NCBI RefSeq assembly: GCF_048403405.1 | Contig: NZ_CP183131.1 | Strand: one strand, 5' to 3' | DNA length: 64,000 bases | Source of the DNA: Escherichia coli | Lineage (GTDB): Bacteria; Pseudomonadota; Gammaproteobacteria; Enterobacterales; Enterobacteriaceae | In this document: positions 1 through 64,000 of the stretch, one piece after another | Position numbering within the stretch: the first letter of the stretch is position 1 | Layout: each line of letters opens with the position of its first letter | Translations under genes and position numbers: made by a program | The notes under the pieces: model-generated | Databases searched by the model: none | The model's input: only the letters and a program-made list of their open reading frames with translations | What the model was told of the DNA's origin: nothing

Positions 1-85
1 ATGCGCCTGGTAAGCAGAGTTTTTGAAATGTAAGGCCTTTGAATAAGACAAAAGGCTGCCTCATCGCTAACTTTGCAACAGTGCC
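1..85 (+). mobile_element. IS26: IS26, 3'-terminal 85 bp (partial, continues beyond window start)
   Basis: Bases 1-33 encode the Tnp26 C-terminus (MRLVSRVFEM, stop); terminal IR tttgcaacagtgcc ends at 85; same 52-bp stop-to-end spacing as the complete copies. Confidence 0.93.
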
Positions 86-1845
<1,760 letters not shown>

Positions 1846-1886
1846 AAAAGTGGGCGCTTAGCGCCCGCTTTTCTTCAGGAGTAATC

Positions 1887-2882
1887 ATGACTGATGCAGC
1901 TTTCTATCAACTTGGCCCACTGCGCGAGTATTTAGAAGATCCTACTGTTTTTGAAATTCGCATTAACTGCTTTCAGGAAGTTATCTGTGATACGTTCAGC
2001 GGCCGCAGGGTTGTGCAGAACGCGGCAATTACGGCAGATTTTATTAGGAACCTTGCTAAATCGTTGGTGAGCAGCAACAAGCTGACCATGCAGGCCATTA
2101 ATGACGTGATCCTGCCTGGCGGGATCAGGGGCGTTATCTGTCTGCCCCCTGCGGTGATTGACGGTACAACGGCCGTAGCGTTTCGTAAGGATTTGGCGGC
2201 CGATAAAAATCTGGAGCAGCTGACCAGCGAGGGGATTTTCAGTGACTGCCGGAAGATTACCGGCAGCAAGCAAAGCCTAACGGATGATGATTTTTTCCTT
2301 AAAGAGCTGCACAGCAGCGAAAAATGGCCCGCATTCCTGCAAACCGCCGTTGAGAAGAAACGCACTATCGTGATCTGCGGTGAAACCGGGTCGGGGAAAA
2401 CGGTACTCACGCGCGCGCTGTTAAAATCGCTACATAAAGACGAGCGTGTAATTATTTTAGAGGACGTTCACGAAGTCACGGTCGATCACGTTGTAGAAGC
2501 CGTTTATATGATGTACGGCGATGCAGGAAAGATCGGCCGCGTCAGCGCCACTGATGCCCTGCGAGCCTGTATGCGTCTGACACCGGGCCGTATCATCATG
2601 ACTGAGCTTAGGGATGATGCTGCGTGGGATTATCTTAAAGCACTTAATACCGGCCATCCAGGCGGTGTTATGTCAACGCACGCTAACTCTGCGCGCGATG
2701 CCTTTAACCGTATTGGGCTGCTTATCAAAGCGACCCCTATCGGCCGTATGCTCGATATGAGCGATATTATGCGAATGCTCTACTCCACCATTGACGTTGT
2801 GGTGCATATGGAAAAGCGGAAAATCAAAGAAATTTATTTTGACCCTGAATATAAAATGCAGTGTGTGAACGGGAGCCTGTAA
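1887..2882 (+). CDS. traG: T4SS VirB11-like ATPase (IncN/pKM101-type TraG)
   Basis: 331 aa; Walker A GETGSGKT and conserved VirB11 C-terminal region; sits at the end of the VirB8-11 order. Confidence 0.85.
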   Translation: MTDAAFYQLGPLREYLEDPTVFEIRINCFQEVICDTFSGRRVVQNAAITADFIRNLAKSLVSSNKLTMQAINDVILPGGIRGVICLPPAVIDGTTAVAFRKDLAADKNLEQLTSEGIFSDCRKITGSKQSLTDDDFFLKELHSSEKWPAFLQTAVEKKRTIVICGETGSGKTVLTRALLKSLHKDERVIILEDVHEVTVDHVVEAVYMMYGDAGKIGRVSATDALRACMRLTPGRIIMTELRDDAAWDYLKALNTGHPGGVMSTHANSARDAFNRIGLLIKATPIGRMLDMSDIMRMLYSTIDVVVHMEKRKIKEIYFDPEYKMQCVNGSL

Positions 2883-3415
2883 TGAAAAACTTAGCAACCT
2901 GGCTTCTGGCCGCAGCATTTACGACAGCCGCCCTGCCCGCCTTTGCGGTGGAACCATCCGTTCAGGTTGGCTACTCGCCTGAAGGAAGCGCCCGCGTTCT
3001 CGTCCTGAGCGCCATTGACTCCGCAAAAACCTCGATACGGATGATGGCTTATTCTTTTACCGCCCCGGATATTATGAAGGCACTGGTAGCAGCCAAAAAA
3101 CGGGGAGTTGATGTGAAAATCGTAATTGATGAAAGGGGCAATACGGGGCGCGCCAGCATTGCGGCCATGAACTACATAGCGAACAGCGGCATCCCTTTGC
3201 GTACTGACAGTGATTTCCCTATCCAGCATGACAAGGTGATCATCGTGGATAATGTGACCGTTGAAACTGGCAGCTTTAATTTCACCAAAGCGGCCGAAAC
3301 GAAAAACTCGGAGAATGCGGTGGTGATCTGGAACATGCCTAAGCTCGCTGAATCATTCCTCGAACACTGGCAAGACCGCTGGAATCGGGGGAGAGACTAC
3401 CGTTCCAGCTACTGA
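2882..3415 (+). CDS. nuc: Nuc, periplasmic phospholipase-D-family endonuclease (pKM101 Nuc-like)
   Basis: Signal peptide MKNLATWLLAAAFTTAALPAFA; HxK-type motif region (IQHDKVIIVD); matches pKM101 Nuc from memory; start taken at internal ATG 2882 rather than ORF-track 2861. Confidence 0.85.
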   Translation: MKNLATWLLAAAFTTAALPAFAVEPSVQVGYSPEGSARVLVLSAIDSAKTSIRMMAYSFTAPDIMKALVAAKKRGVDVKIVIDERGNTGRASIAAMNYIANSGIPLRTDSDFPIQHDKVIIVDNVTVETGSFNFTKAAETKNSENAVVIWNMPKLAESFLEHWQDRWNRGRDYRSSY

Positions 3416-3421
3416 ATACTG

Positions 3422-3445
3422 ACCGCCGAAAGGCGGTTTTTTTTG
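3422..3445 (+). terminator. Rho-independent terminator after nuc
   Basis: GC stem ccgccgaaaggcgg followed by a T8 run, immediately after the nuc stop. Confidence 0.6.
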
Positions 3446-3588
3446 TTCAAAGAAACTGATCTCAGTATCGCGCACGGGGCAGCTGGCCAACGTCGCCGGC
3501 ATCGCGCCGGCAAAAATCGAAAAACAGAAATATCAGCAAGATAGCTTAAACAGGTGTCGGGAAATTTCGTTGAGATATTTTGAAGGAA

Positions 3589-3894
3589 TCACAGTGTAAG
3601 CAGGCGGCCTATTTCAAAAAAGGCGGCTGTACGGTAGTCACTGACTCTCTCGCAGATCTTCCCGCTCATGTACCAGTAATACCCGTCAGTGCTGACAATA
3701 TCGAGCAAATACCGCATATCATAAACCGTATCGGGTATTACCTCACCCTCACCGGCCAGAACGCCGCTGGCAATAGAATGGTTCCCTCCTCGTACAAAGC
3801 CTATCCGCCAGGGCAACCACAAAGTAACGCGGTGGTTAATATCCTGTACCCACGGATTGCCCTTAGCGCTGCCTATATGGGGTCTGAGGTCCAA
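3589..3894 (-). CDS. Hypothetical protein (coding strand uncertain; an overlapping plus-strand ORF exists at 3580-3915)
   Basis: ORF only; no family recognised. Confidence 0.2.
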   Translation of the reverse strand: MDLRPHIGSAKGNPWVQDINHRVTLWLPWRIGFVRGGNHSIASGVLAGEGEVIPDTVYDMRYLLDIVSTDGYYWYMSGKICERVSDYRTAAFFEIGRLLTL

Positions 3895-4142
3895 CCATGC
3901 GAAAAACCACGTTAAGAAAGCAACCTTCTGAAAAGGCGACGTTTATCAGTTTTTTTTCCGGCCATAAAGGGGGCGGAAATTATTCCCTGCACGGGTATTC
4001 GCAAGGATTTCGGTAGTGCTCTGGCTCTGCCCCCCATAACCTGGCGGACAGAGCATGATTGGGAAAGCGGTACCCTCACGGCAGAAACGATTGACGCAGG
4101 CTATATTTCTATTATTCTGGAAATATAGATAAAGGAGGTATT

Positions 4143-4323
4143 ATGGATTTAAACACTGCTGCAAACGCACTTCGAGAACTGGGCCACCCGACACGTCTCA
4201 GCATATACCGGGAGCTGGTCAGGGCGGGTCATGAAGGCCTGCCGGTTGGCGAACTGCAGAAGCACCTTGAGATTCCTGCCTCCACGCTCAGCCATCATCT
4301 TTCAGCGCTGATATCCGCTGGAC
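4143..4323 (+). pseudogene. ArsR-family HTH regulator, 3'-truncated by IS26
   Basis: N-terminal winged-helix motif (HPTRLSIYRELV…LPVGEL…STLSHHLSAL); ORF runs into the IS26 left IR at 4324. Confidence 0.7.
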
Positions 4324-5143
4324 GGCACTGTTGCAAATAGTCGGTGGTGATAAACTTATCATCCCCTTTTGCTGATGGAGCTGCACATGAACCCATTCAA
4401 AGGCCGGCATTTTCAGCGTGACATCATTCTGTGGGCCGTACGCTGGTACTGCAAATACGGCATCAGTTACCGTGAGCTGCAGGAGATGCTGGCTGAACGC
4501 GGAGTGAATGTCGATCACTCCACGATTTACCGCTGGGTTCAGCGTTATGCGCCTGAAATGGAAAAACGGCTGCGCTGGTACTGGCGTAACCCTTCCGATC
4601 TTTGCCCGTGGCACATGGATGAAACCTACGTGAAGGTCAATGGCCGCTGGGCGTATCTGTACCGGGCCGTCGACAGCCGGGGCCGCACTGTCGATTTTTA
4701 TCTCTCCTCCCGTCGTAACAGCAAAGCTGCATACCGGTTTCTGGGTAAAATCCTCAACAACGTGAAGAAGTGGCAGATCCCGCGATTCATCAACACGGAT
4801 AAAGCGCCCGCCTATGGTCGCGCGCTTGCTCTGCTCAAACGCGAAGGCCGGTGCCCGTCTGACGTTGAACACCGACAGATTAAGTACCGGAACAACGTGA
4901 TTGAATGCGATCATGGCAAACTGAAACGGATAATCGGCGCCACGCTGGGATTTAAATCCATGAAGACGGCTTACGCCACCATCAAAGGTATTGAGGTGAT
5001 GCGTGCACTACGCAAAGGCCAGGCCTCAGCATTTTATTATGGTGATCCCCTGGGCGAAATGCGCCTGGTAAGCAGAGTTTTTGAAATGTAAGGCCTTTGA
5101 ATAAGACAAAAGGCTGCCTCATCGCTAACTTTGCAACAGTGCC
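4324..5143 (+). mobile_element. IS26: IS26, complete 820 bp (tnp26 4387-5091)
   Basis: 14-bp terminal IRs ggcactgttgcaaa / tttgcaacagtgcc; 234-aa Tnp26 ([18 protein letters not shown]…); different 8-bp flanks, so no TSD. Confidence 0.97.
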
Positions 5144-5377
5144 GTCAAACGCCTCATTGAGCACCGGCAGTAATCCCTCACCTTCATGGGTCAGCACCAG
5201 CCCGCGCGAGACGCGGGTAAACAGCACACAGCCGAGTTGTTCTTCCAGCGCCCTGACCTGCTGGCTGACGGCGGCATGGGTGACATTCAGCTCAATCGCC
5301 GCGCGGGTAAAACTGAGATGACGGGCGGCGGCCTCAAAGGCGCGCAGCGGGTTAAGGGGGAGATAACGTCTGACCAT
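5144..5377 (-). pseudogene. ampR: ampR (LysR-type regulator) 5' remnant, truncated by IS26
   Basis: LysR HTH N-terminus (MVRRYLPLNPLRAFEAAARHLSFTRAA…) fused into IS26 sequence after about 78 codons; downstream of qnrA1 as in ISCR1-qnrA1 modules. Confidence 0.8.
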
Positions 5378-5562
5378 AATCCACCTGTAAGTTTTTCTTT
5401 AGGGCAGTTGAGTCTTCATAATGCCTCCTTTGAAGGGAAGGTATAACGTCGGCTGCGGCAGCAGAGAAACGGCATTCCGGCGGTAATACTCTGCTATAGC
5501 AGAATCTGCCTTGTTGTAGCGCGGAACTCAAGTGATATTTGCCTCTTGTGTTTGCATTCGAG

Positions 5563-6219
5563 CTAATCCGGCAGCACTATTACTCCCAAGGGTTCCAGCA
5601 GTTGCTCCTGTTGCCAGGCACAGATCTTGACTCCTTCGAGGTTGACCCGTCTGGGGTCGAGCCCATCCAGATCGGCAAAGGTCAGGTCACAGCCCCGCAG
5701 ATTGACCTGTTGCCAACAGTCGCGGGAGAAGGTGCCGCGGCTGAGATCTGAGCCCATCAAGGAAGCGCCGCTGAGATTGGCATTGCTCCAGTTGTTTTCA
5801 AACAGCTCGCATTTTTCCAGGCATTGGCCACTCAAGTTGGTATAGGCCAGGTTGCAACCTGAGATATAAGCCGAGCAGAAGTACATCTTATGGCTGACTT
5901 GATTGTAGAAGCGGGCCCGGGAAAAGTTGGCGCCCTTGAGATCGCACTCCCTGAACTCTATGCCAAAGCAGTTGGCACCGCTGAAGTTGGCCAAAGACAG
6001 ACGGCAGGCCTTGAAACTGGCATCGCGCAGATCGGCATAGCTGAAGTGACACCCTTCAACGGCGCCGCTTTCAATGAAACTGCAATCCTCGAAACTGGCA
6101 TCCTGCAGCTGACAGTGGCTGAAGTCACACTGATAAAAGCGGCAGCGGCGAAAACGGCTGTCACTCAAATCCTGGCGTGAGAAATCCTCTTGCTGAAAAA
6201 CTTTATCAATAATATCCAT
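5563..6219 (-). CDS. qnrA1: Quinolone-resistance pentapeptide-repeat protein QnrA1
   Basis: 218 aa, MDIIDKVFQQEDFSRQDLSDSRFRRCRFYQCDFSHCQLQDASF…, pentapeptide repeats throughout; adjacent to ISCR1. Confidence 0.88.
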   Translation of the reverse strand: MDIIDKVFQQEDFSRQDLSDSRFRRCRFYQCDFSHCQLQDASFEDCSFIESGAVEGCHFSYADLRDASFKACRLSLANFSGANCFGIEFRECDLKGANFSRARFYNQVSHKMYFCSAYISGCNLAYTNLSGQCLEKCELFENNWSNANLSGASLMGSDLSRGTFSRDCWQQVNLRGCDLTFADLDGLDPRRVNLEGVKICAWQQEQLLEPLGVIVLPD

Positions 6220-6270
6220 ACGGCTTCCTTTAATCAGGGAGGGTGCTAACGGGTATAGGAAGTATAAACC

Positions 6271-8424
6271 ACCTTTTTGCTCCTCATCCGAAGTATCTTA
6301 CCTGAAATTCCCTCACTCGTTTACCGCTCAAGCCCCAATTTTAACTGCCGGTCCAGCCTAAACCGCTCTAATAAGGTTCGATTTGGCGGTAAAATCTCTA
6401 GCCTGATAGCTCGAGAGATACAAACTGCCCCACCGCCCCGTTTAAAAGTTGGCAGTGTTGAGCAGTGTTGGATTTGGGGTCGTCAGTCAAAGAGACGACT
6501 CTGTGATGGATCGAACAGGCTGGGAGTCAGTGGCGGCGCTCGTTCTGGTGGCAGCTCACGCTGCTTGGCGGCATTCGCCTTGGCTGTTTTCTGTTTCAGA
6601 TGCTTGAGAATCTGCTCAATGACCTTCGGATCTTCGATGCTGGCAATCACTTTGACGTGACCGCCGCAGTGTTCGCAGACTTCAATATCAATATTGAAGA
6701 CTCGCTTGAGGCGTTGCATCCAGGTCATGGCGCGGTGGCGCTCTGCAGGACTCTTGTCACGCCAGTTAGTATCGAGACCTTCCGATTTGTCGGGCTTCTT
6801 GCCCCGCTTGGCGGGTGTTACTTGAACTCGGTGTTTGCTGTTCGGTGCAAAGACGCCGTGGAAGCGTGTGAGGTTGACTCGCGGCTTAGGTACCAACGCA
6901 GCGAGTTTGGCGATGAAGTCCAGCGGCTCGAAGATCACATGGGTGGTGCCATTGCGGTACGGAGTTTTGAGCTCGTAACGCACCTGCCCATTGGCGGTTA
7001 ATGCCAGACGTTTTTCTGAAACCGCTGGCCGACTAATGTAGCGACACAAGCGCTCAAGCTTATCCCGCTGATGCGCTTCGGCCATCACACCGGCGTGTAG
7101 CGAGAAACCAGCATGGTTGGCTACTCGACTGCTTGAGTCGGCTTTATCCTCACGCCCTGGCAAGGTTTGCAGGGTGAAGACTTTGCGCCCTTGCTGGGGG
7201 CCGACGGCAATGCGATACGTAACCGAAGCACCATGTAATTGAGTCAGCGTATCGTCTTCGCCCTCTTCCAGTGTCAACCACGTATTCTCGGCATCACGCT
7301 CCAAAATCCCACGCTTTTCCATGCAGCGAGCGATGCGATGGCTGAGGGTGTGAGCGAGCGTATTCAGCTCATCGTAAGTGGGTGCCTTGACACGATGGAA
7401 GCGTTGCTTGCCATAGTCATCTTCGGCATAGACACCATCGAGAAACAGCATGTGGTAGTGGACATTGAGATTTAGCGCGGAGCCAAAGCGTTGGATAAGA
7501 GTCACTGAGCCAGTTTGTGCAGAGGCTTTGGTGTAACCGGCTTTTTTGATCAGATGAGTTGAGAGTGTACGATAGACGATACTCAAGACCTGGCCCATCA
7601 GCTGGGGATGGCGAGCCAGCAAAAAGCGTAGCTGGAAAGGAAAGCTGAGCACCCACTGGCGAATGGGCTCCTTGGGGAAGACTTCGTCTATCAGCAGCGC
7701 CGCACTCTCGGCCATCCGGCGGGCACCGCAGCTAGGGCAAAAGCCGCGTCGTTTACAGCTGAAGGCGACCAGACGCTCGTGATGACAATCCTCGCAGCGA
7801 ACCCGCATGAAACCATACTCCAGACGGCCACATTGGAGGAGGTCGTTGAATTCTTGTTGGATGTAGCGAGGCAGGTGTTGACCTTGGGCTTCGAGTGAGG
7901 CTTTGAAGGCTGGGTAGTGCTGCTCAACCAGCTGGTAGAGCAGCGTCTGGTCGGGTTGGTGGCGTTCGTAACCGTTTGTTTGAGTGGGCGATTGACTCGC
8001 CGTGGCGTTCCTTGCCAGCGACATGGGTATCCTCCGCTGATACTGTGGTTATGTACAGTATCAGCGGCTTGCGTTCAGACGTCCAGTCTGGCCCTAGACA
8101 TCGCTAAATGCTTAACCCGCAATAGCCCTCACGAGTTGTTATCAGCCACTACCGGTTGAGCGAGAAGGTTTTGGGTTCAGGGTGCTATTGCTCCACCAAT
8201 CACAATACTGAAGCCCCAACTGTTATCAGTTGGGGCTTTTTCTTGTCTGTTTGCGGCGGTTGCGTTTTATCGGTAGTCGTCGAGCTCTGCACCATCCCAC
8301 ATAAGAGCTTAACGGTGCGATCTTCAACGCCATCACACAAAACTTTCTTTTTCACGCACAGTCAACTTATTGGATGTTTTATTAACAACCCAAAAGGAGA
8401 TATTTAGCGGGCGGCCGGAAGGTG
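6271..8424 (-). mobile_element. ISCR1: ISCR1 (boundaries approximate)
   Basis: Contains orf513; located directly after sul1 and before qnrA1 as in complex class 1 integrons; ends not verified at nucleotide level. Confidence 0.65.
6483..8024 (-). CDS. orf513: ISCR1 rolling-circle transposase (Orf513)
   Basis: 513 aa, MSLARNATASQSPTQTNGYERHQPDQTLLYQLVEQHY…; IS91-like HUH transposase features. Confidence 0.9.
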   Translation of the reverse strand: MSLARNATASQSPTQTNGYERHQPDQTLLYQLVEQHYPAFKASLEAQGQHLPRYIQQEFNDLLQCGRLEYGFMRVRCEDCHHERLVAFSCKRRGFCPSCGARRMAESAALLIDEVFPKEPIRQWVLSFPFQLRFLLARHPQLMGQVLSIVYRTLSTHLIKKAGYTKASAQTGSVTLIQRFGSALNLNVHYHMLFLDGVYAEDDYGKQRFHRVKAPTYDELNTLAHTLSHRIARCMEKRGILERDAENTWLTLEEGEDDTLTQLHGASVTYRIAVGPQQGRKVFTLQTLPGREDKADSSSRVANHAGFSLHAGVMAEAHQRDKLERLCRYISRPAVSEKRLALTANGQVRYELKTPYRNGTTHVIFEPLDFIAKLAALVPKPRVNLTRFHGVFAPNSKHRVQVTPAKRGKKPDKSEGLDTNWRDKSPAERHRAMTWMQRLKRVFNIDIEVCEHCGGHVKVIASIEDPKVIEQILKHLKQKTAKANAAKQRELPPERAPPLTPSLFDPSQSRLFD

Positions 8425-8428
8425 AATG

Positions 8429-9268
8429 CTAGGCATGATCTAACCCTCGGTCTCTGGCGTCGCGACTGCGAAATTTCGCGAGGGTTTCCGAGAAGGTGAT
8501 TGCGCTTCGCAGATCTCCAGGCGCGTGGGTGCGGACGTAGTCAGCGCCATTGCCGATCGCGTGAAGTTCCGCCGCAAGGCTCGCTGGACCCAGATCCTTT
8601 ACAGGAAGGCCAACGGTGGCGCCCAAGAAGGATTTCCGCGACACCGAGACCAATAGCGGAAGCCCCAACGCCGACTTCAGCTTTTGAAGGTTCGACAGCA
8701 CGTGCAGCGATGTTTCCGGTGCGGGGCTCAAGAAAAATCCCATCCCCGGATCGAGGATGAGCCGGTCGGCAGCGACCCCGCTCCGTCGCAAGGCGGAAAC
8801 CCGCGCCTCGAAGAACCGCACAATCTCGTCGAGCGCGTCTTCGGGTCGAAGGTGACCGGTGCGGGTGGCGATGCCATCCCGCTGCGCTGAGTGCATAACC
8901 ACCAGCCTGCAGTCCGCCTCAGCAATATCGGGATAGAGCGCAGGGTCAGGAAATCCTTGGATATCGTTCAGGTAGCCCACGCCGCGCTTGAGCGCATAGC
9001 GCTGGGTTTCCGGTTGGAAGCTGTCGATTGAAACACGGTGCATCTGATCGGACAGGGCGTCTAAGAGCGGCGCAATACGTCTGATCTCATCGGCCGGCGA
9101 TACAGGCCTCGCGTCCGGATGGCTGGCGGCCGGTCCGACATCCACGACGTCTGATCCGACTCGCAGCATTTCGATCGCCGCGGTGACAGCGCCGGCGGGG
9201 TCTAGCCGCCGGCTCTCATCGAAGAAGGAGTCCTCGGTGAGATTCAGAATGCCGAACACCGTCACCAT
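8429..9268 (-). CDS. sul1: Sulfonamide-resistant dihydropteroate synthase Sul1
   Basis: 279 aa from [21 protein letters not shown]…; overlaps the qacEdelta1 stop (atggtgac); ORF-track N-terminal extension rejected. Confidence 0.92.
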
Positions 9269-9609
9269 GGCGTCGGCCTCCGCAGCGACTTCCACGATGG
9301 GGATCGGGCGAGCAAAAAGGCAGCAATTATGAGCCCCATACCTACAAAGCCCCACGCATCAAGCTTTTGCCCATGAAGCAACCAGGCAATGGCTGTAATT
9401 ATGACGACGCCGAGTCCCGACCAGACTGCATAAGCAACACCGACAGGGATGGATTTCAGAACCAGAGAAAGAAAATAAAATGCGATGCCATAACCGATTA
9501 TGACAACGGCGGAAGGGGCAAGCTTAGTAAAGCCCTCGCTAGATTTTAATGCGGATGTTGCGATTACTTCGCCAACTATTGCGATAACAAGAAAAAGCCA
9601 GCCTTTCAT
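9262..9609 (-). CDS. qacEdelta1: QacEdelta1, truncated SMR efflux protein of the class 1 integron 3'-CS
   Basis: 115 aa, [27 protein letters not shown]…. Confidence 0.92.
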
Positions 9610-9707
9610 GATATATCTCCCAATTTGTGTAGGGCTTATTATGCACGCTTAAAAATAATAAAAGCAGACTTGACCTGATAGTTTGGCTGTGAGCAATTAT
9701 GTGCTTA

Positions 9708-9772
9708 GTGCATCTAACGCCGGAGTTAAGCCGCCGCGCGTAGCGCGGTCGGCTTGAACGAATTGTTAGACA
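9708..9772 (-). other. attC (59-be) of the aadA2 cassette
   Basis: Imperfect inverted repeat catctaacgccggagttaagccgccgcgcgtagcgcggtcggcttgaacgaattgttagac between aadA2 and qacEdelta1. Confidence 0.6.
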
Positions 9773-10564
9773 TCATTTACCAACTGACTTGATGATCTCG
9801 CCTTTCACAAAGCGAATAAATTCTTCCAAGTGATCTGCGCGTGAGGCCAAGTGATCTTCTTTTTGTCCCAGATAAGCTTGCTTAGCTTCAAGTAAGACGG
9901 GCTGATACTGGGCAGGTAGGCGTTTTATTGCCCAGTCGGCAGCGACATCCTTCGGCGCGATTTTGCCGGTTATTGCGCTGTACCAAATGCGGGACAACGT
10001 AAGCACTACATTTCGCTCATCGCCGGCCCAGTCGGGCTGCGAGTTCCATAGCTTCAAGGTTTCCCTCAGCGCCTCGAATAGATCCTGTTCAGGAACCGGG
10101 TCAAAGAATTCCTCCGCTGCCGGACCTACCAAGGCAACGCTATGTTCTCTTGCTTTTGTAAGCAGGATAGCTAGATCAATGTCGATCATGGCTGGCTCGA
10201 AGATACCCGCAAGAATGTCATTGCGCTGCCATTCTCCAAATTGCAGCTCGCGCTTAGCCGGATAACGCCACGGGATGATGTCGTCATGCACGACAAGGGT
10301 GACTTCTATAGCGCGGAGCGTCTCGCTCTCGCCAGGGAAAGCCGAAGCCTCCATAAGATCATTGAGCAATGCTCGCCGCGTCGTTTCATCAAGCTTTACG
10401 GCCACAGTAACCAACAAATCAATATCGCTGTATGGCTTCAGGCCGCCATCCACTGCGGAGCCGTACAAATGCACGGCCAGCAACGTTGATTCCAGATGGC
10501 GCTCAATGACGCTTAGCACCTCTGATAGTTGGTTCGAAATTTCGATGGTCACCGCTTCCCTCAT
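9773..10564 (-). CDS. aadA2: Aminoglycoside (3'')(9) adenylyltransferase AadA2
   Basis: 263 aa, MREAVTIEISNQLSEVLSVIERHLESTLLAVHLYGSAVDGGLKPYSDIDLL…. Confidence 0.88.
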   Translation of the reverse strand: MREAVTIEISNQLSEVLSVIERHLESTLLAVHLYGSAVDGGLKPYSDIDLLVTVAVKLDETTRRALLNDLMEASAFPGESETLRAIEVTLVVHDDIIPWRYPAKRELQFGEWQRNDILAGIFEPAMIDIDLAILLTKAREHSVALVGPAAEEFFDPVPEQDLFEALRETLKLWNSQPDWAGDERNVVLTLSRIWYSAITGKIAPKDVAADWAIKRLPAQYQPVLLEAKQAYLGQKEDHLASRADHLEEFIRFVKGEIIKSVGK

Positions 10565-10569
10565 GATGT

Positions 10570-10860
10570 CTAACGGGCGAGGTAAGCCGACCGCAGAATG
10601 CGGGTCGGCTTGACCGAAATGTTAGAACCAGAAGCCAAAACGGATAACTTGAATTTGGCGACGGGCGCTAACCGTGAAAAAACGCTGCGCCACCGAGGCG
10701 GCACAGCACTGCAAAAACGATAGCTGCTTGCGCTTGCTACGCAAGGGCTAGAGGCCAAAAAGACTGAAAACCTGCGCAGCCCATGCAGGCGAAGCCCGGA
10801 AAAAAGGCAAAACAGGCACTGAATAACGCCTGAAAAGCTAAATGCCGTTTGAATAAACAT
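10570..10860 (-). CDS. gcuF: Gene cassette of unknown function (gcuF / orfF)
   Basis: 96-aa ORF between dfrA12 and aadA2; the dfrA12-gcuF-aadA2 array is well established; attC-like repeat at 10567-10627. Confidence 0.65.
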   Translation of the reverse strand: MFIQTAFSFSGVIQCLFCLFSGLRLHGLRRFSVFLASSPCVASASSYRFCSAVPPRWRSVFSRLAPVAKFKLSVLASGSNISVKPTRILRSAYLAR

Positions 10861-10971
10861 GAGCTAAATAAAGCTGGGTTTCAGTGGTGCTAACGTTGGA
10901 CGTAACGAGAGCCGGAGCGCAGCGGAGGGAACCAAAATGCGCAGCATTTTGGCGTCCCGTTGACGGAATGG

Positions 10972-11469
10972 TTAGCCGTTTCGACGCGCATAAACGGAGT
11001 GGGTGTACGGAATTACAGCTTGAATGGTTTCGGTTGAGACAAGCTCGAATTCTGTTTCGTTGAGCATTGGGAAGAAGGCGTCACCCTCGAAGGTTTGATG
11101 TACCTCAGATAGAAACACGCCGTGGGCGTGAGGTAGTGCCAGAGTGTATATCTCAGCTCCGCCCGCGACGTAGAGTTCATTGCCGAGTTCGGATGCCAAA
11201 GCGATAGCGTGCGACAGCGTTGAAACAACTACGCAGCCAGTGGCGCGGTAGTTAGCTTGGCGTGAGATTACCAATGTGTGACGGTTCGGTAGAGGCTTGC
11301 CGATAGACTCAAAGGTCTTTCGCCCCATGACAACGACTTTTCCCTCAGTGAGTCTGCGAAAAATCTTCTGCTCACCCGGAATTTTCCAGGGGATATTAGG
11401 ACCATTGCCAATAACCCGATTGGCTCCCATCGCAGCAACGAGATAAATGCGTACTGATTCCGAGTTCAT
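10972..11469 (-). CDS. dfrA12: Trimethoprim-resistant dihydrofolate reductase DfrA12
   Basis: 165 aa, MNSESVRIYLVAAMGANRVIGNGPNIPWKIPGEQKIFRRLTEGKVVVMGRKTFESIG…. Confidence 0.87.
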   Translation of the reverse strand: MNSESVRIYLVAAMGANRVIGNGPNIPWKIPGEQKIFRRLTEGKVVVMGRKTFESIGKPLPNRHTLVISRQANYRATGCVVVSTLSHAIALASELGNELYVAGGAEIYTLALPHAHGVFLSEVHQTFEGDAFFPMLNETEFELVSTETIQAVIPYTHSVYARRNG

Positions 11470-11540
11470 ATGGCTAACTTTGTTTTAGGGCGACTGCCCT
11501 GCTGCGTAACATCGTTGCTGCTCCATAACATCAAACATCG
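11470..11540 (-). other. attI1 integration site
   Basis: Canonical attI1 sequence (reverse complement …gccctaaaacaaagttagcc) abutting the first cassette. Confidence 0.7.
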
Positions 11541-11613
11541 ACCCACGGCGTAACGCGCTTGCTGCTTGGATGCCCGAGGCATAGACTGTACAAAAAAACA
11601 GTCATAACAAGCC

Positions 11614-12627
11614 ATGAAAACCGCCACTGCGCCGTTACCACCGCTGCGTTCGGTCAAGGTTCTGGACCAGTTGCGTGAGCGCATACGCTACTTGCATTAC
11701 AGCTTACCAACCGAACAGGCTTATGTCCACTGGGTTCGTGCCTTCATCCGTTTCCACGGTGTGCGTCACCCGGCAACCTTGGGCAGCAGCGAAGTCGAGG
11801 CATTTCTGTCCTGGCTGGCGAACGAGCGCAAGGTTTCGGTCTCCACGCATCGTCAGGCATTGGCGGCCTTGCTGTTCTTCTACGGCAAGGTGCTGTGCAC
11901 GGATCTGCCCTGGCTTCAGGAGATCGGAAGACCTCGGCCGTCGCGGCGCTTGCCGGTGGTGCTGACCCCGGATGAAGTGGTTCGCATCCTCGGTTTTCTG
12001 GAAGGCGAGCATCGTTTGTTCGCCCAGCTTCTGTATGGAACGGGCATGCGGATCAGTGAGGGTTTGCAACTGCGGGTCAAGGATCTGGATTTCGATCACG
12101 GCACGATCATCGTGCGGGAGGGCAAGGGCTCCAAGGATCGGGCCTTGATGTTACCCGAGAGCTTGGCACCCAGCCTGCGCGAGCAGCTGTCGCGTGCACG
12201 GGCATGGTGGCTGAAGGACCAGGCCGAGGGCCGCAGCGGCGTTGCGCTTCCCGACGCCCTTGAGCGGAAGTATCCGCGCGCCGGGCATTCCTGGCCGTGG
12301 TTCTGGGTTTTTGCGCAGCACACGCATTCGACCGATCCACGGAGCGGTGTCGTGCGTCGCCATCACATGTATGACCAGACCTTTCAGCGCGCCTTCAAAC
12401 GTGCCGTAGAACAAGCAGGCATCACGAAGCCCGCCACACCGCACACCCTCCGCCACTCGTTCGCGACGGCCTTGCTCCGCAGCGGTTACGACATTCGAAC
12501 CGTGCAGGATCTGCTCGGCCATTCCGACGTCTCTACGACGATGATTTACACGCATGTGCTGAAAGTTGGCGGTGCCGGAGTGCGCTCACCGCTTGATGCG
12601 CTGCCGCCCCTCACTAGTGAGAGGTAG
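11614..12627 (+). CDS. intI1: Class 1 integron integrase IntI1
   Basis: 337 aa, [53 protein letters not shown]…; divergent from the cassettes. Confidence 0.95.
11701..11729 (-). promoter_or_regulatory. Cassette promoter Pc, weak variant with extended -10 (PcW TGN-10)
   Basis: Minus strand reads TGGACA-N17-TAAGCT, with TGG immediately upstream of the -10 (gttggtaagct). Confidence 0.75.
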
Positions 12628-12804
12628 GGCAGCGCAAGTCAATCCTGGCGGATTCACTACCCCTGCGCGAAGGCCATCGGTGCCGCATCGAACGGCCGGT
12701 TGCGGAAAGTCCTCCCTGCGTCCGCTGATGGCCGGCAGCAGCCCGTCGTTGCCTGATGGATCCAACCCCTCCGCTGCTATAGTGCAGTCGGCTTCTGACG
12801 TTCA

Positions 12805-12829
12805 GTGCAGCCGTCTTCTGAAAACGACA
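12805..12829. repeat. IRi, 25-bp integrase-end inverted repeat of the class 1 integron
   Basis: gtgcagccgtcttctgaaaacgaca is the reverse complement of the canonical IRi; 20 bp later the sequence is cut by IS26. Confidence 0.75.
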
Positions 12830-12849
12830 ATGGAGGTGGTAGCCGAGGG

Positions 12850-13669
12850 GGCACTGTTGCAAAGTTAGCGATGAGGCAGCCTTTTGTCTTATTCAAAGGC
12901 CTTACATTTCAAAAACTCTGCTTACCAGGCGCATTTCGCCCAGGGGATCACCATAATAAAATGCTGAGGCCTGGCCTTTGCGTAGTGCACGCATCACCTC
13001 AATACCTTTGATGGTGGCGTAAGCCGTCTTCATGGATTTAAATCCCAGCGTGGCGCCGATTATCCGTTTCAGTTTGCCATGATCGCATTCAATCACGTTG
13101 TTCCGGTACTTAATCTGTCGGTGTTCAACGTCAGACGGGCACCGGCCTTCGCGTTTGAGCAGAGCAAGCGCGCGACCATAGGCGGGCGCTTTATCCGTGT
13201 TGATGAATCGCGGGATCTGCCACTTCTTCACGTTGTTGAGGATTTTACCCAGAAACCGGTATGCAGCTTTGCTGTTACGACGGGAGGAGAGATAAAAATC
13301 GACAGTGCGGCCCCGGCTGTCGACGGCCCGGTACAGATACGCCCAGCGGCCATTGACCTTCACGTAGGTTTCATCCATGTGCCACGGGCAAAGATCGGAA
13401 GGGTTACGCCAGTACCAGCGCAGCCGTTTTTCCATTTCAGGCGCATAACGCTGAACCCAGCGGTAAATCGTGGAGTGATCGACATTCACTCCGCGTTCAG
13501 CCAGCATCTCCTGCAGCTCACGGTAACTGATGCCGTATTTGCAGTACCAGCGTACGGCCCACAGAATGATGTCACGCTGAAAATGCCGGCCTTTGAATGG
13601 GTTCATGTGCAGCTCCATCAGCAAAAGGGGATGATAAGTTTATCACCACCGACTATTTGCAACAGTGCC
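12850..13669 (-). mobile_element. IS26: IS26, complete 820 bp (tnp26 12902-13606, minus strand)
   Basis: Terminal IRs at 12850-12863 and 13656-13669; identical Tnp26 ORF; inverted relative to the copy at the window start. Confidence 0.97.
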
Positions 13670-13962
13670 GTATCACTCATGGCCTGTTTCGGCTTCACAA
13701 AAAAATGGTTCATTTTGTGCGCAAACGTCCAGCTTTCAGAATCGCCAAAAGCATGAGTGATATAGGTTTCGTCAGGCGCGACAACAATGTGGGTAGCCAC
13801 ACCGGCGATAGCGTCAATTTTGACCACATTAACAGGGTTATAAACAACGCTTTTAATGCGATAGTCATAAGGATAATTGCGGCCAACCTCAAGCGCCATA
13901 ACGTTAGTGGCCGCGCCTCCCAGGACTGACAAAACGACTGCTGAAAGAAGTAGTTTTTTCAT
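13670..13962 (-). pseudogene. traO: traO (VirB9-like), 5' portion including signal peptide; interrupted by IS26
   Basis: MKKLLLSAVVLSVLGGAATNVMA signal peptide then VirB9 N-domain; ORF reads into the IS26 IR; 8-bp gtatcact at the junction. Confidence 0.8.
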
Positions 13963-13972
13963 GGGGCAGCCC

Positions 13973-14359
13973 TCAGTTAACTTCAGGGTTGACGCGATAA
14001 CTCGTCACGCGGAAACCCAGCGGGTTGACATAACGCTGCTCAGCATTCATCGCCAGCGATTTATATTCATACCCCATAATGGCAATCCAGCGCTGCGGCT
14101 GATCATCAACGGGATTGCTGCGCACGCGGCGAACCGTAGTAAAGCGTATCGTTGCTACGCCGTGCGGTTTATCGAGGATCACAGAGTTAATCTTCACGCG
14201 GGTCGTTTCACTGTCGCCCAGAACCTTATCAAGACCGTTGCGGCCCTTGAACTTGCTCTGGTAAGACTCTGCCACGTTCGGCGTGGACATTAAGCCAACG
14301 GCCGTTATGCTCTCTAGTTGAACGACGGATCTCTTCCGAAACTCCACGCAAAAAACCAA
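13973..14359 (-). pseudogene. traE: traE (VirB8-like), 3' portion only; 5'-truncated at a recombination junction
   Basis: C-terminal VirB8-type domain (…NPLGFRVTSYRVNPEVN); in-frame stop directly upstream of the first codon; no N-terminal TM region. Confidence 0.6.
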
Positions 14360-14732
14360 TTACATTGGCCCGGAATGTACGTCTCTTCTCCTCTATCTCA
14401 AGCAAGTAACTCAAGTAGAAGTAAAACGGTATCGAGACGAACAATGACAAAGGGAACCAGCCTTTTTCGCTGGCAGAAACAAAGAGTCTCGGCTCAAACA
14501 TTTTCATGGCGAGGGTCGCCATTAGCACAGAGACAACTACTGGAGTCACCGCCATCAAAAATCGGGAATGAAGGTACGCCATCCAGACCCCAGCGACTAA
14601 AGCTGTTAGCGAGAGGAACATAGCAACAACCAACGGGCTCGCATCAATGGCGATTAGCCCTATCTGGACGATAATGACGAAGCAAAGAAGCAATATTCTG
14701 TATAAAAATGACCGCATTCCAACCCACCTCAA
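14360..14732 (-). pseudogene. Multi-TM membrane protein, apparently 3'-truncated and frame-fused to traE-derived sequence
   Basis: 167-aa ORF with 3-4 hydrophobic helices; its last ~40 codons overlap the VirB8 fragment in another frame. Confidence 0.4.
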
Positions 14733-15313
14733 TCCAAGATAATCTTGCGCTTATCTTTCTGAATTTCGATAGGCTGCTCCGGTTCACTCAGAACACCCTC
14801 TGACGCTTTCAGATCTTGAATACTTGGAAAGCCCTTCCCTGCTCCTGCTTTTCTTGGTCTCTGCTCTGTTACCTCAATCGCTATTTCATCCCCCTCCCGG
14901 AACTGCGGGTAACAACCAGCGCGGTTGGCATAGCGATTCAACGACATTTTGAGCAGCCGGTATTTCTTTGGGCAGGTTATTTGTACTGACGCATCAGAGC
15001 TGCAAGCTGCGTCAAGCCGCCGGAAAAATTCCTCCGGTATCCCCTTTACAAGGAGATCGCTCAACTCATCCATAGGCCTTGAGCCGGTTGGCATCGGATA
15101 TGGCAACCTCCGGTATTCTCTGTAGATGTACCGCTTGATGACGATATGAAAGACGAATGCGGCAAAGCCCCACAAAGGGCCATTAAGGAGCCCCGCAACG
15201 ATAAGTAGCACCGACGGGAAGGGAACCCCTACGAAACTCGGCAGGACTTTAATCTTTACCATCGGCGTTGACCGACGCACACTCTCACTCATTTGCTGAC
15301 CCTTTACGTGCAA
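14729..15313 (-). CDS. Membrane-anchored hypothetical protein with C-terminal …PIEIQKDKRKIILD tail
   Basis: One TM segment; the C-terminal 14 aa nearly match the tail of the 16069-17253 product. Confidence 0.5.
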   Translation of the reverse strand: MHVKGQQMSESVRRSTPMVKIKVLPSFVGVPFPSVLLIVAGLLNGPLWGFAAFVFHIVIKRYIYREYRRLPYPMPTGSRPMDELSDLLVKGIPEEFFRRLDAACSSDASVQITCPKKYRLLKMSLNRYANRAGCYPQFREGDEIAIEVTEQRPRKAGAGKGFPSIQDLKASEGVLSEPEQPIEIQKDKRKIILD

Positions 15314-15713
15314 CCTTGTACTGCACTTTCAGATCGTAACCATACACTTCCTGATGAAGGACTTTCACGGGGACACCTTCAACGGTCCCCAGGTACACGC
15401 TCAGCTCAACTTCCGGAACATCGTCCCTGAGACCCAGTACATTGCGCCACCCAGTCGATGTCTTCTGGCAGTGAGCGCCCACCCTGTCATGCCGGTAGTA
15501 AATGTCTTTGTTATCTCCTTGGCAGATGAAGAATCCACTAACCTGCCCCGTCCTTAACACCCACTTGCGGTTGTGGAAGGTAGCTTCTTTCTCCACCTCA
15601 GTGGACTTGTCTATAGCCACCGGGCTTACCACCAGCTCTTGTGCGGCCAAATCAGACACAAGGCCTATTACCAACGCGGATAACAGAGCGGCCATAGCCG
15701 CCCGTGTCATCAT
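15285..15713 (-). CDS. Secreted hypothetical protein, paralogous to the periplasmic domain of the 16069-17253 product
   Basis: Signal peptide; shared pattern KW..L.G…G(F/Y)F(I/V)C.G. Confidence 0.5.
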   Translation of the reverse strand: MMTRAAMAALLSALVIGLVSDLAAQELVVSPVAIDKSTEVEKEATFHNRKWVLRTGQVSGFFICQGDNKDIYYRHDRVGAHCQKTSTGWRNVLGLRDDVPEVELSVYLGTVEGVPVKVLHQEVYGYDLKVQYKVARKGSANE

Positions 15714-16069
15714 ACTGCCGCCTCGTGAGTGGCATCGGCAAAGAATTTGCCTTGTTTGTAGATCTCGTCCTTCTCGAACGAGATAGCATCCGCACGACTG
15801 CTGAATGGGCCATAGCTTTTACCGTCGATCAGCACCTTCCACTGGCAACGCCAAACACGAGTCCATGCCGCAATCTTTGACTCGTCTGAACAAAGTCCGC
15901 GAATAACATAGAACGCAATCATTAGAATGCCGCTCGTCGGCACGATGCGCGAAACCCTTGTTTTACTGTATTCCTGCACTTCAAGGCCTTTGAAGGAAAC
16001 CTCATCGGCAAACCCGCAGACCTCACCATTTTTGATTACGATGCGCTTTTTGCTCATAACCGACCCCAC
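15710..16069 (-). CDS. Hypothetical protein
   Basis: 119-aa ORF, start/stop coupled with neighbours in the same operon. Confidence 0.4.
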   Translation of the reverse strand: MGSVMSKKRIVIKNGEVCGFADEVSFKGLEVQEYSKTRVSRIVPTSGILMIAFYVIRGLCSDESKIAAWTRVWRCQWKVLIDGKSYGPFSSRADAISFEKDEIYKQGKFFADATHEAAV

Positions 16070-17253
16070 TAATCCAAAATAATTTTGCGCTTGCCTGGCT
16101 GTACTTCGATTGGCTCTTCCTTTTGCACCTTTGGTGCCGGAGCTGATGAGCTGACAACCACCGGTTCTCTTTCTGTGTTTTGTTGCTGGCGCTCACGGAG
16201 TTCATCCACTGAGGGAGGCTCATTGCTTGGTCGTTCAGCCCTTTCTGCACGTCGGGCTTCTCTTAACAACTCATCAATTTCGGAGTCGCTCCGGTTATTC
16301 ATAAAAGCTCTATAGGCAAAGAAAATCAGCACCGGTACTATTGCCACCAAGAAGAAAGGAAATGAGCTTCCGCTATCTTCCACTGGCTTGGTACTGGCCG
16401 CGCCTGTATCGAATACGGTACGAATAACCGTTGGCGCGGTCATGATCATAATTGCAGGCATTATCCCCATCACAATTCCTGATGGGCTCTGCCTCATAAT
16501 TCCACTAGCAACCCCAAACACCAGCATCAATCCCGCTATGACTTTGACGAAAGAGCTATCCATTAGACCGATCATGGAGTCACTTACCTCCTCGAACGGA
16601 CTTTGAAACGCACTGGTATTGCGGTCAGTGTCTTGTGCAGCATTAATCTGCTTGGGAGGTTCACTCTTTGGTGCAGTCACTATGGATGACGCTGATTGTT
16701 GGCTGGCAGCCTTCTGCGTTTCACCATCCTGCTTGACCACCCCCAGATCCTGAGTTTTGACGTGCGTTTGTGCTGGTGGTGCTAACTGGTATTTGACTGC
16801 CAGGTTGTTGCCGTGGACTTCAATGGTTTGCAGGGAGATGGGTTTACCTTCCAACTTGGTCAGAGCTTCTTGGAGCGGCAGCTCCTGAGCATCAGTCATA
16901 CCGCCCATAAAGCCATTAAACCCGTCATCATGAATACGGCATCGCAGCCTTCCCGAATAGCTACGGTATTCACCTGGGCAAACAAAATAGCCGCCCTGAG
17001 GGCCATCCAGTTTGCGCCATTTATTGCTTTTGAAGGCCTCCACTTTGGTCACAACTGGCTGACCGTCATGGTAATCAATGACCGTTTTGCTCTCCGGGCC
17101 AGTGTCCTCTATCTTCTTGCTGCCTGAGTCATCTGAGAGCATTTGCCCCACCATAACGCCAGTCACAAAGTCACTGGCAAAGGCCGCAGGAGCTGCGACC
17201 ATGAGACCAACCAGCAAAAGAAGGGGGACGCGCCCTGTCCTTCTCATCACCAT
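16069..17253 (-). CDS. Envelope protein: signal peptide, periplasmic domain, TM helices, charged cytoplasmic tail ending …PIEVQPGKRKIILD
   Basis: 394 aa; domain order inferred from hydrophobicity; start overlaps the upstream DUF2997-like gene stop. Confidence 0.55.
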   Translation of the reverse strand: MVMRRTGRVPLLLLVGLMVAAPAAFASDFVTGVMVGQMLSDDSGSKKIEDTGPESKTVIDYHDGQPVVTKVEAFKSNKWRKLDGPQGGYFVCPGEYRSYSGRLRCRIHDDGFNGFMGGMTDAQELPLQEALTKLEGKPISLQTIEVHGNNLAVKYQLAPPAQTHVKTQDLGVVKQDGETQKAASQQSASSIVTAPKSEPPKQINAAQDTDRNTSAFQSPFEEVSDSMIGLMDSSFVKVIAGLMLVFGVASGIMRQSPSGIVMGIMPAIMIMTAPTVIRTVFDTGAASTKPVEDSGSSFPFFLVAIVPVLIFFAYRAFMNNRSDSEIDELLREARRAERAERPSNEPPSVDELRERQQQNTEREPVVVSSSAPAPKVQKEEPIEVQPGKRKIILD

Positions 17254-17441
17254 TCGTTCTGTTCCGTTTCGTGCTGGGTTTGACCAGCATTGAAGTGGTA
17301 CTCGGGTTTCAGCTCTTTTTCTTCGACTTCGAGCTCTTCCGGGCGAATACGCTGTTCCAGCGCTTCACAGGTCTTACCCTGAAACCCCGTGAAATCGGCA
17401 GCAATCTTGCCGCCCTTGATCTTGATGTTTACCTTTTTCAC
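17247..17441 (-). CDS. Small protein resembling the DUF2997 family
   Basis: 64 aa, MKKVNIKIKGGKIAADFTGFQGKTCEALEQ…; family assignment from memory. Confidence 0.45.
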   Translation of the reverse strand: MKKVNIKIKGGKIAADFTGFQGKTCEALEQRIRPEELEVEEKELKPEYHFNAGQTQHETEQNEW

Positions 17442-17489
17442 TTTGTCACCTCGTCGTTAAGTTCAACTAATCTGATTGCCTTGGCGCTA

Positions 17490-17882
17490 TTACCAAACAG
17501 CTTCCTCAGCTTCCAGTTCCAAAGTGCCATCGTGATGCTGCTTCACCGTCACGCTGAAACCTTCCTCTTTCAACTGCTGCTCGTAGTGGAAGGCAATGTA
17601 GCGATCCTGCACCTTGCTGCTTGCCTGCTGCGTCCAGCGGCCATAAGAGCCGTAGTTTTCCTGGTACTGCTCCCAAACACCGTTTTTTTCCTTGTAGCCA
17701 ATCCGGTGCTCCTTGTTGTTCTGGTCGATCAGAACAATCGGGTATTTCTCGAAGGTGTAGCCAGCGCCCACGCGGTACAGCTTTTCGTTTTCAACAACAA
17801 CGCCAACTCCCTCCAGAGCCTTCAACAGCAGCTCTTTGTCTTTGTAGGCGACCTGCACCTTGCCTTTTACGATATGGCTCAT
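17490..17882 (-). CDS. Protein resembling the DUF1257 family
   Basis: 130 aa, N-terminus MSHIVKGKVQVAYKDKELLLKALEGVG; family assignment from memory. Confidence 0.45.
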   Translation of the reverse strand: MSHIVKGKVQVAYKDKELLLKALEGVGVVVENEKLYRVGAGYTFEKYPIVLIDQNNKEHRIGYKEKNGVWEQYQENYGSYGRWTQQASSKVQDRYIAFHYEQQLKEEGFSVTVKQHHDGTLELEAEEAVW

Positions 17883-17886
17883 CTCA

Positions 17887-18225
17887 TCACTCCTGAGTTG
17901 TTTCGGGTGTCATGCCGTGTTCCGACATAACAAAGTTAAGCGCGGCAATGGAATAGTCTTGCCCGAGAGAAACTTCGATCTTTCCTTCTTTCTCCAGCTT
18001 TCGGCCAAGCTCGGTAAGGTTTTCCATCATGGGGATGAGCTTGAACAACGAACTCATGTAGGTGATCGATGTGGAAACGTCTCGGGCGAACTGGTCCAGC
18101 ACCTTACTCTTGTCGATAACCAGAGGCTCTGGTCTATCCACTCCATCTTTTTCTGACTGGAGTTTGCTGCACAGCTTGAGCAGCTCAATCCCCTTCTCAA
18201 TGTCTTGTTTGTACATAACGGTCAA
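17887..18225 (-). CDS. Hypothetical protein
   Basis: 112-aa ORF between the AAA+ gene and the DUF1257-like gene. Confidence 0.4.
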   Translation of the reverse strand: MTVMYKQDIEKGIELLKLCSKLQSEKDGVDRPEPLVIDKSKVLDQFARDVSTSITYMSSLFKLIPMMENLTELGRKLEKEGKIEVSLGQDYSIAALNFVMSEHGMTPETTQE

Positions 18226-18371
18226 TTCTCCTCTCTGCCGTTTTGATGCTCTCTCCTGGCCGCACCAGCTCGCTCCCTAGCCCACTCAGCTAGAGCATTG
18301 ATTAAGTCGCTGACTTCTGAGTGGAATATCAATGACACAGCAAGAGCAGTCCAAAAAATCCACTCCATCGC

Positions 18372-19835
18372 TTAGTCCTCGATGGCAAGTTTGCGTCCAG
18401 AGCCATTCTGCTCTTGAACATCGAAGTTATTGGCCGGATAGAAGCCTTGATCCCGCAAACTGCGAATCTGGTTGATGTCTTCCCGGCGAGTTTCACTGGT
18501 CGGGGTAATGCGAGTGACCGCATCCACCAGCGCTTCATTGTTGAGCTCTTTGTCCTGAGCGTTCGCCAGATACATCGCGTCAATGACGGCCTGTTCAATC
18601 TCTGCCCCGGTGTATCCCTCGGTGGTACGAAGTAGCGTAGGCATATCGAACGCGGCGATGTTGGCCTTCTGCTTGGCGAGGTGGATCTCAAAAATCTTCT
18701 GGCGCTCAGCCACACTTGGCAGATCAATGAAGAATGCTCGGTCCCAGCGGCCAGCTCGCATCAATTCAGGAGGCAGCGACTGAACCCGGTTGGCCGTCGC
18801 CACAATGAAGATCTTCTTCTTGCGCTCTTGAAGCCAGTAGAGGAAAGAGCCCAGCAGGCGCTTGGATACTTCGTGTTCGCCATCGGCATTACCAAAAAAC
18901 TTCTCCATCTCGTCAATCAACACAACAACGGGTGCGATCTGCTCAATGGTCTGCAATGCACGATTGAACTGGCGCTCGGTTTCACCGAGATACTTGCTAT
19001 AGAAACGGCCCATATCCAGGCGAACCAAGGTAGTGCCAAGTACACCGGCAGCGGCTTTTGCCGTCAGCGATTTACCACCACCAGGTACACCGGCCAGAAG
19101 GACACCTTTTACCGGAAGGTCTTTGTCCCAACCGGCTTTACGTATCTGGAGGAACTCCTTGAGGTTTTCGAGACCACCGACATTCCCAATATCAATGGCC
19201 TCAAGCACATCGAGGCCGACATCACGCAAGATGTGAGCTTTTTCTTTTCGGATCTCGCCCAGGTATTCTTCACCCTTGAATTTCAAGTAAGCGGAGTAGG
19301 TGAAGACGTTCTTCATCTGGGTGTGTGACAAGCCCAAGGCGTGGTTTGCGATGACAGCACGTTCGTTGCTCTCGAAGACTCCACCATCTTTCACGTTATC
19401 TTCACAGGTCTGGAGCAGTTTCAGGATTTCCTGATTGCTCATAGCCGGGAGATCGATGTGATAAACGAACTCTTCATTGAAGACGTCTTTGCCAGCGATG
19501 ATGTAGTTGATCCCCTCATTCTCCAGATAGGTCAGTGATGACTTGAGGGCTGGGAGTGTTTCCGGGTTTGCACGTTGGCGGTCGAAAAAGAAAGTGTCGA
19601 ACACGACAACTCCGTTTTTGGAGGACTTCTTGGACTCGTCCACCATTGCCTTCATCGTGCCTGGATCAGGCAGCTTCTTGAATGGCATTACAATAAAGTG
19701 CTTGCCGACTTTCTTTGCAATGTCAGAGAAAACGCTCTCTGCGCGGCCCAGCTCAAAAGTGCTAACGTTGATGACTGGAAAGGACAACTTGATTGGAATC
19801 TCAAGTTTGTCCATTTGCTGTGTAATATCGCTCAT
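18372..19835 (-). CDS. AAA+ ATPase (Ycf46/CbbX-like, C-terminal AAA module)
   Basis: 487 aa; Walker A GVPGGGKS, Walker B VVLIDEMEKF, arginine-finger region; N-terminal ~230 aa of unknown function. Confidence 0.8.
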   Translation of the reverse strand: MSDITQQMDKLEIPIKLSFPVINVSTFELGRAESVFSDIAKKVGKHFIVMPFKKLPDPGTMKAMVDESKKSSKNGVVVFDTFFFDRQRANPETLPALKSSLTYLENEGINYIIAGKDVFNEEFVYHIDLPAMSNQEILKLLQTCEDNVKDGGVFESNERAVIANHALGLSHTQMKNVFTYSAYLKFKGEEYLGEIRKEKAHILRDVGLDVLEAIDIGNVGGLENLKEFLQIRKAGWDKDLPVKGVLLAGVPGGGKSLTAKAAAGVLGTTLVRLDMGRFYSKYLGETERQFNRALQTIEQIAPVVVLIDEMEKFFGNADGEHEVSKRLLGSFLYWLQERKKKIFIVATANRVQSLPPELMRAGRWDRAFFIDLPSVAERQKIFEIHLAKQKANIAAFDMPTLLRTTEGYTGAEIEQAVIDAMYLANAQDKELNNEALVDAVTRITPTSETRREDINQIRSLRDQGFYPANNFDVQEQNGSGRKLAIED

Positions 19836-19877
19836 CGCTTATCCTTTAAATAAATTTCGACTTGTTGATCACCTCAC

Positions 19878-19906
19878 ATCATAAGTTCATTTTATGATGC
19901 TGTAAA
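19878..19906 (-). promoter_or_regulatory. Putative sigma70 promoter TTTACA-N17-TATGAT upstream of the AAA+ ATPase operon
   Basis: Minus strand: -35 at 19901-19906, -10 at 19878-19883, 43 bp before the start codon. Confidence 0.45.
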
Positions 19907-19908
19907 TA

Positions 19909-20841
19909 TCACCTTCCAACTCTGTAGCTGTTCACGGCGGACTCAACGCGCTTGACTGACACGTCTATACCATTTGTCACCAGCAACTCATGCACTTGGC
20001 AACAGGCCTGTTGTTTCAGGCCAAAGAACTCTTCGTTAACACGGGCATACTCTGCTGCCGAATTGGAGGCGGCTCGTCTTAGATCTGGCATCAGAGATTC
20101 AACGCGAGACTCTACTTTGTCCAGAGAGGAACTGGCAGACGACAAGCTGAACAGCGAGAAGACGCTCCCAAAGTCGAAACCATCATTCAAACCGGCAAAG
20201 TCCATACCCAGATCGATAAACTCAGTTGCCATTGAGTGGTGCAGTGAGCCCACAATGTCACGATGATCCCCCAGCGCATTTGCGAAGGCTTTCACAGCTC
20301 TCTTCGCATCGTCTATTTCACTGCTGGCCGAGGAGTTTGACATCGACGACATGACGGAAATGCCCTTGTTGTCAGTCACAAGGTCGAGAACCTCCATTGT
20401 TTGTGCTGATGAAACACTGGAAGAGGCCTCACTGATTTCACGTAAGGCTTTTTGCCCCATGTCCACCAGTCGCTTGTTGCTCTCGTGGAGTCGAGATGCG
20501 GCGTCAAGCCTATCTTGAGCTTGGGTGATTCGTTCCAGAATCTGGCTACCGTCAATCGCTTGCTTCACGGCCCGAGAAACCAATCCCTCTTTGAGCTGGT
20601 CTCTCCCACGGCGCAAATACCGCAAATCGCTGTTATGGCCTTTTAGTGCTGAACGTATAACGGCGATGTCTCGACGAAACTGCCAGAACGTTATAATTTT
20701 TTGCCAGATCCCCAACTGAGCACGCTGTTGGCAAAGAGCTTCGTACTCTGCACCTTTCTCTTCAACCTGGCTGAGAGCTGCGGTAATCCTGTCTTGATAT
20801 TGCCGGTCGTCAGCCAAGTAACTTTGAATTGCTTGTTCCAT
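19909..20841 (-). CDS. Hypothetical protein (Ser-rich middle region)
   Basis: ORF; ATG at 20841 preferred over the TTG at 20853. Confidence 0.45.
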   Translation of the reverse strand: MEQAIQSYLADDRQYQDRITAALSQVEEKGAEYEALCQQRAQLGIWQKIITFWQFRRDIAVIRSALKGHNSDLRYLRRGRDQLKEGLVSRAVKQAIDGSQILERITQAQDRLDAASRLHESNKRLVDMGQKALREISEASSSVSSAQTMEVLDLVTDNKGISVMSSMSNSSASSEIDDAKRAVKAFANALGDHRDIVGSLHHSMATEFIDLGMDFAGLNDGFDFGSVFSLFSLSSASSSLDKVESRVESLMPDLRRAASNSAAEYARVNEEFFGLKQQACCQVHELLVTNGIDVSVKRVESAVNSYRVGR

Positions 20842-20854
20842 CCCGTACCCCAAA

Positions 20855-20874
20855 AACTTTCACATGTGAAAGTT
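20855..20874. promoter_or_regulatory. Palindromic operator-like site AACTTTCACATGTGAAAGTT (copy 1 of 8)
   Basis: Perfect 20-bp palindrome directly upstream of the 19909-20841 gene. Confidence 0.5.
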
Positions 20875-21035
20875 CATTCTTTCTTTGTTCTGCCAGTACA
20901 AAGTATTTTGCCTTAGAACGACCTCACACCCCGCCCCTGCTCACGCCCATTTTGGGCAATTACAGATTCAGCATTTACAGGCTTATAATGTGATGCCGTA
21001 ATAGACAAATAAAAAACGGCATAGCCGTTTTTACC

Positions 21036-21299
21036 TTACTTTGCTTTGCTCCGGCCCCCGCATAGTGCATTACCAATGCGTGATGAAAAATCCTTCCATT
21101 CTGGACTGTTCCGGTAGTCATCCTGTCCAGTTGCTTGTTCCTGGCTGGTCGATGCGAATTGATTGAGAGCATCCGGGCACGAAGAGCAGACCCCGATACC
21201 TTCCACTCTATTCACGCGAAGCCAGTGACACGGTTGACCGTTTTCAACACAAGCGTGATCATCGGTGCATCCGCACCCTATACATTTAGCAGTGAGCAT
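21036..21299 (-). CDS. Cys-rich small protein, possible zinc-binding
   Basis: 87 aa with CxGCGC…HxC…C…CSSC. Confidence 0.4.
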   Translation of the reverse strand: MLTAKCIGCGCTDDHACVENGQPCHWLRVNRVEGIGVCSSCPDALNQFASTSQEQATGQDDYRNSPEWKDFSSRIGNALCGGRSKAK

Positions 21300-21326
21300 A
21301 AGCGCCTCCCCAAGTAAATTAACAAC

Positions 21327-21355
21327 ATCATAGTATCATTATGTGATGCTGTAAA
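21327..21355 (-). promoter_or_regulatory. Putative sigma70 promoter TTTACA-N17-TATGAT
   Basis: Same architecture and near-identical spacer as the 19878-19906 promoter; 28 bp upstream of the 21299 start. Confidence 0.45.
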
Positions 21356-21402
21356 TATTAAAAAGAAAGCGGCCATAGCCGCCCTTCCGAAGTAATTTTC
21401 CT

Positions 21403-21900
21403 TTAGTGGTTGTCTTGGCCCTGTTTCCAAGCGACGAATGCCTGCACTAGCGGTACGCCATCATCACTCAAGGCATTCCCTTCTATCCATCCGCCTCGTA
21501 TGACGACAGACTGCCCTGATTCCAAGCCAAAAGGTTCCCACTCAGAAGCCACCGGGGAACCGTCCACCAGCAGGTCGAGATCTTCAATCCATTTATCCCG
21601 GCCATCCAGAGTTTTCCAAACTGAGTCATCGACCCAAAAGGCCTTGATTTGTTCTGGTGTGGCATTGGTCCAATCGTTGTCTTTCCCGTCAGCAAGTGAA
21701 AGTACAGAGTCAACCGTTTGCTGCCAGTTCGGCCAATCTTCTTCGACAACAACGCAAGTAAGCGAGCTCTTGCCATTTGCTCTGCGGCCATCATCAACCT
21801 TCCGGATCAGCCTTTCCAGTGTCGCCAGCTCCTCATCGCAGAGCACGGCCTGTGCATCGCTTATCTTTGCCACGAAGTAACGTGCTTCAAGCATCGACAT
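21403..21900 (-). CDS. Hypothetical protein
   Basis: 165-aa ORF. Confidence 0.45.
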   Translation of the reverse strand: MSMLEARYFVAKISDAQAVLCDEELATLERLIRKVDDGRRANGKSSLTCVVVEEDWPNWQQTVDSVLSLADGKDNDWTNATPEQIKAFWVDDSVWKTLDGRDKWIEDLDLLVDGSPVASEWEPFGLESGQSVVIRGGWIEGNALSDDGVPLVQAFVAWKQGQDNH

Positions 21901-21902
21901 AA

Positions 21903-22391
21903 TTATTTTCCTCCCCAGGGCACAAGTTTTGTCGAATATCCAAGCATTAGTGGGTGCTTCGGGTCCCCCGAACCAGTCACGCCAAATGCCAATACCGGCT
22001 TCCCAGATGCAACGAGCTGCTCTAAAAGCCTGTCCAAATGAACATGCAAAGACTTAGGCAGCTTAGTTCGGCTCCCCCAGCAGGGCACCAAGACATCAGC
22101 ATCCCGAATAATCCTTTCCAAGTGGATTTCATTTTCAGGCCCGACAGGATCAACCGCCGTAGCCAGCTCTCGAACGTCGGTCGCCCGAAAAGCAAAAGCA
22201 TTACCGACTATGAATCGCCTCCCTCCGTTGACCTTGGTAAACCCTATCCACTTTCTGACCGTGTGATCGTCCTCGGTGGCCGTGGCCGTAGAGCCGTTTA
22301 CACCAAAATAACCGAACACAAGGCCTTCGGGTTGCACATCCCTTTCCAGACGGTATCTGTACATGCCGCACTTGCTGATAATTGCACTCAA
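21903..22391 (-). CDS. Hypothetical protein, possibly DUF1643-like
   Basis: 162-aa ORF; weak resemblance recalled from memory. Confidence 0.4.
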   Translation of the reverse strand: MSAIISKCGMYRYRLERDVQPEGLVFGYFGVNGSTATATEDDHTVRKWIGFTKVNGGRRFIVGNAFAFRATDVRELATAVDPVGPENEIHLERIIRDADVLVPCWGSRTKLPKSLHVHLDRLLEQLVASGKPVLAFGVTGSGDPKHPLMLGYSTKLVPWGGK

Positions 22392-22481
22392 AGTGTCACC
22401 TCTTTTTGAATGAAAAATGCCCTTTCACAGTTGCATTTTTTAATGCTGTGATAGGATAAAAGTGTAAGTTGAAAAGGAGAG

Positions 22482-22823
22482 ATGACCATGAAACATGTAC
22501 TGAATATCGCGCTGATGGCTGTTGTTATTCTTGGCCTGGCTATGCTTGAGGCCACCAACTGGGGTTACGCAGTGCTGGCTATCCCGGCAGTGATTTGGGC
22601 CAAGTCGGTGCTCAACCTTCTGCACAAACTGCCGGTTCTGGCTGCTGCTTTTTGGATTCTGGTTGCTGTTTTCGCGTGGCAAGCGGCACTTGTTGGTATC
22701 CTGTTCTATGGCGTACTTGCGACCCCTAAAGCGCCAGCAAACACCAATGGCAAGAAAAGCCGAAAAGCCAATCTGATGGGCACTTACAGCTACGACTTTA
22801 AAACCGGCGAATGCTTTAGCTAA
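22482..22823 (+). CDS. Small membrane protein (paralog of 44971-45333)
   Basis: Three hydrophobic helices; N-terminus MKHVLNIALMAVVILGLAM… versus MKHVVNILLLGMVLLGIAM… in the paralog. Confidence 0.55.
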   Translation: MTMKHVLNIALMAVVILGLAMLEATNWGYAVLAIPAVIWAKSVLNLLHKLPVLAAAFWILVAVFAWQAALVGILFYGVLATPKAPANTNGKKSRKANLMGTYSYDFKTGECFS

Positions 22824-22837
22824 GACTGGCTCCACGG

Positions 22838-23317
22838 TTATTTCTCCTCAGCCTTCCTGATGGGCGCTCTCAGCGCTCTCAGGACAGCTTCTTCAAGAGC
22901 TGCGGCCCCTGCCCTATCACGTCGCTTTGTTAATGCCCCATATTGCTTCCTGATGGGTAGCATCAGCTCTTCGAGTTCATTGCGCTTCCTATCGTCGGCT
23001 TCAAGTTTCTCGCTTCGCGCCAAGGCTTCGGCTTGCTCGCTTTTTGCTTGCCACTCTATCTTGTCGCCTTGCACTTCCCATGCTTTAACGTAATGAGCAT
23101 CATCCAGACCTTTTGCTCCGTTGTCCGAAAACGAGGCCCCTGAGTAAATGCCACCGACAACCCAGCGCCTTTTGCTTTTTCCCTTTGAGAAATACATCTC
23201 ACGGCCTAAAACACCATCGCGCAAAGTGGCTACCGAGATAAATAGCCCAGCGTCCCCTTTCCTAAAGCCGCAGAACACAAACTCAAGCGGTTCGTATAAA
23301 TCACTCATGCTGATCAC
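22838..23317 (-). CDS. Hypothetical protein
   Basis: 159-aa ORF. Confidence 0.4.
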   Translation of the reverse strand: MISMSDLYEPLEFVFCGFRKGDAGLFISVATLRDGVLGREMYFSKGKSKRRWVVGGIYSGASFSDNGAKGLDDAHYVKAWEVQGDKIEWQAKSEQAEALARSEKLEADDRKRNELEELMLPIRKQYGALTKRRDRAGAAALEEAVLRALRAPIRKAEEK

Positions 23318-23711
23318 TCCGAAGAACAGACAAGACCTTCTCAGCTCGCTCCTGGAGGTCTATGAGTTCGGCAGCATCATTACCGCTCAATGACATGTCC
23401 CCGCCATAGAGGCGATACTCAACGCTGTCCATCGCCTGGCGAAGCAATCCTAGAAGAGCATTCACGTTTGCCGGTGTTGATAGGGCGACGGCTTCACCTT
23501 TCAGCTCACGTCCATTAAATTCCGACCACTCGGCTATGCCTGTCAGTTCGCAACAATTTGAGCAGGACATACTGGCAACATTCTGGGGATCGTCTGGACA
23601 GTGTTCATTGATGACAAAGTTCATCTCGTCACTGCCGCACTTTCCACAAATGATGTGTACTTTTTTGCCCATGCTGCTGCCCTTAGTGGAGAGTCTGCTC
23701 TTCCACAACAA
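23301..23711 (-). CDS. Hypothetical Cys-rich protein
   Basis: 136-aa ORF with CGKCGS…CSNCC. Confidence 0.4.
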   Translation of the reverse strand: MLWKSRLSTKGSSMGKKVHIICGKCGSDEMNFVINEHCPDDPQNVASMSCSNCCELTGIAEWSEFNGRELKGEAVALSTPANVNALLGLLRQAMDSVEYRLYGGDMSLSGNDAAELIDLQERAEKVLSVLRSDQHE

Positions 23712-23877
23712 TCATCCCGTCAACCAAGCTGATTGTGGCGGGACCGCAGTTACCCAGCACCTCAGCTTTGACTCCGTTGTTCAACGCGACATAAAGCCGT
23801 CTCGCCCCGTTGGTGACGCGGATGCCTTTCTGGTCGAGTTGTTCAAGCATTTCTTCGTAGGTAATTTTTTCGTCCAT
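23683..23877 (-). CDS. Hypothetical small protein
   Basis: 64-aa ORF. Confidence 0.3.
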   Translation of the reverse strand: MDEKITYEEMLEQLDQKGIRVTNGARRLYVALNNGVKAEVLGNCGPATISLVDGMIVVEEQTLH

Positions 23878-24128
23878 CAGTTCTCCTCAGCAAGGATCTC
23901 GTCGATGAGGTTCTTTGCTATCAATCTGGCATCCAAAGGGACAGCCAGGCTGTCAATTCTGCCTCTTTCATGGGCAACAATGAGTTGCGCCTTCCAAGCT
24001 ATCCCGGAAAGAGAAGCATCAGGTTCTTTACCTGAGCTTCTCATACATCTTGCGTTTCGGTACGCCGCCAGCCACTCAGGTCTGGTTGAGTTATAACGCC
24101 CAAGGCCAGCTTTTCGTTGGAAGCACAT
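23877..24128 (-). CDS. Hypothetical small protein
   Basis: 83-aa ORF; palindromic site and promoter-like motif upstream. Confidence 0.3.
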   Translation of the reverse strand: MCFQRKAGLGRYNSTRPEWLAAYRNARCMRSSGKEPDASLSGIAWKAQLIVAHERGRIDSLAVPLDARLIAKNLIDEILAEEN

Positions 24129-24140
24129 TCATCGCGCACC

Positions 24141-24169
24141 TTTACAGATTCATTTTATGATACTGTAAA
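24141..24169 (-). promoter_or_regulatory. Promoter-like palindromic element TTTACAG-N15-CTGTAAA
   Basis: Shares the catcattttatgat spacer with the other recurrent promoters. Confidence 0.35.
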
Positions 24170-24191
24170 CAATAAAAAGACACCTTGCAAG

Positions 24192-24210
24192 ACTTTCACA
24201 TGTGAAAGTT
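24192..24210. promoter_or_regulatory. Palindromic operator-like site ACTTTCACATGTGAAAGTT (copy 2 of 8)
   Basis: Between 24218-24766 and 23877-24128. Confidence 0.5.
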
Positions 24211-24217
24211 TTCTGGT

Positions 24218-24766
24218 TTACATCTGCTCGCTTGGATCAAACCCCAAAGCCTTGCACACGTCATCCAGGTCATCGAGCGTGAAGAATCCCAGCGTCAGTT
24301 CCCCGGAGCGCTTCGCGGGGTTATAGCGAACTTTGATAGGCCTACCCGTAGCATCGCTCATCAGGGTCTCCAGGCGCTTAATGTCTGCATCCCTGTCCAC
24401 TTCTTTGCCCTTCGCTATCGCCTCAAATTTATGAACCGGTGTCCTGGTATGCAGGAGATCCCTCAGGAGCTTTTCTCTCTTGCTGAAAGGTAACTTAGCC
24501 ACGGCCCTCACATGCCCCAGGGTGATCTTGCGTGGATTTCTGAGCCAGAGTGTTAGCTCTTCCTCCGATAGCGTACCGGCGCGTTTCAGGTGTGTAACCG
24601 TATAGACCTTCTCAATACCCAGATCCTCTCTGATCTGACTGTTTGAACGCCCCTCTCCGCTTAGGAACGCGACCACATAGGCCTTTTCTGCATCAGTCAT
24701 GCCTGGATGCTGGTGGTAGTAGTCAATGGCTTCTCTTGCATCGAGCAGTAGGGGTAGGTTGTTCAT
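24218..24766 (-). CDS. Putative HTH DNA-binding protein, weakly ParB/KorB-like
   Basis: 182 aa; segment …ITLGHVRAVAKLP… resembles the ParB GHARAL region; low certainty. Confidence 0.4.
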   Translation of the reverse strand: MNNLPLLLDAREAIDYYHQHPGMTDAEKAYVVAFLSGEGRSNSQIREDLGIEKVYTVTHLKRAGTLSEEELTLWLRNPRKITLGHVRAVAKLPFSKREKLLRDLLHTRTPVHKFEAIAKGKEVDRDADIKRLETLMSDATGRPIKVRYNPAKRSGELTLGFFTLDDLDDVCKALGFDPSEQM

Positions 24767-24928
24767 TCAGGACACCTTTTAGTCACATGACTATATCGAG
24801 GCTTATTCTACCCCCTATTTTAGTCACATGACTACTTACTGACATTTCGGCCCCCATCGCCGCCGATTTTTCTTGATTATAGGTTTGAATCTATATAGGA
24901 TTGCACCTATATTAAGTAAGGAGAAATC

Positions 24929-25279
24929 ATGTGGGTCATCGAGACAACCGACACCTTTGATGAGTGGTTCGATGCTCTGGATGATACCGATAGAGCAAAC
25001 GTGCTGGCTTCGATGATGGTGCTGCGAGATAGAGGCCCCATGCTGTCGAGGCCATACGCGGATACTGTTAACGGTTCATCCTACAGCAACATGAAAGAGC
25101 TTCGGGTCCAAAGCAAAGGAGATCCTATCAGAGCGTTCTTTGCGTTCGATCCAAAGCGTAAGGGGATTCTTCTCTGCGCCGGTAACAAGACCGGGGACGA
25201 GAAAAGGTTTTATGAAGTAATGATCCCAATTGCAGACCGTGAGTTTGCGGCGCACTTGGATAAATTGAAGAAGGAGTGA
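24929..25279 (+). CDS. higB: Type II toxin, RelE/HigB-like
   Basis: 116 aa; followed 4 bp later by an XRE-HTH antitoxin gene (toxin-first order typical of HigBA). Confidence 0.65.
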   Translation: MWVIETTDTFDEWFDALDDTDRANVLASMMVLRDRGPMLSRPYADTVNGSSYSNMKELRVQSKGDPIRAFFAFDPKRKGILLCAGNKTGDEKRFYEVMIPIADREFAAHLDKLKKE

Positions 25280-25283
25280 CGTT

Positions 25284-25586
25284 ATGGCAAGAACTCTTGA
25301 CCAAATGCTGGCAACAGAAAAGCCTGAGGTTGTTGCCAAAGCACAGAAAGCGGCCACTGAGATGTTACTGAACATCCACTTGGCAGAGCTTCGTGATCGC
25401 ATGAACCTTACCCAGGGGGAAATTGCTGCATCTCTGGGTGTGAGACAGCCGACAGTCTCCGAGATGGAAAAACCTGGACGAGATCTCAAGCTGTCGTCCA
25501 TTAAGCGGTACGTTGAGGCCTCCGGTGGCAAGCTACGCCTCGATGTTGAACTTCCGGACGGCACCCACTACGGCTTTGCCGTTTAA
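25284..25586 (+). CDS. higA: Type II antitoxin, XRE-family HTH (HigA-like)
   Basis: 100 aa; HTH LTQGEIAASLGVRQPTVSEMEK. Confidence 0.65.
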   Translation: MARTLDQMLATEKPEVVAKAQKAATEMLLNIHLAELRDRMNLTQGEIAASLGVRQPTVSEMEKPGRDLKLSSIKRYVEASGGKLRLDVELPDGTHYGFAV

Positions 25587-25612
25587 CTCGATACGCCCCG
25601 TTATGGGGCGTA

Positions 25613-25906
25613 TTACTTCTCTTGCTCTTCTTCCAGCCGTTTTCGGTATATCTCTCCTGCACGTTCCCTGCCATCGTCGGTCAGCCTAAAGGCCAGCTTT
25701 AGAGAAGCATTCCGGTACTTGTTCAACAGGCCGTTCTCCACCAGCGTGTGGCATGACGTTCGGAAGTTCGTTCCATGAATACCGCTCTGGCGAGCTGAAT
25801 TGATCATCTCCAGTATTTTTACACCTGGTACAGGCTCGGCTTTTCCACCGGCCTCAATTGCGTATAGAATGAACAAAACGTCTTTTTGAGTTGACGACAA
25901 TCTCAT
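25613..25906 (-). CDS. Hypothetical protein
   Basis: 97-aa ORF. Confidence 0.35.
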   Translation of the reverse strand: MRLSSTQKDVLFILYAIEAGGKAEPVPGVKILEMINSARQSGIHGTNFRTSCHTLVENGLLNKYRNASLKLAFRLTDDGRERAGEIYRKRLEEEQEK

Positions 25907-25993
25907 CCCTTCCCCTTATTCATGTCTGATATGAATAAGGCTCCCACGAAGGAGCCTTATGTAAACCTTATTCATGTGTCACATGATTAAGAT

Positions 25994-26266
25994 CTAGTTC
26001 ACGGAGTCTTTCAACCCCTTACCAGCTTTGAACCCAGGAATGTTGGCCGCCGCGATCTGGATGTTCTCTCCAGTCTGGGGATTCCGCCCGGTTCGCGCTG
26101 CGCGTTCCTTAACGTGGAAAGTACCAAACCCAGTGAGCGCTACTGTCCCACCCGCTTTAAGCTCCTCTGTCACTGAGTTGATCAGCGCATTTACCGCAGC
26201 TTCGGCCTTTGCTTTGCTAATGTCAGCGTCTTCGGCCACTTTCATAATCAGTTCACTTTTGTTCAT
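25994..26266 (-). CDS. HU-family nucleoid-associated DNA-binding protein
   Basis: 90 aa, [67 protein letters not shown]…. Confidence 0.85.
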
Positions 26267-26323
26267 CGTTATTCCTGTTTGTTTTCTTGGTTACTGTTTA
26301 CACCTGCATACTCTGGGGTGTGG

Positions 26324-26920
26324 TTAGTGCTTTCTTCGCCACTCCCAAGGGGGAGTTCTCTCCGATTCCGGTAATGCCCAGAGACCTCGCTTATCGGCTT
26401 TGGCTTCGGCCTCCAGCTTGAACAGCTCCGGTGTTTTGGCGTACTGCCGGTACACCCACGCACTCCCAGAACGGACCATTTCGGCATTGACCCATTTGCC
26501 ATCGACATAAAGGTTGGCGACCAGACGGCCATAACGGTCTTTGTCGATTTGCTCGACTTTAATCATTCGACCAAACACCAGATCGGACAACGCCTGTTTC
26601 GCCTTTGAGCCGTAGGGTTGTTTCTTCTCTGGGGTGTCGATTTCCGCCAGCCTTACCCGGTACTGGATTTTGCCGCTCCGGCAATCTTTCCCGGAGTCAC
26701 AGCTTTGTTCAGTCAGGACCTTGACCGTATCACCGTCAGACACCCCCACAACCTTCGCAGTAAAGGTTTCTGCCCATACCTGAGGGGCCACCACCAGCAT
26801 GGCTACCAGGAACGCTGAAACCCCCGTATTTTTCACAAAACCTAACCTCATAATCACTCCATCCAAATTACTTTTTTTTCCCAGCCGGTAGAGCCTTGGC
26901 CCAACAGAGCCTTGTTTCAT
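26324..26920 (-). CDS. Secreted thermonuclease (staphylococcal-nuclease-like)
   Basis: Signal peptide then SNase-like core (VVGVSDGDTVKV…RLAEIDTPE…YGR…); true start probably the internal Met (MRLGFVKN…). Confidence 0.7.
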   Translation of the reverse strand: MKQGSVGPRLYRLGKKSNLDGVIMRLGFVKNTGVSAFLVAMLVVAPQVWAETFTAKVVGVSDGDTVKVLTEQSCDSGKDCRSGKIQYRVRLAEIDTPEKKQPYGSKAKQALSDLVFGRMIKVEQIDKDRYGRLVANLYVDGKWVNAEMVRSGSAWVYRQYAKTPELFKLEAEAKADKRGLWALPESERTPPWEWRRKH

Positions 26921-27081
26921 CCACCTTGCTGTCTACGATTCGACAGGCATCCCAGTTAAGAGATGACCAGTGAGCAATGGCAGAGGCCAACCAGTACCAC
27001 GGTGCCGTAAACACCGGCTGGCCCCCTTCCTTCGTTTTAAATACCTGGTATCGCATGTTGATCCTCCTGTTTGGGTGAGGC

Positions 27082-27984
27082 TTAGGCCTCGTAATAGAAA
27101 TTTTTTGTGTCCGGATAGGGTTTAAAGCAATGAGCCGTGGCTCTCCCCAGGGAAAGCACTGAAGCCTCAGCTTCCGGCGCTTCCTCAGTGTCTTCACGAA
27201 ATTCCCCGCCAAGTTGCTTCACCCATTCGGCAGCGAGCTGCACACCTTCATCAAAGGGAACTTTGTTCTTTTGAAGCACATCCAGATAGGAAAGCAGCAA
27301 GCAGTGAGGCGTAATGACGGCGGTGTTCCAATCGGTTGCGAGCCGTGTTTCGTCCATATCTGCATACCAGGCATCAACCTGATGTTTCAATCCGATCTCG
27401 GCCATCATGCCGTGCTTACCGGCGACCTTTCTGCCTTCCTCTACCACATCAACCGGGGCGTCCCAGTAGAGGACTCCCCCGTCCGCTTCTTGGGTCGCAC
27501 AGGTTGCACCTTGCGGCCAATGCCTCCGTTCCATAACGAGCTCGCAGAGCGTTTGGTTGCCTACAGGAGCCTTGTAGTCCTCATCGAGATTCACCACGAT
27601 GGTTTCCGGCTCCTGTTCAACCGGTGGCAGGTATCTGGCGACCAGAGGCATTGTCAAAATCACAGCCCCATCCATGTGAAAGGATGTTGGAGCCTTCACT
27701 ATTCGGTCCATTACCCAGCACCAAGCATGAAGCAACCGATCCTCTACCTTGTCGTCAGCCTCAATCTCTTGAACGAACTGGTTGAAACGAACCTGACTAT
27801 CCAGAAACAGGCCTGTGCTCTGACACTTATCGCTGATCGTATGAATGAGCTCCGCCTGCTCCAGAAGCATTTCTCGGGTGACTTCCTCCACATCACCAAA
27901 TGCGTCAAACAACTTTGTCATGTAGTCACGAATTTGCATGTTCTTCCCCCTCGGCATCGAATTGCTTTGCAAGCTCAGGATCAC
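27082..27984 (-). CDS. Hypothetical protein
   Basis: 300-aa ORF. Confidence 0.45.
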   Translation of the reverse strand: MILSLQSNSMPRGKNMQIRDYMTKLFDAFGDVEEVTREMLLEQAELIHTISDKCQSTGLFLDSQVRFNQFVQEIEADDKVEDRLLHAWCWVMDRIVKAPTSFHMDGAVILTMPLVARYLPPVEQEPETIVVNLDEDYKAPVGNQTLCELVMERRHWPQGATCATQEADGGVLYWDAPVDVVEEGRKVAGKHGMMAEIGLKHQVDAWYADMDETRLATDWNTAVITPHCLLLSYLDVLQKNKVPFDEGVQLAAEWVKQLGGEFREDTEEAPEAEASVLSLGRATAHCFKPYPDTKNFYYEA

Positions 27985-28156
27985 CGGCCCAGCGAAGGGC
28001 GTCTCCCATATGCGTGAAAGCGCGTTTATTGTTATCCTGCTTATTCACCCTGACCGGCGTCTTTTGGTCACGAGGCTGTAGTAGCCAGTACCCGGCCTCT
28101 TCCCTGATTAGTTCTGCGGCCACCAGAAAGCCGTTCTTCGTTGCAATGATCATCAT
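27926..28156 (-). CDS. Hypothetical small protein
   Basis: 76-aa ORF. Confidence 0.3.
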   Translation of the reverse strand: MMIIATKNGFLVAAELIREEAGYWLLQPRDQKTPVRVNKQDNNKRAFTHMGDALRWAGDPELAKQFDAEGEEHANS

Positions 28157-28701
28157 CAGCTCCCGTGGTTAAGCCAGTAGGCATAGATAGTGATGGCAAG
28201 GCCTCCCGCGAGCACAATGACTGCGGCGGTACGCTGGACCCACTTCGATGCACCAAACCGCGCCAGGTGTCTCCCCAGGAACTGGAAAGGTGCTGTCTTT
28301 CCGATAGCGCGAATCACCCAGGAGATTGCCAACAGAAGGATGGCTGTGGCCGGGTATATACCAACCCCTAAGAGATTCATCTCTCCGACCGCGAGCTGAT
28401 AGATGAATGCCAACAGCATGGCTACCGCAGTCAATACAGCTACAACCTTGGTCCCGTTTCGCCAGTCCCACGCTCGACGTGCGTCACTGGTAAAACTCAC
28501 CATCGAGACAAGGAACGGCATAAATGGCAGGTTCATGCTGGTGGGTTTATCCATGAATGCGTCAAGACCCACAAACATGGCCGTCATCACCACATAGAAC
28601 AACAGGGCGGGGACAAGCATGTCGCGTAAAGACCGAACCTGGTTGGCGTTCGCGTTTTGAGTATTCGTCGTCATTGTGTTTGCCCCTTCAACATTCCCCA
28701 T
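28156..28701 (-). CDS. Integral membrane protein
   Basis: 181 aa with 4-5 hydrophobic helices. Confidence 0.5.
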
Positions 28702-29117
28702 AGCTGACGGTGAAGATCAGCGATTACCTTGTACGTCCCCTTCACTGCTGGTTGCTCAAGGGTCTTGAGCATCCACAAAGCAATAAACAGGCTGGAAAGC
28801 AGTGCCACCACCAACTGGATGTTGTGGCTACTCAAATAGACGGCATAGCCGTTTAGGCAGGCACTCAATAGCAACCAGACCCTGGCCGTCATCAGCCCCC
28901 AGCGGTGATAGGTCACGAGCAGGTAGGCTGTTACGACAGAACAGAGTGTCATGGCACCAGAAGTGGCTAGGTAAACGACCCATGTACTGGCCTCGCCAGT
29001 GACGTAAGTGCCACCAACGGAGAAGGACAAGCCAAAGATCCAAATTGCTGCATTCCGGAGTAGGGCATCAACAATGATGTAACTAGCAGCGAGATTGATA
29101 ATTCCGCGTTTTAGCAT
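28671..29117 (-). CDS. Integral membrane protein
   Basis: 148 aa with 4 hydrophobic helices. Confidence 0.5.
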
Positions 29118-29476
29118 TACCCCCTCCCGTTATTCTGATACCTGCCCAGCTCAGCCCTGAGCCTATTAATTTCTTCCGTGGCTTCGGCCAACTGCTCCCG
29201 ATACTTCTTGAACTGCTGATATGAATGCCAGGACTGTCCTTTCGATACTGACTTCGTGATGGCGGCGACCTCATCCGGCGTCAACCGGGTGAGCTGCTCT
29301 TCCGGATAGATCAGGATGGTGTTGCTGTCCCAGTCAAAGCCTGCGTGAATAGCTTTCACCCCCACTGTAGGGGTTCCACCAATCCCACCTGGCTGGTGGA
29401 TGACAAGCCTCAAAGGCGCTGAGGCCTTGTGTGGATGAAGGCTATCGAGAGCCTCTTTTGCTTCTTGTAACTCCAT
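29117..29476 (-). CDS. Hypothetical protein
   Basis: 119-aa ORF; palindromic site 40 bp upstream. Confidence 0.4.
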
Positions 29477-29515
29477 AGATTCACCTCATAGTGAAATCAG
29501 GCCCCGGAGAGCCTG

Positions 29516-29534
29516 ACTTTCACATGTGAAAGTT
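29516..29534. promoter_or_regulatory. Palindromic operator-like site (copy 3 of 8)
   Basis: actttcacatgtgaaagtt. Confidence 0.5.
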
Positions 29535-29961
29535 AATTTGCCTTCTGCTGTCTGGCAGAAACCCTCAAGGCCAGCGCCTTTTGCATGTCGGGCTGCTGGA
29601 AACGCACCTTGGTCCGATCAGGCCAACTGTCCATTTCATTGCACCGCAGGGTGTCTATGGCCGCATCACGGTAAACCTGATAGAAGTCGGTTCCACCTAT
29701 GGAGTTAATTGCCATCATGGCGGCAAACATCGGGTTACTGTTCATGACGCTTGTAAGAGTCTCGGGGGTCATTGGGGTGTCGCATGACTTGTTGAGGGCA
29801 ACCAGCAGGTCATTACCAACCAGGGCACAGGCAGCGCATACCTGTTTGGTATCATCCAAGGCCTTCGCGTATTCGTTGTTTGGCTGAGGGACGCTTGAGC
29901 AAGCCGACAGGACAAGCAGCCCCGCCAGAAGGCATCCCAATTTAGTTGTAATCTTGATCAT
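29533..29961 (-). CDS. Putative lipoprotein
   Basis: Lipobox LLVLSAC at the end of the signal peptide. Confidence 0.55.
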   Translation of the reverse strand: MIKITTKLGCLLAGLLVLSACSSVPQPNNEYAKALDDTKQVCAACALVGNDLLVALNKSCDTPMTPETLTSVMNSNPMFAAMMAINSIGGTDFYQVYRDAAIDTLRCNEMDSWPDRTKVRFQQPDMQKALALRVSARQQKAN

Positions 29962-29974
29962 CAGTTCTCACTCC

Positions 29975-29994
29975 ACTTTCACATGTGAAAGTTT
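29975..29994. promoter_or_regulatory. Palindromic operator-like site (copy 4 of 8)
   Basis: actttcacatgtgaaagttt, 14 bp upstream of the lipoprotein start. Confidence 0.5.
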
Positions 29995-30855
29995 TTATTG
30001 GTTCGCGGAGTCGTCTTGTTGCGACTCAATCATCATTTTTCGCATCACGGCCATGATGGCTTGCGCCGGTTGAGCGCCGCCGAGAAGCTGGCTCTTGCCG
30101 GTATGGTTGTCCACTACAAAAGTGGCTGGTGTCCCGTTGACGCCATAGCTCTTGGCTTTCTGGATGTCAGCTTCAACCTTGTCTTCGTACTTTCCTGAGC
30201 CGAGGCACTCCCGGAACGCATCCAGATCAGCACCAACACCAGTGACAACAGAGGCCAGGTCAGCAACACCGCCACCATTCCCCTGGGTATGGTGGAAAAT
30301 GTCGTTAACGAAGACCCAGAAGCCACGGTTGCCCTTCTGCTCAGCAATACATTCAGCGGCCAGAGCTTCCTTGTGAGCTGCCGGGTTATGGAAATCGAGA
30401 GGCATGTGCTTCCACTGCCAATTCACATTGCCTTTGCTGGCATCCACAATTTGTTTGGGTGTGTCGTGGAATCGCTTGCAGAATGGGCACTCCATATCGG
30501 AGAACTCCACCAGCGTGAACCGAGCACCAAGGTCCCCGTAGATGTGTTTGCCTTCTTCGACCTTCTCAGGTGCTGCCTCGAACTGGGCATACTTCTGATC
30601 GATGTCGGCTTGTTGTTTCTGCGCGACAAACTTGTTGATGCTTTCGGCCACAGCAGCTTCAAACTCTGCCTTGCTTTTGAAGGTGACGCCTTCGGCATCC
30701 TTCACCTGGTTGACCGTAGACTTCACGTTGGCGATCTCTTGCGCCAGATCCTTCTCTTTCACGAACTGGTAGATCCCGAACCCGGTTCCTACGAGCCCCA
30801 AAAGAATGGCGGCAACAACCCCGAGACGTAGGGATTTGGTACTTTGTTCTGTCAT
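29995..30855 (-). CDS. Thioredoxin-fold thiol:disulfide oxidoreductase (DsbA/DsbC-like)
   Basis: N-terminal TM anchor then CPFC active-site motif. Confidence 0.75.
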   Translation of the reverse strand: MTEQSTKSLRLGVVAAILLGLVGTGFGIYQFVKEKDLAQEIANVKSTVNQVKDAEGVTFKSKAEFEAAVAESINKFVAQKQQADIDQKYAQFEAAPEKVEEGKHIYGDLGARFTLVEFSDMECPFCKRFHDTPKQIVDASKGNVNWQWKHMPLDFHNPAAHKEALAAECIAEQKGNRGFWVFVNDIFHHTQGNGGGVADLASVVTGVGADLDAFRECLGSGKYEDKVEADIQKAKSYGVNGTPATFVVDNHTGKSQLLGGAQPAQAIMAVMRKMMIESQQDDSANQ

Positions 30856-30870
30856 ATCAAACTGCTCCTA

Positions 30871-31848
30871 TCAGTAAACTTTCACAGCGCTGAGTTCTTG
30901 CACGAAGGAACTGGCTTCGAGCTTCGCTCGTTGGGTCAGTCGCCGGATGATGTCTTCGGTTGGTGTGTAGTCCACCAAGTTGCTCTGGTGGATGACGTCT
31001 CGCGCCACGGAGTTCAAACTACCCAGGCCATCAATCAGCCCAATGTCTTTGGCCTGCTCCCCGTTCCAGAGCAATCCAGAAAACACCTCTGGGTCGTCTT
31101 TCAGTCGATCACCCCGCCCAGCCTTCACTCGTTCGATGAACTGCTGGTGGGTTTTCGATAGAACGCCCTCCCAGAATTTCTTCATGTCAGAGGTAAGAGG
31201 GGAGAATGGGTCGAGAAGCGCTTTGTGCTCTCCGGAAGTGATAGCCCGGCGCTCGATGCCGAGCTTGTCCATCAAGCCGGTGAATCCAAACCCCGAGCTG
31301 ATGACGCCGATAGAACCGACAAGGCTGGCGCGGTCAGCATAGATTTCATCCGCAGCAGAGGCGATGTAGTAACCGCCAGAGGCACCGATGTCATCAATGA
31401 TGGCGTAGACCTTTTTCTCCGGATGAAGGGCTCGCTGCGCCTTCACTTCGTCATAAATCCGTCCTGCTTGAACCGGGCTACCGCCAGGGCTGTTTATGCG
31501 AAGCACGATAGCTTGTGAGTTCGGGTTGTCGAATGCAGCTTGGATGGACGGGATAAGGTGATCAGCATCGGCCAGAGTGCCAGCAGCAATTTCACCACGG
31601 ATGTTGATATACGCGGTGTGAGGGGCTCCTGCCTTGGCGCTTTGCCACGGCATCCCACCCGGATTAGATGCCAAAATGATGAAGCCGATCATGAGAAGCA
31701 CGAAACCAGATGCGCGAAGCACACGCAACATGGTCCGCCAGCGCCGGTCTTTCACCTGCTCTTTATGCAGGGTGAACATGTACTTCTCAATGAGTTCTTT
31801 CTCCCAGGGGATCTCTTTGTTTTCTGCCATTAGTTTTTCCTTTTGCAT
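30871..31848 (-). CDS. sppA: Signal peptide peptidase SppA-like (S49 family)
   Basis: 325 aa; TM anchor; conserved S49 region …IGASGGYYIA…. Confidence 0.75.
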   Translation of the reverse strand: MQKEKLMAENKEIPWEKELIEKYMFTLHKEQVKDRRWRTMLRVLRASGFVLLMIGFIILASNPGGMPWQSAKAGAPHTAYINIRGEIAAGTLADADHLIPSIQAAFDNPNSQAIVLRINSPGGSPVQAGRIYDEVKAQRALHPEKKVYAIIDDIGASGGYYIASAADEIYADRASLVGSIGVISSGFGFTGLMDKLGIERRAITSGEHKALLDPFSPLTSDMKKFWEGVLSKTHQQFIERVKAGRGDRLKDDPEVFSGLLWNGEQAKDIGLIDGLGSLNSVARDVIHQSNLVDYTPTEDIIRRLTQRAKLEASSFVQELSAVKVY

Positions 31849-32747
31849 GTTTCGATTATCAGTCCCCAGAACTCTTCATCAGCGCTATCAGCCCGGTCTT
31901 TGACTTTCTGGTAAACAAGGTTGGTGTTGAGCTGATGCTCACGACAGAACTGAGCAATGTTGCTGTAGGTCCTGTCCAGATAGGTGAAGGGTTTCCCTTT
32001 ACCTTTTTTCTTGGCGAGGATGAGCTTCCACTCATCATTGGAGAGTTTGTCTGCGGCCTTCCCGGTGTCCGCAATGCGCCTACGCACCGTTACCGGATCA
32101 AGTCCATGTGCTCTGGCTATGCTGGCAACGCAGTTGAACTTCCGACCGTCAATCATGACAGTAGGCAAATCACCAGCGGCAGCCTCCTTGAATCGGAAAC
32201 CTCTGTAACCTGGTTTGAAGATCCCAGGAGCAAGTTGCTCACGGAACTCGATTGCTTGTTCTGACCTGACAAACTTGCTGTCGATTTTGCCGAGCATGTA
32301 CTTAGCCCGAGCGATTACCTGGTAAAGCGTCTTCTCCAGGAGCATGGCGTCAGCAGCTCGACTCGGAAGACCTATGTCGTCTTCTTGCTCGATACCCAAC
32401 ATTTCTGCATGGCTGGAGCCTTCTGCATGTCGGAAACAGCCGTCGTACTCAAAAAGAAAGGAGGCCAAACCTCCTCTCAGCTTTGCTTTGAACCGGGTGT
32501 TGGCCGCGTTCTCTGGCGCTGGTGCCAGCTCGGACACTTCAAGCCCTAAATTTGCGGCCAACTTCCGCAGGTCTTCCTCTCCAATTCGGCATCCAGGCTG
32601 CATAACCTGCGCCAGAGCAGATTCATCAGCACATCCGCGTTCTTTCAGCTCAGCCAAGAGGTAGGGAACTCGTACTACCCCCATAAGCTCAAGCTCCCTG
32701 AATCGCGTGGACCACCAGCTCACAGAGTTTCCCGTACACAGGAGCAA
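31830..32747 (-). CDS. Hypothetical protein with possible C-terminal DNA-binding repeats
   Basis: 305-aa ORF; assignment weak. Confidence 0.4.
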   Translation of the reverse strand: MLLCTGNSVSWWSTRFRELELMGVVRVPYLLAELKERGCADESALAQVMQPGCRIGEEDLRKLAANLGLEVSELAPAPENAANTRFKAKLRGGLASFLFEYDGCFRHAEGSSHAEMLGIEQEDDIGLPSRAADAMLLEKTLYQVIARAKYMLGKIDSKFVRSEQAIEFREQLAPGIFKPGYRGFRFKEAAAGDLPTVMIDGRKFNCVASIARAHGLDPVTVRRRIADTGKAADKLSNDEWKLILAKKKGKGKPFTYLDRTYSNIAQFCREHQLNTNLVYQKVKDRADSADEEFWGLIIETCKRKN

Positions 32748-33072
32748 GGCAGAGTGAAGCCATCACCATGCCAAAGGCTTTCGATGGAGCCTCTTTGGCG
32801 AACTTGGTCAACCACGGCATCATGCCGCACAGAGCAGCAACCATAGCGCCAGCCACCCCCAGGGAAGGGAATGCCATCACTTGGGCCAGAATGAAGAAAC
32901 ACTGGGCGTATGCCGCATGGGTCATCGCCTTCTTATCTGCTGCCGTGAACTCCACGGCATCTACGCTTTTGACTTTTTCCATCACATTGTCCTCATGCAA
33001 CATCAGGTTTTCCGAAAAATTTCTCATACACTTCGAGGTCGAAGGCCAGCATGGTCTTTGCCGCCTTTTCAC
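32689..33072 (-). CDS. Hypothetical membrane protein
   Basis: 127-aa ORF, hydrophobic. Confidence 0.35.
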   Translation of the reverse strand: MKRRQRPCWPSTSKCMRNFSENLMLHEDNVMEKVKSVDAVEFTAADKKAMTHAAYAQCFFILAQVMAFPSLGVAGAMVAALCGMMPWLTKFAKEAPSKAFGMVMASLCLAPVYGKLCELVVHAIQGA

Positions 33073-33466
33073 TAAGCTGGTGGAGGCTAAGCATCTGAAC
33101 CTTGTCAGTGCCGGTCACTTGCAGATCCACCGCGAACCACGTCCCACCTTTGGTCACGGCCAGAACTTGCACCGCCCAGGGCTTATCCAGTCGTTCGGGC
33201 GGAGTGATCATGTTCGACACTTTGGCGACCGTCGCGGTTGAACCTACCCAGTGCTTGTCGAACGCAATGACGTTCAACGCTTCAAACGCATCCTTCGCAG
33301 CTTTAAACCGGCTCCGGACAGCATCTTGTTGCTTCCAAGCCATGAACTGGAGAAGGGTCATTCCACCAGCCATAAGGGTGAGAAAACTCAAGCCATTGGC
33401 GGCAGCTACGACCGTCGCTACCAAGGACCCCAACATGACGAAGCGGTTATGTTTAAGCTGGGCCAC
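32993..33466 (-). CDS. Hypothetical membrane protein
   Basis: 157-aa ORF with N-terminal hydrophobic helices. Confidence 0.4.
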   Translation of the reverse strand: MAQLKHNRFVMLGSLVATVVAAANGLSFLTLMAGGMTLLQFMAWKQQDAVRSRFKAAKDAFEALNVIAFDKHWVGSTATVAKVSNMITPPERLDKPWAVQVLAVTKGGTWFAVDLQVTGTDKVQMLSLHQLSEKAAKTMLAFDLEVYEKFFGKPDVA

Positions 33467-33557
33467 TATTCACCTCCTATACCAACCAGCGTACAGGACT
33501 TTTCAAAAATGCAACCCCGCCTAGCTGCCCAATTCGGGCAACCCTGATTCAATCCAG

Positions 33558-33574
33558 AACTTTCACATGTGAAA
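33558..33574. promoter_or_regulatory. Palindromic operator-like site (copy 5 of 8, one arm degenerate)
   Basis: aactttcacatgtgaaa then ctttcc. Confidence 0.45.
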
Positions 33575-34084
33575 CTTTCCGCCACAGGAACAGGAGGTTT
33601 TTACCTGACCAGAACGGATGGATTGATAGCGGTGCCACAGCTTGACCACTTCTTTTTCGCTGAGAAGGTTTGTCTTGATGTAACGGACTCTATCCCCGTC
33701 CGCTGTCTCAACAACGGTTCGGACATAGCCGTACTTGGCAACGGGTGCCTTGTACTTGTGTGACAGAATTACCCGGTAAACCGAGAGCTGGATAATGTCC
33801 GACTCATAGATGTGGTTTACCTGGCGCAGCTTGGTGTCCAAGGGAATGAGAACCCCATTCTTGGTTTGGTACACCTGATCAACCCTGCCGTGCATGGGCA
33901 CCGGCTGTGTGGTTGATATGTCCTGTTCGGACAAAAACAGAGTGGCCGAGCGCAGCTCATAAGGCATGTTCTCTGATTTCCACCACGCCCAGGTGTCTCC
34001 AATGCCGCGTTTGCGCCATTGGTCCACTTTCGCAATGACGAAAGGGGCGATGATCAGGACGAATATCCAGAGAACTGGCTTCAT
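33563..34084 (-). CDS. Hypothetical protein with N-terminal TM anchor
   Basis: 173-aa ORF. Confidence 0.4.
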   Translation of the reverse strand: MKPVLWIFVLIIAPFVIAKVDQWRKRGIGDTWAWWKSENMPYELRSATLFLSEQDISTTQPVPMHGRVDQVYQTKNGVLIPLDTKLRQVNHIYESDIIQLSVYRVILSHKYKAPVAKYGYVRTVVETADGDRVRYIKTNLLSEKEVVKLWHRYQSIRSGQVKTSCSCGGKFHM

Positions 34085-34086
34085 GA

Positions 34087-34608
34087 CTACCTCCGGCCCC
34101 TAAACCACTCTGGATGATTGGATACATCCATGCTCTTAACCTGTGATGAGAAGACCAGTAGCTCTTGGGTCGTCAGGACGGTCTCAGGAGCCCGAGCGAT
34201 GAAAGGTCTCAGCAATTCAGAACCCGCATAGATATTGATGACCATATGCAATCGCTCTGTTGCTCCAGAAACTCTCCGCCAGCTCCGGTAGGTTTCTGTT
34301 GATTTGGCATAGCCAACCAAGGCAGGAGCCAGCGTGTCGGACTCCTTCGTATTCAACTTCCCTTTTGCTGCCTTCGATACGAACTCAGCGATCACCGAAG
34401 CCAGCATGTCGGAGGTAAGGTGAAGCGGCAGCTTTATCGTGTCGAAGTCAGCCTGCTTGATGGTGAACAGGCGGATGTGATCGTTGCGGTAGTCACGCAC
34501 ATAGATGACATGACTCTCAAATGGGTTGGAGTGGTTAAAGGCATCCATACCCCAGCCTGCGGCCTCAAGATGTGCGTTTGATACTGACTTGTCGTAATCA
34601 AATTCCAC
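34087..34608 (-). CDS. Hypothetical protein
   Basis: 173-aa ORF. Confidence 0.4.
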   Translation of the reverse strand: MEFDYDKSVSNAHLEAAGWGMDAFNHSNPFESHVIYVRDYRNDHIRLFTIKQADFDTIKLPLHLTSDMLASVIAEFVSKAAKGKLNTKESDTLAPALVGYAKSTETYRSWRRVSGATERLHMVINIYAGSELLRPFIARAPETVLTTQELLVFSSQVKSMDVSNHPEWFRGRR

Positions 34609-34612
34609 GCTA

Positions 34613-35221
34613 TTACTCTCCGTCTTGTCGTTCAGGAACTTTCACATGTGAAAGTTTTCCGTCGGTCATGATGTCCAGGACGGCTTTGCCCAGTCTCATC
34701 CCTTTATGGTTTTGAACCGGGTCTCCCTTGTAGAAAAGTCCTGGCTCGTTATCGGGATGGAATACCCCGTGAGGAATGTTGTCGTGATCGCCCAGCCACA
34801 TGCGTAGCCTCAGATCCACCAGCCACCCATCATCCAGGACAACCCAGAAATGCGGTGTCACGATGTCCTTGGTCTGTTCGTTTCGCACAAAGCCATACAT
34901 GCAGTCATGAGGTACACCCGCTTCATTGAGTAGGTGGCTTACTGCCCATGTCATACCGTCACATTCCATCTGGCAGTCATCCAAGGTCATAAGGACGGCT
35001 TCCAGTTCCCGGTGCCACTCCGTCATTTGCTTGGCCGCAGGTTTTACCACCAGCTCGTTTTTGTTTTCTGCCAAGATGATGTCTTCCTCGTCAATATTGC
35101 ATTCGTCTATCGCTTCCGAACGGATGGATACCGCTTCATCCCAGTCATCGCTCGATCCGAAAATGCTCCAACCCTCAAGACCGTAATTCACCCATACGAT
35201 GAACCGCTTTATCGTTTTCAT
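34613..35221 (-). CDS. Hypothetical protein
   Basis: 202-aa ORF. Confidence 0.4.
   Translation of the reverse strand: MKTIKRFIVWVNYGLEGWSIFGSSDDWDEAVSIRSEAIDECNIDEEDIILAENKNELVVKPAAKQMTEWHRELEAVLMTLDDCQMECDGMTWAVSHLLNEAGVPHDCMYGFVRNEQTKDIVTPHFWVVLDDGWLVDLRLRMWLGDHDNIPHGVFHPDNEPGLFYKGDPVQNHKGMRLGKAVLDIMTDGKLSHVKVPERQDGE
34637..34656. promoter_or_regulatory. Palindromic operator-like site (copy 6 of 8)
   Basis: aactttcacatgtgaaagtt, 29 bp upstream of the 34608 start. Confidence 0.5.
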
Positions 35222-35416
35222 GTGCGGCCCCCTTTAACCGTGCAACGTTCCCACATACTCACCCCTTCAAACCGTAACCCCACCAAAAAGCCACTTCTTG
35301 ATGATTTCCAATCAGCAGCGGCAGGTTGCCCCTGAACTAACCTCACCGAAAAACCACCTTTAGATTGCTTTCTGGTGCTTATCAAGTTCTCCTGAGTGAT
35401 TAGTCGTTCTGAAAAC

Positions 35417-35444
35417 TTTACTTTTCACAGTATCATTTTATAAT
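35417..35444 (+). promoter_or_regulatory. Putative sigma70 promoter TTTACT-N16-TATAAT upstream of the PAPS-reductase-like gene
   Basis: Contains the recurrent tatcattttataatactgtaaat motif. Confidence 0.4.
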
Positions 35445-35489
35445 ACTGTAAATCATAAAAACAACCCAGTAAAGAAAAAAGAGCGACTT

Positions 35490-36605
35490 ATGTTGAGACG
35501 AGAAAACCAAGGAGATTTGTTCGATGACCAGGTGGTGTTGCCATCACTGGAGTCGGTTCTTACCGGCATATCTTCCAGTCAGCGTTGTGACGATAGAACA
35601 ACGTACTTCTCCGCTCCGGATGTGGACCTGAGTTTGTACGATCACATCATTGTTTGCCTGTCTGGAGGCAAAGACTCGATTGCTGCGTACTTGCGGCTGG
35701 TGGACATGGGTGTTGATAAGTCAAAGGTGGAGTTCTGGCACCATGATGTTGATGGTCAGGAAGGCAGTTCGTTGATGGATTGGGCCTTCATGCGTGATTA
35801 CTGTCGTCAGCTCGGGGAAGAACTGGGTATCCCAATGTACTTCTCGTGGCTTGAGGGCGGCTTTGAGGGCAAAATGCTCAAAGACAATGCCTATAGCCAC
35901 CCCCATCGTGTAGAGACGCCTGAGGGGCTTCTGGTGCTGCCTAGAGACCATAAGCGCTCTAAGCCTGGTACGCGCCTTCGTTTCCCTCAGCAATCGCCAT
36001 CACTCCAAACAAGGTGGTGCTCATCAGCCTTGAAGATCGATGTTGGCCGCAGAGCTCTTAATAACCAGGAGCGCTTCAAGGGGAAGAAGATCCTTTTCAT
36101 CACTGGTGAGCGCCGGGAGGAAAGTGCAAACAGATCCAAGTACAACCAGCTTGAGGCTCATGCCTGTGACAGAAGATATGGGAAGACTGCACGGTTAGTT
36201 GATGCCTGGAGGCCCGTTCTTCATTGGACTGAGGAGGAGGTATGGGAAGTAATCGAGCGTCACCGCATCCTGGCCCCAGTCCCTTATCGCCTTGGCTGGA
36301 GCCGGTCGTCGTGTATGACCTGCATCTACAACTCACAGCGTATCTGGTCCACGATCCGTCACTACTGGCCTGAACGAGCTGGGAAAATTGCTCAGTATGA
36401 ACAAACCTTTGGTGTGACGGTATCAAGAAAAAAAATCGACGTAATAGATTTAGGTTCTGCTGTTGCGCCGATACAGATTAGTGATGTTGAGGCATTGGAG
36501 CAGGTATCCAGAGAAGATTACACGCTCCCGATTTTTGTGCCGGAGGGGCAGAAGTGGGTTCTCCCTGGTGGCGCATTTGGCCGAGAGGCCTGTGGTTCTG
36601 ATTGA
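35490..36605 (+). CDS. PAPS-reductase-family (PP-loop ATP pyrophosphatase-like) protein
   Basis: 371 aa; PP-loop motif CLSGGKDS; C-terminal Cys cluster. Confidence 0.7.
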   Translation: MLRRENQGDLFDDQVVLPSLESVLTGISSSQRCDDRTTYFSAPDVDLSLYDHIIVCLSGGKDSIAAYLRLVDMGVDKSKVEFWHHDVDGQEGSSLMDWAFMRDYCRQLGEELGIPMYFSWLEGGFEGKMLKDNAYSHPHRVETPEGLLVLPRDHKRSKPGTRLRFPQQSPSLQTRWCSSALKIDVGRRALNNQERFKGKKILFITGERREESANRSKYNQLEAHACDRRYGKTARLVDAWRPVLHWTEEEVWEVIERHRILAPVPYRLGWSRSSCMTCIYNSQRIWSTIRHYWPERAGKIAQYEQTFGVTVSRKKIDVIDLGSAVAPIQISDVEALEQVSREDYTLPIFVPEGQKWVLPGGAFGREACGSD

Positions 36606-37057
36606 TTTGTGCAGAGGTGGCAATGTTGGATTTTGTTTTTTTGGTGTTTTTGGGGTTGGGCATATCTACGGTGCTGGTGCGTCGGTCTTCCCGTAAGGGG
36701 ATGGATCTTGAGCTGACATGGCTCCAGTCGTTGAAGGTCGTGCTGGTTCGTGGAGCTGTTGCATTGGGCCTGGGTTTTGGCATTGGCAGGCTTGTATTGA
36801 TGGGGATGCAGTATGGTTTCCTGAGTGAGTCTGTCCTGAGGGAACATGCACTTGTCTCCGTAGCGGTGGTTCTGATCTGTGGGCTTGGTTCGTTCGTTGC
36901 GTTTCAGTGGATCATCGGGAGGATCTCTGGAAGATCGATCAGCGTCGTTTCTGTGATCAAAGCTGTGATGTACGAGTCTGGTTACTTTGTGCTGTCGATG
37001 CTTATCTTGTTGGTGATACTCGTCCTGTTCGGCCTTGCATACGAGACTTTTTTCTAA
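36602..37057 (+). CDS. Integral membrane protein
   Basis: 151 aa, 4 hydrophobic helices; stop/start-coupled to the PAPS-reductase-like gene. Confidence 0.45.
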   Translation: MICAEVAMLDFVFLVFLGLGISTVLVRRSSRKGMDLELTWLQSLKVVLVRGAVALGLGFGIGRLVLMGMQYGFLSESVLREHALVSVAVVLICGLGSFVAFQWIIGRISGRSISVVSVIKAVMYESGYFVLSMLILLVILVLFGLAYETFF

Positions 37058-37214
37058 AAAAACAGTGTTGATTATTTTTTGTTCAGTGATCAAAAGGATA
37101 AATATAAAGATCTTTAGATCTTTGTATAAAGGATTAAAAACGGTTAAAGACAGGTTAGGCGTTCTAAATCACCACTCAACACATTGATATTACTGGTGTT
37201 TTCATATTTATTCC

Positions 37215-37952
37215 GTGCAACAAACCCATAGGTTGCCGTGCAGCGTTCCCATAGGTTGCCGTGCAACGTCCCCACATACCCTTGGATCTTATCCACTGTT
37301 ATCCACACGGAACCCCTCTTTTTTCCACAAAATCCTTACAAAACAGAGCTTTCGTGCAGCGTTCCCACATATCAGATCTGGTGTTCGTGCAGTATTCCCA
37401 CATGTCTAAGGTCATACGTGCAGTCGCCCCATATACAATTTTCTGAACGTGCAACGTACCCACATGTCAATTTTGGTCGTTTTTTGCACCGTGCAGCGTA
37501 CCCACATATGATCGTGCAGCGTTCCCATATACCAAAACCCCGTTTATGCACAGGAAATGTGGATAACTTTTGGCCTCTTTTTGTGTGCGCGTGATCACTT
37601 TATGGACTATTAGAGTCATTTTGACTGCTTTTTTAGGTTTGTCCTGATCTGTCAATCTTTGTTCTGCTTCGTCAATCGTGCAGAGTTCCCATATATCGAG
37701 AGGTTCAGGACCTGCTTTCGTGCAACGTACCCACATATCAAATCTCATAACGTGCAGGTCCCCCACATCCTCACCCTTTAACTATCAATACCTTACGGGA
37801 ACCACTCTACGGGAACCACTGGAGCAGCATGGCACTTATCCTTCGTCGTGGCTTACGCTTGCACGATACTGAGACTCAGCTTGCGACTACCGTGCAGCGA
37901 TCCCATATATAGAGCCCCAGCCCACGCTGCATCTGGGGTCACGTTCGCTCTA
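37215..37952. repeat. Replication-origin iterons: about 14 direct copies of a ~19-bp repeat CGTGCA(G/A)CGTNCCCA(C/T)AT(A/G)
   Basis: Copies start at about 37215, 37237, 37259, 37352, 37385, 37417, 37447, 37490, 37512, 37667, 37699, 37729, 37870, 37934; one more at 40332. Confidence 0.75.
37289..37307 (+). promoter_or_regulatory. Tandem DnaA boxes (TTATCCACT, TTATCCACA) within the iteron region
   Basis: Perfect DnaA-box consensus at 37299-37307; AT-rich stretch with GATC sites at 37060-37200 nearby. Confidence 0.5.
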
Positions 37953-38093
37953 TCCGTGCAGCTCCCCCATATGCGGAGGCATTCCGTTTCCGGTCCTGCC
38001 TGGTGGGCGTACCTTGTGCGCTTTCTTCTGGCATAAAAAAAGGCGCTGACGCGCCTATCTTTCTTTTCCCTGGGGGGTGGGAGATTCTGGTGG

Positions 38094-39194
38094 CTATCTC
38101 CCCTTACGTTGGGGTTCATCAATGATGTCGTGGTCGATCATGCCGTGCTTGATGGCCCGTAGCTCTGTCTGCTGCTTACGCTTGTTGGACGCCATCACCT
38201 GCTTCACGAAGTTCTCATGAGGCCTTATGACGTACCGCACGTCGATGACTCTGCGGCCATCCTTGATCTGGTTCGCGTCGTAGTCGCTTATGACCTCTTG
38301 TTTGATGAGGGCCTCCAGAGCGAGCTTCATGGCTCTGACGTTCTCCGGCATCCGTGGGCTCAATTCACGAGGGCTCTGGGTCAGGAAGCTGATAAGCGAT
38401 GGCGTGTACGGCGAATCTGGTGATGCTTGAGTCCAGTAGTGGCTCATTCGCTTGTAGATGTACCGTGCAAGAGGGGAGCGGATTTGCATTCCGATTTTGT
38501 AGTTGTACTGACGAAACGACAGATTCATGATCGATTCGTTTACCAGCGGGTTGAACTGCACATAGCACCTGGCGTTCCCGCCTTTCTTGCGAAACTCACC
38601 TCTGGTGGTCAGTCCCACCATCGGGAAGAAGCTGGAGCTGATGAAGGCTTCACCGTCATCACTGATACATTCGAGTGTTGCGCCACGACAAACCTGGATT
38701 GCTTCCTTGATTTCGTTCAGGTTGTACCCGTGACCCATCTTCGAGAGCTCTTTCTGGAGTTCGTACAGAGTGAACATGACTCCAGCCTTGCCCTCGATGA
38801 TATGGCCTTTCCCGTTCACTGCGAGCTTGCGTAGAGCATCCTCAAGGATTTCCTCTCGCTGTCCCGCGTAGATCAGCACGGTTCTTCCGTCATCCTTCTC
38901 GATGATGGCTGGCTTCACCTTCACCGTGAAATGCTGGCCTCTGATGGTGCATTGTCGTGTCACTACAGCGTTGGATAAATCTTCATGCTCACGCTTTTGG
39001 TCCCAAATGTACTTCGGCAGCGCATCGTAGATCTCGATGGTGTTGGAGTAGTCGTCTTTCTTGGCCGGAGATTCAATGATCTCAAACAGGCTCATTTGCG
39101 GTGAGTCTTTGATTACGTCGAGTTTCTCCAGGTCTTTGTCTTTGGTTCTCTTGCTCATGATTGTTCCGTCGATACTTTCTAGCTGGTGGTCCAT
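38094..39194 (-). CDS. repA: Iteron-type plasmid replication initiator RepA
   Basis: 366-aa ORF immediately upstream of the iteron array; true start may be the internal Met at 39158. Confidence 0.7.
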   Translation of the reverse strand: MDHQLESIDGTIMSKRTKDKDLEKLDVIKDSPQMSLFEIIESPAKKDDYSNTIEIYDALPKYIWDQKREHEDLSNAVVTRQCTIRGQHFTVKVKPAIIEKDDGRTVLIYAGQREEILEDALRKLAVNGKGHIIEGKAGVMFTLYELQKELSKMGHGYNLNEIKEAIQVCRGATLECISDDGEAFISSSFFPMVGLTTRGEFRKKGGNARCYVQFNPLVNESIMNLSFRQYNYKIGMQIRSPLARYIYKRMSHYWTQASPDSPYTPSLISFLTQSPRELSPRMPENVRAMKLALEALIKQEVISDYDANQIKDGRRVIDVRYVIRPHENFVKQVMASNKRKQQTELRAIKHGMIDHDIIDEPQRKGR

Positions 39195-39466
39195 GCCGCC
39201 AGCATTGTCAATGCTCCCGCTGCTACCGTCGCTGAAAACACTAGCTGGTAGATGCGACGCTTAGCCCCCGCAGTGCCGCTCATAAAACGCAGGGCTGCCG
39301 CTTCATATCGGAAATGAGCGAACTCACCCCGAAGGGTGCTATCTGTCCCCTGTGGCGATTGTGGGCGCTTTGACAGGGCAGGGCGAGGATGGCTGGCGAC
39401 TTTCTTGATCATCGCTTCACATTTCCCCAGTTTCGCCAATTCAGTGGCCGCTACAGATGCTGTCAT
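39179..39466 (-). CDS. Hypothetical small protein
   Basis: 95-aa ORF overlapping the repA 5' end. Confidence 0.3.
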   Translation of the reverse strand: MTASVAATELAKLGKCEAMIKKVASHPRPALSKRPQSPQGTDSTLRGEFAHFRYEAAALRFMSGTAGAKRRIYQLVFSATVAAGALTMLAAWTTS

Positions 39467-39470
39467 GTTG

Positions 39471-40037
39471 TCACACCTCGTCGCTATGTGTCTTGTTTAG
39501 CTGGCGCTCGTACTCGTTTAGCGCCCGGCGAATTTTTGCTAAGGCAGTGGCGCGTTGTCTTAACACGGCATACCTGGTTTCAACTTGCTGGATCAACTCT
39601 TGTGCCCAGACAGGCTCTTTCTTGAAGTGCGACATGCTGTAGGCATGACCGCGACCCTTCTTGATATGTGTCGATAGAACCCTTTTCTTTTGTCCGGGAA
39701 CTTGTTCGACAAATCTGTTGCGATACCACTCTGCAACGAGTGATACGCCTAGAATGCGAACCCGTGTACCGACACGCCCTTGTTCGTCCTCTGACGCTTC
39801 TTCACGCGCTGATTTGTGCGCGTTCCAGTACATGTCCGCTTCCTGCTGCGCCTCGACAGCAAGAACCGCTAAGGCGTGATCCAGTTTGCTCCGTACCTCT
39901 GCAACAAACTCTCGTCCCTCTGCCTCTAGCAGATCCTCTGTTATCTCGGATCGTTCTTCTTCGAGCTTCGGATCTAGCAGATCTAGCCATCGCTCTGTTG
40001 GTAGACTCACCTCAATACCCTCCCAATTCCTATCCAA
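39471..40037 (-). CDS. Hypothetical protein
   Basis: 188-aa ORF, charged/coiled. Confidence 0.4.
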   Translation of the reverse strand: MDRNWEGIEVSLPTERWLDLLDPKLEEERSEITEDLLEAEGREFVAEVRSKLDHALAVLAVEAQQEADMYWNAHKSAREEASEDEQGRVGTRVRILGVSLVAEWYRNRFVEQVPGQKKRVLSTHIKKGRGHAYSMSHFKKEPVWAQELIQQVETRYAVLRQRATALAKIRRALNEYERQLNKTHSDEV

Positions 40038-40260
40038 TTCCTATCCACATAACTATCTATCTGGAATTTAAAGCTGATTATTCCAATACTGGAATCTAGT
40101 TCTGTCACTAGGCTAACCCATCTTTGGAATTTGTCAAATTTCCCTCTATCTATCTGGAATCTTGATGCTCTTATTCTTTCACAGCCTCTTTACATATGAA
40201 TCTATATTTAAAGATTCCAGATATATTGGATATGGCATCAAAGATTCCAAATGCCTCTTT
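40020..40260. repeat. Centromere-like repeat region (parC-like) upstream of parM
   Basis: Multiple copies of (t)ctggaat / attccag in both orientations. Confidence 0.45.
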
Positions 40261-40508
40261 ACCACCGTCTCTCGATGCTGGAGGGCAAGCGGTTCTCGAT
40301 GCGAGGGTAAGGTCTGTTTATCTGAGCCTATCCGTGCAGCGTTCCCATAGGTTCCCTTACTCAACGATCAAAAAGCCACCGAAAAGCAACCTATATGCCC
40401 CTTTTGGGCAATTACACAGGCCATCTGTCCCCGCTTTTAGCCTTATTCTCTATCCAACACGCGGCAAGCAATCGAAAAGCAATCTAAAAGCAATCTTTGG
40501 AGGATTTC

Positions 40509-41492
40509 ATGAGTCAATTTGTTCTGGGTTTGGATATTGGTTACTCCAACCTGAAAATGGCAATGGGGTATAAAGGTGAGGAAGCTCGCACAGTCGTCAT
40601 GCCGGTGGGGGCAGGTCCATTGGAACTGATGCCACAACAGTTAACTGGCGGTGCAGGGACCTGCATTCAGGTTGTGATTGATGGAGAGAAATGGGTTGCA
40701 GGCGTCGAGCCTGACCGATTGCAAGGATGGGAGCGTGAGCTTCACGGCGACTATCCTTCGACCAATCCATACAAGGCTCTTTTCTACGCTGCACTCCTGA
40801 TGTCCGAGCAGAAGGAGATCGATGTGCTGGTGACTGGCCTGCCTGTTAGTCAGTACATGGACGTAGAGCGCAGAGAGGCGTTGAAATCTCGGCTTGAGGG
40901 TGAACACCAGATCACGCCAAAACGATCGGTAGCGGTTAAGTCTGTCGTGGTTGTACCTCAACCTGCCGGTGCTTACATGGATGTTGTAAGTTCAACCAAA
41001 GATGAAGACCTCCTGGAGATTATCCAGGGAGGAAAAACCGTTGTAATTGACCCTGGGTTCTTTTCTGTAGACTGGGTAGCTCTTGAAGAGGGAGAGGTCC
41101 GCTATCACTCATCTGGCACCAGCCTCAAGGCGATGTCGGTGTTGCTACAGGAAACGGACCGGCTAATTCAGGAAGACCACGGCGGTGCCCCTGGCATCGA
41201 AAAGATCGAGAAAGCTATTCGTGCCGGTAAGGCCGAAATCTTCCTCTACGGTGAAAAGGTATCGATCAAAGACTACTTCAAGAAAGCCTCAACCAAAGTC
41301 GCTCAAAACGCCTTGATCCCTATGCGGAAGTCAATGCGTGAGGACGGGATGGATGCTGACGTAGTTCTGCTGGCTGGCGGCGGTGCCGAGGCTTACCAAG
41401 ATGCGGCCAAGGAGCTTTTCCCTAAGAGCAGGATCGTACTGCCCAACGAATCCGTGGCATCCAATGCCAGGGGCTTCTGGTTCTGCGGCTGA
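40509..41492 (+). CDS. parM: Actin-like plasmid segregation ATPase (ParM/StbA family)
   Basis: N-terminal phosphate-1 motif LGLDIGYSNLK; GGAGG near 41190; start at ATG 40509 with ggagg RBS. Confidence 0.75.
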   Translation: MSQFVLGLDIGYSNLKMAMGYKGEEARTVVMPVGAGPLELMPQQLTGGAGTCIQVVIDGEKWVAGVEPDRLQGWERELHGDYPSTNPYKALFYAALLMSEQKEIDVLVTGLPVSQYMDVERREALKSRLEGEHQITPKRSVAVKSVVVVPQPAGAYMDVVSSTKDEDLLEIIQGGKTVVIDPGFFSVDWVALEEGEVRYHSSGTSLKAMSVLLQETDRLIQEDHGGAPGIEKIEKAIRAGKAEIFLYGEKVSIKDYFKKASTKVAQNALIPMRKSMREDGMDADVVLLAGGGAEAYQDAAKELFPKSRIVLPNESVASNARGFWFCG

Positions 41493-41508
41493 TAGATAGG
41501 AGGTCGTT

Positions 41509-41802
41509 GTGGCTGGTAGCAAATGGGATGGAAAAATATCTAATCTGAACATATCGGAGCAAGCCTTTCCGGAGCTCTATCGTGAACTGTCCCAGATGCA
41601 GCATAAGGCGCGTAGTGATCGGCTCCGCGCCCTTGCTCTATTGGGTCTTTATTCTCTTCGATTTTCTGGCAACATTGGGTCTTTTGAGCAACAGAGTTCA
41701 GAGAGTCAACCTGCACAGCATCAAAATTCGCCAGTGCAGACTGACGCAAAACTGAACTCTCAACGTGATTCACTTAAAGGAAAACTGATGGGCTCCGTAT
41801 GA
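41509..41802 (+). CDS. Putative ParR/StbB-like partition adaptor
   Basis: 97-aa ORF immediately downstream of parM; assignment by position only. Confidence 0.35.
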   Translation: MAGSKWDGKISNLNISEQAFPELYRELSQMQHKARSDRLRALALLGLYSLRFSGNIGSFEQQSSESQPAQHQNSPVQTDAKLNSQRDSLKGKLMGSV

Positions 41803-41803
41803 C

Positions 41804-42223
41804 ATGAAAGACCACGAGGAGTTCTCTACGCTATCAGCGGCTGAACGTAGAGAGTTAATAATCGCAGAGTTAAAGCGTAAAAGCCGCATTCGCACCCTGT
41901 TGCGAGGACTCCCGTTAGATGAAGTTCGGGAGATCATTGACAGAATGAAGGGCGTTCTCAATGAACTGGAGGAAGAGTACAAAAAGCGAGAAGAAGAAGA
42001 AAAAGAAAAGCGAGCTCAGGCTGAGCGAATAATGAGCGACATGGAATCCTGCGGTGTGGACATCGGCTTGCTCAACGAAATGTTCACGAGCAGATCAGAA
42101 CCTGATAATGCTAAATATTCAAAAGACGGAGTTTCGTGGAGTGGGCAAGGACGTCGCCCGGATGCTTTCAAGGGGTTGGGAGCTGTCGAGCTGGAGCGCT
42201 ACCGTATCCCACAGAAGAAGTAA
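41804..42223 (+). CDS. H-NS-family nucleoid-associated protein (Acr2-like)
   Basis: Coiled-coil N-terminus and C-terminal motif VSWSGQGRRP. Confidence 0.75.
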   Translation: MKDHEEFSTLSAAERRELIIAELKRKSRIRTLLRGLPLDEVREIIDRMKGVLNELEEEYKKREEEEKEKRAQAERIMSDMESCGVDIGLLNEMFTSRSEPDNAKYSKDGVSWSGQGRRPDAFKGLGAVELERYRIPQKK

Positions 42224-42282
42224 AAAAATGAGCGCCGCAAAGTTTGGGCGCTCATCTTCTGGTCCGAAATGTCATAGTCTAC

Positions 42283-42840
42283 TCAAGCACACTCTTTCTC
42301 CCCACCACCATGCCTTCCTTGTTCTTTGCAGAACGGACATTCAACGCAGGTTCTTTGATTAACAGAGGTGAAGTACGTACACTTGCAGTTGTCGCACACC
42401 TCCAGCATTGCGTCCCCACTTCTCAGCTCCGAAGCAAGACACCAGGCATCAGTAATATCAAACGGAGCCCACCGAGCACCTTTCATTCCGGGCACTTCTT
42501 TGCGGATTGCGTGATACATTCTAAATGCCTTGTTCAAGGCTTTGATGTTCACAGACCGCAACACGGCTTCTCCACCAATGTTGAAGTAGAGCTGCATTAG
42601 AAGAGAGGCCTGTATCTTGGATGTGTGACTATGAATCAGTGTCGCACCACCCCGGAAAGTTCTGGATTTTCGTTCCAGAGTATATCCGTCCCTCTCCAGA
42701 TCCTGGTAAAGCCGTCTGACCTGTTTGTAGGTCAGACCAGTCTCGATCATGATGATTTTTGTGATGTACCCAGCAAGGGCCATGTGTCGAGCTGTAACCC
42801 AGCGACCCAATGTACCAGAGTTGCCAATGTTCATCTCCAC
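42283..42840 (-). CDS. FlhC-like transcriptional activator subunit (SetC/AcaC-like)
   Basis: 185 aa; C-terminal zinc cluster CDNCKC…CVECPFC. Confidence 0.75.
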   Translation of the reverse strand: MEMNIGNSGTLGRWVTARHMALAGYITKIIMIETGLTYKQVRRLYQDLERDGYTLERKSRTFRGGATLIHSHTSKIQASLLMQLYFNIGGEAVLRSVNIKALNKAFRMYHAIRKEVPGMKGARWAPFDITDAWCLASELRSGDAMLEVCDNCKCTYFTSVNQRTCVECPFCKEQGRHGGGEKECA

Positions 42841-43439
42841 CTCCCACGTCCCTGTAGAGACTGTTGCAGTTTTTTCAATACCGGGTGTGTTAACTCTTCC
42901 CGGCTGTCATCGAGAATTTCTTCAATGATGCTCGGAGCAAAACGAAGCGTAAAATGCGTAACCGTTGTTCCAGACATGTGGCGCAACTGGCTGTCTGTTG
43001 CCTTAGCCACCAGCTCCGCAAGCTCTCTCGAAACCCCGAAAACTTCCTTTGCCATCTCCGGGTCTCTCGATGCGACGCGGTTAAATAGCAACCAGTAGGC
43101 AGCATCAAATTCATCAACACTATGGTTGATAAAAACTACAGGGTCGTAGTCGCCAGAGAGTCGCGTGATGATGTTCTGCTCTGCTGTTTCGAGTTTGAAA
43201 GAGATCAACACGCCAGAGGCCAGAGCTTCCAATTGGGAAGGTGTTGCCAGTGACAGCTTTTGAACGGTGTCCATGCCCAAAGAAAATTGTGAGGCCGCAT
43301 CATCTGGACGTTCTTTTGCCAGAGTGGATAGCAGGTTCCACAATGTCAGATCGAACTCGTAGACGTTTCTATCAGCTTCTTCTTGATCGAGGTTGACGGC
43401 TCTTGCATCCCACGCACCAATAATATCCAGTTCCAACAT
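42831..43439 (-). CDS. FlhD-like activator subunit (SetD/AcaD-like)
   Basis: Start taken at Met 43439 with gaggggg RBS; FlhD-like helical region; overlaps the FlhC-like gene start. Confidence 0.55.
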   Translation of the reverse strand: MLELDIIGAWDARAVNLDQEEADRNVYEFDLTLWNLLSTLAKERPDDAASQFSLGMDTVQKLSLATPSQLEALASGVLISFKLETAEQNIITRLSGDYDPVVFINHSVDEFDAAYWLLFNRVASRDPEMAKEVFGVSRELAELVAKATDSQLRHMSGTTVTHFTLRFAPSIIEEILDDSREELTHPVLKKLQQSLQGRGRWR

Positions 43440-43449
43440 TCCGCCCCCC

Positions 43450-43983
43450 TCACAAATCACGAAGGTTGCGATAGATAGCCAAGACTCGGCTACCATAGTT
43501 TCTGGCTCGGATTTCGTCTTCCCAGGCGTGATAGCGGCCAACGCCAAGCTCCAAGTCATTTGGAGATGACTGAATGGCTTCTGATAGCACCTCTGCCCCA
43601 ACCATGACGTTGGTCTCTGGGTCGAGAAGATCTGCTGGAGAAGAAACTCTATGACCATTCCACCGGATGCTCACTTGCATAAACCCGACATCAATGGCAC
43701 GACCGTACTGCTGCTGAAACTCAGCGAGCTTAGCCTTTGCCTGATCTTCCGACTTAGCATAGAAAGGAAGCCCAGGAACGCGAAGCGTCCAAGGCCAAGG
43801 ACTTATAGAGCCATTACCTCTCCCTGATGCAGATTCGGCCAATGCGACCGAATACACTAGAAGAGGGTCGAGGTTATATGCTTTCGCTGCTTTGTCGAAG
43901 ATGGTTCCGCTCAGGTCAATAGCATTCGCTGTTGATGAAAGGAGAGCCGCAGACAGAACTAGCGCCTTGGCTTTGTTCTTCAT
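43450..43983 (-). CDS. Lytic transglycosylase (SLT domain) with signal peptide
   Basis: 177 aa; conserved ES and AYN region of family 1 lytic transglycosylases. Confidence 0.7.
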   Translation of the reverse strand: MKNKAKALVLSAALLSSTANAIDLSGTIFDKAAKAYNLDPLLVYSVALAESASGRGNGSISPWPWTLRVPGLPFYAKSEDQAKAKLAEFQQQYGRAIDVGFMQVSIRWNGHRVSSPADLLDPETNVMVGAEVLSEAIQSSPNDLELGVGRYHAWEDEIRARNYGSRVLAIYRNLRDL

Positions 43984-44255
43984 CAGCTTGCCTCCTTATG
44001 TCTGAGGGGTATTTCGTGTTCTTCGTCGTACCGCTCCGGCCAAATCTCAGACGGCTTCACACCCAAAGCTGTAGCTATCTCATGTTCCCAGCGTGGACTG
44101 GGCTTATAGAGTGCCGTAGACACCACCTGCCGAGATGTTTTGTGTTTTCTGCCCAATGCGGCCAGAGAAAGCCCCTGGATCTTGAGTTTGTACTTGATCC
44201 ACTCACGTTTCTTCTCTGGGTCGCTTGGGATGTCTATCAATTGGCATTTATCCAT
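43983..44255 (-). CDS. Ner/Nlp-like small DNA-binding protein (Acr1-like)
   Basis: 90 aa with HTH LSLAALGRKHKTSRQVVSTAL. Confidence 0.7.
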   Translation of the reverse strand: MDKCQLIDIPSDPEKKREWIKYKLKIQGLSLAALGRKHKTSRQVVSTALYKPSPRWEHEIATALGVKPSEIWPERYDEEHEIPLRHKEAS

Positions 44256-44826
44256 TGTTTGCCACCCTTTAAACTGCGTTGTTAGCCATACAAAAAGTGC
44301 GTTATTCGATGAACGCTTTTAGAGTTCTTCTATTGTCACAAACTGACACATTTTGCGCCTTTACAAGCCCAAATAATGATGCTGTCAACAATAAAAAACC
44401 TTTAAAAACATACACTTAACTTTGTACCGACGGAACAAAGTTACAATACTTTTAGTAATCAATGGGATACGGATATTTTTGCGATAGTAATGGAAAGTGC
44501 GCCAAAAGAATGGCGGAAATAGCGCACGGGGAGTGCGGTATTTTGTGATATTAAATAGCGTTTAGGTATAAGTGATTTTAGGGATACAGCGAGGGCTGAA
44601 ATTGCGAATACAGCAGGAGCTGAGGAGGGCAGGGAAGGCAAAGGCGCATCCCGACCACACAAGGATGATGGTGTTTACAGAAAGAGATATTTGAGAAAGA
44701 GAACTCTGCGGTGTTGCAGATGGGGACCAAAGCGTTAGCAATGGCCTATTCCATAGTGTATGCGATTTGTTTGACATGTTCAACTATGTAATGCTTTGTC
44801 AATAAACGCCTTGTTCCGTAAGGGCA

Positions 44827-44846
44827 AACTTTCACATGTGAAAGTT
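44827..44846. promoter_or_regulatory. Palindromic operator-like site (copy 7 of 8)
   Basis: aactttcacatgtgaaagtt in the 715-bp gap between the Ner-like gene and 44971. Confidence 0.5.
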
Positions 44847-44970
44847 TGAGGGCAAATTCTAATCGAAGAAGTTGCCAATGGAATGGTTGTTTAGCAAAAA
44901 ATAGTCAAACTTTCACAGTTGCATTTTTTGATGCCGTGGTAAACTGGAGGTAAAGAGTAAGGGGGTTGAT

Positions 44971-45333
44971 ATGAAACATGTGGTCAATATTCTTCTGCTG
45001 GGAATGGTGCTTCTGGGAATAGCCATGATGGCTGACACACCTTGGGGACTTGGTGTGGCGCTGGCTCCCTTCGGCGTTTGGGGTGCTCGTTTCCTATTTC
45101 TGGTTCACAAAAGCCTTTGGGCTGCTGTTATCTTTTGGGGAGGGATCGCTTACTTCCAGTGGCAAGTTGCTTTGGTTGTCGGGGCTCTGTTTGGACTAAC
45201 GTGCTTTATCCGCGTTGCGCGGTCAGCATATAAAGAGGCACCACCTACCCGGCGCAGAAAAAAACAAACTGGTGGGTTTCAAGATTCCTATGATTTTGAC
45301 CAGCGCTTCCATATTGGAGCTGGAGACGAATAA
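44971..45333 (+). CDS. Small membrane protein (paralog of 22482-22823)
   Basis: 120 aa; same upstream motif tttcacagttgcatttttt as the paralog. Confidence 0.5.
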   Translation: MKHVVNILLLGMVLLGIAMMADTPWGLGVALAPFGVWGARFLFLVHKSLWAAVIFWGGIAYFQWQVALVVGALFGLTCFIRVARSAYKEAPPTRRRKKQTGGFQDSYDFDQRFHIGAGDE

Positions 45334-45370
45334 GGGGGCCTGCTGGCCCCCTTATTATTTGGTTGGTCTT

Positions 45371-48300
45371 TTAGAACCTTTGATTTGCTATGTTGTACCC
45401 CCTGACGGCAGTCAAATAGCTACCTGAACGGTCTCCAGCTTCCGTCGAGTTCTGCAATACGTTTACCAGCTTGTCCGTAAACTCTTCGTTTTGCTGAGAA
45501 AGAACAGGCTGACCTCCTTGCATCATCGGTGAGCCATCCGGGTTACGTTCTGCATACTCCATTTTCAGATTCTGAACAGCCTGGTTCATGCGACCTTCGT
45601 TTGTGTCAAACGATTCGGCATAAACAGCGGCTTGGGATTCAGTCAGCCCATAACGGCTTTGAGCGATAGACTGCATCGTTTCTTTGAACTCATCACCGTA
45701 CTGGTTCATAAACTGCTGCGCGGCTCCACCACCAGCTTCTGCGGCAGAGGATAGCGCTGCTGCATAGAACGCGCCGCGTTCCTCAATGCTCATCCCTTTA
45801 GCGGCTTCCGATAGATCAGATTTACCAGTTAACCACTCCTTCGCTGCATCATAGCCGCTTGCAGCAGCTCCCATGACGTTGCGGCCAAGTTTAGCCATAC
45901 CGACCATCGCATCACCGGCCCAGCCAAACTCCTCTTGCACGGCCTGGTCGCCGCGTTGAGTGGCCGCGATGAATTGGTCGCGTTGTTCAGGTGTCATCGT
46001 TCTCATTTGATCCATCGCTCTTGAGAACGCATCAGCGCCAGCTTGACCACCAGCAATGAGAGCTCCACCTGCTTGTTCAGCTCTGCGGCCCATCCAATCA
46101 CTGGAGTTGTCCCACGCTCCCCACGCCGAAGCGCTCCAAGACATTTCCGGAAGCGAGTTCATAAGGTTATCTTGGGCTTTTTTCAGTTCAGGAGCAGATA
46201 CATTTCGCTCTGTTTGCTGTGCTTGGTTATGAAGAGCTGACGTACCGGCTGCATGTTCATTTTGAACAAGGGGGCTATTCGTTGGTAACTGCCCAGCTTC
46301 TGATGCCGGATTAGTTCCAGCCATCCCAGCCACATTCTCCCGGAATCCGGTTGGGATGTTAGGTCCACTGCCTACAGCCCCTTGAACCTGACCTGGTAGG
46401 CCTTGAACATTCGGGCCTTCAATGCCGTTATTTCCGTAAGCATCACCACTAAATGCTCCGTTGCGACCGGACGCGGTATTGATCGCCTGTAGTGCGGCTT
46501 GATACCCGCCAAGCTCCTTACCCTGTTCGTAATTTTTGGAGTTGGTCATTGCTGTCATTCGCGCTGCTGCCTGGGCCACTTGAGGAGACATTCCGTAGGC
46601 TTGGTATCTTTGCTGTAGTGAAGCCGCCTCGTCTTTAACCGATTGCGGCGCGGCATTTCGGAAATAGTCATTCAGTTGGTTCATGGCCGCAGGGGTTTGT
46701 GCTACTGCACCACCGAGAGTTTTAAAGTCGGTATTAGTCATGGAGCCCATTTGGTTTTGGAGCTGACTCATTGTTGTGAAGGTGTCCGATGCAGACACCA
46801 GTTCAGAAGCGGACTTGGATAGGTTCTGGGATAAGCTATCGCCCCAGGTTTGCTTGAATGACTCGCTTCCAGAACGGCTGAAACCCTGCGCTAATTGATT
46901 TGTCAACGCCTGGCTATCGGTTTGCGAATAGCTCACACCCTTCATGAACTGGGACACATCACTCGCTGACCAGCTTGAAGAGTCTTGAGTTGATGACTCT
47001 GTTGCTCCCTTCGCTTGCGCTTTGATGTCCAGGACATCACTGCCGCCGCCTGATTCGCCATTACCACCAGCAGGAACTAGGGCTGTACTGTTTGATTTCA
47101 CACCAGCAGCGGCCTTCATTGCTGCCCTGGCCTTGCCAACCATAGGCATAAGCATGGACGCAGCTTCGTCAACATCGAGTGTGCCCATAGCCTGCATGGC
47201 AAAAGCACCTTTGACAGCATCAGAGTGGCTATCATCCACCTGGAACTTATCCATGAAGTTCTTGGCTTGCTGGTTGATCAATTGGCTTTGAGCTGTGTTT
47301 TGCGACGAAACGTTGCGCCCGACATTGGAGAGTCTTGAATAGGCTTGATCCTGACTTACTCCATCAGAAAAACCTCGACCAAGAGTGCTTTGGAAAGCCT
47401 CCGATTTCTGACTTTGTAATGCCTGTGCGGAGCTCACGCCTGATGCCAAGGTGGAGCCAAGCGAGAAGGTACTGATCATGCTTTCTGCGCCGTTTGCAAT
47501 CGCACCACTGAACTGGTTGTGATTGTACGCTGGCTGACTTTGCATAACCGGACCTTGCTTGAGTAGATCTGGCGTTTGCATCTTTTCGTCAACGTGGTCA
47601 GAACCACTTATTCTCGATGCCAAGCTGGTGAAGGCGTAGGTGCTACCTGTGACGATAAACAGGGAAATCACCGGAGTGGCCGCAGCCAACATGCCGCCGG
47701 TTGCAATCCAGTGTTGCAGAACATCTCCAGTTGAGGAAAGAGCGTACATGGAGTTGAGACCACCAGCACTGAGGCTAGACATCTCATTTGACGCGGCGGT
47801 ATGAACAAACAGGTTTATAATTGAGAGGACTGGCATCCATAGCTGAATCCAGAGGATGGTTTGTACATATTTCCCGGCTAACTGGAGGCCGAAGCTGCCC
47901 ATCACGATAATAAAAGCAATGATCGGGGTTATAGCATAAATAAAGCCTTCAAAGAACGTCAGCATTGGTCGGACGACGGTCATGAACATCGACTGCTCTG
48001 CGGCCCACTGTGTGTTCCGTTGCTGAATAGCCTGGTTGACCATCAATGCAGAGCCATAATCCTGGAGGTCCTGATAACGTCCTGCTGCGGCTTCATAATA
48101 GAGGGGCTCCAGAACGGCGGCTTTCAGATAGTCGATTGATGACGTAGTTGTGGCACCCATCGCTTGAAGCGAATCGGTCAGCTTCGTTAGAGCGTTGTCT
48201 CCAGTTGACGTGTCAATACCCAGTAGGCTGTTAAGAGCATCAACAACAACCGGGCTGCTTAGGTTGGCGGTTGCAGTGCTAATAGCCACCCATCCGTCAG

Positions 48301-48985
48301 TACATGTGTAGTCAGCGCCGTCAGGGTTTGCTGTAGACAAATACAACCTAGTTCCGTAGAGCTGTGAGTTGAATCGCAAAGCTGAGTCAGTTGAACGGTT
48401 CATCAACTCATCAAGGGACATTAGGTTGAGATCGACTTTGGTTAACGTGCATTCCCGAATGTAATTGTTCCAGGAACGCCTCACGTCAACATAGCCGCCT
48501 CCATTTGCTGAGTTAAGCGCAGTAAAAACTCCTGTGTCATAGGCTCGCCGTCTGACGTCATTCAACAGTTTCAGTGTTTCGGAAAAGTGGCTTTCCGTGA
48601 CATTGGGTACGATTACCCCATATCCAGTTTCAAACAAATTGGTGATGGTGTATCCCACGTTGGATATGACACCTCCAGCAAAGCCTACCCCAATAGGGAC
48701 ATTGGCGACGACTCGAACCTGCCCTGTATAAGCGTCCTCGATAGTCACAGTTGTGGTTGGGCCGAAGAAACAGGCATATAGAATCCAACCTACCAGCACT
48801 TGCTGGAGGTTGATTTGCTTTGCGCCCTGAAAGACGGACTGAATACAGATCATCAAGACCCCAAGAAGCAGGCCAATACTGACCATCTTCTCGAAATCCC
48901 CGGTGCCGGTGATCATTGATACTGCAATCAGGATTTGCTCCAGAAAAGCAGAGTCACCGATAGAGTGGATTGAAAAAGATCCCAT
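45371..48985 (-). CDS. traG: F-type T4SS mating-pair stabilisation protein TraG
   Basis: 1204 aa; N-terminal polytopic membrane domain and long Gln/Ala/Ser-rich periplasmic region. Confidence 0.85.
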   Translation of the reverse strand: MGSFSIHSIGDSAFLEQILIAVSMITGTGDFEKMVSIGLLLGVLMICIQSVFQGAKQINLQQVLVGWILYACFFGPTTTVTIEDAYTGQVRVVANVPIGVGFAGGVISNVGYTITNLFETGYGVIVPNVTESHFSETLKLLNDVRRRAYDTGVFTALNSANGGGYVDVRRSWNNYIRECTLTKVDLNLMSLDELMNRSTDSALRFNSQLYGTRLYLSTANPDGADYTCTDGWVAISTATANLSSPVVVDALNSLLGIDTSTGDNALTKLTDSLQAMGATTTSSIDYLKAAVLEPLYYEAAAGRYQDLQDYGSALMVNQAIQQRNTQWAAEQSMFMTVVRPMLTFFEGFIYAITPIIAFIIVMGSFGLQLAGKYVQTILWIQLWMPVLSIINLFVHTAASNEMSSLSAGGLNSMYALSSTGDVLQHWIATGGMLAAATPVISLFIVTGSTYAFTSLASRISGSDHVDEKMQTPDLLKQGPVMQSQPAYNHNQFSGAIANGAESMISTFSLGSTLASGVSSAQALQSQKSEAFQSTLGRGFSDGVSQDQAYSRLSNVGRNVSSQNTAQSQLINQQAKNFMDKFQVDDSHSDAVKGAFAMQAMGTLDVDEAASMLMPMVGKARAAMKAAAGVKSNSTALVPAGGNGESGGGSDVLDIKAQAKGATESSTQDSSSWSASDVSQFMKGVSYSQTDSQALTNQLAQGFSRSGSESFKQTWGDSLSQNLSKSASELVSASDTFTTMSQLQNQMGSMTNTDFKTLGGAVAQTPAAMNQLNDYFRNAAPQSVKDEAASLQQRYQAYGMSPQVAQAAARMTAMTNSKNYEQGKELGGYQAALQAINTASGRNGAFSGDAYGNNGIEGPNVQGLPGQVQGAVGSGPNIPTGFRENVAGMAGTNPASEAGQLPTNSPLVQNEHAAGTSALHNQAQQTERNVSAPELKKAQDNLMNSLPEMSWSASAWGAWDNSSDWMGRRAEQAGGALIAGGQAGADAFSRAMDQMRTMTPEQRDQFIAATQRGDQAVQEEFGWAGDAMVGMAKLGRNVMGAAASGYDAAKEWLTGKSDLSEAAKGMSIEERGAFYAAALSSAAEAGGGAAQQFMNQYGDEFKETMQSIAQSRYGLTESQAAVYAESFDTNEGRMNQAVQNLKMEYAERNPDGSPMMQGGQPVLSQQNEEFTDKLVNVLQNSTEAGDRSGSYLTAVRGYNIANQRF

Positions 48986-48997
48986 TCCAATAGCTCC

Positions 48998-50431
48998 TTA
49001 GTTCGTGCTAGGAGGATTGGACAAAGTTGCCAGCATGTATTTTTGCTTGCGGATGTTGTCCAGTAGGTTGTTGTATTTCTCAATTTGGCTTGCCAGATCG
49101 CCGTATTGAGAGGACAGGATTGTGTATTCAGCACGGATTTGCTGTTGCGATTGCGCGAGAAGCTCTAGTGCCTCTTTCTTGTAGGGTGATTTGCTGTTAG
49201 CCATCGCAATGCGAGCTGCGCGGAAGAACTCTTCCGAGAAGCTATACATCATGGTCAGGGCTATCGCTCCTGATGACTCTGTTGCGAACAGGTTAGCGCC
49301 GTCCTGTGAAAGGACAGACAAGTTACGAACAATGGTGCCAATCCCTCCGGGGAGGTTAGAAACAAAGGCCTTTTCTGGGTCGGTTAAGGTTCCAGAGTTC
49401 GTTGCGTATTTGTAGATCACACCAGGTGTAGAGCTTGTTCCTAACAGCATATCGGTGATCTGGTTCTTGATACCTTTGAGCACGACAGTTTTATTGCTGG
49501 AGCCAGCACTCAGGCAGTTGGTCGTATCAGAATCACAGGAATAGATCTCAACAGAACCGCCTGAAATCAGGTCTGACAAGGTGATCTTGTTACCTGGTAG
49601 GGTCGTCAGAGGGGTTGTTTTCGCACCAGTGCCGGTTGAGTTCGGGTCGTTTACCAGATCACCAATGATGACTGTGCCGGTTAAAGACATGATCGCTTCA
49701 AGAAGGGTGTTATCCCCGTACTGGAACCAGGTGTTGGCGTTGTTGCTCTTGAGTTGCTTCCAGACGATGTTGCCAATCATCTTGTTGTATTCGTCAGGTT
49801 TGTTGGCTTTCAGTTCTTCCAGAGGACTCTTGCCGCTGGTTTCCTGCTTGGACCCGAAGAAGTCTTCATACAGGCCGGAAGTTGTCGCGGTTATAGAAGC
49901 ATCAGTTTTGTGTTTAAGGTCCATGCCGCTGGTTAGGTCGTTCACGAAACCTTGAGCGAGCTGGCAGGAGTTGCCCAGATGTTGGTTGAGCGCTTGCACT
50001 TTCTTCTGGAAGTTCTCTATCCACTTCGCTCCGTCCGGGAAAACGTTATCGAGCGCAAGCTGGAAGGCATAGCCCTTGGCGTTGGCTGCTACAGCCCGAA
50101 GGAGTTGGACAATTTGATCCGCGTTAATGAAGGAAAGCGAACCGCCGAACAGATCTACACCACCGCAACCAGCTTTCCATGATGGAGGGGCAAAGCTCAC
50201 CAGGTTCTCGTCGAAGATTCGTGTCTTTGCAGTGAACCGGCCACCAGCTAAAACGCCACGTCGTTGGCTTTCATAAACCCCAGGTGGTGTTGTGTTGCTC
50301 ATTTCATTGAAGAGTTTGTCCATCTGTGATTGGAGGCCGTTAGCGGCTATCGCCCCTGTCGGTGCCATGACGAGACTGGCCGCCACACTCAGGGCAAGCA
50401 GGCTCCTTTTTAATGTCTTGTGCGTGACCAT
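48998..50431 (-). CDS. traH: F-type T4SS pilus assembly protein TraH
   Basis: 477 aa with signal peptide; gene order traF-traH-traG. Confidence 0.85.
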   Translation of the reverse strand: MVTHKTLKRSLLALSVAASLVMAPTGAIAANGLQSQMDKLFNEMSNTTPPGVYESQRRGVLAGGRFTAKTRIFDENLVSFAPPSWKAGCGGVDLFGGSLSFINADQIVQLLRAVAANAKGYAFQLALDNVFPDGAKWIENFQKKVQALNQHLGNSCQLAQGFVNDLTSGMDLKHKTDASITATTSGLYEDFFGSKQETSGKSPLEELKANKPDEYNKMIGNIVWKQLKSNNANTWFQYGDNTLLEAIMSLTGTVIIGDLVNDPNSTGTGAKTTPLTTLPGNKITLSDLISGGSVEIYSCDSDTTNCLSAGSSNKTVVLKGIKNQITDMLLGTSSTPGVIYKYATNSGTLTDPEKAFVSNLPGGIGTIVRNLSVLSQDGANLFATESSGAIALTMMYSFSEEFFRAARIAMANSKSPYKKEALELLAQSQQQIRAEYTILSSQYGDLASQIEKYNNLLDNIRKQKYMLATLSNPPSTN

Positions 50432-50432
50432 C

Positions 50433-51473
50433 TTAGTTCTCCTGTAATTTGTCCCGGATGTACTTCATGAGTTGTTCCGGTGGCACAAAGTTGTCTTTAT
50501 CACCGCTCGCTTGAGATAGCTGTTTGAGGTCAGAGCCCAGCTCTGGTGAGGCCAAGCGTTCGGCTATGTTGTTTTCCAGGTTGAGTACCGGACGTGTACG
50601 GTTAAACTCTTCGTCTGTGACCCAACCATTGCGTTTTGCTGCGACCAAAATCCTGTGATTCAGCTCAGGAAGAGACATTGGCCCTTGTCCTATAGGAGCG
50701 AACTGACCGTCTGGAGATGCGAGGTAAACAGCAGGGAAAGTTACGATACCAAGTTGTTTGGCATGGCCTTCATCGGTTTTGTAATGGGGGAAAAGCCCAC
50801 TGGGGAGTGGTTTGCCGTCCATAGATACAGGAATGATCGAGAATCCTTCTCCTTGTTCCAACATCTTGATGAGCGGTGCTTGCAAGTCACTGTAGTCATC
50901 GTCGGACTTGTAGAAGAAGAATATCCCTACGCGTTCGGCTACGCTTTTGAGTAGCATGTTTTTGGCGTTACCAGCGTCACGATCAACTTGTTGTGAGGCA
51001 AACGTGGCAGCAGGACGTCGAGTAATTTCATCCAAGAAAGGATCACCTACGACCGCCAGCTCTGTAGCATCGGAAAATTGTTCAGAGCGATCTATCGCAA
51101 ATCGTTGCAAGTAGAGAAACGTCCTGACGTTTTCAACGGTAGGATTGTTCCAAGCAAGGTCTTTGTACTTGGGTAAGTTTTCCCGGAACCATTCCGCTGA
51201 GAACATTTCTGGGCCGCTCGGAAGCGGAGCAGCAGGCTTAGGCTGTGTAGGCTTCGCTTCTGCCACAGGCTTTGGTTTGGGCTTTTCGGGTTTTTTCTCT
51301 GGTTCTTTGGGCTCTTCCTTGTACCAGAACCAACCCTCTTCCTTTCGCTCATAAAAACCAGGTCTTGTGCCATCTTGAGCCCAAGCCTGGTGTGATGCCC
51401 CCAGCGTGAGCGCTGCAAGGAGCAGTAAATTCAAAGGTGATTTTTTCATAGTCTCACGCACGTATTTTCCCAT
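50433..51473 (-). CDS. traF: F-type T4SS TraF (thioredoxin-like pilus assembly protein)
   Basis: 346 aa, signal peptide, Pro/Lys-rich linker; N-terminal …GFYERKEEGWFWYKE… motif. Confidence 0.8.
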   Translation of the reverse strand: MGKYVRETMKKSPLNLLLLAALTLGASHQAWAQDGTRPGFYERKEEGWFWYKEEPKEPEKKPEKPKPKPVAEAKPTQPKPAAPLPSGPEMFSAEWFRENLPKYKDLAWNNPTVENVRTFLYLQRFAIDRSEQFSDATELAVVGDPFLDEITRRPAATFASQQVDRDAGNAKNMLLKSVAERVGIFFFYKSDDDYSDLQAPLIKMLEQGEGFSIIPVSMDGKPLPSGLFPHYKTDEGHAKQLGIVTFPAVYLASPDGQFAPIGQGPMSLPELNHRILVAAKRNGWVTDEEFNRTRPVLNLENNIAERLASPELGSDLKQLSQASGDKDNFVPPEQLMKYIRDKLQEN

Positions 51474-51554
51474 GCTCGATATGGTAGAGGTGGGAGGCGT
51501 GAAATTAGGCAGGTGTAAGCGCCCATTTAGGGCGCTTAGAGCGTTTTATTTGTC

Positions 51555-51572
51555 AACTTTCACATGTGAAAG
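51555..51572. promoter_or_regulatory. Palindromic operator-like site (copy 8 of 8)
   Basis: aactttcacatgtgaaag between the helicase stop and the traF start. Confidence 0.5.
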
Positions 51573-51583
51573 AATTGACCAAA

Positions 51584-53116
51584 CTATTTGGTCGTGTCCT
51601 CTTCAACTTCTGTCGCTTCTGCGGCCATCTTCATCTGCTTCTCGACCATGCGTTTTTGGGTGATGTAGCGGATAACCATCTCGACAGCGCTGTTCAACGC
51701 AAGGATTCGCATCGCTCTGGTGGATGCAACGTAGAGCAGGTTTATTTCATCGTCACGGGCCATTGGGTCGAGCTCTGGGTCCAGGACATCCGGAAAGTCG
51801 TCATAGAGCTGAACAAAGTCCCACTCCAACCCTTTGCACCGATGAGCTGTTGAGACCGTAATGTCAGCCCCAAACTCTTCTTTGACTGTATTGCGTCGTA
51901 GAGTGGTGAGTCGTTCAGGGATTTCATCGTAGCTGTTGATGATCTTGACAGCCCTCATCATCTCAGGGTCTTTGGTCGCCTTCGCTACTTCTTGATACTC
52001 GAAGTAGTCTTCATACTCATCAAGCAGTTTCTTATTCTTTACCCGGTCTGGCTCTGCCATCGAAAACCAGTACAAATCCTGGAGCTCATTGATCTGGTAA
52101 GCGTCGATTCCACCGACCCAGAATACCTGCGCTCCGGATTCGGTCGCAGAGAGCGCCGTCTCTATAACCCCCATGACGGTTCGGTGAAGTATTGCGCGGT
52201 GGCCCACGTCACCTGGTAAAAACATGAGTACCTGATCTGCTGGTCCCCGGCCAACAACAGGTCGTGTTTCACCTTTGAGTTCAAGAAGGGCGTTTGCCAC
52301 CAGCGAAACGTTGGGGCCAAAGCGGAAGCTATGAGTGAGATAGAGTTGGTCGGCGTTCATGAGCTCTTTGCTATCAAGGGCGTTGTTTGCGCCTCTGAAC
52401 CTATAGATCTGCTGGTGGCGATCTCCAACCAGGATTACCTTGCAGTTCTGCTGTAGGACGATGCTACTTGTTACGGGGTTAGCGTCTTGTGCTTCATCAA
52501 AAAGAATGGTGGTGTACCGGCGAGACAGATTCGGCATCCCGAGCTGATACTGTTTGAGGTAGCAATCGTGTACGGTCGGGAACGGATCTTGAACGTTTGT
52601 CATCCGTTTCCATATGAGCTCAGCACCTTCGACCACCTGGATTTGGTATCTCTCCTGTTTGGACGTAAGCACTTTACCCGTATCGGCGCGAGCAAAATGC
52701 GTATAAAGAATCCGCATGTCTGCACTACACATAAAGGCGTTGAGCGTATCGAGAATATCTTTGGCAAACGTCCAGTTCTTGGTATTCACCGCTTGGGCAA
52801 TATCGGTGAGCCTTAGGTTGCCGGAGAGTTTGTGCTGGTAGCCCCTTCCTATAGTGGCGTAGGCAAGCTGGTGGGACGTTTTGCAGTCTACGTTTGCAGG
52901 AAACTTTTCTCTTGCCTCGTCGCGGATAGCCCTGTTGTATGCCAAGTAGAGGATACGTGAATCGAGGTTGTTGTGGGCGTACTTCACCAGTGTCGTGGTT
53001 TTACCCGTTCCAGCGTAGGCCTTAACGACAAGGCGAGGCCCTTTGTACTGAGTGATCAGTGATTGTTCTGGTGTGTCAGGAGGAAGTTGTTTCATGAGGC
53101 CCCCTACGACAAACAC
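51584..53116 (-). CDS. Superfamily 1 (UvrD/Rep-like) DNA helicase
   Basis: 510 aa; Walker A AGTGKTT, motif II FDEAQD, C-terminal motifs (VSTAHRCKGLEWDFV, LLYVASTRA). Confidence 0.8.
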   Translation of the reverse strand: MFVVGGLMKQLPPDTPEQSLITQYKGPRLVVKAYAGTGKTTTLVKYAHNNLDSRILYLAYNRAIRDEAREKFPANVDCKTSHQLAYATIGRGYQHKLSGNLRLTDIAQAVNTKNWTFAKDILDTLNAFMCSADMRILYTHFARADTGKVLTSKQERYQIQVVEGAELIWKRMTNVQDPFPTVHDCYLKQYQLGMPNLSRRYTTILFDEAQDANPVTSSIVLQQNCKVILVGDRHQQIYRFRGANNALDSKELMNADQLYLTHSFRFGPNVSLVANALLELKGETRPVVGRGPADQVLMFLPGDVGHRAILHRTVMGVIETALSATESGAQVFWVGGIDAYQINELQDLYWFSMAEPDRVKNKKLLDEYEDYFEYQEVAKATKDPEMMRAVKIINSYDEIPERLTTLRRNTVKEEFGADITVSTAHRCKGLEWDFVQLYDDFPDVLDPELDPMARDDEINLLYVASTRAMRILALNSAVEMVIRYITQKRMVEKQMKMAAEATEVEEDTTK

Positions 53117-53382
53117 ATCTGGAGAGTGATGCGCTTCTTTTGTGTCGAGAGGAACGTACTGATCCGCTTTTCTTCTCGGGGGAGGGATACTTCACAATCC
53201 AGATCTGTCCACCAGTCTGGGGCTTTACCTTGAGCCACCTCCGTAACCCAACTATGGAGACGGTGTAACCAGCGATAGTCGCCAATAGATGAGGTGGCTA
53301 GTGTCATAGCCTCCTCAATCTTGGTTTGAAGAGCCGCAGCTCTGTGTCGCCACTCTTCTGAATATTTAGCCTTTCGCGCCAT
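53104..53382 (-). CDS. Hypothetical small protein
   Basis: 92-aa ORF coupled between the KfrA-like gene and the helicase. Confidence 0.4.
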   Translation of the reverse strand: MARKAKYSEEWRHRAAALQTKIEEAMTLATSSIGDYRWLHRLHSWVTEVAQGKAPDWWTDLDCEVSLPREEKRISTFLSTQKKRITLQMCLS

Positions 53383-54422
53383 CAGTTTTCCTCTTTCTTT
53401 TTCCCTCCCTTACCAGCTTTAGCGAGCTCTTGCTCCAACCCAGAAATTTTGGTCAGTGCATCATTGAGTCTTTGTTCGAGGCTCTTGGCCTGCTGGTCTT
53501 TTTCCTGCAACTGACCAGCCATCATGCCTTTGTCTTGAACAAGAGCGCGAGCTTCTGCTTCGGCGCTGGATAATTTGGCGTCCAGCTTTTCTACCTCTCC
53601 AGATAGGCGCTGGCACTCTCGTTCAGCGGATTCGCCATGAGCTTTGGCTGTGGCAAGGGAGTCCTGTGATTGGGCCAGTTTGGCCTGTACATTTTCGAGC
53701 TGCTCTTTCAACGATGTTTTTTGTTCCTGAGCGGCCCGGAGCTTTTCTGTCTGCTCTATACTCTTGCCTTTTTGCTCCTCCAACTCACCCTCTGTAGTTG
53801 CCAATTTTTGGCTCAAAGAGCGATTTTCGCTTTTAGCTTGCTCCAGGTGATCCTGTGCTCGGGTCAGATCTGCGGCTTTCGCCTCCAGCTTGCCCTCCAA
53901 CTCAACGATCCGCTTTTCCAGCTTATCAATGTCAGCCAGTGAGCGTTCTAGCTCCGCAGACTTGAGGGATAGCGAGTTTTCTGCCTTACCAAGGGCCGCA
54001 TCGAGCTCTGATTTTTTGTTGGTGAGAGCTTCAAGTTGTTCCTCCAGTAGCTCAGCCCGTTCGGTGGCATCATTTGCCATGTCCACGGCTTGCTGCATAT
54101 CTTCCTGGTACTCAATTTCTTTCTGTCGTAGCAGTTCACGCTCGCGCTCAAGCTGTTCATCGGCGCTTGCTTTGGCTACCGTATAGATCTTCTGTAGGAA
54201 GAGCTCAGCATCGCTCATAACCGATTCTGGAAGGACTACCTCTACCAGCTCTTCATCGAGGGAGTGTTCCTCTGACCACTGTTTGAGATACGTTGAAATG
54301 GTGGTAAAGCTCCCCTTGCCAATGATGTCTCTGATAGCGATGACCGTTGGGCGTTTACCGGCGTCCTTGAGCTTTTGGGCCGCAGCCGCTACATCGTCAA
54401 ACTCAACCAATTTTCTTGCCAT
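53382..54422 (-). CDS. KfrA-like protein (N-terminal DNA-binding domain plus long coiled coil)
   Basis: 346 aa; N-terminus MARKLVEFDDVAAAAQKLKDAGKRPTVIAIRDIIGKGS…; remainder is heptad-rich E/K/A/L/Q. Confidence 0.65.
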   Translation of the reverse strand: MARKLVEFDDVAAAAQKLKDAGKRPTVIAIRDIIGKGSFTTISTYLKQWSEEHSLDEELVEVVLPESVMSDAELFLQKIYTVAKASADEQLERERELLRQKEIEYQEDMQQAVDMANDATERAELLEEQLEALTNKKSELDAALGKAENSLSLKSAELERSLADIDKLEKRIVELEGKLEAKAADLTRAQDHLEQAKSENRSLSQKLATTEGELEEQKGKSIEQTEKLRAAQEQKTSLKEQLENVQAKLAQSQDSLATAKAHGESAERECQRLSGEVEKLDAKLSSAEAEARALVQDKGMMAGQLQEKDQQAKSLEQRLNDALTKISGLEQELAKAGKGGKKKEEN

Positions 54423-54450
54423 GAGAACGTTCCTTTTAATTTGTAATGTT

Positions 54451-54495
54451 TACGATAATTACGATAATTACGATAATTACGATAATTACGATAAT
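54451..54495. repeat. Tandem 9-bp repeat (tacgataat) x5 plus degenerate copies
   Basis: Five perfect head-to-tail copies 29 bp upstream of the KfrA-like start. Confidence 0.9.
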
Positions 54496-54608
54496 ACGGT
54501 AATTATCATAATTATATATCATGCTGCTGTCGATTGGAATTGTTTGTGTGGGACAAAGCCCTTCCGGCTGCGGAAAAGCCTTGTTACGCGGTCACGCTGA
54601 TTCATCCA

Positions 54609-54646
54609 GGGGGAGCCCGCAGAATTCGGAAAAAATCGTACGCTAA
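54609..54646. repeat. 38-bp terminal inverted repeat of a Tn1721-type (Tn21 subgroup) transposon
   Basis: ggggagcccgcagaattcggaaaaaatcgtacgctaag; the tnpA stop lies inside it. Confidence 0.8.
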
Positions 54647-56159
54647 GGTTTTCCGGGCATCCGTAAGGGCCGAAACTTCCCGTCTTCCAGTCTGCGGCTC
54701 TGCCGCCAGACGTAATCGCCGGTTAGGTTGATGTGCTCCCAGCCCAGCGGCGACAGGAATTGCAGCAGCTCGCCGTCCACCGGCTTGCCGGCCTCGACCA
54801 ACCCCTGGGTGGCGCGTTCCAGGTACACCGTGTTCCACAGCACGATAGCCGCCGTCACCAGGTTGAGGCCGCTGGCCCGGTAGCGCTGCTGCTCGAAGCT
54901 CCGATCCCTGATTTCCCCAAGGCGGTTGAAGAACACCGCCCTGGCCAGCGAGTTGCGCGCCTCACCTTTGTTCAGGCCGGCATGCACGCGGCGGCGCAGT
55001 TCAACACTTTGCAGCCAGTCCAGGATGAACAGCGTGCGCTCGATCCGGCCCAGCTCGCGCAGGGCCACGGCCAGTCCGTTCTGGCGCGGGTAGCTGCCGA
55101 GCTTGCGCAGCATCAGCGAGGCGGTGACGGTGCCCTGCTTGATCGAGCTGGCCAGGCGCAGGATGTCGTCCCAGTGGGCACGCACGTGCTTGATGTTCAG
55201 GGTGCCGCCGATCAGCGGGCGCAACGTCGGGTAGGCTTGCACGCCCTGCGGCACGTACAGCTTGGTTTCGCCGAGGTCGCGGATGCGCGGCGCGAAGCGG
55301 AAGCCTAGCAGGTGCATCAGGGCAAAGACGTGATCGGTGAAGCCGGCCGTGTCGGTGTAGTGCTCCTCGATCCGCAGGTCGGACTCGTGGTACAGCAGGC
55401 CGTCGAGCACATAGGTGGAATCGCGGACGCCGACATTCACCACGCGGGTGCTGAACGGCGCGTACTGGTCGGAGATATGGGTATAGAACAGCCGTCCCGG
55501 CTCGCTACCGTACTTCGGGTTGACGTGCCCGGTGCTCTCGCCCCGGCCACCCGCGCGGAAGCGCTGGCCATCGGAGGATGAGGTCGTGCCGTCGCCCCAG
55601 TGGGCGGCAAAGGCGTGGCGATACTGGTGGTTGACCAGCTCGGCCAAGGCCGCCGAATAGGTTTCGTCGCGGATGTGCCAGGCTTGCAGCCAGGACAGCT
55701 TGGCGTAGGTCAGGCCGGGGCTCGACTCGGCCATCTTGGTCAGCCCGAGGTTGATCGCATCACCGAGGATTGCGGACAGCAGCAACGTCCTGTCTTTGGC
55801 CTCGGCCCCGTCCTTCAAGTGGGTGAAGTGGCGGCTGAAGCCCGTCCAGTCGTCCACGTCCATCAGCAGTTCGGTGATCTTGATGCGCGGCAGTAACTGG
55901 CTGGTTTGGTCGATCAGCGCCTGCGCCCGATCCGGCACCGCCGCATCCAGCGGGGTGATTTTCAGCCCTGACTCGGTGAGGATGGCATCGGGCAGCTCGT
56001 TGTCCTTGGCCAGGCGGGTGACGGTGGCCAACTGCTCGTCCAGCAGCTGCAAACGCTCTTCCAGGTACTGGTCGCTGTTCGGGTTGATCGCCAGGGGCAG
56101 GGCCTGCTCGCGCTTGAGTGCGGCGAACTTCTCGGCCGGCAGCAGGTAGTCGTCGAAGT
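54643..56159 (-). pseudogene. tnpA: Tn3-family transposase tnpA, 3' portion (Tn1721-like), 5' end removed by IS26
   Basis: 505 codons of TnpA C-terminus ending in the IR; ORF reads into the IS26 IR at 56160. Confidence 0.85.
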
Positions 56160-56979
56160 GGCACTGTTGCAAATAGTCGGTGGTGATAAACTTATCATCC
56201 CCTTTTGCTGATGGAGCTGCACATGAACCCATTCAAAGGCCGGCATTTTCAGCGTGACATCATTCTGTGGGCCGTACGCTGGTACTGCAAATACGGCATC
56301 AGTTACCGTGAGCTGCAGGAGATGCTTGCTGAACGCGGAGTGAATGTCGATCACTCCACGATTTACCGCTGGGTTCAGCGTTATGCGCCTGAAATGGAAA
56401 AACGGCTGCGCTGGTACTGGCGTAACCCTTCCGATCTTTGCCCGTGGCACATGGATGAAACCTACGTGAAGGTCAATGGCCGCTGGGCGTATCTGTACCG
56501 GGCCGTCGACAGCCGGGGCCGCACTGTCGATTTTTATCTCTCCTCCCGTCGTAACAGCAAAGCTGCATACCGGTTTCTGGGTAAAATCCTCAACAACGTG
56601 AAGAAGTGGCAGATCCCGCGATTCATCAACACGGATAAAGCGCCCGCCTATGGTCGCGCGCTTGCTCTGCTCAAACGCGAAGGCCGGTGCCCGTCTGACG
56701 TTGAACACCGACAGATTAAGTACCGGAACAACGTGATTGAATGCGATCATAGCAAACTGAAACGGATAATCGGCGCCACGCTGGGATTTAAATCCATGAA
56801 GACGGCTTACGCCACCATCAAAGGTATTGAGGTGATGCGTGCACTACGCAAAGGCCAGGCCTCAGCATTTTATTATGGTGATCCCCTGGGCGAAATGCGC
56901 CTGGTAAGCAGAGTTTTTGAAATGTAAGGCCTTTGAATAAGACAAAAGGCTGCCTCATCGCTAACTTTGCAACAGTGCC
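56160..56979 (+). mobile_element. IS26: IS26 variant copy, 820 bp (tnp26 56223-56927)
   Basis: Terminal IRs intact; carries Tnp26 Gly177Ser (…ECDHSKLK…) and a synonymous ctg>ctt change shared with the copy at 59588-60407. Confidence 0.96.
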
Positions 56980-57025
56980 TTTAAGCGTGCATAATAAGCC
57001 CTACACAAATTGGGAGTTAGACATC

Positions 57026-57625
57026 ATGAGCAACGCAAAAACAAAGTTAGGCATCACAAAGTACAGCATCGTGACCAACAGCAACGATTCCGTCACACTG
57101 CGCCTCATGACTGAGCATGACCTTGCGATGCTCTATGAGTGGCTAAATCGATCTCATATCGTCGAGTGGTGGGGCGGAGAAGAAGCACGCCCGACACTTG
57201 CTGACGTACAGGAACAGTACTTGCCAAGCGTTTTAGCGCAAGAGTCCGTCACTCCATACATTGCAATGCTGAATGGAGAGCCGATTGGGTATGCCCAGTC
57301 GTACGTTGCTCTTGGAAGCGGGGACGGACGGTGGGAAGAAGAAACCGATCCAGGAGTACGCGGAATAGACCAGTTACTGGCGAATGCATCACAACTGGGC
57401 AAAGGCTTGGGAACCAAGCTGGTTCGAGCTCTGGTTGAGTTGCTGTTCAATGATCCCGAGGTCACCAAGATCCAAACGGACCCGTCGCCGAGCAACTTGC
57501 GAGCGATCCGATGCTACGAGAAAGCGGGGTTTGAGAGGCAAGGTACCGTAACCACCCCATATGGTCCAGCCGTGTACATGGTTCAAACACGCCAGGCATT
57601 CGAGCGAACACGCAGTGATGCCTAA
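57026..57625 (+). CDS. aac(6')-Ib-cr: Aminoglycoside/fluoroquinolone acetyltransferase AAC(6')-Ib-cr
   Basis: 199 aa; both signature substitutions present: Trp102Arg ([10 protein letters not shown]) and Asp179Tyr (TTPYGPAVY); ORF-track N-terminal extension into IS26 rejected. Confidence 0.9.
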
Positions 57626-57691
57626 CCCTTCCATCGAGGGGGACGTCCAAGGGCTGGCGCCCTTGGCCGCCCCTCATGTCAAACGTTGGGC
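57620..57691 (+). other. attC of the aac(6')-Ib cassette
   Basis: Inverse core gcctaac at 57620, core gttgggc at 57685; imperfect inverted repeat. Confidence 0.55.
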
Positions 57692-57755
57692 GAACCCGGA
57701 GCCTCATTAATTGTTAGCCGTTAAAATTAAGCCCTTTACCAAACCAATACTTATT

Positions 57756-58586
57756 ATGAAAAACACAATACATATCAACTTCGCTATTTTTTTAATAATT
57801 GCAAATATTATCTACAGCAGCGCCAGTGCATCAACAGATATCTCTACTGTTGCATCTCCATTATTTGAAGGAACTGAAGGTTGTTTTTTACTTTACGATG
57901 CATCCACAAACGCTGAAATTGCTCAATTCAATAAAGCAAAGTGTGCAACGCAAATGGCACCAGATTCAACTTTCAAGATCGCATTATCACTTATGGCATT
58001 TGATGCGGAAATAATAGATCAGAAAACCATATTCAAATGGGATAAAACCCCCAAAGGAATGGAGATCTGGAACAGCAATCATACACCAAAGACGTGGATG
58101 CAATTTTCTGTTGTTTGGGTTTCGCAAGAAATAACCCAAAAAATTGGATTAAATAAAATCAAGAATTATCTCAAAGATTTTGATTATGGAAATCAAGACT
58201 TCTCTGGAGATAAAGAAAGAAACAACGGATTAACAGAAGCATGGCTCGAAAGTAGCTTAAAAATTTCACCAGAAGAACAAATTCAATTCCTGCGTAAAAT
58301 TATTAATCACAATCTCCCAGTTAAAAACTCAGCCATAGAAAACACCATAGAGAACATGTATCTACAAGATCTGGATAATAGTACAAAACTGTATGGGAAA
58401 ACTGGTGCAGGATTCACAGCAAATAGAACCTTACAAAACGGATGGTTTGAAGGGTTTATTATAAGCAAATCAGGACATAAATATGTTTTTGTGTCCGCAC
58501 TTACAGGAAACTTGGGGTCGAATTTAACATCAAGCATAAAAGCCAAGAAAAATGCGATCACCATTCTAAACACACTAAATTTATAA
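57756..58586 (+). CDS. blaOXA-1: Class D beta-lactamase OXA-1
   Basis: 276 aa from MKNTIHINFAIFLIIANIIYSSASASTDISTVASPLFEGTEGCFLLYD…; STFK active site. Confidence 0.93.
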   Translation: MKNTIHINFAIFLIIANIIYSSASASTDISTVASPLFEGTEGCFLLYDASTNAEIAQFNKAKCATQMAPDSTFKIALSLMAFDAEIIDQKTIFKWDKTPKGMEIWNSNHTPKTWMQFSVVWVSQEITQKIGLNKIKNYLKDFDYGNQDFSGDKERNNGLTEAWLESSLKISPEEQIQFLRKIINHNLPVKNSAIENTIENMYLQDLDNSTKLYGKTGAGFTANRTLQNGWFEGFIISKSGHKYVFVSALTGNLGSNLTSSIKAKKNAITILNTLNL

Positions 58587-58602
58587 AAAATCTAATGGCA
58601 AA

Positions 58603-58695
58603 ATCGCCCAACCCTTCAATCAAGTCGGGACGGCCAAAAGCAAGCTTTTGGCTCCCCTCGCTGGCGCTCGGCGCCCCTTATTTCAAACGTTAGAC
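58603..58695 (+). other. attC of the blaOXA-1 cassette (approximate)
   Basis: Inverted-repeat region ending in core gttagac. Confidence 0.5.
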
Positions 58696-58723
58696 GGCAA
58701 AGTCACAGACCGCGGGATCTCTT

Positions 58724-59356
58724 ATGACCAACTACTTTGATAGCCCCTTCAAAGGCAAGCTGCTTTCTGAGCAAGTGAAGAACCCCAATATCAAAGTTGG
58801 GCGGTACAGCTATTACTCTGGCTACTATCATGGGCACTCATTCGATGACTGCGCACGGTATCTGTTTCCGGACCGTGATGACGTTGATAAGTTGATCATC
58901 GGTAGTTTCTGCTCTATCGGGAGTGGGGCTTCCTTTATCATGGCTGGCAATCAGGGGCATCGGTACGACTGGGCATCATCTTTCCCGTTCTTTTATATGC
59001 AGGAAGAACCTGCATTCTCAAGCGCACTCGATGCCTTCCAAAAAGCAGGTAATACTGTCATTGGCAATGACGTTTGGATCGGCTCTGAGGCAATGGTCAT
59101 GCCCGGAATCAAGATCGGGCACGGTGCGGTGATAGGCAGCCGCTCGTTGGTGACAAAAGATGTGGAGCCTTACGCTATCGTTGGCGGCAATCCCGCTAAG
59201 AAGATTAAGAAACGCTTCACCGATGAGGAAATTTCATTGCTTCTGGAGATGGAGTGGTGGAATTGGTCACTGGAGAAGATCAAAGCGGCAATGCCCATGC
59301 TGTGCTCGTCTAATATTGTTGGCCTGCACAAGTATTGGCTCGAGTTTGCCGTCTAA
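58724..59356 (+). CDS. catB3: Chloramphenicol acetyltransferase CatB3 (full length)
   Basis: 210 aa, hexapeptide-repeat acetyltransferase, [33 protein letters not shown]…. Confidence 0.88.
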
Positions 59357-59410
59357 CAATTCAATCAAGCCGATGCCGCTTCGCGGCACGGCTTATTTCA
59401 GGCGTTATGC
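59351..59410 (+). other. attC of the catB3 cassette (approximate)
   Basis: gtctaac … gttatgc inverted-repeat structure. Confidence 0.5.
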
Positions 59411-59440
59411 AGCCAAATCCCAACAATTAAGGGTCTTAAA

Positions 59441-59587
59441 ATGGTAAAAGATTGGATTCCCATCTCTCATGATAATTACAAGCAGGTGCAAGGACCGTTC
59501 TATCATGGAACCAAAGCCAATTTGGCGATTGGTGACTTGCTAACCACAGGGTTCATCTCTCATTTCGAGGACGGTCGTATTCTTAAG
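59441..59587 (+). pseudogene. arr-3: arr-3 (rifampin ADP-ribosyltransferase), 3'-truncated by IS26 after about 49 codons
   Basis: MVKDWIPISHDNYKQVQGPFYHGTKANLAIGDLLTTGFISHFEDGRIL then IS26 IR. Confidence 0.85.
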
Positions 59588-60407
59588 GGCACTGTTGCAA
59601 AGTTAGCGATGAGGCAGCCTTTTGTCTTATTCAAAGGCCTTACATTTCAAAAACTCTGCTTACCAGGCGCATTTCGCCCAGGGGATCACCATAATAAAAT
59701 GCTGAGGCCTGGCCTTTGCGTAGTGCACGCATCACCTCAATACCTTTGATGGTGGCGTAAGCCGTCTTCATGGATTTAAATCCCAGCGTGGCGCCGATTA
59801 TCCGTTTCAGTTTGCCATGATCGCATTCAATCACGTTGTTCCGGTACTTAATCTGTCGGTGTTCAACGTCAGACGGGCACCGGCCTTCGCGTTTGAGCAG
59901 AGCAAGCGCGCGACCATAGGCGGGCGCTTTATCCGTGTTGATGAATCGCGGGATCTGCCACTTCTTCACGTTGTTGAGGATTTTACCCAGAAACCGGTAT
60001 GCAGCTTTGCTGTTACGACGGGAGGAGAGATAAAAATCGACAGTGCGGCCCCGGCTGTCGACGGCCCGGTACAGATACGCCCAGCGGCCATTGACCTTCA
60101 CGTAGGTTTCATCCATGTGCCACGGGCAAAGATCGGAAGGGTTACGCCAGTACCAGCGCAGCCGTTTTTCCATTTCAGGCGCATAACGCTGAACCCAGCG
60201 GTAAATCGTGGAGTGATCGACATTCACTCCGCGTTCAGCAAGCATCTCCTGCAGCTCACGGTAACTGATGCCGTATTTGCAGTACCAGCGTACGGCCCAC
60301 AGAATGATGTCACGCTGAAAATGCCGGCCTTTGAATGGGTTCATGTGCAGCTCCATCAGCAAAAGGGGATGATAAGTTTATCACCACCGACTATTTGCAA
60401 CAGTGCC
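59588..60407 (-). mobile_element. IS26: IS26, 820 bp (tnp26 59640-60344, minus strand)
   Basis: Terminal IRs intact; shares the synonymous SNP with the copy at 56160. Confidence 0.97.
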
Positions 60408-60729
60408 GTAATTATTTAGGATATAGCTCTGTGATTTAGTCTTTTTAGGGCGTTTATTTATGTCTTTATGCTGTAATGTCGGTGCTGATTTGGTCTTCAA
60501 TAAGGCGATTTTTAGCCCGCTTTTTCCGGGGGGATGAAATGTTATTGGATTGCTAAATGATTTCAAAAAAGGGGTAACATAGAGCGGGGATTAGTGTGGC
60601 GAGGCGCAGGTTTCCGATGGCAGGCTAAACGCAAAAAATGCGCTTTTTAGCCGGTGATGAGGTGAGGCCGGGAGGGGATGCGTCGCCGATCACAGTTTAC
60701 AACAGGGTTTGATAACGGGAGGAAAAGTC

Positions 60730-61146
60730 ATGCTGCAGGGATTGAATCATCTGACGCTGGCGGTCAGCGATCTGGCGTCAAGCCTGGCATTTTATCAGCA
60801 GTTACCTGGAATGCGCCTGCACGCCAGCTGGGATAGCGGAGCCTATCTCTCCTGTGGGGCGCTGTGGCTGTGCTTGTCGCTGGATGAGCAGCGGCGTAAA
60901 ACGCCCCCTCAGGAAAGCGACTATACCCACTACGCCTTCAGCGTGGCGGAAGAAGAGTTTGCCGGGGTGGTGGCTCTGCTGGCGCAGGCGGGGGCTGAGG
61001 TATGGAAAGATAACCGCAGTGAAGGGGCGTCTTACTATTTTCTCGACCCTGACGGCCATAAGCTGGAGCTGCATGTGGGGAATCTGGCGCAGCGGCTGGC
61101 CGCCTGTCGCGAACGCCCCTACAAGGGGATGGTCTTTTTTGATTGA
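60730..61146 (+). CDS. fosA3: Fosfomycin-inactivating glutathione transferase FosA3
   Basis: 138 aa from [43 protein letters not shown]…; classic IS26-fosA3-orf1-orf2-orf3delta-IS26 context. Confidence 0.85.
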
Positions 61147-61150
61147 CGGG

Positions 61151-61669
61151 TTAGTTCAGCTTACTGCCGGATTTCAACGTGCAGATCCACAGCGGTGAAT
61201 TGATAGAGCTGAGCAAGATAGCCTTTTCGTTGAGCTTCTGAGCGTTGAGAAACAGCCCGTCGTGGCTGTCGGACATCTCGCGCATAAAGTAGTCGAAAAT
61301 CACGTTCGGCGATTCATCAATCGAGGAGGCGCTCGATTCCCACTGATTGATGCGGTAATGACGCTCGGTGGCCGAGATGCGTTTGCTGCTGTAGGTAAAC
61401 TTCACGTAGCGTTGCAGGTAGAGCCAGCCGGCGGCGGAGTCGGTGTAACCTTCGACCACCATCGAGCCCTTACCCTGCGCGCCAAAATTGAAGTGAATAT
61501 TGCCGTTAACGTTCTCTTTGTCCATGTTCTCAAAGCGCATGATGCCCTTAGTGGAACAGCTCATGACACCCGCGTTGTCGGCAGGCAGCAGCCGCCAGGC
61601 GCTAAACGCGGCGGCGGCAATAAATACCAGAACGCAGAGGGCAAAGAACGGACGCGGCGCGAGTCTCAT
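61151..61669 (-). CDS. Hypothetical exported protein (orf1 of the fosA3 module)
   Basis: 172-aa ORF with N-terminal hydrophobic segment. Confidence 0.5.
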   Translation of the reverse strand: MRLAPRPFFALCVLVFIAAAAFSAWRLLPADNAGVMSCSTKGIMRFENMDKENVNGNIHFNFGAQGKGSMVVEGYTDSAAGWLYLQRYVKFTYSSKRISATERHYRINQWESSASSIDESPNVIFDYFMREMSDSHDGLFLNAQKLNEKAILLSSINSPLWICTLKSGSKLN

Positions 61670-62457
61670 TACGGCTTCCAGGAGTAGTAAAAGTAGTTAT
61701 CGCAATAGCTGAACGGGTTATCTTCATGCATGGCGCAGTGGGCAAGGAACACGCGCCCCAGCCCGTTGGTTTCGAGCCGATCGCCGTAGAAGAAAAGAAA
61801 ACGTTCACCGGGTTTACAGGCAATATTCAGCCGCTGGCGTACCTCATCGAAGTTTTTGCCGTAGGACTCTTCACTGACCGAACGTCGCATTTCATCGCTG
61901 GCCAGCAGTTCGCACTGGCTATGGCTGAGGCGGGTCAGCGCGATAGGCTGGGATTCACTGATGCCGACCAGACTGAAGGCAACCAGAAGCAGGGCAATGG
62001 TGAGCAAGCAGGCTCCGGCCATGTACCAGCACATCCCGCGAGCATGTGCGGAGCGCGGTGCGTCTGGCGTTGTCGTAACGGGCGGCGGTTCGGCAGGCGT
62101 CTGTTGTGGTGAAACCGGCGGCGCGTCGTCCAGCGCTTCGATAATGACCTCGGGATTAAGCTGCAAATAGCCGCGCGAGACGGTGACGATGATGTTATCG
62201 ACGCCGTAATGGCGAAAGGTCTTCCGCAGCATGCTGAGATACTGATTCAGATTGCTGTTGGATGAGGTTAATCCATTGTCATCCCAGACTTTTTTCAGAA
62301 CATCTTCCCGGCTGACAATCTCGGTATGGCGCAGAAAATAGTTAAACAGGGCGCTGGCGGTGAGGGATAGCTGGCTGTCCGGTTCATCGCTTTGCGGCAG
62401 CGTCAGGGTTCCGTCGGTGGCGTCGTAGATAAAACGGGCATTGATGTTGTAGCGCAT
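61669..62457 (-). CDS. CadC/ToxR-like membrane-bound transcriptional regulator (orf2 of the fosA3 module)
   Basis: N-terminal winged-helix region, Pro-rich linker, single TM segment. Confidence 0.55.
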   Translation of the reverse strand: MRYNINARFIYDATDGTLTLPQSDEPDSQLSLTASALFNYFLRHTEIVSREDVLKKVWDDNGLTSSNSNLNQYLSMLRKTFRHYGVDNIIVTVSRGYLQLNPEVIIEALDDAPPVSPQQTPAEPPPVTTTPDAPRSAHARGMCWYMAGACLLTIALLLVAFSLVGISESQPIALTRLSHSQCELLASDEMRRSVSEESYGKNFDEVRQRLNIACKPGERFLFFYGDRLETNGLGRVFLAHCAMHEDNPFSYCDNYFYYSWKP

Positions 62458-62476
62458 CGCGGCCTCAGTCTGTGCT

Positions 62477-62904
62477 TCACGCGGGAAGCGTCATTTTATT
62501 CAGGGAGTCAACCAGCGCGCGACGGTGGTCGGCGCTCATGGTGATCCCTTCCGTCAACTCCGAAAGCCAGATGCCGTCAGCGGCGTAGCGCACCAGCGTG
62601 CCGGTTGGGCTGTTATCCAGCTCATCGCCCTGCGCCAGTTTCTCCAGCATCCAGTCGCGCCAGCATTTGCGCAGCACCGGTTCATCGGGCATTGCCAGCG
62701 ACAAAACCATAAGCTGGCGGCTTTCATGGGTGTCCGTGAGATCCGCCAGATAGTTCAGATAGGCGCGGGTAAACCGGCCATAGCTCACGCCATCCTGTTG
62801 CATCAGCGCGGTAATCGCTTCTTCCATGATTGCCAGCAGACGCGCGAACAGGGCGAATATTAGCGCCTGCTTGTTCGGGAAATGGTGGATAAGGCCGCCT
62901 TTAC
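62477..62904 (-). pseudogene. TetR-family regulator, 5'-truncated by IS26 (orf3delta of the fosA3 module)
   Basis: C-terminal ligand-binding region only; ORF start lies inside the IS26 IR. Confidence 0.6.
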
Positions 62905-63724
62905 GGCACTGTTGCAAAGTTAGCGATGAGGCAGCCTTTTGTCTTATTCAAAGGCCTTACATTTCAAAAACTCTGCTTACCAGGCGCATTTCGCCCAGGG
63001 GATCACCATAATAAAATGCTGAGGCCTGGCCTTTGCGTAGTGCACGCATCACCTCAATACCTTTGATGGTGGCGTAAGCCGTCTTCATGGATTTAAATCC
63101 CAGCGTGGCGCCGATTATCCGTTTCAGTTTGCCATGATCGCATTCAATCACGTTGTTCCGGTACTTAATCTGTCGGTGTTCAACGTCAGACGGGCACCGG
63201 CCTTCGCGTTTGAGCAGAGCAAGCGCGCGACCATAGGCGGGCGCTTTATCCGTGTTGATGAATCGCGGGATCTGCCACTTCTTCACGTTGTTGAGGATTT
63301 TACCCAGAAACCGGTATGCAGCTTTGCTGTTACGACGGGAGGAGAGATAAAAATCGACAGTGCGGCCCCGGCTGTCGACGGCCCGGTACAGATACGCCCA
63401 GCGGCCATTGACCTTCACGTAGGTTTCATCCATGTGCCACGGGCAAAGATCGGAAGGGTTACGCCAGTACCAGCGCAGCCGTTTTTCCATTTCAGGCGCA
63501 TAACGCTGAACCCAGCGGTAAATCGTGGAGTGATCGACATTCACTCCGCGTTCAGCCAGCATCTCCTGCAGCTCACGGTAACTGATGCCGTATTTGCAGT
63601 ACCAGCGTACGGCCCACAGAATGATGTCACGCTGAAAATGCCGGCCTTTGAATGGGTTCATGTGCAGCTCCATCAGCAAAAGGGGATGATAAGTTTATCA
63701 CCACCGACTATTTGCAACAGTGCC
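62905..63724 (-). mobile_element. IS26: IS26, 820 bp (tnp26 62957-63661, minus strand)
   Basis: Terminal IRs intact; standard Tnp26 sequence. Confidence 0.97.
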
Positions 63725-64000
63725 AAATGCTCCTTAAGGAACTCGATGCGTACGCCGCGCTGGGTGAGGCCCTGCACCAGGCGGCGCAGGTCGTCGAGGT
63801 TGCGCGCCAGACGATCCATGCTGTGCACCACGACCGTGTCGCCTTCGCGCACGAAGGCGAGCAGCCGTTCCAGTTCGGGCCGCCGTGTGTCCTTGCCCGA
63901 CGCCTTGTCGGTGAACACTTTATCCACCTGGATCTGTTCGAGCTGCCGTTCTGGGTTCTGGTCGAAGCTGCTGACGCGGACGTAACCGATGCGCTGACCG
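63725..64000 (-). pseudogene. tnpR: Tn21-subgroup resolvase tnpR, 5' portion (continues beyond window), 3'-truncated by IS26
   Basis: Minus-strand translation …GQRIGYVRVSSFDQNPERQLEQIQVDKVFTDKASGKDTRRPELERLL…VHSMDRLARNLDDLRRLVQGLTQRGV… then IS26 IR. Confidence 0.8.

Follow-up and report, generated by a model that had tools for sequence, protein, structure and literature searches.

The repA-oriV replication module of an IncC plasmid and its outlying iterons

Does the region between positions 37060 and 39194 of this Escherichia coli DNA contain a plasmid replication origin, and to which replicon type does it belong? The stretch under analysis (64,000 nucleotides, hereafter the window) had been the subject of a preliminary description, in which this region was regarded as a classical iteron origin and the replicon type was left unnamed. 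The database comparison of repA and iterons that was recommended there provided the type, which is IncC. A search of PLSDB with the 2135 bp of 37060-39194 gave 100% identity over the full length, with 745 records matching at 99% or more; the RepA protein was at least 99% identical in 979 records. The matching record examined for its type is listed as IncC, MOBH and MPF_F. For an IncC call based on repA, alignment coverage must reach 98% and nucleotide identity 80% against a reference IncA/C repA (PMC5587640); 100% identity over the full length was obtained here. IncA and IncC replicons are described as having 11 to 14 iterons of 19 bp, which in IncC lie downstream of repA, together with a DnaA box (PMC7433901); 14 copies and five boxes were counted in the present segment. 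Together with the initiator fold predicted for RepA, the IncC repA-oriV identity and the published iteron description bear out the claim of a classical iteron origin. The segment is almost certainly the vegetative replication module (repA plus oriV) of a conjugative resistance plasmid of the IncC group (formerly IncA/C2).

The IncC origin as such is already known from the literature. Replication of these plasmids is mediated by repA/oriV, independently of AcaCD (PMC4542580), and that article credits this to work on the RA1 replicon (Llanes et al., 1994, 1996). Minimal replicons have been reported, of which pMSZ1248 contains the rep region with oriV plus parAB053 (PMC10954446). Autonomous replication of the segment as a mini-replicon, proposed earlier as a check, is thus a matter of published record (PMC10954446; PMC4542580). 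A second replicon of the pSN1216-29 type, as in pSRC119-A/C, was considered as well and rejected: its iteron CCGTCYWTTACCCAC gave a single match with two mismatches in the window, which is within chance.

[quoted passage not shown] This order is correct when read in the direction of repA itself, i.e. on the minus strand, and exactly 14 iterons were counted, all of them on the plus strand. Their consensus, CGTGCAGCGTTCCCACATA, is the reverse complement of the published IncC consensus yaTRTGGGNNcgcTGCACG (PMC7433901). A degenerate iteron pattern with up to 3 mismatches detected 13 copies in the window, where shuffled sequence would yield 0.06, and PWM scores of the copies ranged from 20 to 30 bits, the shuffle maximum being 16.7. 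Iterons 1-3 (37214..37278, starting at 37214, 37237 and 37260) have a spacing of 23 bp and adjoin the AT-rich end. They are followed by iterons 4-9 (37353..37531, starting at 37353, 37386, 37417, 37448, 37490 and 37513), iterons 10-12 (37677..37769, starting at 37677, 37719 and 37751) and, nearest to repA, iterons 13 and 14 (37891-37909 and 37955-37973). Successive starts are separated by 23, 23, 93, 33, 31, 31, 42, 23, 164, 42, 32, 140 and 64 bp. Between iterons 12 and 13, a 14-bp sequence (TACGGGAACCACT) is present twice in tandem (37794..37820, plus strand); it is nearly identical in pRA1, with one base differing in the second copy. The GGGAAC core of this tandem repeat resembles an inverted iteron core.

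The tandem DnaA boxes noted earlier were found at 37289 (TTATCCACT) and 37299 (TTATCCACA), 10 bp apart, and a third box on the plus strand, TTTTCCACA at 37321, completes this group (37289..37329). Two further boxes form a convergent pair (37544..37566), with TTATGCACA on the plus strand at 37544 and TTATCCACA on the minus strand at 37558. This pair is absent from the preliminary description. Five boxes in 400 bp, two perfect and three with one mismatch, compare with 0.07 expected. In the IncA plasmid pRA1, oriV is collinear at 91% identity and every iteron position is kept, iterons 13 and 14 included; both boxes of the convergent pair are kept too, as are those at 37299 and 37321, and not the one at 37289.

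The distribution of iterons and boxes suggests a refinement that is not exclusive of a single origin. Iterons 1-9 with the DnaA boxes might constitute the origin proper, while iterons 10-14 might form a locus for copy-number control and incompatibility, acting by RepA titration and handcuffing and dispensable for initiation, comparable to incA of P1 or incC of F. The clusters are indeed separated by gaps of 93, 164 and 140 bp, DnaA boxes occur only within or beside iterons 1-9, and 14 iterons exceed the need, a Xenorhabdus relative having 8. The retention of all 14 positions between IncA and IncC points the other way; it says little on this matter, however, because the overall identity is 91%. 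Such a division of the array is given a somewhat less than even chance.

Beyond iteron 1, the AT-rich GATC-containing stretch of the preliminary description was recovered at 37050-37150, with 76-78% AT, the repeat AGATCTTT AGATCTTT and GATC sites at 37088, 37109 and 37117. GATC density reaches its maximum for the whole window in 36871-37120 (9 sites in 250 bp, the mean being 4.5 per kb). The core of the stretch, GGATAAATATAAAGATCTTTAGATCTT, is invariant between IncC and IncA, and the sequence just before the core varies. By analogy with known iteron origins, 37050-37150 is most likely the DNA-unwinding element. The position of this element is nevertheless ambiguous because a second AT-richer spacer, free of iterons, sits inside the array (37567..37676). 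This spacer reaches 66% AT, carries GATC at 37593 and 37646, directly abuts a perfect DnaA box and has iterons on both sides, and is therefore an alternative candidate for the opening site. The terminal block is clearly richer in AT (76-78% against 58-66%) and has both the GATC maximum and the AGATCTTT repeat, which we take to be similar to the 13-mers of oriC; moreover, its core did not change between IncA and IncC, while several substitutions were found in the spacer. Opening at the internal spacer is accordingly considered unlikely, and the terminal block is retained as the probable unwinding site.

The gene repA (vcrx003 or R55_3 equivalent) occupies 38094..39194 on the minus strand and codes for 366 amino acids from the first ATG, in agreement with the RefSeq annotation; the IncC-typed record lists its product as a replication initiator. 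An alternative start at 39158 would give a protein of 354 residues beginning with MSKRTK. The AF2 model of RepA had a pLDDT of 88.4 and a pTM of 0.86, with low pLDDT in residues 1-16, and most homologues are 340-356 residues long, so that the start codon is uncertain between 39194 and 39158. Just upstream, between mobI and repA, a conserved ORF of 95 residues (vcrx002 equivalent; 39179..39466, minus strand) extends by 16 nt into repA as annotated. It is conserved at the protein level down to relatives with 57-72% RepA identity, and may share a transcript with repA or be coupled to it in translation.

Comparison of the RepA model with the PDB by Foldseek gave 44 matches at E ≤1e-3, and all 44 were RctB domains 2-3, RepE54, a Rep-iteron/DUE complex or pi. 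The best of them were RctB domains 2-3 (E 3.5e-9) and RepE54 (about 1e-6), with a sequence identity of only 10-18% for the RctB and RepE matches. As modelled, RepA has the tandem winged-helix (WH1-WH2) fold found in RepE, pi and RctB, which are iteron-binding initiators. Sequence searches returned no match in Pfam at E up to 10 (the threshold of Rep_3, PF01051, was not reached), in NCBIfam at E up to 1, or among PDB sequences by phmmer and by a 40-sequence profile. The family placement of RepA is therefore made at the fold level, on a predicted structure, and formal sequence membership in Rep_3 (PF01051) was not obtained; one Buchnera homologue has a precomputed PF01051 match. Homology of RepA to a protein of non-replicative function had been named as an observation that would speak against an origin, and the predicted fold matched replication initiators only. 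That the repeats are instead a centromere or operator array for another protein, with 'RepA' a transcriptional regulator or partition adaptor, is hardly credible: the absence of a Pfam or NCBIfam match speaks for it, but the fold, the identity of the segment to a replicon treated in the literature as a replication module and the separate parAB/053 and ParM-type partition systems of the plasmid all argue against it, and the published minimal replicons effectively refute it.

Control elements of repA were searched as well. A terminator-like GC hairpin followed by a T run was detected 38 nt after the repA stop codon (38041..38056, minus strand), identical in pRA1, and was the only convincing terminator in the scan. 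In the promoter consensus scan, promoter-like sites were no commoner than in shuffled sequence. No iteron or half-iteron was found upstream of repA in 38100-40300; the autorepression operator usual in RepE- or pPS10-type replicons, i.e. inverted iterons or half-iterons in the rep promoter, is therefore not evident here. As nothing was returned when 34500-41000 was compared with Rfam (E up to 1), there was no sign of a known antisense-RNA control element.

More distant replicons were informative about the iterons. Each relative with 57-84% RepA identity has an iteron variant of its own, terminating in GCTGCACG or GCTGCATCG; the closest copies are 22-23 bp apart, and the array also contains DnaA boxes. 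The iterons thus co-vary with RepA across the family, a pattern of sequence change that is consistent with specific binding. In the Xenorhabdus relative, the RepA/C-type replicon is located inside a P1-like phage-plasmid, and another relative (L007) has inverted iterons directly upstream of its repA.

From this anatomy, a mechanism can be proposed for the IncC origin. RepA would bind as a monomer, through its tandem winged-helix domains, to the 19-bp iterons that follow repA, and host DnaA would occupy the interspersed DnaA boxes. RepA and DnaA together would open the adjacent AT-rich, GATC-containing stretch at 37050-37150, where the host DnaB helicase and the replisome would load for theta replication. 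The many iterons would titrate RepA and pair plasmid copies ('handcuffing'); titration and handcuffing would in turn result in a low copy number and make the array the incompatibility determinant. The dense GATC cluster would probably lead to Dam methylation and SeqA sequestration of the origin after firing. In this scheme, the behaviour of RepA as monomer or dimer, the handcuffing, the precise site of unwinding and the role of SeqA are what we infer by analogy with F, P1, R6K, RK2 and pPS10. IncA and IncC plasmids are reported to be compatible (PMC9709138, PMC6232296) despite nearly identical iterons, so that a simple model of incompatibility by iteron titration falls short.

One extra iteron upstream of parM (40332) had been pointed out in the preliminary description, with handcuffing or cross-regulation as its possible role. 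This copy is real, at 40333-40351, but the number had to be revised, as three outlying copies were found. The first, CGTGCAGCGTTCCCATAGG (plus strand), lies in the intergenic region of mobI and parM (vcrx152), 2.4 kb from the array on the far side of repA. The mapped oriT is left behind by about 130 bp at this point; the palindrome TGCCCCTTTTGGGCA (40396-40410) follows after about 45 bp, and a candidate AcaCD box of the vcrx152 (parM) promoter is likewise about 45 bp away. The copy is kept in pRA1 and degenerate in a diverged Edwardsiella plasmid. The second, CGTGCAACGTTCCCACATA (35239..35257, plus strand), is a perfect match to the degenerate search pattern, located 2.0 kb beyond the AT-rich end and 18 bp upstream of the start codon of a 202-aa gene (34613..35221, minus strand). 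It is identical in pRA1, and in the Edwardsiella plasmid it lies within a 26-nt island of identity with diverged flanks, from which selection on at least this site is argued. The third, CGTGCAGTCTTCCCATATC (36175..36193), is an inverted, iteron-like copy on the minus strand with 3 mismatches and 22.5 bits, inside a PAPS-reductase-like gene, and its equivalent is present in pRA1; all three copies are thus conserved in IncA. No outlying iteron was found in the DNA examined from a Pseudoalteromonas plasmid and from three other relatives (L006, L007 and L009), which suggests that the parM-proximal copy is confined to the IncA/IncC lineage. The IncC literature covered here makes no mention of the three outlying iterons.

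That these three copies are functional RepA-binding sites, acting through looping or handcuffing to the origin array or through direct transcriptional control by RepA, is a tentative and rather doubtful proposal. In the case of looping or handcuffing, they could tune initiation, by analogy with R6K, in which pi connects the gamma origin with the alpha and beta origins. In the case of transcriptional control, the targets of RepA could be the 202-aa gene (35239 copy) and the AcaCD-dependent promoter of vcrx152, which is ParM/SrpM-like (40333 copy). If true, such a control by RepA would link partition and transfer functions to the state of replication.

In Enterobacterales, Vibrio and Aeromonas, IncC plasmids are major vehicles of resistance genes, including those for carbapenemases and ESBLs. 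Host range, copy number and incompatibility all depend on their replicon, at which replicon typing and plasmid-curing strategies are directed. For the window, the practical outcome is a firm label, an IncC backbone with repA and oriV at 37050-39194; the finding as stated brings no new biology. The IncC type, the three outlying iterons and the ambiguous start codon of RepA are added here, and two modest questions are raised, namely the role of the conserved outlying iterons and the compatibility of IncA and IncC with almost identical iterons.

Among known systems, the IncC/IncA (RepA/C) replicon of R55, pVCR94 and pRA1 shows no substantive difference from the present one, iteron consensus and copy number being as published; the published summary mentions 'a single DnaA box' (PMC7433901), whereas five were counted here. 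The replicon of P1 (oriR - repA - incA) is similar in its iteron-binding RepA, its large iteron array downstream of repA, its DnaA boxes and its GATC-containing, AT-rich origin. In P1, the origin has GATC-rich, AT-rich repeats and the low copy number is controlled by iteron handcuffing, as is proposed here for IncC; its origin iterons are located upstream of repA and overlap the repA promoter, resulting in autorepression. In contrast, all 14 IncC iterons are downstream of repA and none upstream, and a sequence relationship with P1 is not detectable. R6K resembles IncC in that pi structurally matches RepA and in that isolated iterons are found a few kb from a central array. In R6K, initiator-mediated looping joins the gamma origin to the distant alpha and beta origins, which have only one iteron or half of one; the outlying IncC iterons are unrelated to these in spacing, sequence and gene context. 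Finally, RepE at oriS of mini-F and RctB at ori2 of Vibrio cholerae share with RepA, as modelled, the tandem winged-helix architecture that reads iterons, RepA with its 366 residues being intermediate in length between RepE (251 aa) and RctB (658 aa).

The interval 37060-39194 contains a single long open reading frame, repA (38094..39194, minus strand, 366 aa), followed in its own direction by 1 kb of repeat-dense non-coding DNA. Scanning with a position-weight matrix built from the iteron copies themselves placed 14 units of 19 bp (consensus CGTGCAGCGTTCCCACATA), all on the plus strand, with starts at 37214, 37237, 37260, 37353, 37386, 37417, 37448, 37490, 37513, 37677, 37719, 37751, 37891 and 37955, giving start-to-start distances of 23, 23, 93, 33, 31, 31, 42, 23, 164, 42, 32, 140 and 64 bp. 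These repeats are far beyond chance, since the degenerate pattern with at most three mismatches was matched 13 times in the window against 0.06 expected, and the copies scored 20-30 bits against a top score of 16.7 in shuffled sequence. Five DnaA boxes with at most one mismatch to TTATCCACA lie within the array at 37289, 37299, 37321, 37544 (+) and 37558 (-), compared with 0.07 expected per 400 bp (Poisson P ~1e-8). The far end of the array adjoins an AT-rich block (37050-37150, 76-78% AT) carrying AGATCTTTAGATCTTT and three GATC sites, and the surrounding 250 bp contain 9 GATC sites, a higher density than anywhere else in the 64-kb window, where the mean is 4.5 per kb. On the opposite side, a terminator-like GC hairpin with a T run (38041-38056) is located 3' of the repA stop codon. 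[quoted passage not shown]

Further elements were noticed in this region. Five GATC sites are clustered within 46 bp (36910-36958) at the 3' end of a gene for a 151-aa membrane-like protein, adjoining oriV at its AT-rich end; combined with the three GATC sites of the AT block they form the whole-window maximum, and a SeqA/Dam-controlled zone extending into coding sequence is possible. A tandem 14-bp repeat (two copies of TACGGGAACCACT, 37794-37820, plus strand) between iterons 12 and 13 is nearly identical in the IncA plasmid pRA1, and the GGGAAC at its core looks like an inverted iteron core. In the RefSeq annotation, a hypothetical protein of 54 aa (WP_014342194.1, 37144-37308, minus strand) spans iterons 1-3 and the DnaA boxes, and several longer ORFs also cross the array; the repeats most probably give rise to all of these as artefacts.

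The 2135-bp segment was found at full length and 100% identity in PLSDB, where 745 records match at 99% or more, with Klebsiella, Salmonella, Escherichia, Citrobacter, Providencia and Vibrio as main hosts. The replicon type, which the preliminary description had left to a BLAST search, is IncC: the matching record fetched for typing, pSHE-CTX-M, is IncC, MOBH and MPF_F. Its gene order is the familiar IncC backbone, with a PAPS-reductase-like gene, the 151-aa membrane-like protein, oriV, repA, a 95-aa ORF, mobI, oriT, a ParM/StbA-like gene, the H-NS-like acr2, acaC, acaD, a lytic transglycosylase gene and acr1. The remainder of the window agrees with a Klebsiella-type IncC resistance plasmid: its left end holds an IS26/class 1 integron/ISCR1-qnrA1 island, and traFHG lies to the right. 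According to a matching plasmid covering 83% of window 1-25000, the island (~1-9300) carries IS26, qnrA1, ISCR1, sul1, qacEdelta1, aadA2, dfrA12, intI1 and IS26, and is followed by IncC backbone genes including a VirB9/VirB10/VirB11-like cluster.

IncA and IncC replicons have been described as a DnaA box with 11 to 14 copies of 19-bp iterons, and the published IncC consensus, yaTRTGGGNNcgcTGCACG (PMC7433901), is the reverse complement of the unit found here. The gene repA corresponds to vcrx003 (PMC4207636). [quoted passage not shown] The object is therefore the known IncC repA-oriV replicon, already described in the literature.

RepA gave no match in Pfam even at E up to 10 and none in NCBIfam, and no PDB sequence was matched by the single sequence or by a 40-sequence profile. 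The RefSeq label 'RepB family' was not reproduced by current models. An AlphaFold2 model made from 40 diverse homologues was confident (mean pLDDT 88.4, pTM 0.86). All 44 Foldseek matches of this model in the PDB at E <=1e-3 were iteron-binding initiators, namely RctB domains 2-3 (E 3.5e-9), RepE54 of mini-F, a Rep-iteron/DUE complex and pi of R6K, at sequence identities of 10-18%. RepA is therefore, by its predicted fold, a tandem winged-helix initiator; no match pointed to a non-replicative function, and the fold, the PLSDB identity and the published iteron consensus support the earlier reading as a classical iteron origin. Where translation starts is uncertain. From the annotated ATG at 39194, repA shares 16 nt with the upstream ORF, and the model shows residues 1-16 as disordered; most homologues have 340-356 aa, a length that fits the second ATG at 39158.

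The origin of pRA1 is collinear with 91% identity and keeps all iteron positions. It also keeps the DnaA boxes at 37299, 37321, 37544 and 37558 but not the one at 37289, which leaves a single conserved member of the 'tandem' pair. The iterons of IncA and IncC are almost identical in sequence and position (window 37214-37973 versus 2173-2930 of the IncA sequence L004). Despite the reported compatibility of both groups (PMC9709138, PMC6232296), nothing that distinguishes the two replicons was evident from the DNA comparison.

By analogy with F, P1, R6K, RK2 and pPS10, the iterons would be occupied by RepA monomers and the boxes between the iteron clusters by DnaA, and the RepA-DnaA complex would melt the adjoining AT-rich block, allowing DnaB loading and the start of theta replication. 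Surplus iterons would titrate RepA and pair sister plasmids, holding copy number low, and once it has fired the origin may be sequestered through Dam/SeqA, as the GATC cluster suggests. Within this scheme, iterons 10-14 may be a control locus and not belong to the origin itself. Opening at the internal spacer (37567-37676) is less favoured, as the terminal block is more AT-rich, carries a AGATCTTT repeat, coincides with the GATC maximum and has a core, GGATAAATATAAAGATCTTTAGATCTT, that is invariant between IncC and pRA1; opening at the terminal block (37050-37150) is favoured.

Three iterons lie outside the array. The extra copy reported upstream of parM at 40332 is real and was placed at 40333-40351; those at 35239 and 36175 had not been listed. 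The copy at 35239-35257 (plus strand) matches the degenerate pattern perfectly and lies upstream of a 202-aa gene, 18 bp from its start codon, and the inverted copy at 36175-36193 (minus strand) is inside the PAPS-reductase-like gene. The oriT was published as R55 139-323, directly upstream of the mobI GTG (PMC5587640); our mapping of these coordinates places it at ~40017-40201, and the 40333 copy therefore lies ~130 bp beyond it. In agreement with that paper, an AT-rich oriT region (40040-40230) with 15-bp CTATCTATCTGGAAT repeats adjoins mobI. The 40333 copy is followed, ~45 bp further on, by a palindrome, TGCCCCTTTTGGGCA (40396-40410), which lies upstream of the ParM-like gene within the region of the AcaCD-dependent vcrx152 promoter. 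This palindrome, conserved in IncA and an Edwardsiella plasmid, may be the AcaCD box of P152.

All three outlying copies are present in pRA1. In the Edwardsiella plasmid the 35239 copy is a 26-nt island of identity between diverged flanks, the parM-proximal copy is decayed, and three inverted copies, 49 bp apart, lie beyond its own array; no outlying copies were found in the DNA examined of more distant relatives (the Pseudoalteromonas plasmid, L007 and L009 among them). The open-access papers searched do not mention the three outlying copies, the likeliest primary papers being outside that scope. Titration, looping to oriV and RepA-dependent transcriptional control are candidate roles. That these copies are functional RepA sites is considered rather unlikely. 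They are the only part of the locus with residual novelty.

Beyond IncA/IncC, the RepA family includes an Edwardsiella plasmid (92% amino acid identity), Xenorhabdus (84%), Pseudoalteromonas (57%), Pseudomonas aeruginosa plasmids of 390-520 kb (32%) and the Rep proteins of Buchnera plasmids. Each examined relative has its own iteron variant: TATRTGGGAACGTTGCACG in about 19 copies (Edwardsiella plasmid), TATGTAGGTATGCTGCACGG in 8 (Xenorhabdus P1-like phage-plasmid) and TAGAGGTTTGYTGCATCGGTT in at least 9 (Pseudoalteromonas plasmid), all downstream of repA, and GTTGTAGGTTGGCTGCACG in 10 copies upstream of it in the metagenomic plasmid L007. These variants share the GCTGCAC(G) end, and their closest spacing is 22-23 bp; the other half of the iteron varies with the protein, a pattern expected of a co-evolving protein-DNA recognition pair. 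DnaA boxes inside the array also occur in L007 and Pseudoalteromonas. The Xenorhabdus sp. PB30.3 contig (L009, GCA_020881345.1; repA 10001-11035, iterons 11061-11517) carries its RepA/C-type replicon among P1-like genes (RepL, DarA, ddrB-ParB, LydB, tail-fibre assembly), next to a PhdYeFM/ParE toxin-antitoxin pair; RepA/C-type replicons thus also occur outside MOBH conjugative plasmids.

The 95-aa ORF between mobI and repA (39179-39466, minus strand, equivalent to vcrx002) shares 16 nt with the annotated start of repA, and its protein sequence is conserved even in relatives whose RepA identity is as low as 57%. The N-terminus contains the invariant motif ATELAKLGKC and the C-terminus is hydrophobic; the ORF matched no family, and may belong to the same transcription unit as repA or be coupled to its expression. 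L007 (Logan SRR25400123, 6908-7422, 68% RepA identity) has the opposite arrangement to IncC: seven direct iterons, two perfect DnaA boxes and then three inverted iterons directly before the repA start, indicating that this lineage may use inverted iterons for autoregulation. An iteron search upstream of the IncC repA found none; therefore its autorepression, if any, must be of a different kind from that of RepE or pPS10.

Follow-up and report, generated by a model that had tools for sequence, protein, structure and literature searches.

The genes kfrA, small ORF and helicase that precede traF in the window (the whole stretch of 64,000 nucleotides analysed here) can be read as two adjacent modules belonging to separate systems: a maintenance gene, kfrA, and a conjugation-induced pair made of a 92-aa ORF and a helicase that would act on transfer DNA. 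We favour this reading tentatively and give it somewhat less than an even chance of being correct. The helicase most likely aids transfer-DNA processing, because it is co-induced with conjugation genes and its relatives stand beside the DNA nicking and pumping genes found on many other mobile elements. The three-gene arrangement and its annotation are already known and the locus is ordinary plasmid backbone; the functional hypothesis alone is new.

Organization of the locus

The features of the region are as follows.

50433..51473, minus strand: traF, first gene of traFHG (Pfam TraF, E 6e-66)
51511..51539, minus strand: AcaCD box of the traF promoter, core GCCCTAAATGGGCGCTTACA at 51514-51533 (motif and pVCR94 data)
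51577..51593, minus strand: weak terminator-like hairpin and T-rich tract across the helicase stop codon (pattern match only)
51584..53095, minus strand: SF1A UvrD-type helicase of the FBH1-like clade, 503 aa (vcrx141, 'uvrD'), alternative start GTG 53116 (Pfam, alignment, AlphaFold)
53104..53382, minus strand: 92-aa ORF (vcrx140), small helical protein (AlphaFold model, homologue search)
53382..54422, minus strand: kfrA (vcrx139), DNA-binding head and long coiled-coil tail, 346 aa (Pfam, published expression)
53790..53818, minus strand: AcaCD box inside kfrA, core GCCAAAAATTGGCAACTACA at 53793-53812, promoter P140 (motif and pVCR94 ChIP-exo)
54450..54514, no strand assigned: array of 7.3 tandem 9-bp repeats, TTATCGTAA on the coding strand, candidate KfrA operator
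54505..54533, minus strand: probable kfrA promoter, sigma-70-like TCGACA-17-TATGAT, 10/12 (consensus match only)
54610..54647, minus strand: terminal inverted repeat, 38 bp, of a Tn3-family (TnAs1-like) transposon (sequence reading, annotation of an identical plasmid)

Open reading frames and Pfam matches agree with the sequence-only reading in placing a KfrA-like coiled-coil gene, a small ORF and an SF1 helicase upstream of traF. That reading had called the arrangement unusual beside pilus-assembly genes, a view that has to be abandoned: the sequence is 100% identical to IncC, MOBH, MPF_F plasmids in PLSDB, and at least 973 PLSDB records cover at least 80% of positions 51400-54700. The three genes are canonical IncC (IncA/C2) backbone and correspond to vcrx139-vcrx140-vcrx141 of pVCR94 in gene order, sizes (1041, 279 and 1512 bp) and place upstream of traF (PMC4207636). 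The same order recurs in the IncC records of PLSDB, which answers the question of whether the unit is conserved, and the literature annotates the backbone genes as kfrA and uvrD. Most IncC records are precisely 9 bp shorter (3292 vs 3301 bp), as the copy number of the repeats upstream of kfrA varies and the present plasmid, unlike most, carries one extra copy. Unlike in pVCR94, the upstream ter gene is replaced here by the Tn3-family end. This inverted repeat, with a tnpA ORF beside it (54643-56232), forms the boundary of the resistance region, and of the backbone ter gene just the final ~26 nt survive (54584-54609); tblastn found no Ter homologue in the whole window.

The overlapping stops and starts once proposed for these genes hold at one border. 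The stop codon of kfrA shares one base with the start of the small ORF (TGATG). At the other border, GTG 53116 is the sole helicase start that gives an overlap with the small ORF, whereas the GenBank annotation (1512 bp), pVCR94 and an N-terminal alignment of 21 homologues favour ATG 53095, which lies 8 nt past the small-ORF stop with a Shine-Dalgarno-like GGGGG run ahead of it. The helicase stop is separated from the traF start by a gap of 110 bp. No nuclease gene stands beside the three genes, which are flanked by traF and the Tn3-family inverted repeat; the description of the helicase as lacking a nuclease partner is thus borne out.

Control by AcaCD

The three genes do not form one expression unit, contrary to the earlier proposal that they are coupled. 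In pVCR94, ChIP-exo placed an AcaCD motif at 106765-106793 and 5'-RACE a transcription start at 106827-9, within vcrx139 (Carraro 2014, PMC4207636); converted to window coordinates, this P140 start falls at ~53755. Supply of AcaCD raised the RNA-seq signal from 14 to 522 for vcrx140 and from 22 to 1825 for vcrx141, whereas that of vcrx139 was unaffected (415 / 671 / 422; Carraro 2014, PMC4207636). Both AcaCD boxes of pVCR94, the one inside kfrA and the one before traF, occur here at the expected offsets, and our scan with the AcaCD-box motif returned three matches against a chance expectation of 0.49. An AcaCD-driven unit thus comprises the small ORF and the helicase, with its promoter embedded in the constitutive, AcaCD-independent kfrA, and its products are made at the same time as relaxase, coupling protein and pilus. 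Downstream, traF-traH-traG form a transcription unit of their own, apart from the helicase, and a published PtraF-lacZ fusion is AcaCD-dependent. As the published transcription start maps to 51473-51475, ATG 51461 is the likelier start of traF.

The control element has been kept in relatives of this locus. Relatives with 64% identity retain 19 of the 22 positions of the box inside kfrA, in genes whose KfrA products are only 37% identical. An Edwardsiella plasmid that has neither kfrA nor the small ORF carries an exact AcaCD box 85 nt before the helicase ATG, and a box with one mismatch lies at the same distance of 85 nt in Eoetvoesiella. Since a regular expression allowing one mismatch yields roughly one chance match per 4.6 kb scanned (a rough estimate, not a computed rate), we put weight on the exact matches, the 19/22 identity and the constant positions rather than on counts.

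The helicase is closest to FBH1

The Pfam profiles UvrD-helicase (E 3.5e-16), AAA_19, UvrD_C and UvrD_C_2 match the helicase; UvrD-helicase, UvrD_C and UvrD_C_2 exceed their cut-offs. The Q motif and motifs I, Ia, II, III, IV, V and VI are invariant in the 21 aligned homologues, and the AlphaFold model has a pLDDT of 89.8. Orthology to UvrD, Rep, PcrA, helicase IV, HelD or RecB can be ruled out, as the NCBIfam equivalogs (uvrD, rep, pcrA, helD, recB, helicase IV) score 17-44 bits against cut-offs of 419-1697; the matches are partial and the best of them, pcrA, reaches 44 bits against 911. The orthology to a housekeeping helicase that would have contradicted the sequence-only reading was accordingly not found.

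Among solved structures, human FBH1 provides by far the nearest relative with its helicase domain. The FBH1 profile scores 370 bits (E 1.2e-109); UvrD and PcrA reach ~1e-17, and UvrD, PcrA and Rep score at most 67 bits. Foldseek likewise aligns the model with the FBH1 helicase domain at E 4e-37 (TM 0.79, 31% identity), compared with 4e-18 for other SF1A helicases. The homology spans the full protein: residues 2-476 align with FBH1 366-870 (PDB 9xzj, 9xzm) at 31-32% identity, and the FBH1 helicase core is ~500 aa long, as here, whereas the UvrD, PcrA and Rep chains have ~620-650 residues. The plasmid protein differs from FBH1 in being bacterial and in lacking the F-box and the N-terminal region (FBH1 1-365), its start lying 7 residues before the Q motif; recombinase removal is only a candidate role for it.

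Gene neighbourhoods of relatives

We surveyed 80 genome loci, 47 of which carry a helicase at least 45% identical. Among these 47, the helicase gene adjoins traFHG, a TraI_2 relaxase gene or a coupling protein (T4CP)-DUF4400 pair in 35; in 16 a TraI_2 (MOBH) relaxase gene follows it directly, and the helicase-traFHG order is found in 7. Both this linkage and the AcaCD control are as expected of an accessory gene for conjugative DNA processing (Dtr) in MOBH elements. Helicase and relaxase genes overlap by 20 nt and by 1 nt in the two ICE loci with called genes (L002 and L009, respectively), and 12 Pseudomonas ICEs have the order coupling protein-DUF4400-helicase in the same direction. In IncC plasmids, traI-traD-hyp-DUF4400 is a single gene block. 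Plasmid relatives at 35-48% identity reside in MOBH-typed plasmids, two of them 2-6 kb from mobH-traD. Below about 38% identity, relatives lie without recognisable transfer genes nearby or in non-MOBH plasmids. Relatives also occur in lytic phages, and the FBH1-like clade is therefore not bound to conjugation. Three MOBH relaxases, among them TraI of IncC (992 aa), matched Pfam TraI_2/TraI_2_C alone, and no Walker A motif was found in any of them.

A candidate motor for DNA transfer and its alternatives

The earlier reading had left plasmid maintenance, transfer, anti-restriction and defence side by side as possible functions; our analysis favours transfer for the helicase and maintenance for KfrA, and gives no support to anti-restriction or defence. 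The helicase is an intact SF1A motor, presumably of 3'-5' polarity, and in the reading that we prefer it would do for the element what UvrD or PcrA does for the host. It may load at the oriT nick made by the P-loop-less MOBH relaxase TraI, unwind the plasmid while feeding the transferred strand to TraD, and free single-stranded intermediates of bound proteins, possibly with the 92-aa protein as its partner. There are precedents for such a task: the SF1A helicase PcrA has been described as working at the nicked oriT of ICEBs1, and rolling-circle replication of CTXphi and Pf is described as requiring host UvrD. The UvrD, PcrA and Rep helicases on which rolling-circle plasmids, filamentous phages and ICEBs1 draw are SF1A motors with all motifs, as here, and the shared task that we propose would be unwinding from the nick of a helicase-less initiator or relaxase. 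Unlike these host proteins, the IncC helicase is encoded by the element, and it scores 17-44 bits against NCBIfam cut-offs of 911-1168 for them. Elements with MOBF relaxase-helicase fusions (F TraI, R388 TrwC) likewise bring their own unwinding motor, but that motor is an SF1B RecD-like 5'-3' helicase fused to the relaxase, whereas the IncC helicase is a separate SF1A protein.

Against a transfer role, the IncC helicase adjoins pilus-assembly genes and traI is ~70 kb away (pVCR94 coordinates). In the literature searched, no mutant or biochemical experiments on vcrx141 were found, and the main text of two TraDIS papers of the Burrus laboratory, aimed at exclusion factors and SGI1 inhibitors, contains no reference to the helicase. 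In an IncC conjugation TraDIS by Hancock et al. in 2020 it is reportedly not among the essential conjugation genes. In laboratory E. coli the helicase is probably not needed, since UvrD or Rep of the host can take over its role.

A different role on the same DNA would be to remove RecA from plasmid ssDNA during conjugative rolling-circle replication or after entry, with less SOS induction and less unwanted recombination as the result. FBH1, which is far closer to the helicase than any other characterised homologue, is an anti-recombinase that acts on RAD51, and UvrD and PcrA act on RecA. Moreover, a 33%-identity homologue on Piscirickettsia plasmids (89 records) is fused to the third three-helix domain of RecX (PF21981, E 3e-8), an inhibitor of RecA filaments, and on a Vibrio parahaemolyticus plasmid the gene for a homologue with 36% identity follows a plasmid-borne recA at a distance of 3 kb. 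Entry of IncC plasmids is described as triggering SOS (PMC9927553). However, the RecX fusion and the recA neighbour are limited to these distant relatives (33-36% identity), and the IncC helicase has neither a RecX domain nor a known RecA-binding motif. Anti-recombination alone would also fail to account for the close association with genes for relaxases and coupling proteins, and we regard it as unlikely to be the main function, although it is compatible with an unwinding role.

It appears more improbable still that KfrA, the small ORF and the helicase jointly serve vegetative replication or segregation, the helicase clearing, for example, a Tus-like Ter protein or other roadblocks before replication forks. 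In most IncA/C-like loci the helicase does have a Ter (PF05472) gene 1.3-5 kb upstream, and in IncP-7-type loci (pWW53 L011, L052, L072) the two adjoin each other, with no tra genes adjacent; KfrA proteins of IncP-1 and IncU plasmids serve maintenance, and phage relatives of the helicase are located in DNA-metabolism regions. Yet helicase expression depends on AcaCD and is otherwise low, in contrast to that of kfrA, and several helicase-traFHG relatives (L018-20, L059, L007) have neither kfrA nor the small ORF. Natural insertions in the helicase gene (ISKpn18 in H8, IS26 in pUO-STmRV1) are stably kept, and the gene is thus not required for maintenance. As Ter is absent from ICE relatives and ter has been lost here while the helicase remains intact, the removal of Ter is of low probability. 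A function in defence or counter-defence, as a Gabija-like or other immune motor or as an early-expressed protein that counters host immunity, is very improbable. PADLOC gave weak partial matches to GajB models (best 65 bits), and in enterobacterial ICEs the helicase is preceded, at a distance of 0.1-7 kb, by an ArdC-type anti-restriction gene. The GajB similarity is nevertheless that of a generic UvrD core (FBH1 370 bits vs GajB ~47), and no GajA/OLD nuclease or other partner gene is present; the gene is fixed backbone outside any variable hotspot, and its promoter answers to the transfer activator and is not of the leading-region single-strand type. Membership of Gabija was rejected, the neighbours of the helicase being the small ORF, kfrA and traF rather than a GajA nuclease.

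Extending the transfer-motor reading beyond IncC, one could ask whether the FBH1-like clade is the 'missing' motor of MOBH conjugation, a dedicated SF1A helicase encoded by the element and partnering a helicase-less relaxase and a coupling protein across elements, a generalization that we consider doubtful. The elements concerned could be IncA/C-like plasmids, other MOBH/MPF_F plasmids and ICEs with a TraI_2 relaxase and DUF4400/DUF3438, which we take to be the ICEclc/PAPI-1/SPI-7 group, and the same motor might also act as a RecA-stripping anti-recombinase. If this were true, the eukaryotic FBH1 helicase domain would be nearest to a clade of mobile elements and not to cellular UvrD, Rep or PcrA. 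IncC plasmids rank among the main vehicles of carbapenemase and ESBL genes; they also mobilise SGI1-type islands, and their MOBH relaxosome is poorly understood. An unwinding or ssDNA-clearing motor would supply a missing step in how a whole class of plasmids and ICEs is transferred, offer a druggable ATPase target and partly account for broad host range via independence from host UvrD.

The small ORF

The 92-aa ORF had no match in Pfam, NCBIfam, PHROG or PADLOC, and in the text of the papers searched vcrx140 occurs only as a promoter name, and vcrx141 not at all. Its homologues amount to 28 clusters among 5.8 billion proteins and 11 representatives among 1.84 billion, and it is confined to IncA/C-like plasmids. 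The Trp residues are invariant down to 31% identity. AlphaFold models three helices (pLDDT 86), a fold without a match in the PDB. HelP of ICEBs1 is an SSB-like OB-fold protein, which the all-helical model would not fit.

The kfrA gene and its repeats

The product of kfrA matches KfrA_N (PF11740) at E 8.8e-23 (81.6 bits vs a cut-off of 26.1), and profile searches match its tail, residues 85-340 (90-340 with Pfam), to coiled-coil models of CENP-F, tropomyosin and SMC. The gene is expressed constitutively and would be a plasmid-maintenance gene of the KfrA type; the KfrA proteins of IncP-1 and IncU plasmids have been described as maintenance proteins. Like KfrA of RK2 (IncP-1) and RA3 (IncU), it combines a KfrA_N head, a long coiled coil and repeats overlapping its own promoter. 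It differs from them in that no kfrB or kfrC follows and in that the 3' third of the gene houses the promoter of unrelated, transfer-regulated genes. The 9-bp array lies 28-92 nt before the kfrA ATG and overlaps the sigma-70-like promoter, and KfrA probably represses its own gene through it. The operator of RA3 KfrA is likewise built of 9-bp direct repeats.

The sigma-70-like kfrA promoter agrees with the AcaCD-independent expression of vcrx139. A blastn comparison of the region upstream of kfrA with two related loci (L017 and L021) gave no match; degenerate 9-bp repeats became visible on direct reading. These similar repeats, of the TAATTA type, lie upstream of the kfrA homologues in L017 and L005.

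An ordinary segment of the IncC backbone

The three minus-strand open reading frames (ORFs) that the sequence-only reading placed upstream of traF are present, with exactly the same borders in ORF calls on the window, and Pfam agrees with the identities proposed for kfrA, the helicase and traF. The features of the locus are the following:

54610-54647, 38-bp inverted repeat of a Tn3-family (TnAs1-like) transposon, adjoining the final ~26 nt of backbone ter (feature region 54584-54647)
54533-54505, minus strand, candidate sigma-70-like promoter of kfrA (consensus-like match)
54450-54514, 9-bp tandem repeat array, 7.3 copies of TTATCGTAA, between this promoter and the kfrA ATG
53382-54422, minus strand, kfrA, 346 aa (Pfam KfrA_N, E 8.8e-23, and coiled-coil matches)
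53793-53812, AcaCD box inside kfrA (motif search of the window; mapped site in pVCR94)
53104-53382, minus strand, small ORF, 92 aa
51584-53095, minus strand, helicase (Pfam UvrD-helicase, AAA_19, UvrD_C, UvrD_C_2)
51514-51533, AcaCD box of traF (motif search of the window; mapped site in pVCR94)
50433-51473, traF (Pfam TraF, E 6e-66), beginning 110 bp past the helicase end

This arrangement, first taken to be unusual, is canonical rather than odd, since the gene order described for the IncC backbone is int, yacC, ter, kfrA, uvrD, traF, traH, traG, and IncC (MOBH, MPF_F) plasmids from Klebsiella and other Enterobacterales match the 3.3-kb stretch at 100% identity. Of the PLSDB records, at least 973 span 80% or more of it. 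The locus is a correctly read, already described and widely sequenced backbone segment, ordinary in itself. Its regulation has also been published; what is new is the hypothesis, testable and of moderate interest, that a clade of FBH1-like helicases partners MOBH transfer systems. On the transposon side (54584-54647), the rhs-int-yacC-ter stretch that normally neighbours kfrA is missing, and no Ter homologue remains anywhere within the window.

The overlapping stops and starts described for the trio were borne out in part: one base is common to the kfrA stop and the start of the small ORF, whereas an overlap between the small ORF and the helicase requires a GTG start at 53116. GenBank records, pVCR94 and the N-termini of 21 homologues favour the ATG at 53095, 8 nt past the small-ORF stop. 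The traF transcription start published for pVCR94 (109108-109110) falls on the first ATG of the 346-aa traF ORF (window 51461-51475), so that the real traF start is probably the ATG at 51461 (342 aa), as in the pVCR94 annotation.

Regulation of kfrA and of the helicase

The KfrA operator of plasmid RA3 is built of 9-bp repeats. Here, the repeat array stops 28 nt short of the kfrA ATG, and similar TAATTA-type 9-bp repeats precede the kfrA homologues of two relatives (L017 and L005). The copy number is polymorphic by one unit among IncC plasmids, judging from the sequence records, because most of these are exactly 9 bp shorter over the query (3292 versus 3301 bp) in otherwise near-identical plasmids. 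An autoregulatory operator has been reported for KfrA proteins, and the array with its promoter fits a candidate operator of this kind.

In pVCR94, kfrA, the small ORF and the helicase gene are vcrx139 (1041 bp), vcrx140 (279 bp) and vcrx141 (1512 bp), and ChIP-exo of AcaCD placed a peak and a motif inside vcrx139, where a 5'-RACE start was mapped too (Carraro et al., 2014; PMC4207636, Table S3, Dataset S1). Expression of vcrx139 was 415, 671 and 422 in the wild type, the acaCD deletion and the complemented deletion, while from deletion to complemented deletion vcrx140 rose from 14 to 522 and vcrx141 from 22 to 1825 (PMC4207636). traF-traG is served by a second AcaCD box and its own start, and PtraF-lacZ is AcaCD-dependent. 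These data, together with the presence of both boxes in the window, show that kfrA is transcribed separately, and not coupled to the other two genes as had been proposed, whereas the small ORF and the helicase gene are co-transcribed and belong to the conjugation regulon.

Comparisons across relatives agree with the published regulation at the level of sequence. Three relatives at 64% identity (L004, L005, L021) carry, within the kfrA-like gene, an AcaCD box that matches the window box at 19 of 22 positions, despite KfrA being only 37% identical. The helicase ATG of an Edwardsiella plasmid that lacks both kfrA and the small ORF (L059) has an exact box 85 nt ahead of it; in Eoetvoesiella (L007) a box with one mismatch stands at this distance. 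The search of the window gave three matches against 0.49 expected by chance; the third, GCCCAAAATGGGCGTGAGCA (20938-20957, minus strand, two mismatches to the search pattern), lies ~85 nt upstream of a minus-strand ORF at 19909-20853.

A helicase related to FBH1

All SF1 motifs are unchanged in an alignment of 21 homologues, and the AlphaFold model of the helicase is confident (pLDDT 89.8). Comparison with the NCBIfam equivalogs shows it to be orthologous to none of the named bacterial helicases, and its similarity to GajB is only generic. By far the closest solved relative is the human FBH1 helicase domain (PDB 9xzj/9xzm), matched by profile at E 1.2e-109 (query 2-476 versus FBH1 366-870), by single sequence at E 4.5e-64 and by Foldseek at E 4e-37 (TM 0.79, 31% identity); profile matches to UvrD, PcrA and Rep reach only ~1e-17, and among solved structures FBH1 scores 370 bits against 67 or less for these three. 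Unlike FBH1, the IncC helicase has no F-box. Phages also encode relatives: PHROG 1967 matches at E 1e-87, and 252 phage records reach E 1e-15 or better, of which 251 are less than 60% identical; the matches listed, ~28-33% identical, include Phapecoctavirus, Nankokuvirus and Acinetobacter myoviruses. The comparisons hint that the FBH1 motor and the plasmid, ICE and phage helicases may have a specific common origin.

Gene neighbourhoods

We sampled 80 genome loci, 47 of them with helicases at least 45% identical to that of IncC. Transfer genes directly adjoin the helicase in 35 of these 47. The IncA/C-like order helicase-traF-traH-traG occurs in seven (and in one further locus at 41% identity), coupling protein-DUF4400-helicase in 12, all Pseudomonas ICEs, and in 16 a TraI_2 (MOBH) relaxase gene directly follows the helicase, mostly with an integrase gene next; in the two such ICE loci for which genes were called (L002, L009), the helicase gene runs into the relaxase gene by 20 nt and 1 nt. 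In IncC, traI-traD-hyp-DUF4400 forms a single gene block. Among the conserved hotspot borders of PAPI-1-type islands, a 2025 survey names 'TraG and a putative helicase'. Plasmid relatives at 35-48% identity belong to plasmids typed as MOBH, and two lie within 2-6 kb of mobH-traD. Several relatives that retain helicase-traFHG lack kfrA and the small ORF (L018-20, L059, L007); what is conserved is therefore the link between the helicase and transfer genes rather than the trio put forward by the sequence-only reading. Under ~38% identity, contexts diversify.

In three IncP-7-type Pseudomonas replicons (L011, which is pWW53, L052 and L072), the helicase homologue has a Tus-like Ter gene 0.4-6.4 kb away and no tra genes nearby, an arrangement that echoes the IncC order ter-kfrA-orf-helicase.

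Possible functions

The reading we tentatively prefer, at somewhat less than an even chance, is that the helicase, induced alongside the transfer genes, is an element-encoded counterpart of UvrD/PcrA which would start unwinding at the oriT nick made by TraI and attend to the single-stranded intermediates. The only Pfam matches of IncC TraI and of two other MOBH relaxases are TraI_2/TraI_2_C, and none of the three proteins has a Walker A motif. Against a transfer motor count the position of the IncC gene beside pilus genes and not traI, the natural occurrence of insertion mutants of the helicase gene, and the phage relatives, which show that the clade is not confined to conjugation.

The main rival, an anti-recombinase, appears rather unlikely, although the relationship to FBH1 speaks for it, as does the fusion in Piscirickettsia plasmids (89 of the matching records) of a helicase to a RecX_HTH3 domain: in a P. 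salmonis plasmid (L101:4001-5866), a 33%-identity homologue ends in the RecX third three-helix domain (PF21981, E 3e-8). In addition, the Vibrio parahaemolyticus plasmid pHLA (L099) carries a recA gene with a homologue of 36% identity 3 kb downstream of it. UvrD and PcrA perform both unwinding and anti-recombinase roles, so the two could coexist here. Little speaks for a role in maintenance or Ter clearing, which we regard as improbable, or in defence or anti-defence, which is very improbable.

The small ORF

The 92-aa ORF is a real gene of narrow distribution, with 28 clusters, every one IncA/C-like, and 11 representatives among 1.84 billion proteins. Its Trp residues are invariant down to 31% identity, and its model is a confident three-helix structure for which no fold match was found. 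Perhaps it serves as a partner or adaptor specific to this lineage. In Photorhabdus khanii (L017 8786-9980, 97% identity), ~1 kb with a 203-aa ORF lies between kfrA and the small-ORF homologue, and the small ORF is not among the listed intact ORFs of at least 70 aa. One representative, the 225-aa protein P0154, matches the small-ORF profile at four distinct places, suggestive of a repeated form of this small domain.

Follow-up and report, generated by a model that had tools for sequence, protein, structure and literature searches.

A length-variable array of 9-bp repeats upstream of kfrA in IncC plasmids as a probable KfrA operator

The closest described counterpart of the locus analysed here is found on the IncU plasmid RA3, where repression of the kfrA promoter by KfrA itself exceeds 200-fold and acts through an operator, O_K, of five 9-bp repeats TGTATTGTA (Lewicka et al. 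2021, PMC7783346). As stated there, the operator must have a minimum of two units in vivo, binding in vitro takes no fewer than three and full repression requires four, a KfrA dimer was proposed to occupy the interfaces between units, and the KfrA proteins of R751 and pPOP15.9 recognise iterated motifs too (PMC7783346). The RA3 work further describes that KfrA-operator binding is required for stable maintenance and that KfrA contacts partition proteins. In IncP-1 plasmids, KfrA of RK2 binds a 24-nt imperfect palindrome, and kfrA is also under the control of KorA and KorB. For the conserved kfrA of IncC plasmids a literature search returned no functional study, and in the searchable literature we found no binding, footprint or mapped transcription start for IncC KfrA and no description of a repeat array at its gene; a paper search with the repeat sequence returned unrelated primers alone.

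In the 64-kb stretch of DNA analysed here (the window), the kfrA region forms part of the backbone of a conjugative plasmid of the IncC (A/C2) group and carries an array of 9-bp repeats before the gene. We consider it probable that this array is the operator of IncC kfrA, with KfrA as the protein that binds it, and a counterpart of the RA3 operator. In both plasmids a protein with a KfrA_N domain and a coiled coil, predicted as such here, is paired with iterated 9-bp units at its own promoter, and five perfect units here stand beside five units in O_K. A short symmetric element lies at the unit junctions, TAATTA here and, in RA3, the TAT interfaces that are the proposed dimer sites, and a basic C-terminal tip is common to both proteins, RA3 KfrA being compared through the description in its paper. 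The motif itself differs, ATTATCGTA here against TGTATTGTA in RA3. The RA3 units run three one way and two the other around the -35 and the -10, whereas the perfect units here all have one orientation and lie downstream of the -10, a difference in layout that counts against a KfrA operator. RA3 kfrA is monocistronic, while two further genes follow IncC kfrA, which resembles the IncP-1 plasmids (RK2, R751) in that an apparently autoregulated kfrA heads a multi-gene operon. Finally, binding is proven for RA3 KfrA and predicted for IncC KfrA.

The kfrA gene and its upstream array

The gene behind the array had been called KfrA-like in the original prediction, and its product, WP_000101568.1 in PLSDB records, does match Pfam KfrA_N (PF11740, E=8.8e-23) over residues 9-121, with 81.6 bits where the cut-off is 26.1. 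Proline is absent from residues 66-346, which are 64% E/K/L/A/Q and resemble a leucine-zipper coiled-coil family (E=4.5e-10); by these proxies the tail is predicted to form a long alpha-helical coiled coil. A PDB sequence search with KfrA gave solely spurious coiled-coil matches and therefore no solved KfrA relative. Residues R31, G37, S38 and W49 were invariant across eight aligned KfrA_N proteins, and I42 sits at the position of RA3 I44; the corresponding RA3 residues (R33, G39, S40, I44, W51) proved essential in that protein, and the mapping onto RA3 numbering was made by the motif given in the RA3 paper. Downstream of kfrA and co-directional with it are a 92-codon ORF (orf92), a UvrD-like helicase gene and traF-traH-traG. 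A Pfam search with orf92 gave no match; orf92 is probably co-transcribed with kfrA, and the helicase gene is probably the final gene of the kfrA operon. The order Tus-like, kfrA, UvrD-like, traFHG is conserved in the Aeromonas caviae plasmid pKAM497_1, and the order of the first three in the metagenome contig L028.

The region upstream of kfrA is 27% G+C. It contains five perfect units, TACGATAAT head to tail on the plus strand, followed away from the gene by two imperfect units (Table 1), and because these adjoin, the call of Tandem Repeats Finder (period 9, 7.3 copies, 54450-54514) is longer than the five perfect units. The palindromic hexamer TAATTA, present at each unit junction, recurs every 9 bp. 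The 9-mer was absent elsewhere in the 64-kb window, where 0.23 matches were expected by chance, and five copies were reached in none of 100 shuffles. The original prediction had named five perfect 9-bp tandem repeats before the KfrA-like gene, and these are present with the two imperfect units besides. It had also set them 29 bp from the start of the gene; they are indeed adjacent to it, but the gap to the kfrA ATG (54422) measures 28 bp. The array ends 14 bp from the AAAGGAA ribosome-binding site. The further suggestion, that this is a binding-site array before an autoregulated kfrA, appears to hold as far as the comparison of loci reaches, the motif family being kept upstream of diverged orthologues (see below).

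A promoter scan of the region returned three promoter-like sites against 0.5 expected, and the only one on the kfrA strand was TCGACA-17-TATGAT, which matches the consensus at 10 of 12 positions. The predicted -10 falls within ATTATGATA, one of the imperfect units, and the interval between the predicted promoter and the ribosome-binding site is taken up by the perfect units; both observations argue for a KfrA operator. As in O_K, at least three short repeats of about 9 bp are thus found at the kfrA promoter (five perfect and two imperfect, 54451-54512). The 17-bp spacer between -35 and -10 is identical in every aligned plasmid. The stem-loop that follows the Tus-like gene is possibly a terminator, though it has no U tract and a terminator scan gave no call at this position.

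Table 1. Coordinates of features in the kfrA region of the window
Feature	Position	Strand	Remarks
UvrD-like helicase gene	51584..53116	-	ahead of traFHG
orf92	53104..53382	-	start overlaps kfrA stop codon (ATGA); annotated in Xenorhabdus pXT141
kfrA	53382..54422	-	346 aa; KfrA_N helix-turn-helix N-terminus, 281-residue proline-free tail, basic tip KAGKGGKKKEEN
Shine-Dalgarno sequence AAAGGAA	54430..54436	-	7 nt before ATG, read directly
Perfect units, five copies of ATTATCGTA	54451..54495	-	predicted kfrA leader, about +3 to +48
Imperfect unit ATTACCGT	54496-54503	-	directly past the perfect units
Palindrome TAATTATCATAATTA	54500-54514		15 bp; covers the -10 hexamer
Inverted-orientation unit ATTATCATA	54502-54510	+	
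Imperfect unit ATTATGATA	54504-54512	-	past the ATTACCGT unit
Predicted sigma-70 kfrA promoter	54505..54533	-	TCGACA (54533-54528), 17-bp spacer, TATGAT (54510-54505)
Stem-loop, 14 bp	54553..54584	-	directly past the Tus-like stop codon; -21.9 kcal/mol, z = -1.7
Tus-like ORF, last 8 bases	54602..54609	-	target copy CTGGA (54609-54605), stop TGA (54604-54602)
Terminal inverted repeat GGGGAGCCCGCAGAATTCGGAAAAAATCGTACGCTAAG, 38 bp	54610-54647	+	Tn1721/TnAs1-type, Tn3 family
Tn3-family transposase gene, 3' portion	54643..56159	-	match to pIncC-L121 ends at 56159

Unit number among plasmids and the transposon end

The segment 53382-54608 is 100% identical to eight K. pneumoniae IncC plasmids (e.g. 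pIncC-L121), and its identity to about 940 other PLSDB records exceeds 95%. A PLSDB search with a 201-bp query carrying four units matched 943 records. Those at 99% identity or above (68 records) carry four units, about eight of them looking like partial matches rather than full four-unit alleles; those at 95-99% (330) carry mainly three units and include five-unit records; those at 90-95% (510) carry two, and those at 80-90% (35) belong to divergent lineages. Two perfect units are accordingly found in about 54% of the roughly 940 records, three in about 34% and four in about 6%, with KfrA mostly identical. In 60 evenly spaced rows of the ranking the match spanned 201 bp (4 rows), 192 bp (20) or 183 bp (32), the remaining few rows being variants. 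Five units were found in eight records, all from K. pneumoniae. A synthetic six-unit query gave no full-length match at 100% identity in PLSDB; BLAST split its alignments to short alleles in two, and its identity bands are unusable for counting alleles of five or more units. The window carries the largest allele seen.

Comparison of individual plasmids gave the same picture at higher resolution: pSCEC2 has two perfect units, pSH696_135 three, NZ_CP038466 four and the window five, and unit number is the only difference between them here. The ATTACCGT unit was converted to ATTATCGTA in a Salmonella Dublin plasmid and lost in pVC1447, and all six encode the same KfrA, WP_000101568.1. Within the lineage that carries the transposon junction, a four-unit plasmid measures 176,336 bp and five-unit plasmids measure 176,345 bp, a difference of exactly 9 bp. 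Among nine aligned plasmids, the divergent ones included, the ATTATGATA unit was present in all, and the ATTACCGT unit in seven, pVC1447 and Xenorhabdus pXT141 being those from which it is missing. Since unit number varies where KfrA and the flanks are identical, and in a 9-bp length step, this comparison of sequences shows that the tract slips. A slippage-prone tract was what had been predicted, together with a comparison of copy number across related plasmids in which constancy was to have refuted it; with two, three, four or five units among plasmids with identical KfrA, copy number is anything but constant. The RA3 paper, in its accessible part, makes no mention of natural copy-number variation (PMC7783346).

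Two known classes of repeat were considered for this array and rejected. With phase-variable contingency loci it shares perfect short tandem repeats that close relatives have in different numbers, but it lies outside the -35/-10 spacer, which is constant, and outside ORFs, its variable units being placed between the predicted -10 and the ribosome-binding site; it would therefore allow no on/off switching by spacing or reading frame, and at most a tuning of operator strength. Replication iterons or a partition centromere were set aside on position and on the 9-bp unit length. Iteron units are usually 17-22 bp long. In pSCEC2 the replication initiator lies at 1-1101, the parA/korB-like genes at 31.8-33.8 kb and a ParM/StbA-family gene at 133.3 kb, and the array at 120.3 kb.

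On its upstream side the kfrA region is bounded by a transposon end of the Tn1721 type, as the original prediction had recognised. The 38-bp repeat adjoins a Tn3-family transposase gene (DDE_Tnp_Tn3 match, E=7e-156), and the identical junction occurs in 58 PLSDB records, in which the transposase is annotated as 'transposase for transposon Tn1721' or 'TnAs1 family transposase'. The element has both its ends in pIncC-L121, where a 5-bp duplication, CTGGA, flanks them and the second repeat shows 3 mismatches. With its 38-bp repeat, DDE_Tnp_Tn3 gene and 5-bp duplication the element resembles Tn1721/TnAs1, and in the window it is the context of the array and not a part of it. The repeat lies 114 bp from the last perfect unit, in keeping with the predicted distance of about 110 bp, while the coordinate given for it, 54609, was one base off (54610). 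In the window the transposon is cut off after about 1.5 kb, where it adjoins an insertion-sequence transposase ORF at 56159 that we take to be that of IS26.

The uninterrupted plasmid NZ_CP038466 of A. hydrophila shows that the native neighbour upstream of kfrA is a Tus/Ter-family gene (Pfam Ter, E=2.9e-46), and the transposon entered this Tus-like gene five bases ahead of its stop codon. In pIncC-L121 the Tus-like ORF retained all its residues and gained 13 codons; a search of the 64-kb window found no more of the gene than its last bases. From 54609 to the ATG, the window is the same as NZ_CP038466 except for one extra repeat unit, with 187 of 187 native bases upstream of kfrA retained, including the predicted promoter and the stem-loop. 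By this comparison the transposon insertion is clean and the kfrA control region intact. Since the native sequence extends to 54609 and retains the predicted promoter and stem-loop, the earlier idea of a native promoter context displaced by the transposon is unsupported. Read-through transcription from the Tus-like gene may be the sole thing that the insertion could have removed.

The motif in relatives and a second cluster in IncC backbones

A word-indexed protein search with the N-terminal domain of KfrA returned mostly fragments of the same protein, and three of its matches supplied loci for comparison. Orthologues of kfrA whose N-terminal domains are 50-70% identical retain the recognition helix TTIS[T/K]YLK[Q/R]W, and directly upstream of those that keep this helix we found a common motif family, ATTAYNRTA. 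In pKAM497_1, where the N-terminal domain is about 50% identical, it takes the form of two copies of AATTACGAT together with a perfect 14-bp inverted repeat of ATCATAATTACGGT; a Photorhabdus locus encoding a 107-aa KfrA_N protein has ATTATAATA, ATTACCATA and ATTATGATA upstream; and the motif family is likewise found upstream of kfrA in contig L028, in Xenorhabdus pXT141 and in two divergent IncC-type plasmids. KfrA_N proteins with other helices are preceded by other repeats: two copies of TATCATATCTGTATT in Comamonas, TGTATTGTA and an inverted repeat of TGTTGTAG in the IncP-1 plasmid pMCBF6, and TGTTGTA in Thauera. The helix of pMCBF6 (TTISEAMNEW) and its motif (TGTTGTA/TGTATTGTA) are both unlike those of IncC. 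In this small sample, then, the same motif accompanies the TTIS[T/K]YLK[Q/R]W helix in five lineages, and other helices accompany other repeats in three. The motif thus appears to change alongside the recognition helix, the pattern that a matched protein and operator would produce, in a correlation drawn from few lineages. A scan of the complete pKAM497_1 (192.6 kb) revealed no motif cluster besides that at kfrA, and this confinement of the motif to kfrA in pKAM497_1, and to the array within the window, also argues for a KfrA operator.

A scan of the whole of pSCEC2 revealed one further motif cluster (115387-115421). It is some 5 kb upstream of kfrA, on the far side of the resistance island, and the window does not reach it. 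A single site is seen in the window and in pKAM497_1 but not in IncC backbones, whereas RA3 has one genomic site, and this counts against a KfrA operator of the RA3 kind. The second cluster consists of (ATTACCGT)n followed by AATTATGATAATTACGGTAA and includes a perfect palindrome of 27 bp. It is flanked by two divergent function-unassigned genes and heads the co-directional genes int, exo, Tus-like and kfrA. This cluster varies in 8-bp steps, with n=2 in pSCEC2 and pIncC-L121, n=3 in pSH696_135 and n=4 in pNDM-SAL, and unit number at one site does not follow that at the other, the pairs of kfrA site and second site including 2/2, 3/3, 4/2, 5/2 and 2/3. We regard the second cluster as a probable target site for KfrA.

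Since its neighbours are function-unassigned genes, however, the second cluster leaves room for a binder other than KfrA, such as a regulator encoded near it (e.g. the 200-aa product of HTB81_RS00720) or H-NS of plasmid or host, for which the motif at kfrA would then be an operator. Besides the occurrence of the same units 5 kb from kfrA, such a binder would be in keeping with the low G+C content of the kfrA upstream region, as H-NS favours AT-rich DNA with TpA steps, with the H-NS-family protein encoded by IncC plasmids, and with a 40%-identical homologue of the 200-aa protein in pKAM497_1. Yet that homologue has no adjacent cluster, the sole cluster of pKAM497_1 being at kfrA, and the other neighbour, of 93 aa, has no homologue in that plasmid at all. 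H-NS sites do not typically show a specific word repeated in exact 9-bp phase. Furthermore, the motif is retained with the KfrA helix and altered where the helix differs, and we consider a binder other than KfrA unlikely.

A probable KfrA operator and the remaining alternatives

Under the explanation that we favour, a KfrA operator, dimers of KfrA would bind the tandem 9-bp units cooperatively through their N-terminal helix-turn-helix domain. The bound units would start inside the -10 hexamer and extend about 50 bp into the leader, and their occupancy would block RNA polymerase or its escape, such that kfrA, and probably orf92 and the UvrD-like helicase gene, would be autorepressed. The bound array may also hold a coiled-coil scaffold of KfrA on the plasmid, in the way proposed for RA3. 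Units would be gained or lost through replication slippage or unequal exchange, and as whole units because they are perfect head-to-tail copies; the five-unit allele would have arisen from a four-unit allele in one transposon-bearing Klebsiella plasmid lineage. In this scheme we infer KfrA as the binding protein, the position of the transcription start and the effect of unit number.

The KfrA-bound array could instead be mainly architectural, a centromere-like anchor that loads a KfrA scaffold, with autorepression as a by-product. The dependence of RA3 stable maintenance on KfrA-operator binding and the contacts of KfrA with partition proteins are consistent with this, and IncC KfrA is of the same build, its 281-residue tail being free of proline and its C-terminal tip basic; arrays with as many as seven units also exceed what RA3 needs for repression. 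The array nevertheless extends over the predicted -10 and start region, where a repressor classically sits, and it is distant from parAB and from the ParM/StbA-family gene. A mainly architectural role is in our estimation quite improbable, although anchoring as such appears compatible with a KfrA operator.

It is also conceivable, if very doubtful, that the perfect units are a functionless microsatellite grown by slippage from a short ancestral operator and that their copy number drifts neutrally. The commonest allele has two perfect units, and extra units may therefore do nothing; unit number varies freely from 2 to 5 with identical KfrA, three or four imperfect units suffice in divergent relatives, and the five-unit allele is limited to eight records. 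The unit that expanded is nonetheless the conserved motif itself, and each added copy is therefore a further potential site; the second cluster has likewise expanded by whole units. In RA3, moreover, affinity and repression change with unit number. A role of the repeats in the mRNA leader, as a structure or a site for an RNA-binding protein controlling translation or stability, would be afforded by transcription of the perfect units from the predicted promoter, but it can be dismissed as extremely improbable, as the predicted fold of the leader is not more stable than those of shuffled sequences (z = 0.28 for five units and 2.5 for two), the Shine-Dalgarno sequence is unpaired in the folds with either 5 or 2 units, and both motif orientations occur in pKAM497_1 and L028, which fits recognition of DNA rather than RNA.

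A KfrA operator at this site would be an expected extension of the RA3 work and not surprising in itself, whereas the natural variation in unit number and the second variable cluster have no earlier description in the searchable literature. A bolder extension of the same idea, to which we give only a small chance, is that IncC KfrA controls a small regulon via two independently length-variable arrays and that slippage acts as a heritable rheostat retuning KfrA dosage. The array at the kfrA promoter would then change in 9-bp steps (2 to 5) and that at int-exo-Tus-like in 8-bp steps (2 to 4), the retuned dosage would alter plasmid positioning or stability as the plasmid changes hosts, and the rare five-unit allele of a Taiwanese Klebsiella lineage would represent adaptive retuning and not drift.

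In practical terms, assemblies and alignments will disagree at the two arrays by multiples of 9 or 8 bp, and the two length-variable arrays provide cheap markers for separating sub-lineages of near-identical IncC backbones. In Enterobacterales and Vibrio, IncC plasmids rank among the principal carriers of multidrug resistance, and the probable operator, its probable second target and the natural alleles of 2-5 units together form a ready experimental series on the role of KfrA in these plasmids.

Promoter-like sites and a second motif cluster

Every repeat unit of the kfrA array, the five perfect 9-bp units upstream of kfrA, carries GATAAT on the + strand, and a promoter scan therefore reported two antisense promoter-like sites, both directed toward the transposon and away from kfrA. 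These sites are probably incidental.

In IncC backbones the array motif also occurs in a second cluster, located about 5 kb upstream of kfrA and flanked by two divergent genes, which consists of (ATTACCGT)n followed by AATTATGATAATTACGGTAA and contains a 27-bp perfect palindrome. Across about 940 records, this cluster was polymorphic in length, each step being 8 bp (n = 2, 3 or 4), and its unit number was independent of that of the kfrA array.

We also observed a conserved promoter-like element, CTACTTATTAAAATG…CTTTGAAAAAGTAG…GGAATAGGATAG, common to IncC and the distantly related Aeromonas caviae plasmid pKAM497_1. The IncC copy lies just downstream of the second cluster, and the pKAM497_1 copy is upstream of the gene homologous to the 178-aa gene preceding int; the remainder of the intergenic region is not conserved.

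Coordinates of the features described in this part (L018, stretch of IncC plasmid pSCEC2; L027, stretch of pIncC-L121)
Feature	Location	Strand	Remarks
Antisense promoter-like sites (two)	window 54441-54477	+	TTGTAA-16-GATAAT, TTTACG-17-GATAAT; promoter scan
Second motif cluster	L018 15587-15621 = NC_022377.1 115387-115421		IncC backbones, outside window
Second motif cluster, pIncC-L121 copy	L027, around 36577-36611		
Promoter-like element	L018 15640-15712; pKAM497_1 about 172400-172470		conserved
Tn1721/TnAs1-type transposon junction	window 54602-54647; L027 41417-41463		
Transposase ORF	window 56205-56927		
ORF, AAC(6')-Ib-like product	window 56933-57625		
92-codon ORF	window 53104-53382		
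UvrD-like helicase gene	window 51584-53116		

The transposon and the adjoining resistance island

The Tus/Ter-family gene carries the Tn1721/TnAs1-type transposon five bases ahead of its stop codon, and CTGGA is duplicated at the insertion. In pIncC-L121 no residue of the Tus-like ORF is lost, and the ORF is extended by 13 codons (…SFPGGGTAEFGKNRTLS*). An identical junction was present in 58 PLSDB records, among them pKPHS3 of Klebsiella pneumoniae HS11286.

The match between the window and pIncC-L121 ends at 56159, where the Tn3-family transposase gene is truncated beside another transposase ORF, which we take to be IS26; from this sequence comparison, we infer that the window's island is a rearranged derivative of that of pIncC-L121. 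The next ORF presumably encodes a product resembling the aminoglycoside acetyltransferase AAC(6')-Ib, and its two substitutions (…GDGRWEE…, …TTPYGPA…) are, we assume, those defining the -cr variant.

The kfrA gene neighbourhood

Between kfrA and the UvrD-like helicase gene lies a 92-codon ORF, without a family match, which overlaps both neighbours: its start shares bases with the kfrA stop codon, and it also runs into the helicase gene. The distant pKAM497_1 retains the order Tus-like, kfrA, UvrD-like helicase, traFHG, and a metagenome contig the order Tus-like, kfrA, small ORFs, UvrD-like helicase. Such retention of gene order points to a conserved functional module.

Follow-up and report, generated by a model that had tools for sequence, protein, structure and literature searches.

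The window analysed here (64,000 nucleotides of the Escherichia coli contig NZ_CP183131.1) ends in an island whose host backbone is an IncC plasmid. In this backbone lies TCCAG (54605-54609), the left copy of a 5-bp target-site duplication, followed by the 38-bp terminal inverted repeat of Tn1721/Tn1722 at the tnpA end (IRR, 54610-54647, minus strand; GGGGAGCCCGCAGAATTCGGAAAAAATCGTACGCTAAG), which was identified by direct reading of the sequence. The earlier note had let the element begin at 54609; the repeat is present but starts one bp later, and the G at 54609 belongs to TCCAG. The 3' fragment of a Tn1721-type tnpA (54643-56159, minus strand; nt 1451-2967 of the gene) is truncated by the first IS26 copy (56160-56979, plus strand), whose IRL end abuts it and which was recognized by its 14-bp terminal repeats and 820-bp length. 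The segment that follows (57071-59356, plus strand) carries aac(6')-Ib-cr5 (57071-57625), blaOXA-1 (57756-58586) and catB3 (58724-59356). The second IS26 (59588-60407, minus strand), opposite in orientation to the first, separates it from the fosA3 segment (60730-62904, plus strand), which consists of fosA3 itself (60730-61146, plus strand), two minus-strand genes (61151-61669 and 61669-62457) and a third, truncated gene extending up to IS26; this is the typical IS26-fosA3-hp1-hp2-truncated hp3-IS26 unit (PMC7364219). The third IS26 (62905-63724, minus strand) abuts with its IRL end the 5' fragment of tnpR (63725-64000, minus strand), a Tn5051-like, mer-linked resolvase gene that is read from nt 281 at 63725 back to nt 6 at 64000 and runs past the window end. 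The resistance genes were located by transferring the PGAP and AMRFinder annotation of the sibling record NZ_CP129693.1 by coordinate offset.

All three IS26 copies are complete (820 bp each, with 14-bp terminal repeats) and 0-2 nt apart in sequence. Their flanks are GTCGAAGT/TTTAAGCG, TTCTTAAG/GTAATTAT and GCCTTTAC/AAATGCTC, and no 8-bp duplications, direct or inverted, were found around the three copies, which by sequence points to deletion, inversion or recombination more than to simple insertion. The reciprocal junction expected of a simple IS26 insertion (tnpA up to nt 1458 joined to the IRR end of IS26) gave only two-piece, non-contiguous matches.

The two transposon gene fragments share the minus strand, tnpR preceding tnpA, and this arrangement, which the earlier note had pointed out as that of a single transposon, was borne out. 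The interval that should join them, estimated there at roughly 1.7 kb, measures 1733 bp on intact relatives (280 nt for the remainder of tnpR, 3 nt of intergenic DNA and 1450 nt for the 5' part of tnpA). In its place stand the three IS26 copies and, between them, the aac(6')-Ib-cr/blaOXA-1/catB3 and fosA3 segments, again as proposed. Taken together with the single pair of inverted repeats and the TCCAG on either side (see below), these features are what one ordinary Tn1721/Tn21-type transposon would leave behind if IS26 had deleted in place the 1.7 kb that joins tnpR to tnpA. The identities of the two fragments to Tn1721, the IS26 orientations and the sibling plasmids make this history very improbable.

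The tnpA fragment retains 1517 nt of the 2967-nt gene, stop codon included, and holds a complete Pfam DDE_Tnp_Tn3 domain (E = 6e-156). It is 100% identical (1550/1550 bp) to the intact Tn1721-type tnpA of four relatives (L004, L005, L012, L013) and, over 1445 bp, to pFBAOT6. The tnpR fragment, the first 281 nt of the gene, gives a Pfam hit to the Resolvase N-terminal domain (E = 2e-24), but its identity to the canonical Tn1721 tnpR (relatives L007, L012, L013) is only 84.1%, with 43 mismatches in 270 nt. At the protein level 83 of 93 residues are identical to TNR7_ECOLX, the UniRef entry through which the canonical Tn1721 resolvase was recognized. The same fragment is 100% identical to the tnpR of relatives L002, L006, L008 and L011, and in L011 the identity extends over the whole tnpR-res stretch (396/396 nt), which there adjoins urf2-merE-merD-merA. 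This mer-linked tnpR type has been assigned to Tn5051 (PMC7364219), and the label Tn5051 for the tnpR arm follows the statement of that paper. Judged by these identities, the fragments come from two transposons of the Tn3 family, Tn1721/Tn1722 (tnpA) and a Tn5051-like mercury transposon (tnpR), and on this point the common origin suggested earlier, for which comparison with Tn1721 had been proposed as the check, failed.

The switch from one parent to the other could be mapped within res. Up to GCTATACCCTAACTTG there is full identity to Tn1721, and from ATACCCTAACTTGGC onward to the mer-linked element; the left half of res matches Tn1721 at 100%, and the right half is divergent. The crossover coincides exactly with the start of the 779-bp Tn5051 segment described before (PMC7364219). 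By its 38-bp repeats, 5-bp duplication, tnpA match and res-tnpR-tnpA order the element is a member of the Tn1721/Tn1722 group (Tn3 family, Tn21 subgroup); by tnpR and res it is not.

The junctions with IS26 differ greatly in their distribution. That between IS26 and tnpA nt 1451 occurs in at least 1792 PLSDB records, whereas that between IS26 and tnpR nt 281 had an exact match in only one, NZ_CP129693.1. Two independent IS26-tnpR junctions lie only 2 bp apart. In pKC394 the tnpA junction is the same, also in orientation, and on the far side of that IS26 lies nt 100 of a Tn5051-type tnpA. In the hybrid tnpA of pHFQ1 the switch to Tn1721-type sequence falls exactly at the 8 bp beside the very common IS26 junction. 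The copy beside tnpR is oriented opposite to that beside tnpA, which, like the missing 8-bp repeats, speaks against a deletion in place.

The res site, mcp, the second inverted repeat and the second TCCAG lie beyond position 64000 and were taken from NZ_CP129693.1, outside the window. This record is 99.9% identical to the window between 52000 and 64000, with two indels there, of 9 bp and 100 bp; elsewhere it is rearranged, and it covers only 74% of window positions 1-16000. In it the tnpR arm continues through res and mcp, the latter interrupted by an ISEcp1-blaCTX-M-14 unit, as far as the other Tn1721 repeat. The search for this second end, proposed in the earlier note, was thus successful: the 38-bp repeat (IRL) is at 33334-33371, immediately followed by TCCAG (33372-33376). 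The uninterrupted site with a single TCCAG was found as a 100% match in 880 other records, many of them IncC plasmids, and the junction between backbone and IRR is common to 58 records. Since TCCAG is present at both outer ends, both fragments lie inside one transposon-bounded unit. Hence the view that they are the two ends of one hollowed transposon was right as to the single unit, with both inverted repeats and the duplication, and wrong as to the single source.

As IS26 is able to join unrelated DNA, and the fragments differ in sequence origin, one could imagine two unrelated remnants of separate insertions that were brought together by IS26 and never shared a unit. The matching TCCAG repeats argue against it, provided that the source plasmid resembles NZ_CP129693.1 beyond position 64000, as does the tnpR arm, which is contiguous with the res and mcp of Tn1722. 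The two mcp halves match across the ISEcp1 unit, sharing the 5-bp TGTTA (24894-24898 and 32137-32141 of NZ_CP129693.1; the IRL of ISEcp1 ends at 32136), which equals the 5-bp duplication TAACA reported for the ISEcp1 unit in mcp (PMC7364219). Moreover, outside the Tn5051-like patch both arms are identical to an intact sibling element, and we regard independent remnants as highly unlikely.

Intact siblings occur at the same site. The IncC plasmids pKPHS3 and pT212 have the backbone-IRR junction of the window, a full-length tnpA of 2967 nt and a canonical Tn1721 tnpR; the IRR sequence is identical in the window, both these plasmids and pKC394. Their element, of the Tn6558/Tn6559 type, has the same outer arms without mismatches and the same mcp interruption as the window lineage, but it has no IS26 array, whereas the window lineage has lost or replaced its middle part. 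Tn6558 and Tn6559 are Tn1722 with a blaCTX-M-14 unit in mcp (PMC6735626). Between NZ_CP129693.1 and pT212 the res-mcp-iroN-IS903B arm differs only within the Tn5051-like patch (none of the differences falls in 24213-27112), and between NZ_CP129693.1 and pKPHS3 the ISEcp1-mcp arm shows no differences in 2234 bp. In view of the unequal identities to Tn1721, the intact siblings at this site with their canonical tnpR and the widespread IS26-tnpA junction, the island is not one Tn1721 that IS26 hollowed out in place. Two other candidates were dropped. The tnpA fragment is not a partial duplicate from the tet end of a full Tn1721, because the sibling plasmids have a complete tnpA here and no tet region. 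An IncC plasmid from Taipei (L014), considered as an intermediate, has an IS26 deletion that reaches mcp; its tnpR is gone, and it carries no information on the tnpR type.

These comparisons suggest that the island is probably a Tn1722-derived unit that was inserted once into an IncC plasmid and whose centre was later replaced by a Tn5051-like piece and an IS26 array. According to this history, a Tn1722 with the ISEcp1-blaCTX-M-14-IS903 unit in mcp, like Tn6558/Tn6559, would have entered the IncC backbone once, generating the TCCAG duplication. Its central transposition module, from the right half of res through tnpA nt 1450, would later have been replaced by a 396-bp Tn5051-like piece (the right half of res and tnpR nt 1-281), joined to Tn1722 at the res crossover site, and by the array of three IS26 copies with fosA3 and aac(6')-Ib-cr/blaOXA-1/catB3. 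We offer a two-step route as the most economical one. In the first step the resident element may have undergone homologous recombination with a circulating mosaic sharing long identical arms with it, of the structure mcp'-res-tnpR(Tn5051)-tnpA nt 1-100, IS26-fosA3-IS26, final 1517 nt of tnpA-IRR, a structure known from pKC394, pAMSC4 and types A/B of PMC7364219. In the second, IS26-mediated inversion or exchange would have reversed the fosA3 unit and brought in the blaOXA-1 segment, with the loss of another 383 bp (tnpR nt 282-561, the spacer of 3 bp and tnpA nt 1-100). Compared with pAMSC4, the third IS26 copy and the fosA3 unit stand in inverted orientation. Because the crossover in res recombination always falls at one fixed point, the hybrid res junction could have arisen in place instead of by import. 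We infer the direction of change; in principle, the intact siblings could be repaired versions of the mosaic.

A different possibility is that both fragments descend from a single Tn1722/Tn5051 hybrid, formed by crossovers at res and between tnpA nt 100 and 1450, whose middle was deleted by IS26 and which came to the IncC site through either recombination or transposition in trans. There are hybrid tnpA genes whose 5' half is non-Tn1721 and whose 3' half is 100% Tn1721; the switch lies near nt 1260 in L005 and within nt 1458-1469 in L016. In pKC394 the pieces of tnpA flank one IS26 in the same order and orientation, and Tn1722 units of this kind carry different 5-bp duplications in several plasmids (PMC7364219). 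The ancestor itself, however, did not appear: no PLSDB record had the window-type tnpR followed by an uninterrupted hybrid tnpA matching both pieces, and the only intact tnpA behind a window-type tnpR, in L008, is Tn5051-like throughout and only 81.6% identical to the window fragment. A composite query detected no intact transposon in PLSDB matching both fragments; intact copies matched only one piece well, and the only perfect matches, pKC394 and NC_019087, have IS26 between the pieces. A hybrid ancestor is thus possible, if unlikely. A broader idea, which we consider improbable, is that the 3' half of Tn1721 tnpA from nt 1451 is a recurrently grafted cassette, with IS26 at nt 1451-1458 and res crossovers swapping modules among Tn1722, Tn5051-like and other Tn21-subgroup elements; it would explain the pHFQ1 switch point and the two neighbouring IS26-tnpR junctions.

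Whatever its route, the unit is now without a functional transposase or resolvase; the truncation to 1517 of 2967 nt makes tnpA non-functional. Because both 38-bp ends are intact it is movable in principle, but from established Tn3-family biology it could move only with a Tn1721-family transposase supplied in trans. Such movement has been inferred for related units with different 5-bp duplications (PMC7364219). For annotation, the island is one Tn1722-bounded unit in an IncC plasmid, and its resistance genes are fosA3, blaOXA-1, aac(6')-Ib-cr, catB3 and, beyond the window, blaCTX-M-14. The tnpR and tnpA remnants resemble a matching pair yet differ in history: order and orientation alone cannot prove the common ancestry of fragments around IS26, which requires identity to reference elements and comparison with sibling plasmids.

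The mosaic is of an already described kind. With canonical Tn1721/Tn1722 (X61367, compared via the pFBAOT6 copy) it shares the 38-bp repeats and, at 100% identity, the 3' part of tnpA, mcp and the left half of res; for tnpR and the right half of res the identity is only about 84%, and the tet region is lacking. Other IncC plasmids, for example pC723R_NDM1 (LC521847), carry the complete array, first to third IS26, at 100% identity, but there its neighbours are a mer operon and blaTEM-1 and not, as in the window, Tn1722 arms. Incomplete Tn1722 elements with IS26-fosA3, 779 bp of Tn5051 and a tnpA truncated to 1517 bp have been classified into types A-E (PMC7364219). These types, pAMSC4 (CP031109) and pKC394 (NC_014231) share with the element studied here the mcp split by an ISEcp1-blaCTX-M-9-group-IS903-iroN unit, the res crossover into a Tn5051-type tnpR, the 1517-nt tnpA beside the IRL of IS26 and the fosA3 unit. 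The window differs from them in its Tn5051 piece, of whose 779 bp only 396 are left, with tnpR cut at nt 281, in the inverted fosA3 unit and the added IS26-bounded aac(6')-Ib-cr/blaOXA-1/catB3 segment, and in its IncC backbone host with the duplication TCCAG.

The transposon end was read from the sequence as a 38-bp terminal repeat at 54610-54647 of the window (GGGGAGCCCGCAGAATTCGGAAAAAATCGTACGCTAAG), directly preceded by TCCAG (54605-54609). It is followed on the minus strand by the 3'-terminal 1517 nt of a transposase gene of the Tn3 family (tnpA, 54643-56159), a fragment that comprises the complete Pfam DDE_Tnp_Tn3 domain and is cut off abruptly at the IRL end of IS26 copy 1 (56160-56979). 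Copies 2 and 3 (59588-60407 and 62905-63724, 820 bp each) are inverted relative to copy 1, and the 5' fragment of a serine resolvase gene (tnpR, Pfam Resolvase) occupies the minus strand from 63725 (its nt 281) to the window end (its nt 6). No 8-bp flank repeats, direct or inverted, were found at the three copies. PGAP/AMRFinder annotation was transferred from the sibling IncC plasmid NZ_CP129693.1 (K. pneumoniae, Taiwan), which is 99.9% identical over window 52000-64000: aac(6')-Ib-cr5 (57071-57625), blaOXA-1 (57756-58586), catB3 (58724-59356) and fosA3 (60730-61146), the last followed by two minus-strand genes. Between catB3 and the second IS26 (59357-59587; 19349-19679 in the sibling) the sibling record is longer by 100 bp. 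The coordinates, strands and order assigned to the two fragments by the earlier note were right, except that the start of the repeat was shifted by 1 bp, and its estimate of about 1.7 kb missing between them agrees with the 280 + 3 + 1450 = 1733 bp measured on intact relatives.

Everything past position 64000 was read from the sibling, which has small indels relative to the window and is rearranged in the other resistance island. Beyond 64000, the tnpR start is followed by res and nt 1-537 of the Tn1722 mcp gene, divergent from tnpR, then by a rearranged iroN remnant-IS903B-IS110-family element-blaCTX-M-14-IS903B-truncated ISEcp1 segment, the remaining mcp, the second 38-bp repeat (33334-33371, GGGGGAACCGCAGAATTCGGAAAAAATCGTACGCTAAG in other-strand reading) and TCCAG again. 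At the ISEcp1 IRL the mcp halves share 5 bp (TGTTA), the same duplication that PMC7364219 reports as TAACA for the widespread insertion splitting mcp. A construct of both backbone flanks with a single TCCAG found 100% matches in many IncC plasmids, and at least 80% of it was covered in 880 records. The paired TCCAG, the mcp overlap and the single-TCCAG sites thus show that the whole island is a single Tn1722-bounded insertion. Just outside the transposon end, a 9-bp tandem repeat of the IncC backbone (TTACGATAA x 7.3, 54450-54514) has one unit more in the window than in the sibling.

The two gene fragments differ clearly in their identity to Tn1721. Together with its repeat, the tnpA fragment is identical (1550/1550) to the intact Tn1721-type tnpA of pT212, pKPHS3 and two comparison loci (L004, L005), and to pFBAOT6 over the 1445 bp present there. 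In contrast, tnpR of pFBAOT6, pT212 and pKPHS3, whose product is the exact UniRef entry 'Transposons Tn1721 resolvase, TNR7_ECOLX', shares only 84.1% identity with the tnpR fragment (43 mismatches in 270 nt; 83/93 residues alike in the protein). The fragment is 100% identical to the Tn5051-like tnpR copies of pKC394, p13QT31-2, pNY11286-DIM and pCCRI24236-2. In pCCRI24236-2 this tnpR'-res adjoins urf2-merE-merD-merA, and in pNY11286-DIM the gene behind this tnpR is another full-length tnpA, only 81.6% identical to the window's tnpA fragment. Therefore, of the proposal that the fragments are two ends of one transposon, the bounded unit, its geometry and the gap stand, whereas descent from one ancestral Tn1721 does not.

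In a five-way alignment, the window-type sequence equals Tn1721 from mcp up to ...GCTATACCCTAACTTG and the mer-linked element from ATACCCTAACTTGGC... on through tnpR, the switch falling within a 13-bp stretch inside res common to both parents. As judged from the alignment, this is the pattern expected of resolvase-mediated exchange between related transposons. From established Tn21-subgroup biology, the crossover point would be res subsite I. It is possible that the hybrid res was formed in place, since site-specific recombination crosses over at one and the same point each time.

The 101-bp junction between backbone and IRR, the tnpA-end repeat, occurs in 58 PLSDB records. Two of these, the IncC plasmids pKPHS3 and pT212, have the Tn1721 tnpA at its full 2967 nt, together with canonical tnpR, res and interrupted mcp. 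Along the res-mcp-iroN-IS903B arm the sibling differs from pT212 only inside the Tn5051-like patch (no difference in 24213-27112), and along the ISEcp1-mcp arm from pKPHS3 nowhere in 2234 bp. These identities argue that the same insertion event underlies the window lineage, pKPHS3 and pT212, and that the centre of the element was probably replaced in the window lineage; with Tn1721 tnpR-tnpA intact at the same site, hollowing in place by IS26, as proposed earlier, gives way to an exchange. In the likely course, a Tn6558/Tn6559-like element (Tn1722 with a blaCTX-M-14 unit in mcp) would have been resident in the IncC backbone, and homologous recombination would have exchanged its middle with that of a circulating Tn1722/Tn5051/IS26-fosA3 mosaic sharing long identical arms. 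IS26-mediated inversion or exchange would then have flipped the fosA3 unit, deleted another 383 bp and added the segment with blaOXA-1. Alternatively, a single pre-formed hybrid transposon could have been hollowed by IS26 afterwards: tnpA hybrids whose 3' half is of the Tn1721 type are known in L005 and pHFQ1, but the search gave no uninterrupted one that matches both fragments.

In the full-length hybrid tnpA of pHFQ1 (NZ_AP023428.1; nt 1448-1469 examined), Tn5051-like sequence gives way to 100% Tn1721-type sequence at some point from nt 1458 to nt 1469. Immediately adjacent are the 8 bp (nt 1451-1458, ACTTCGAC) with which the very common junction of IS26 with truncated tnpA starts; this closeness may be due to chance or a vestige of a lost IS26. 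The Taipei IncC plasmid NZ_CP023724.1 (17600-21120) carries a further derivative of the island, with the same site and the same IS26-tnpA junction, a deletion spanning tnpR and res into mcp (to sibling position 24422), and blaCTX-M-14 lost between IS903B copies.

Other plasmids share the junction of IS26 with tnpA nt 1451. In pKC394 (IncN) the identical junction belongs to a single IS26 whose other end meets Tn5051-type tnpA nt 100, and a 90-bp probe had coverage of 80% or more in at least 1792 records; the reciprocal junction was looked for and not found. The junction of IS26 with tnpR nt 281 was contiguous only in NZ_CP129693.1. In pCCRI24236-2 (4001-4082) and nine similar IncN records, an IS26 in the same orientation abuts the Tn5051-like tnpR at nt 283, only 2 bp away, with tnpR'-res still joined to the mer operon; the two junctions look like independent IS26 events 2 bp apart.

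In the other resistance island (window 1-16000), the annotation of matches indicates ISCR1, intI1 and IncN-like virB genes. Only 74% of it is covered by NZ_CP129693.1, in 4 pieces; this record was therefore ruled out as the window's own, the source of the window being a sibling plasmid with rearrangements. The IS26 end at 1-85 is followed by 8 bp (86-93, AGTGATAC) that are the reverse complement of those (13670-13677, GTATCACT) following the IS26 at 12850-13669, the signature of an IS26-mediated inversion.

The mosaic is of a known kind, with a near-identical arrangement already in a public record and close relatives described (PMC7364219, PMC6735626, PMC5241659). In PMC7364219, a 779-bp Tn5051 segment is bordered by the fosA3 module on one side and a 687-bp Tn1722 fragment (truncated mcp + 150 bp) on the other, with a 1517-bp truncated tnpA, exactly as arranged here. 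The start of that segment coincides with the crossover mapped here. The window lineage keeps 396 bp of it (sibling 23817-24212), 276 bp of them inside the window. Compared with pAMSC4, the window has IS26 copy 3 and the fosA3 unit in inverted orientation; the full three-IS26 array is also present in pC723R_NDM1, with other flanks.
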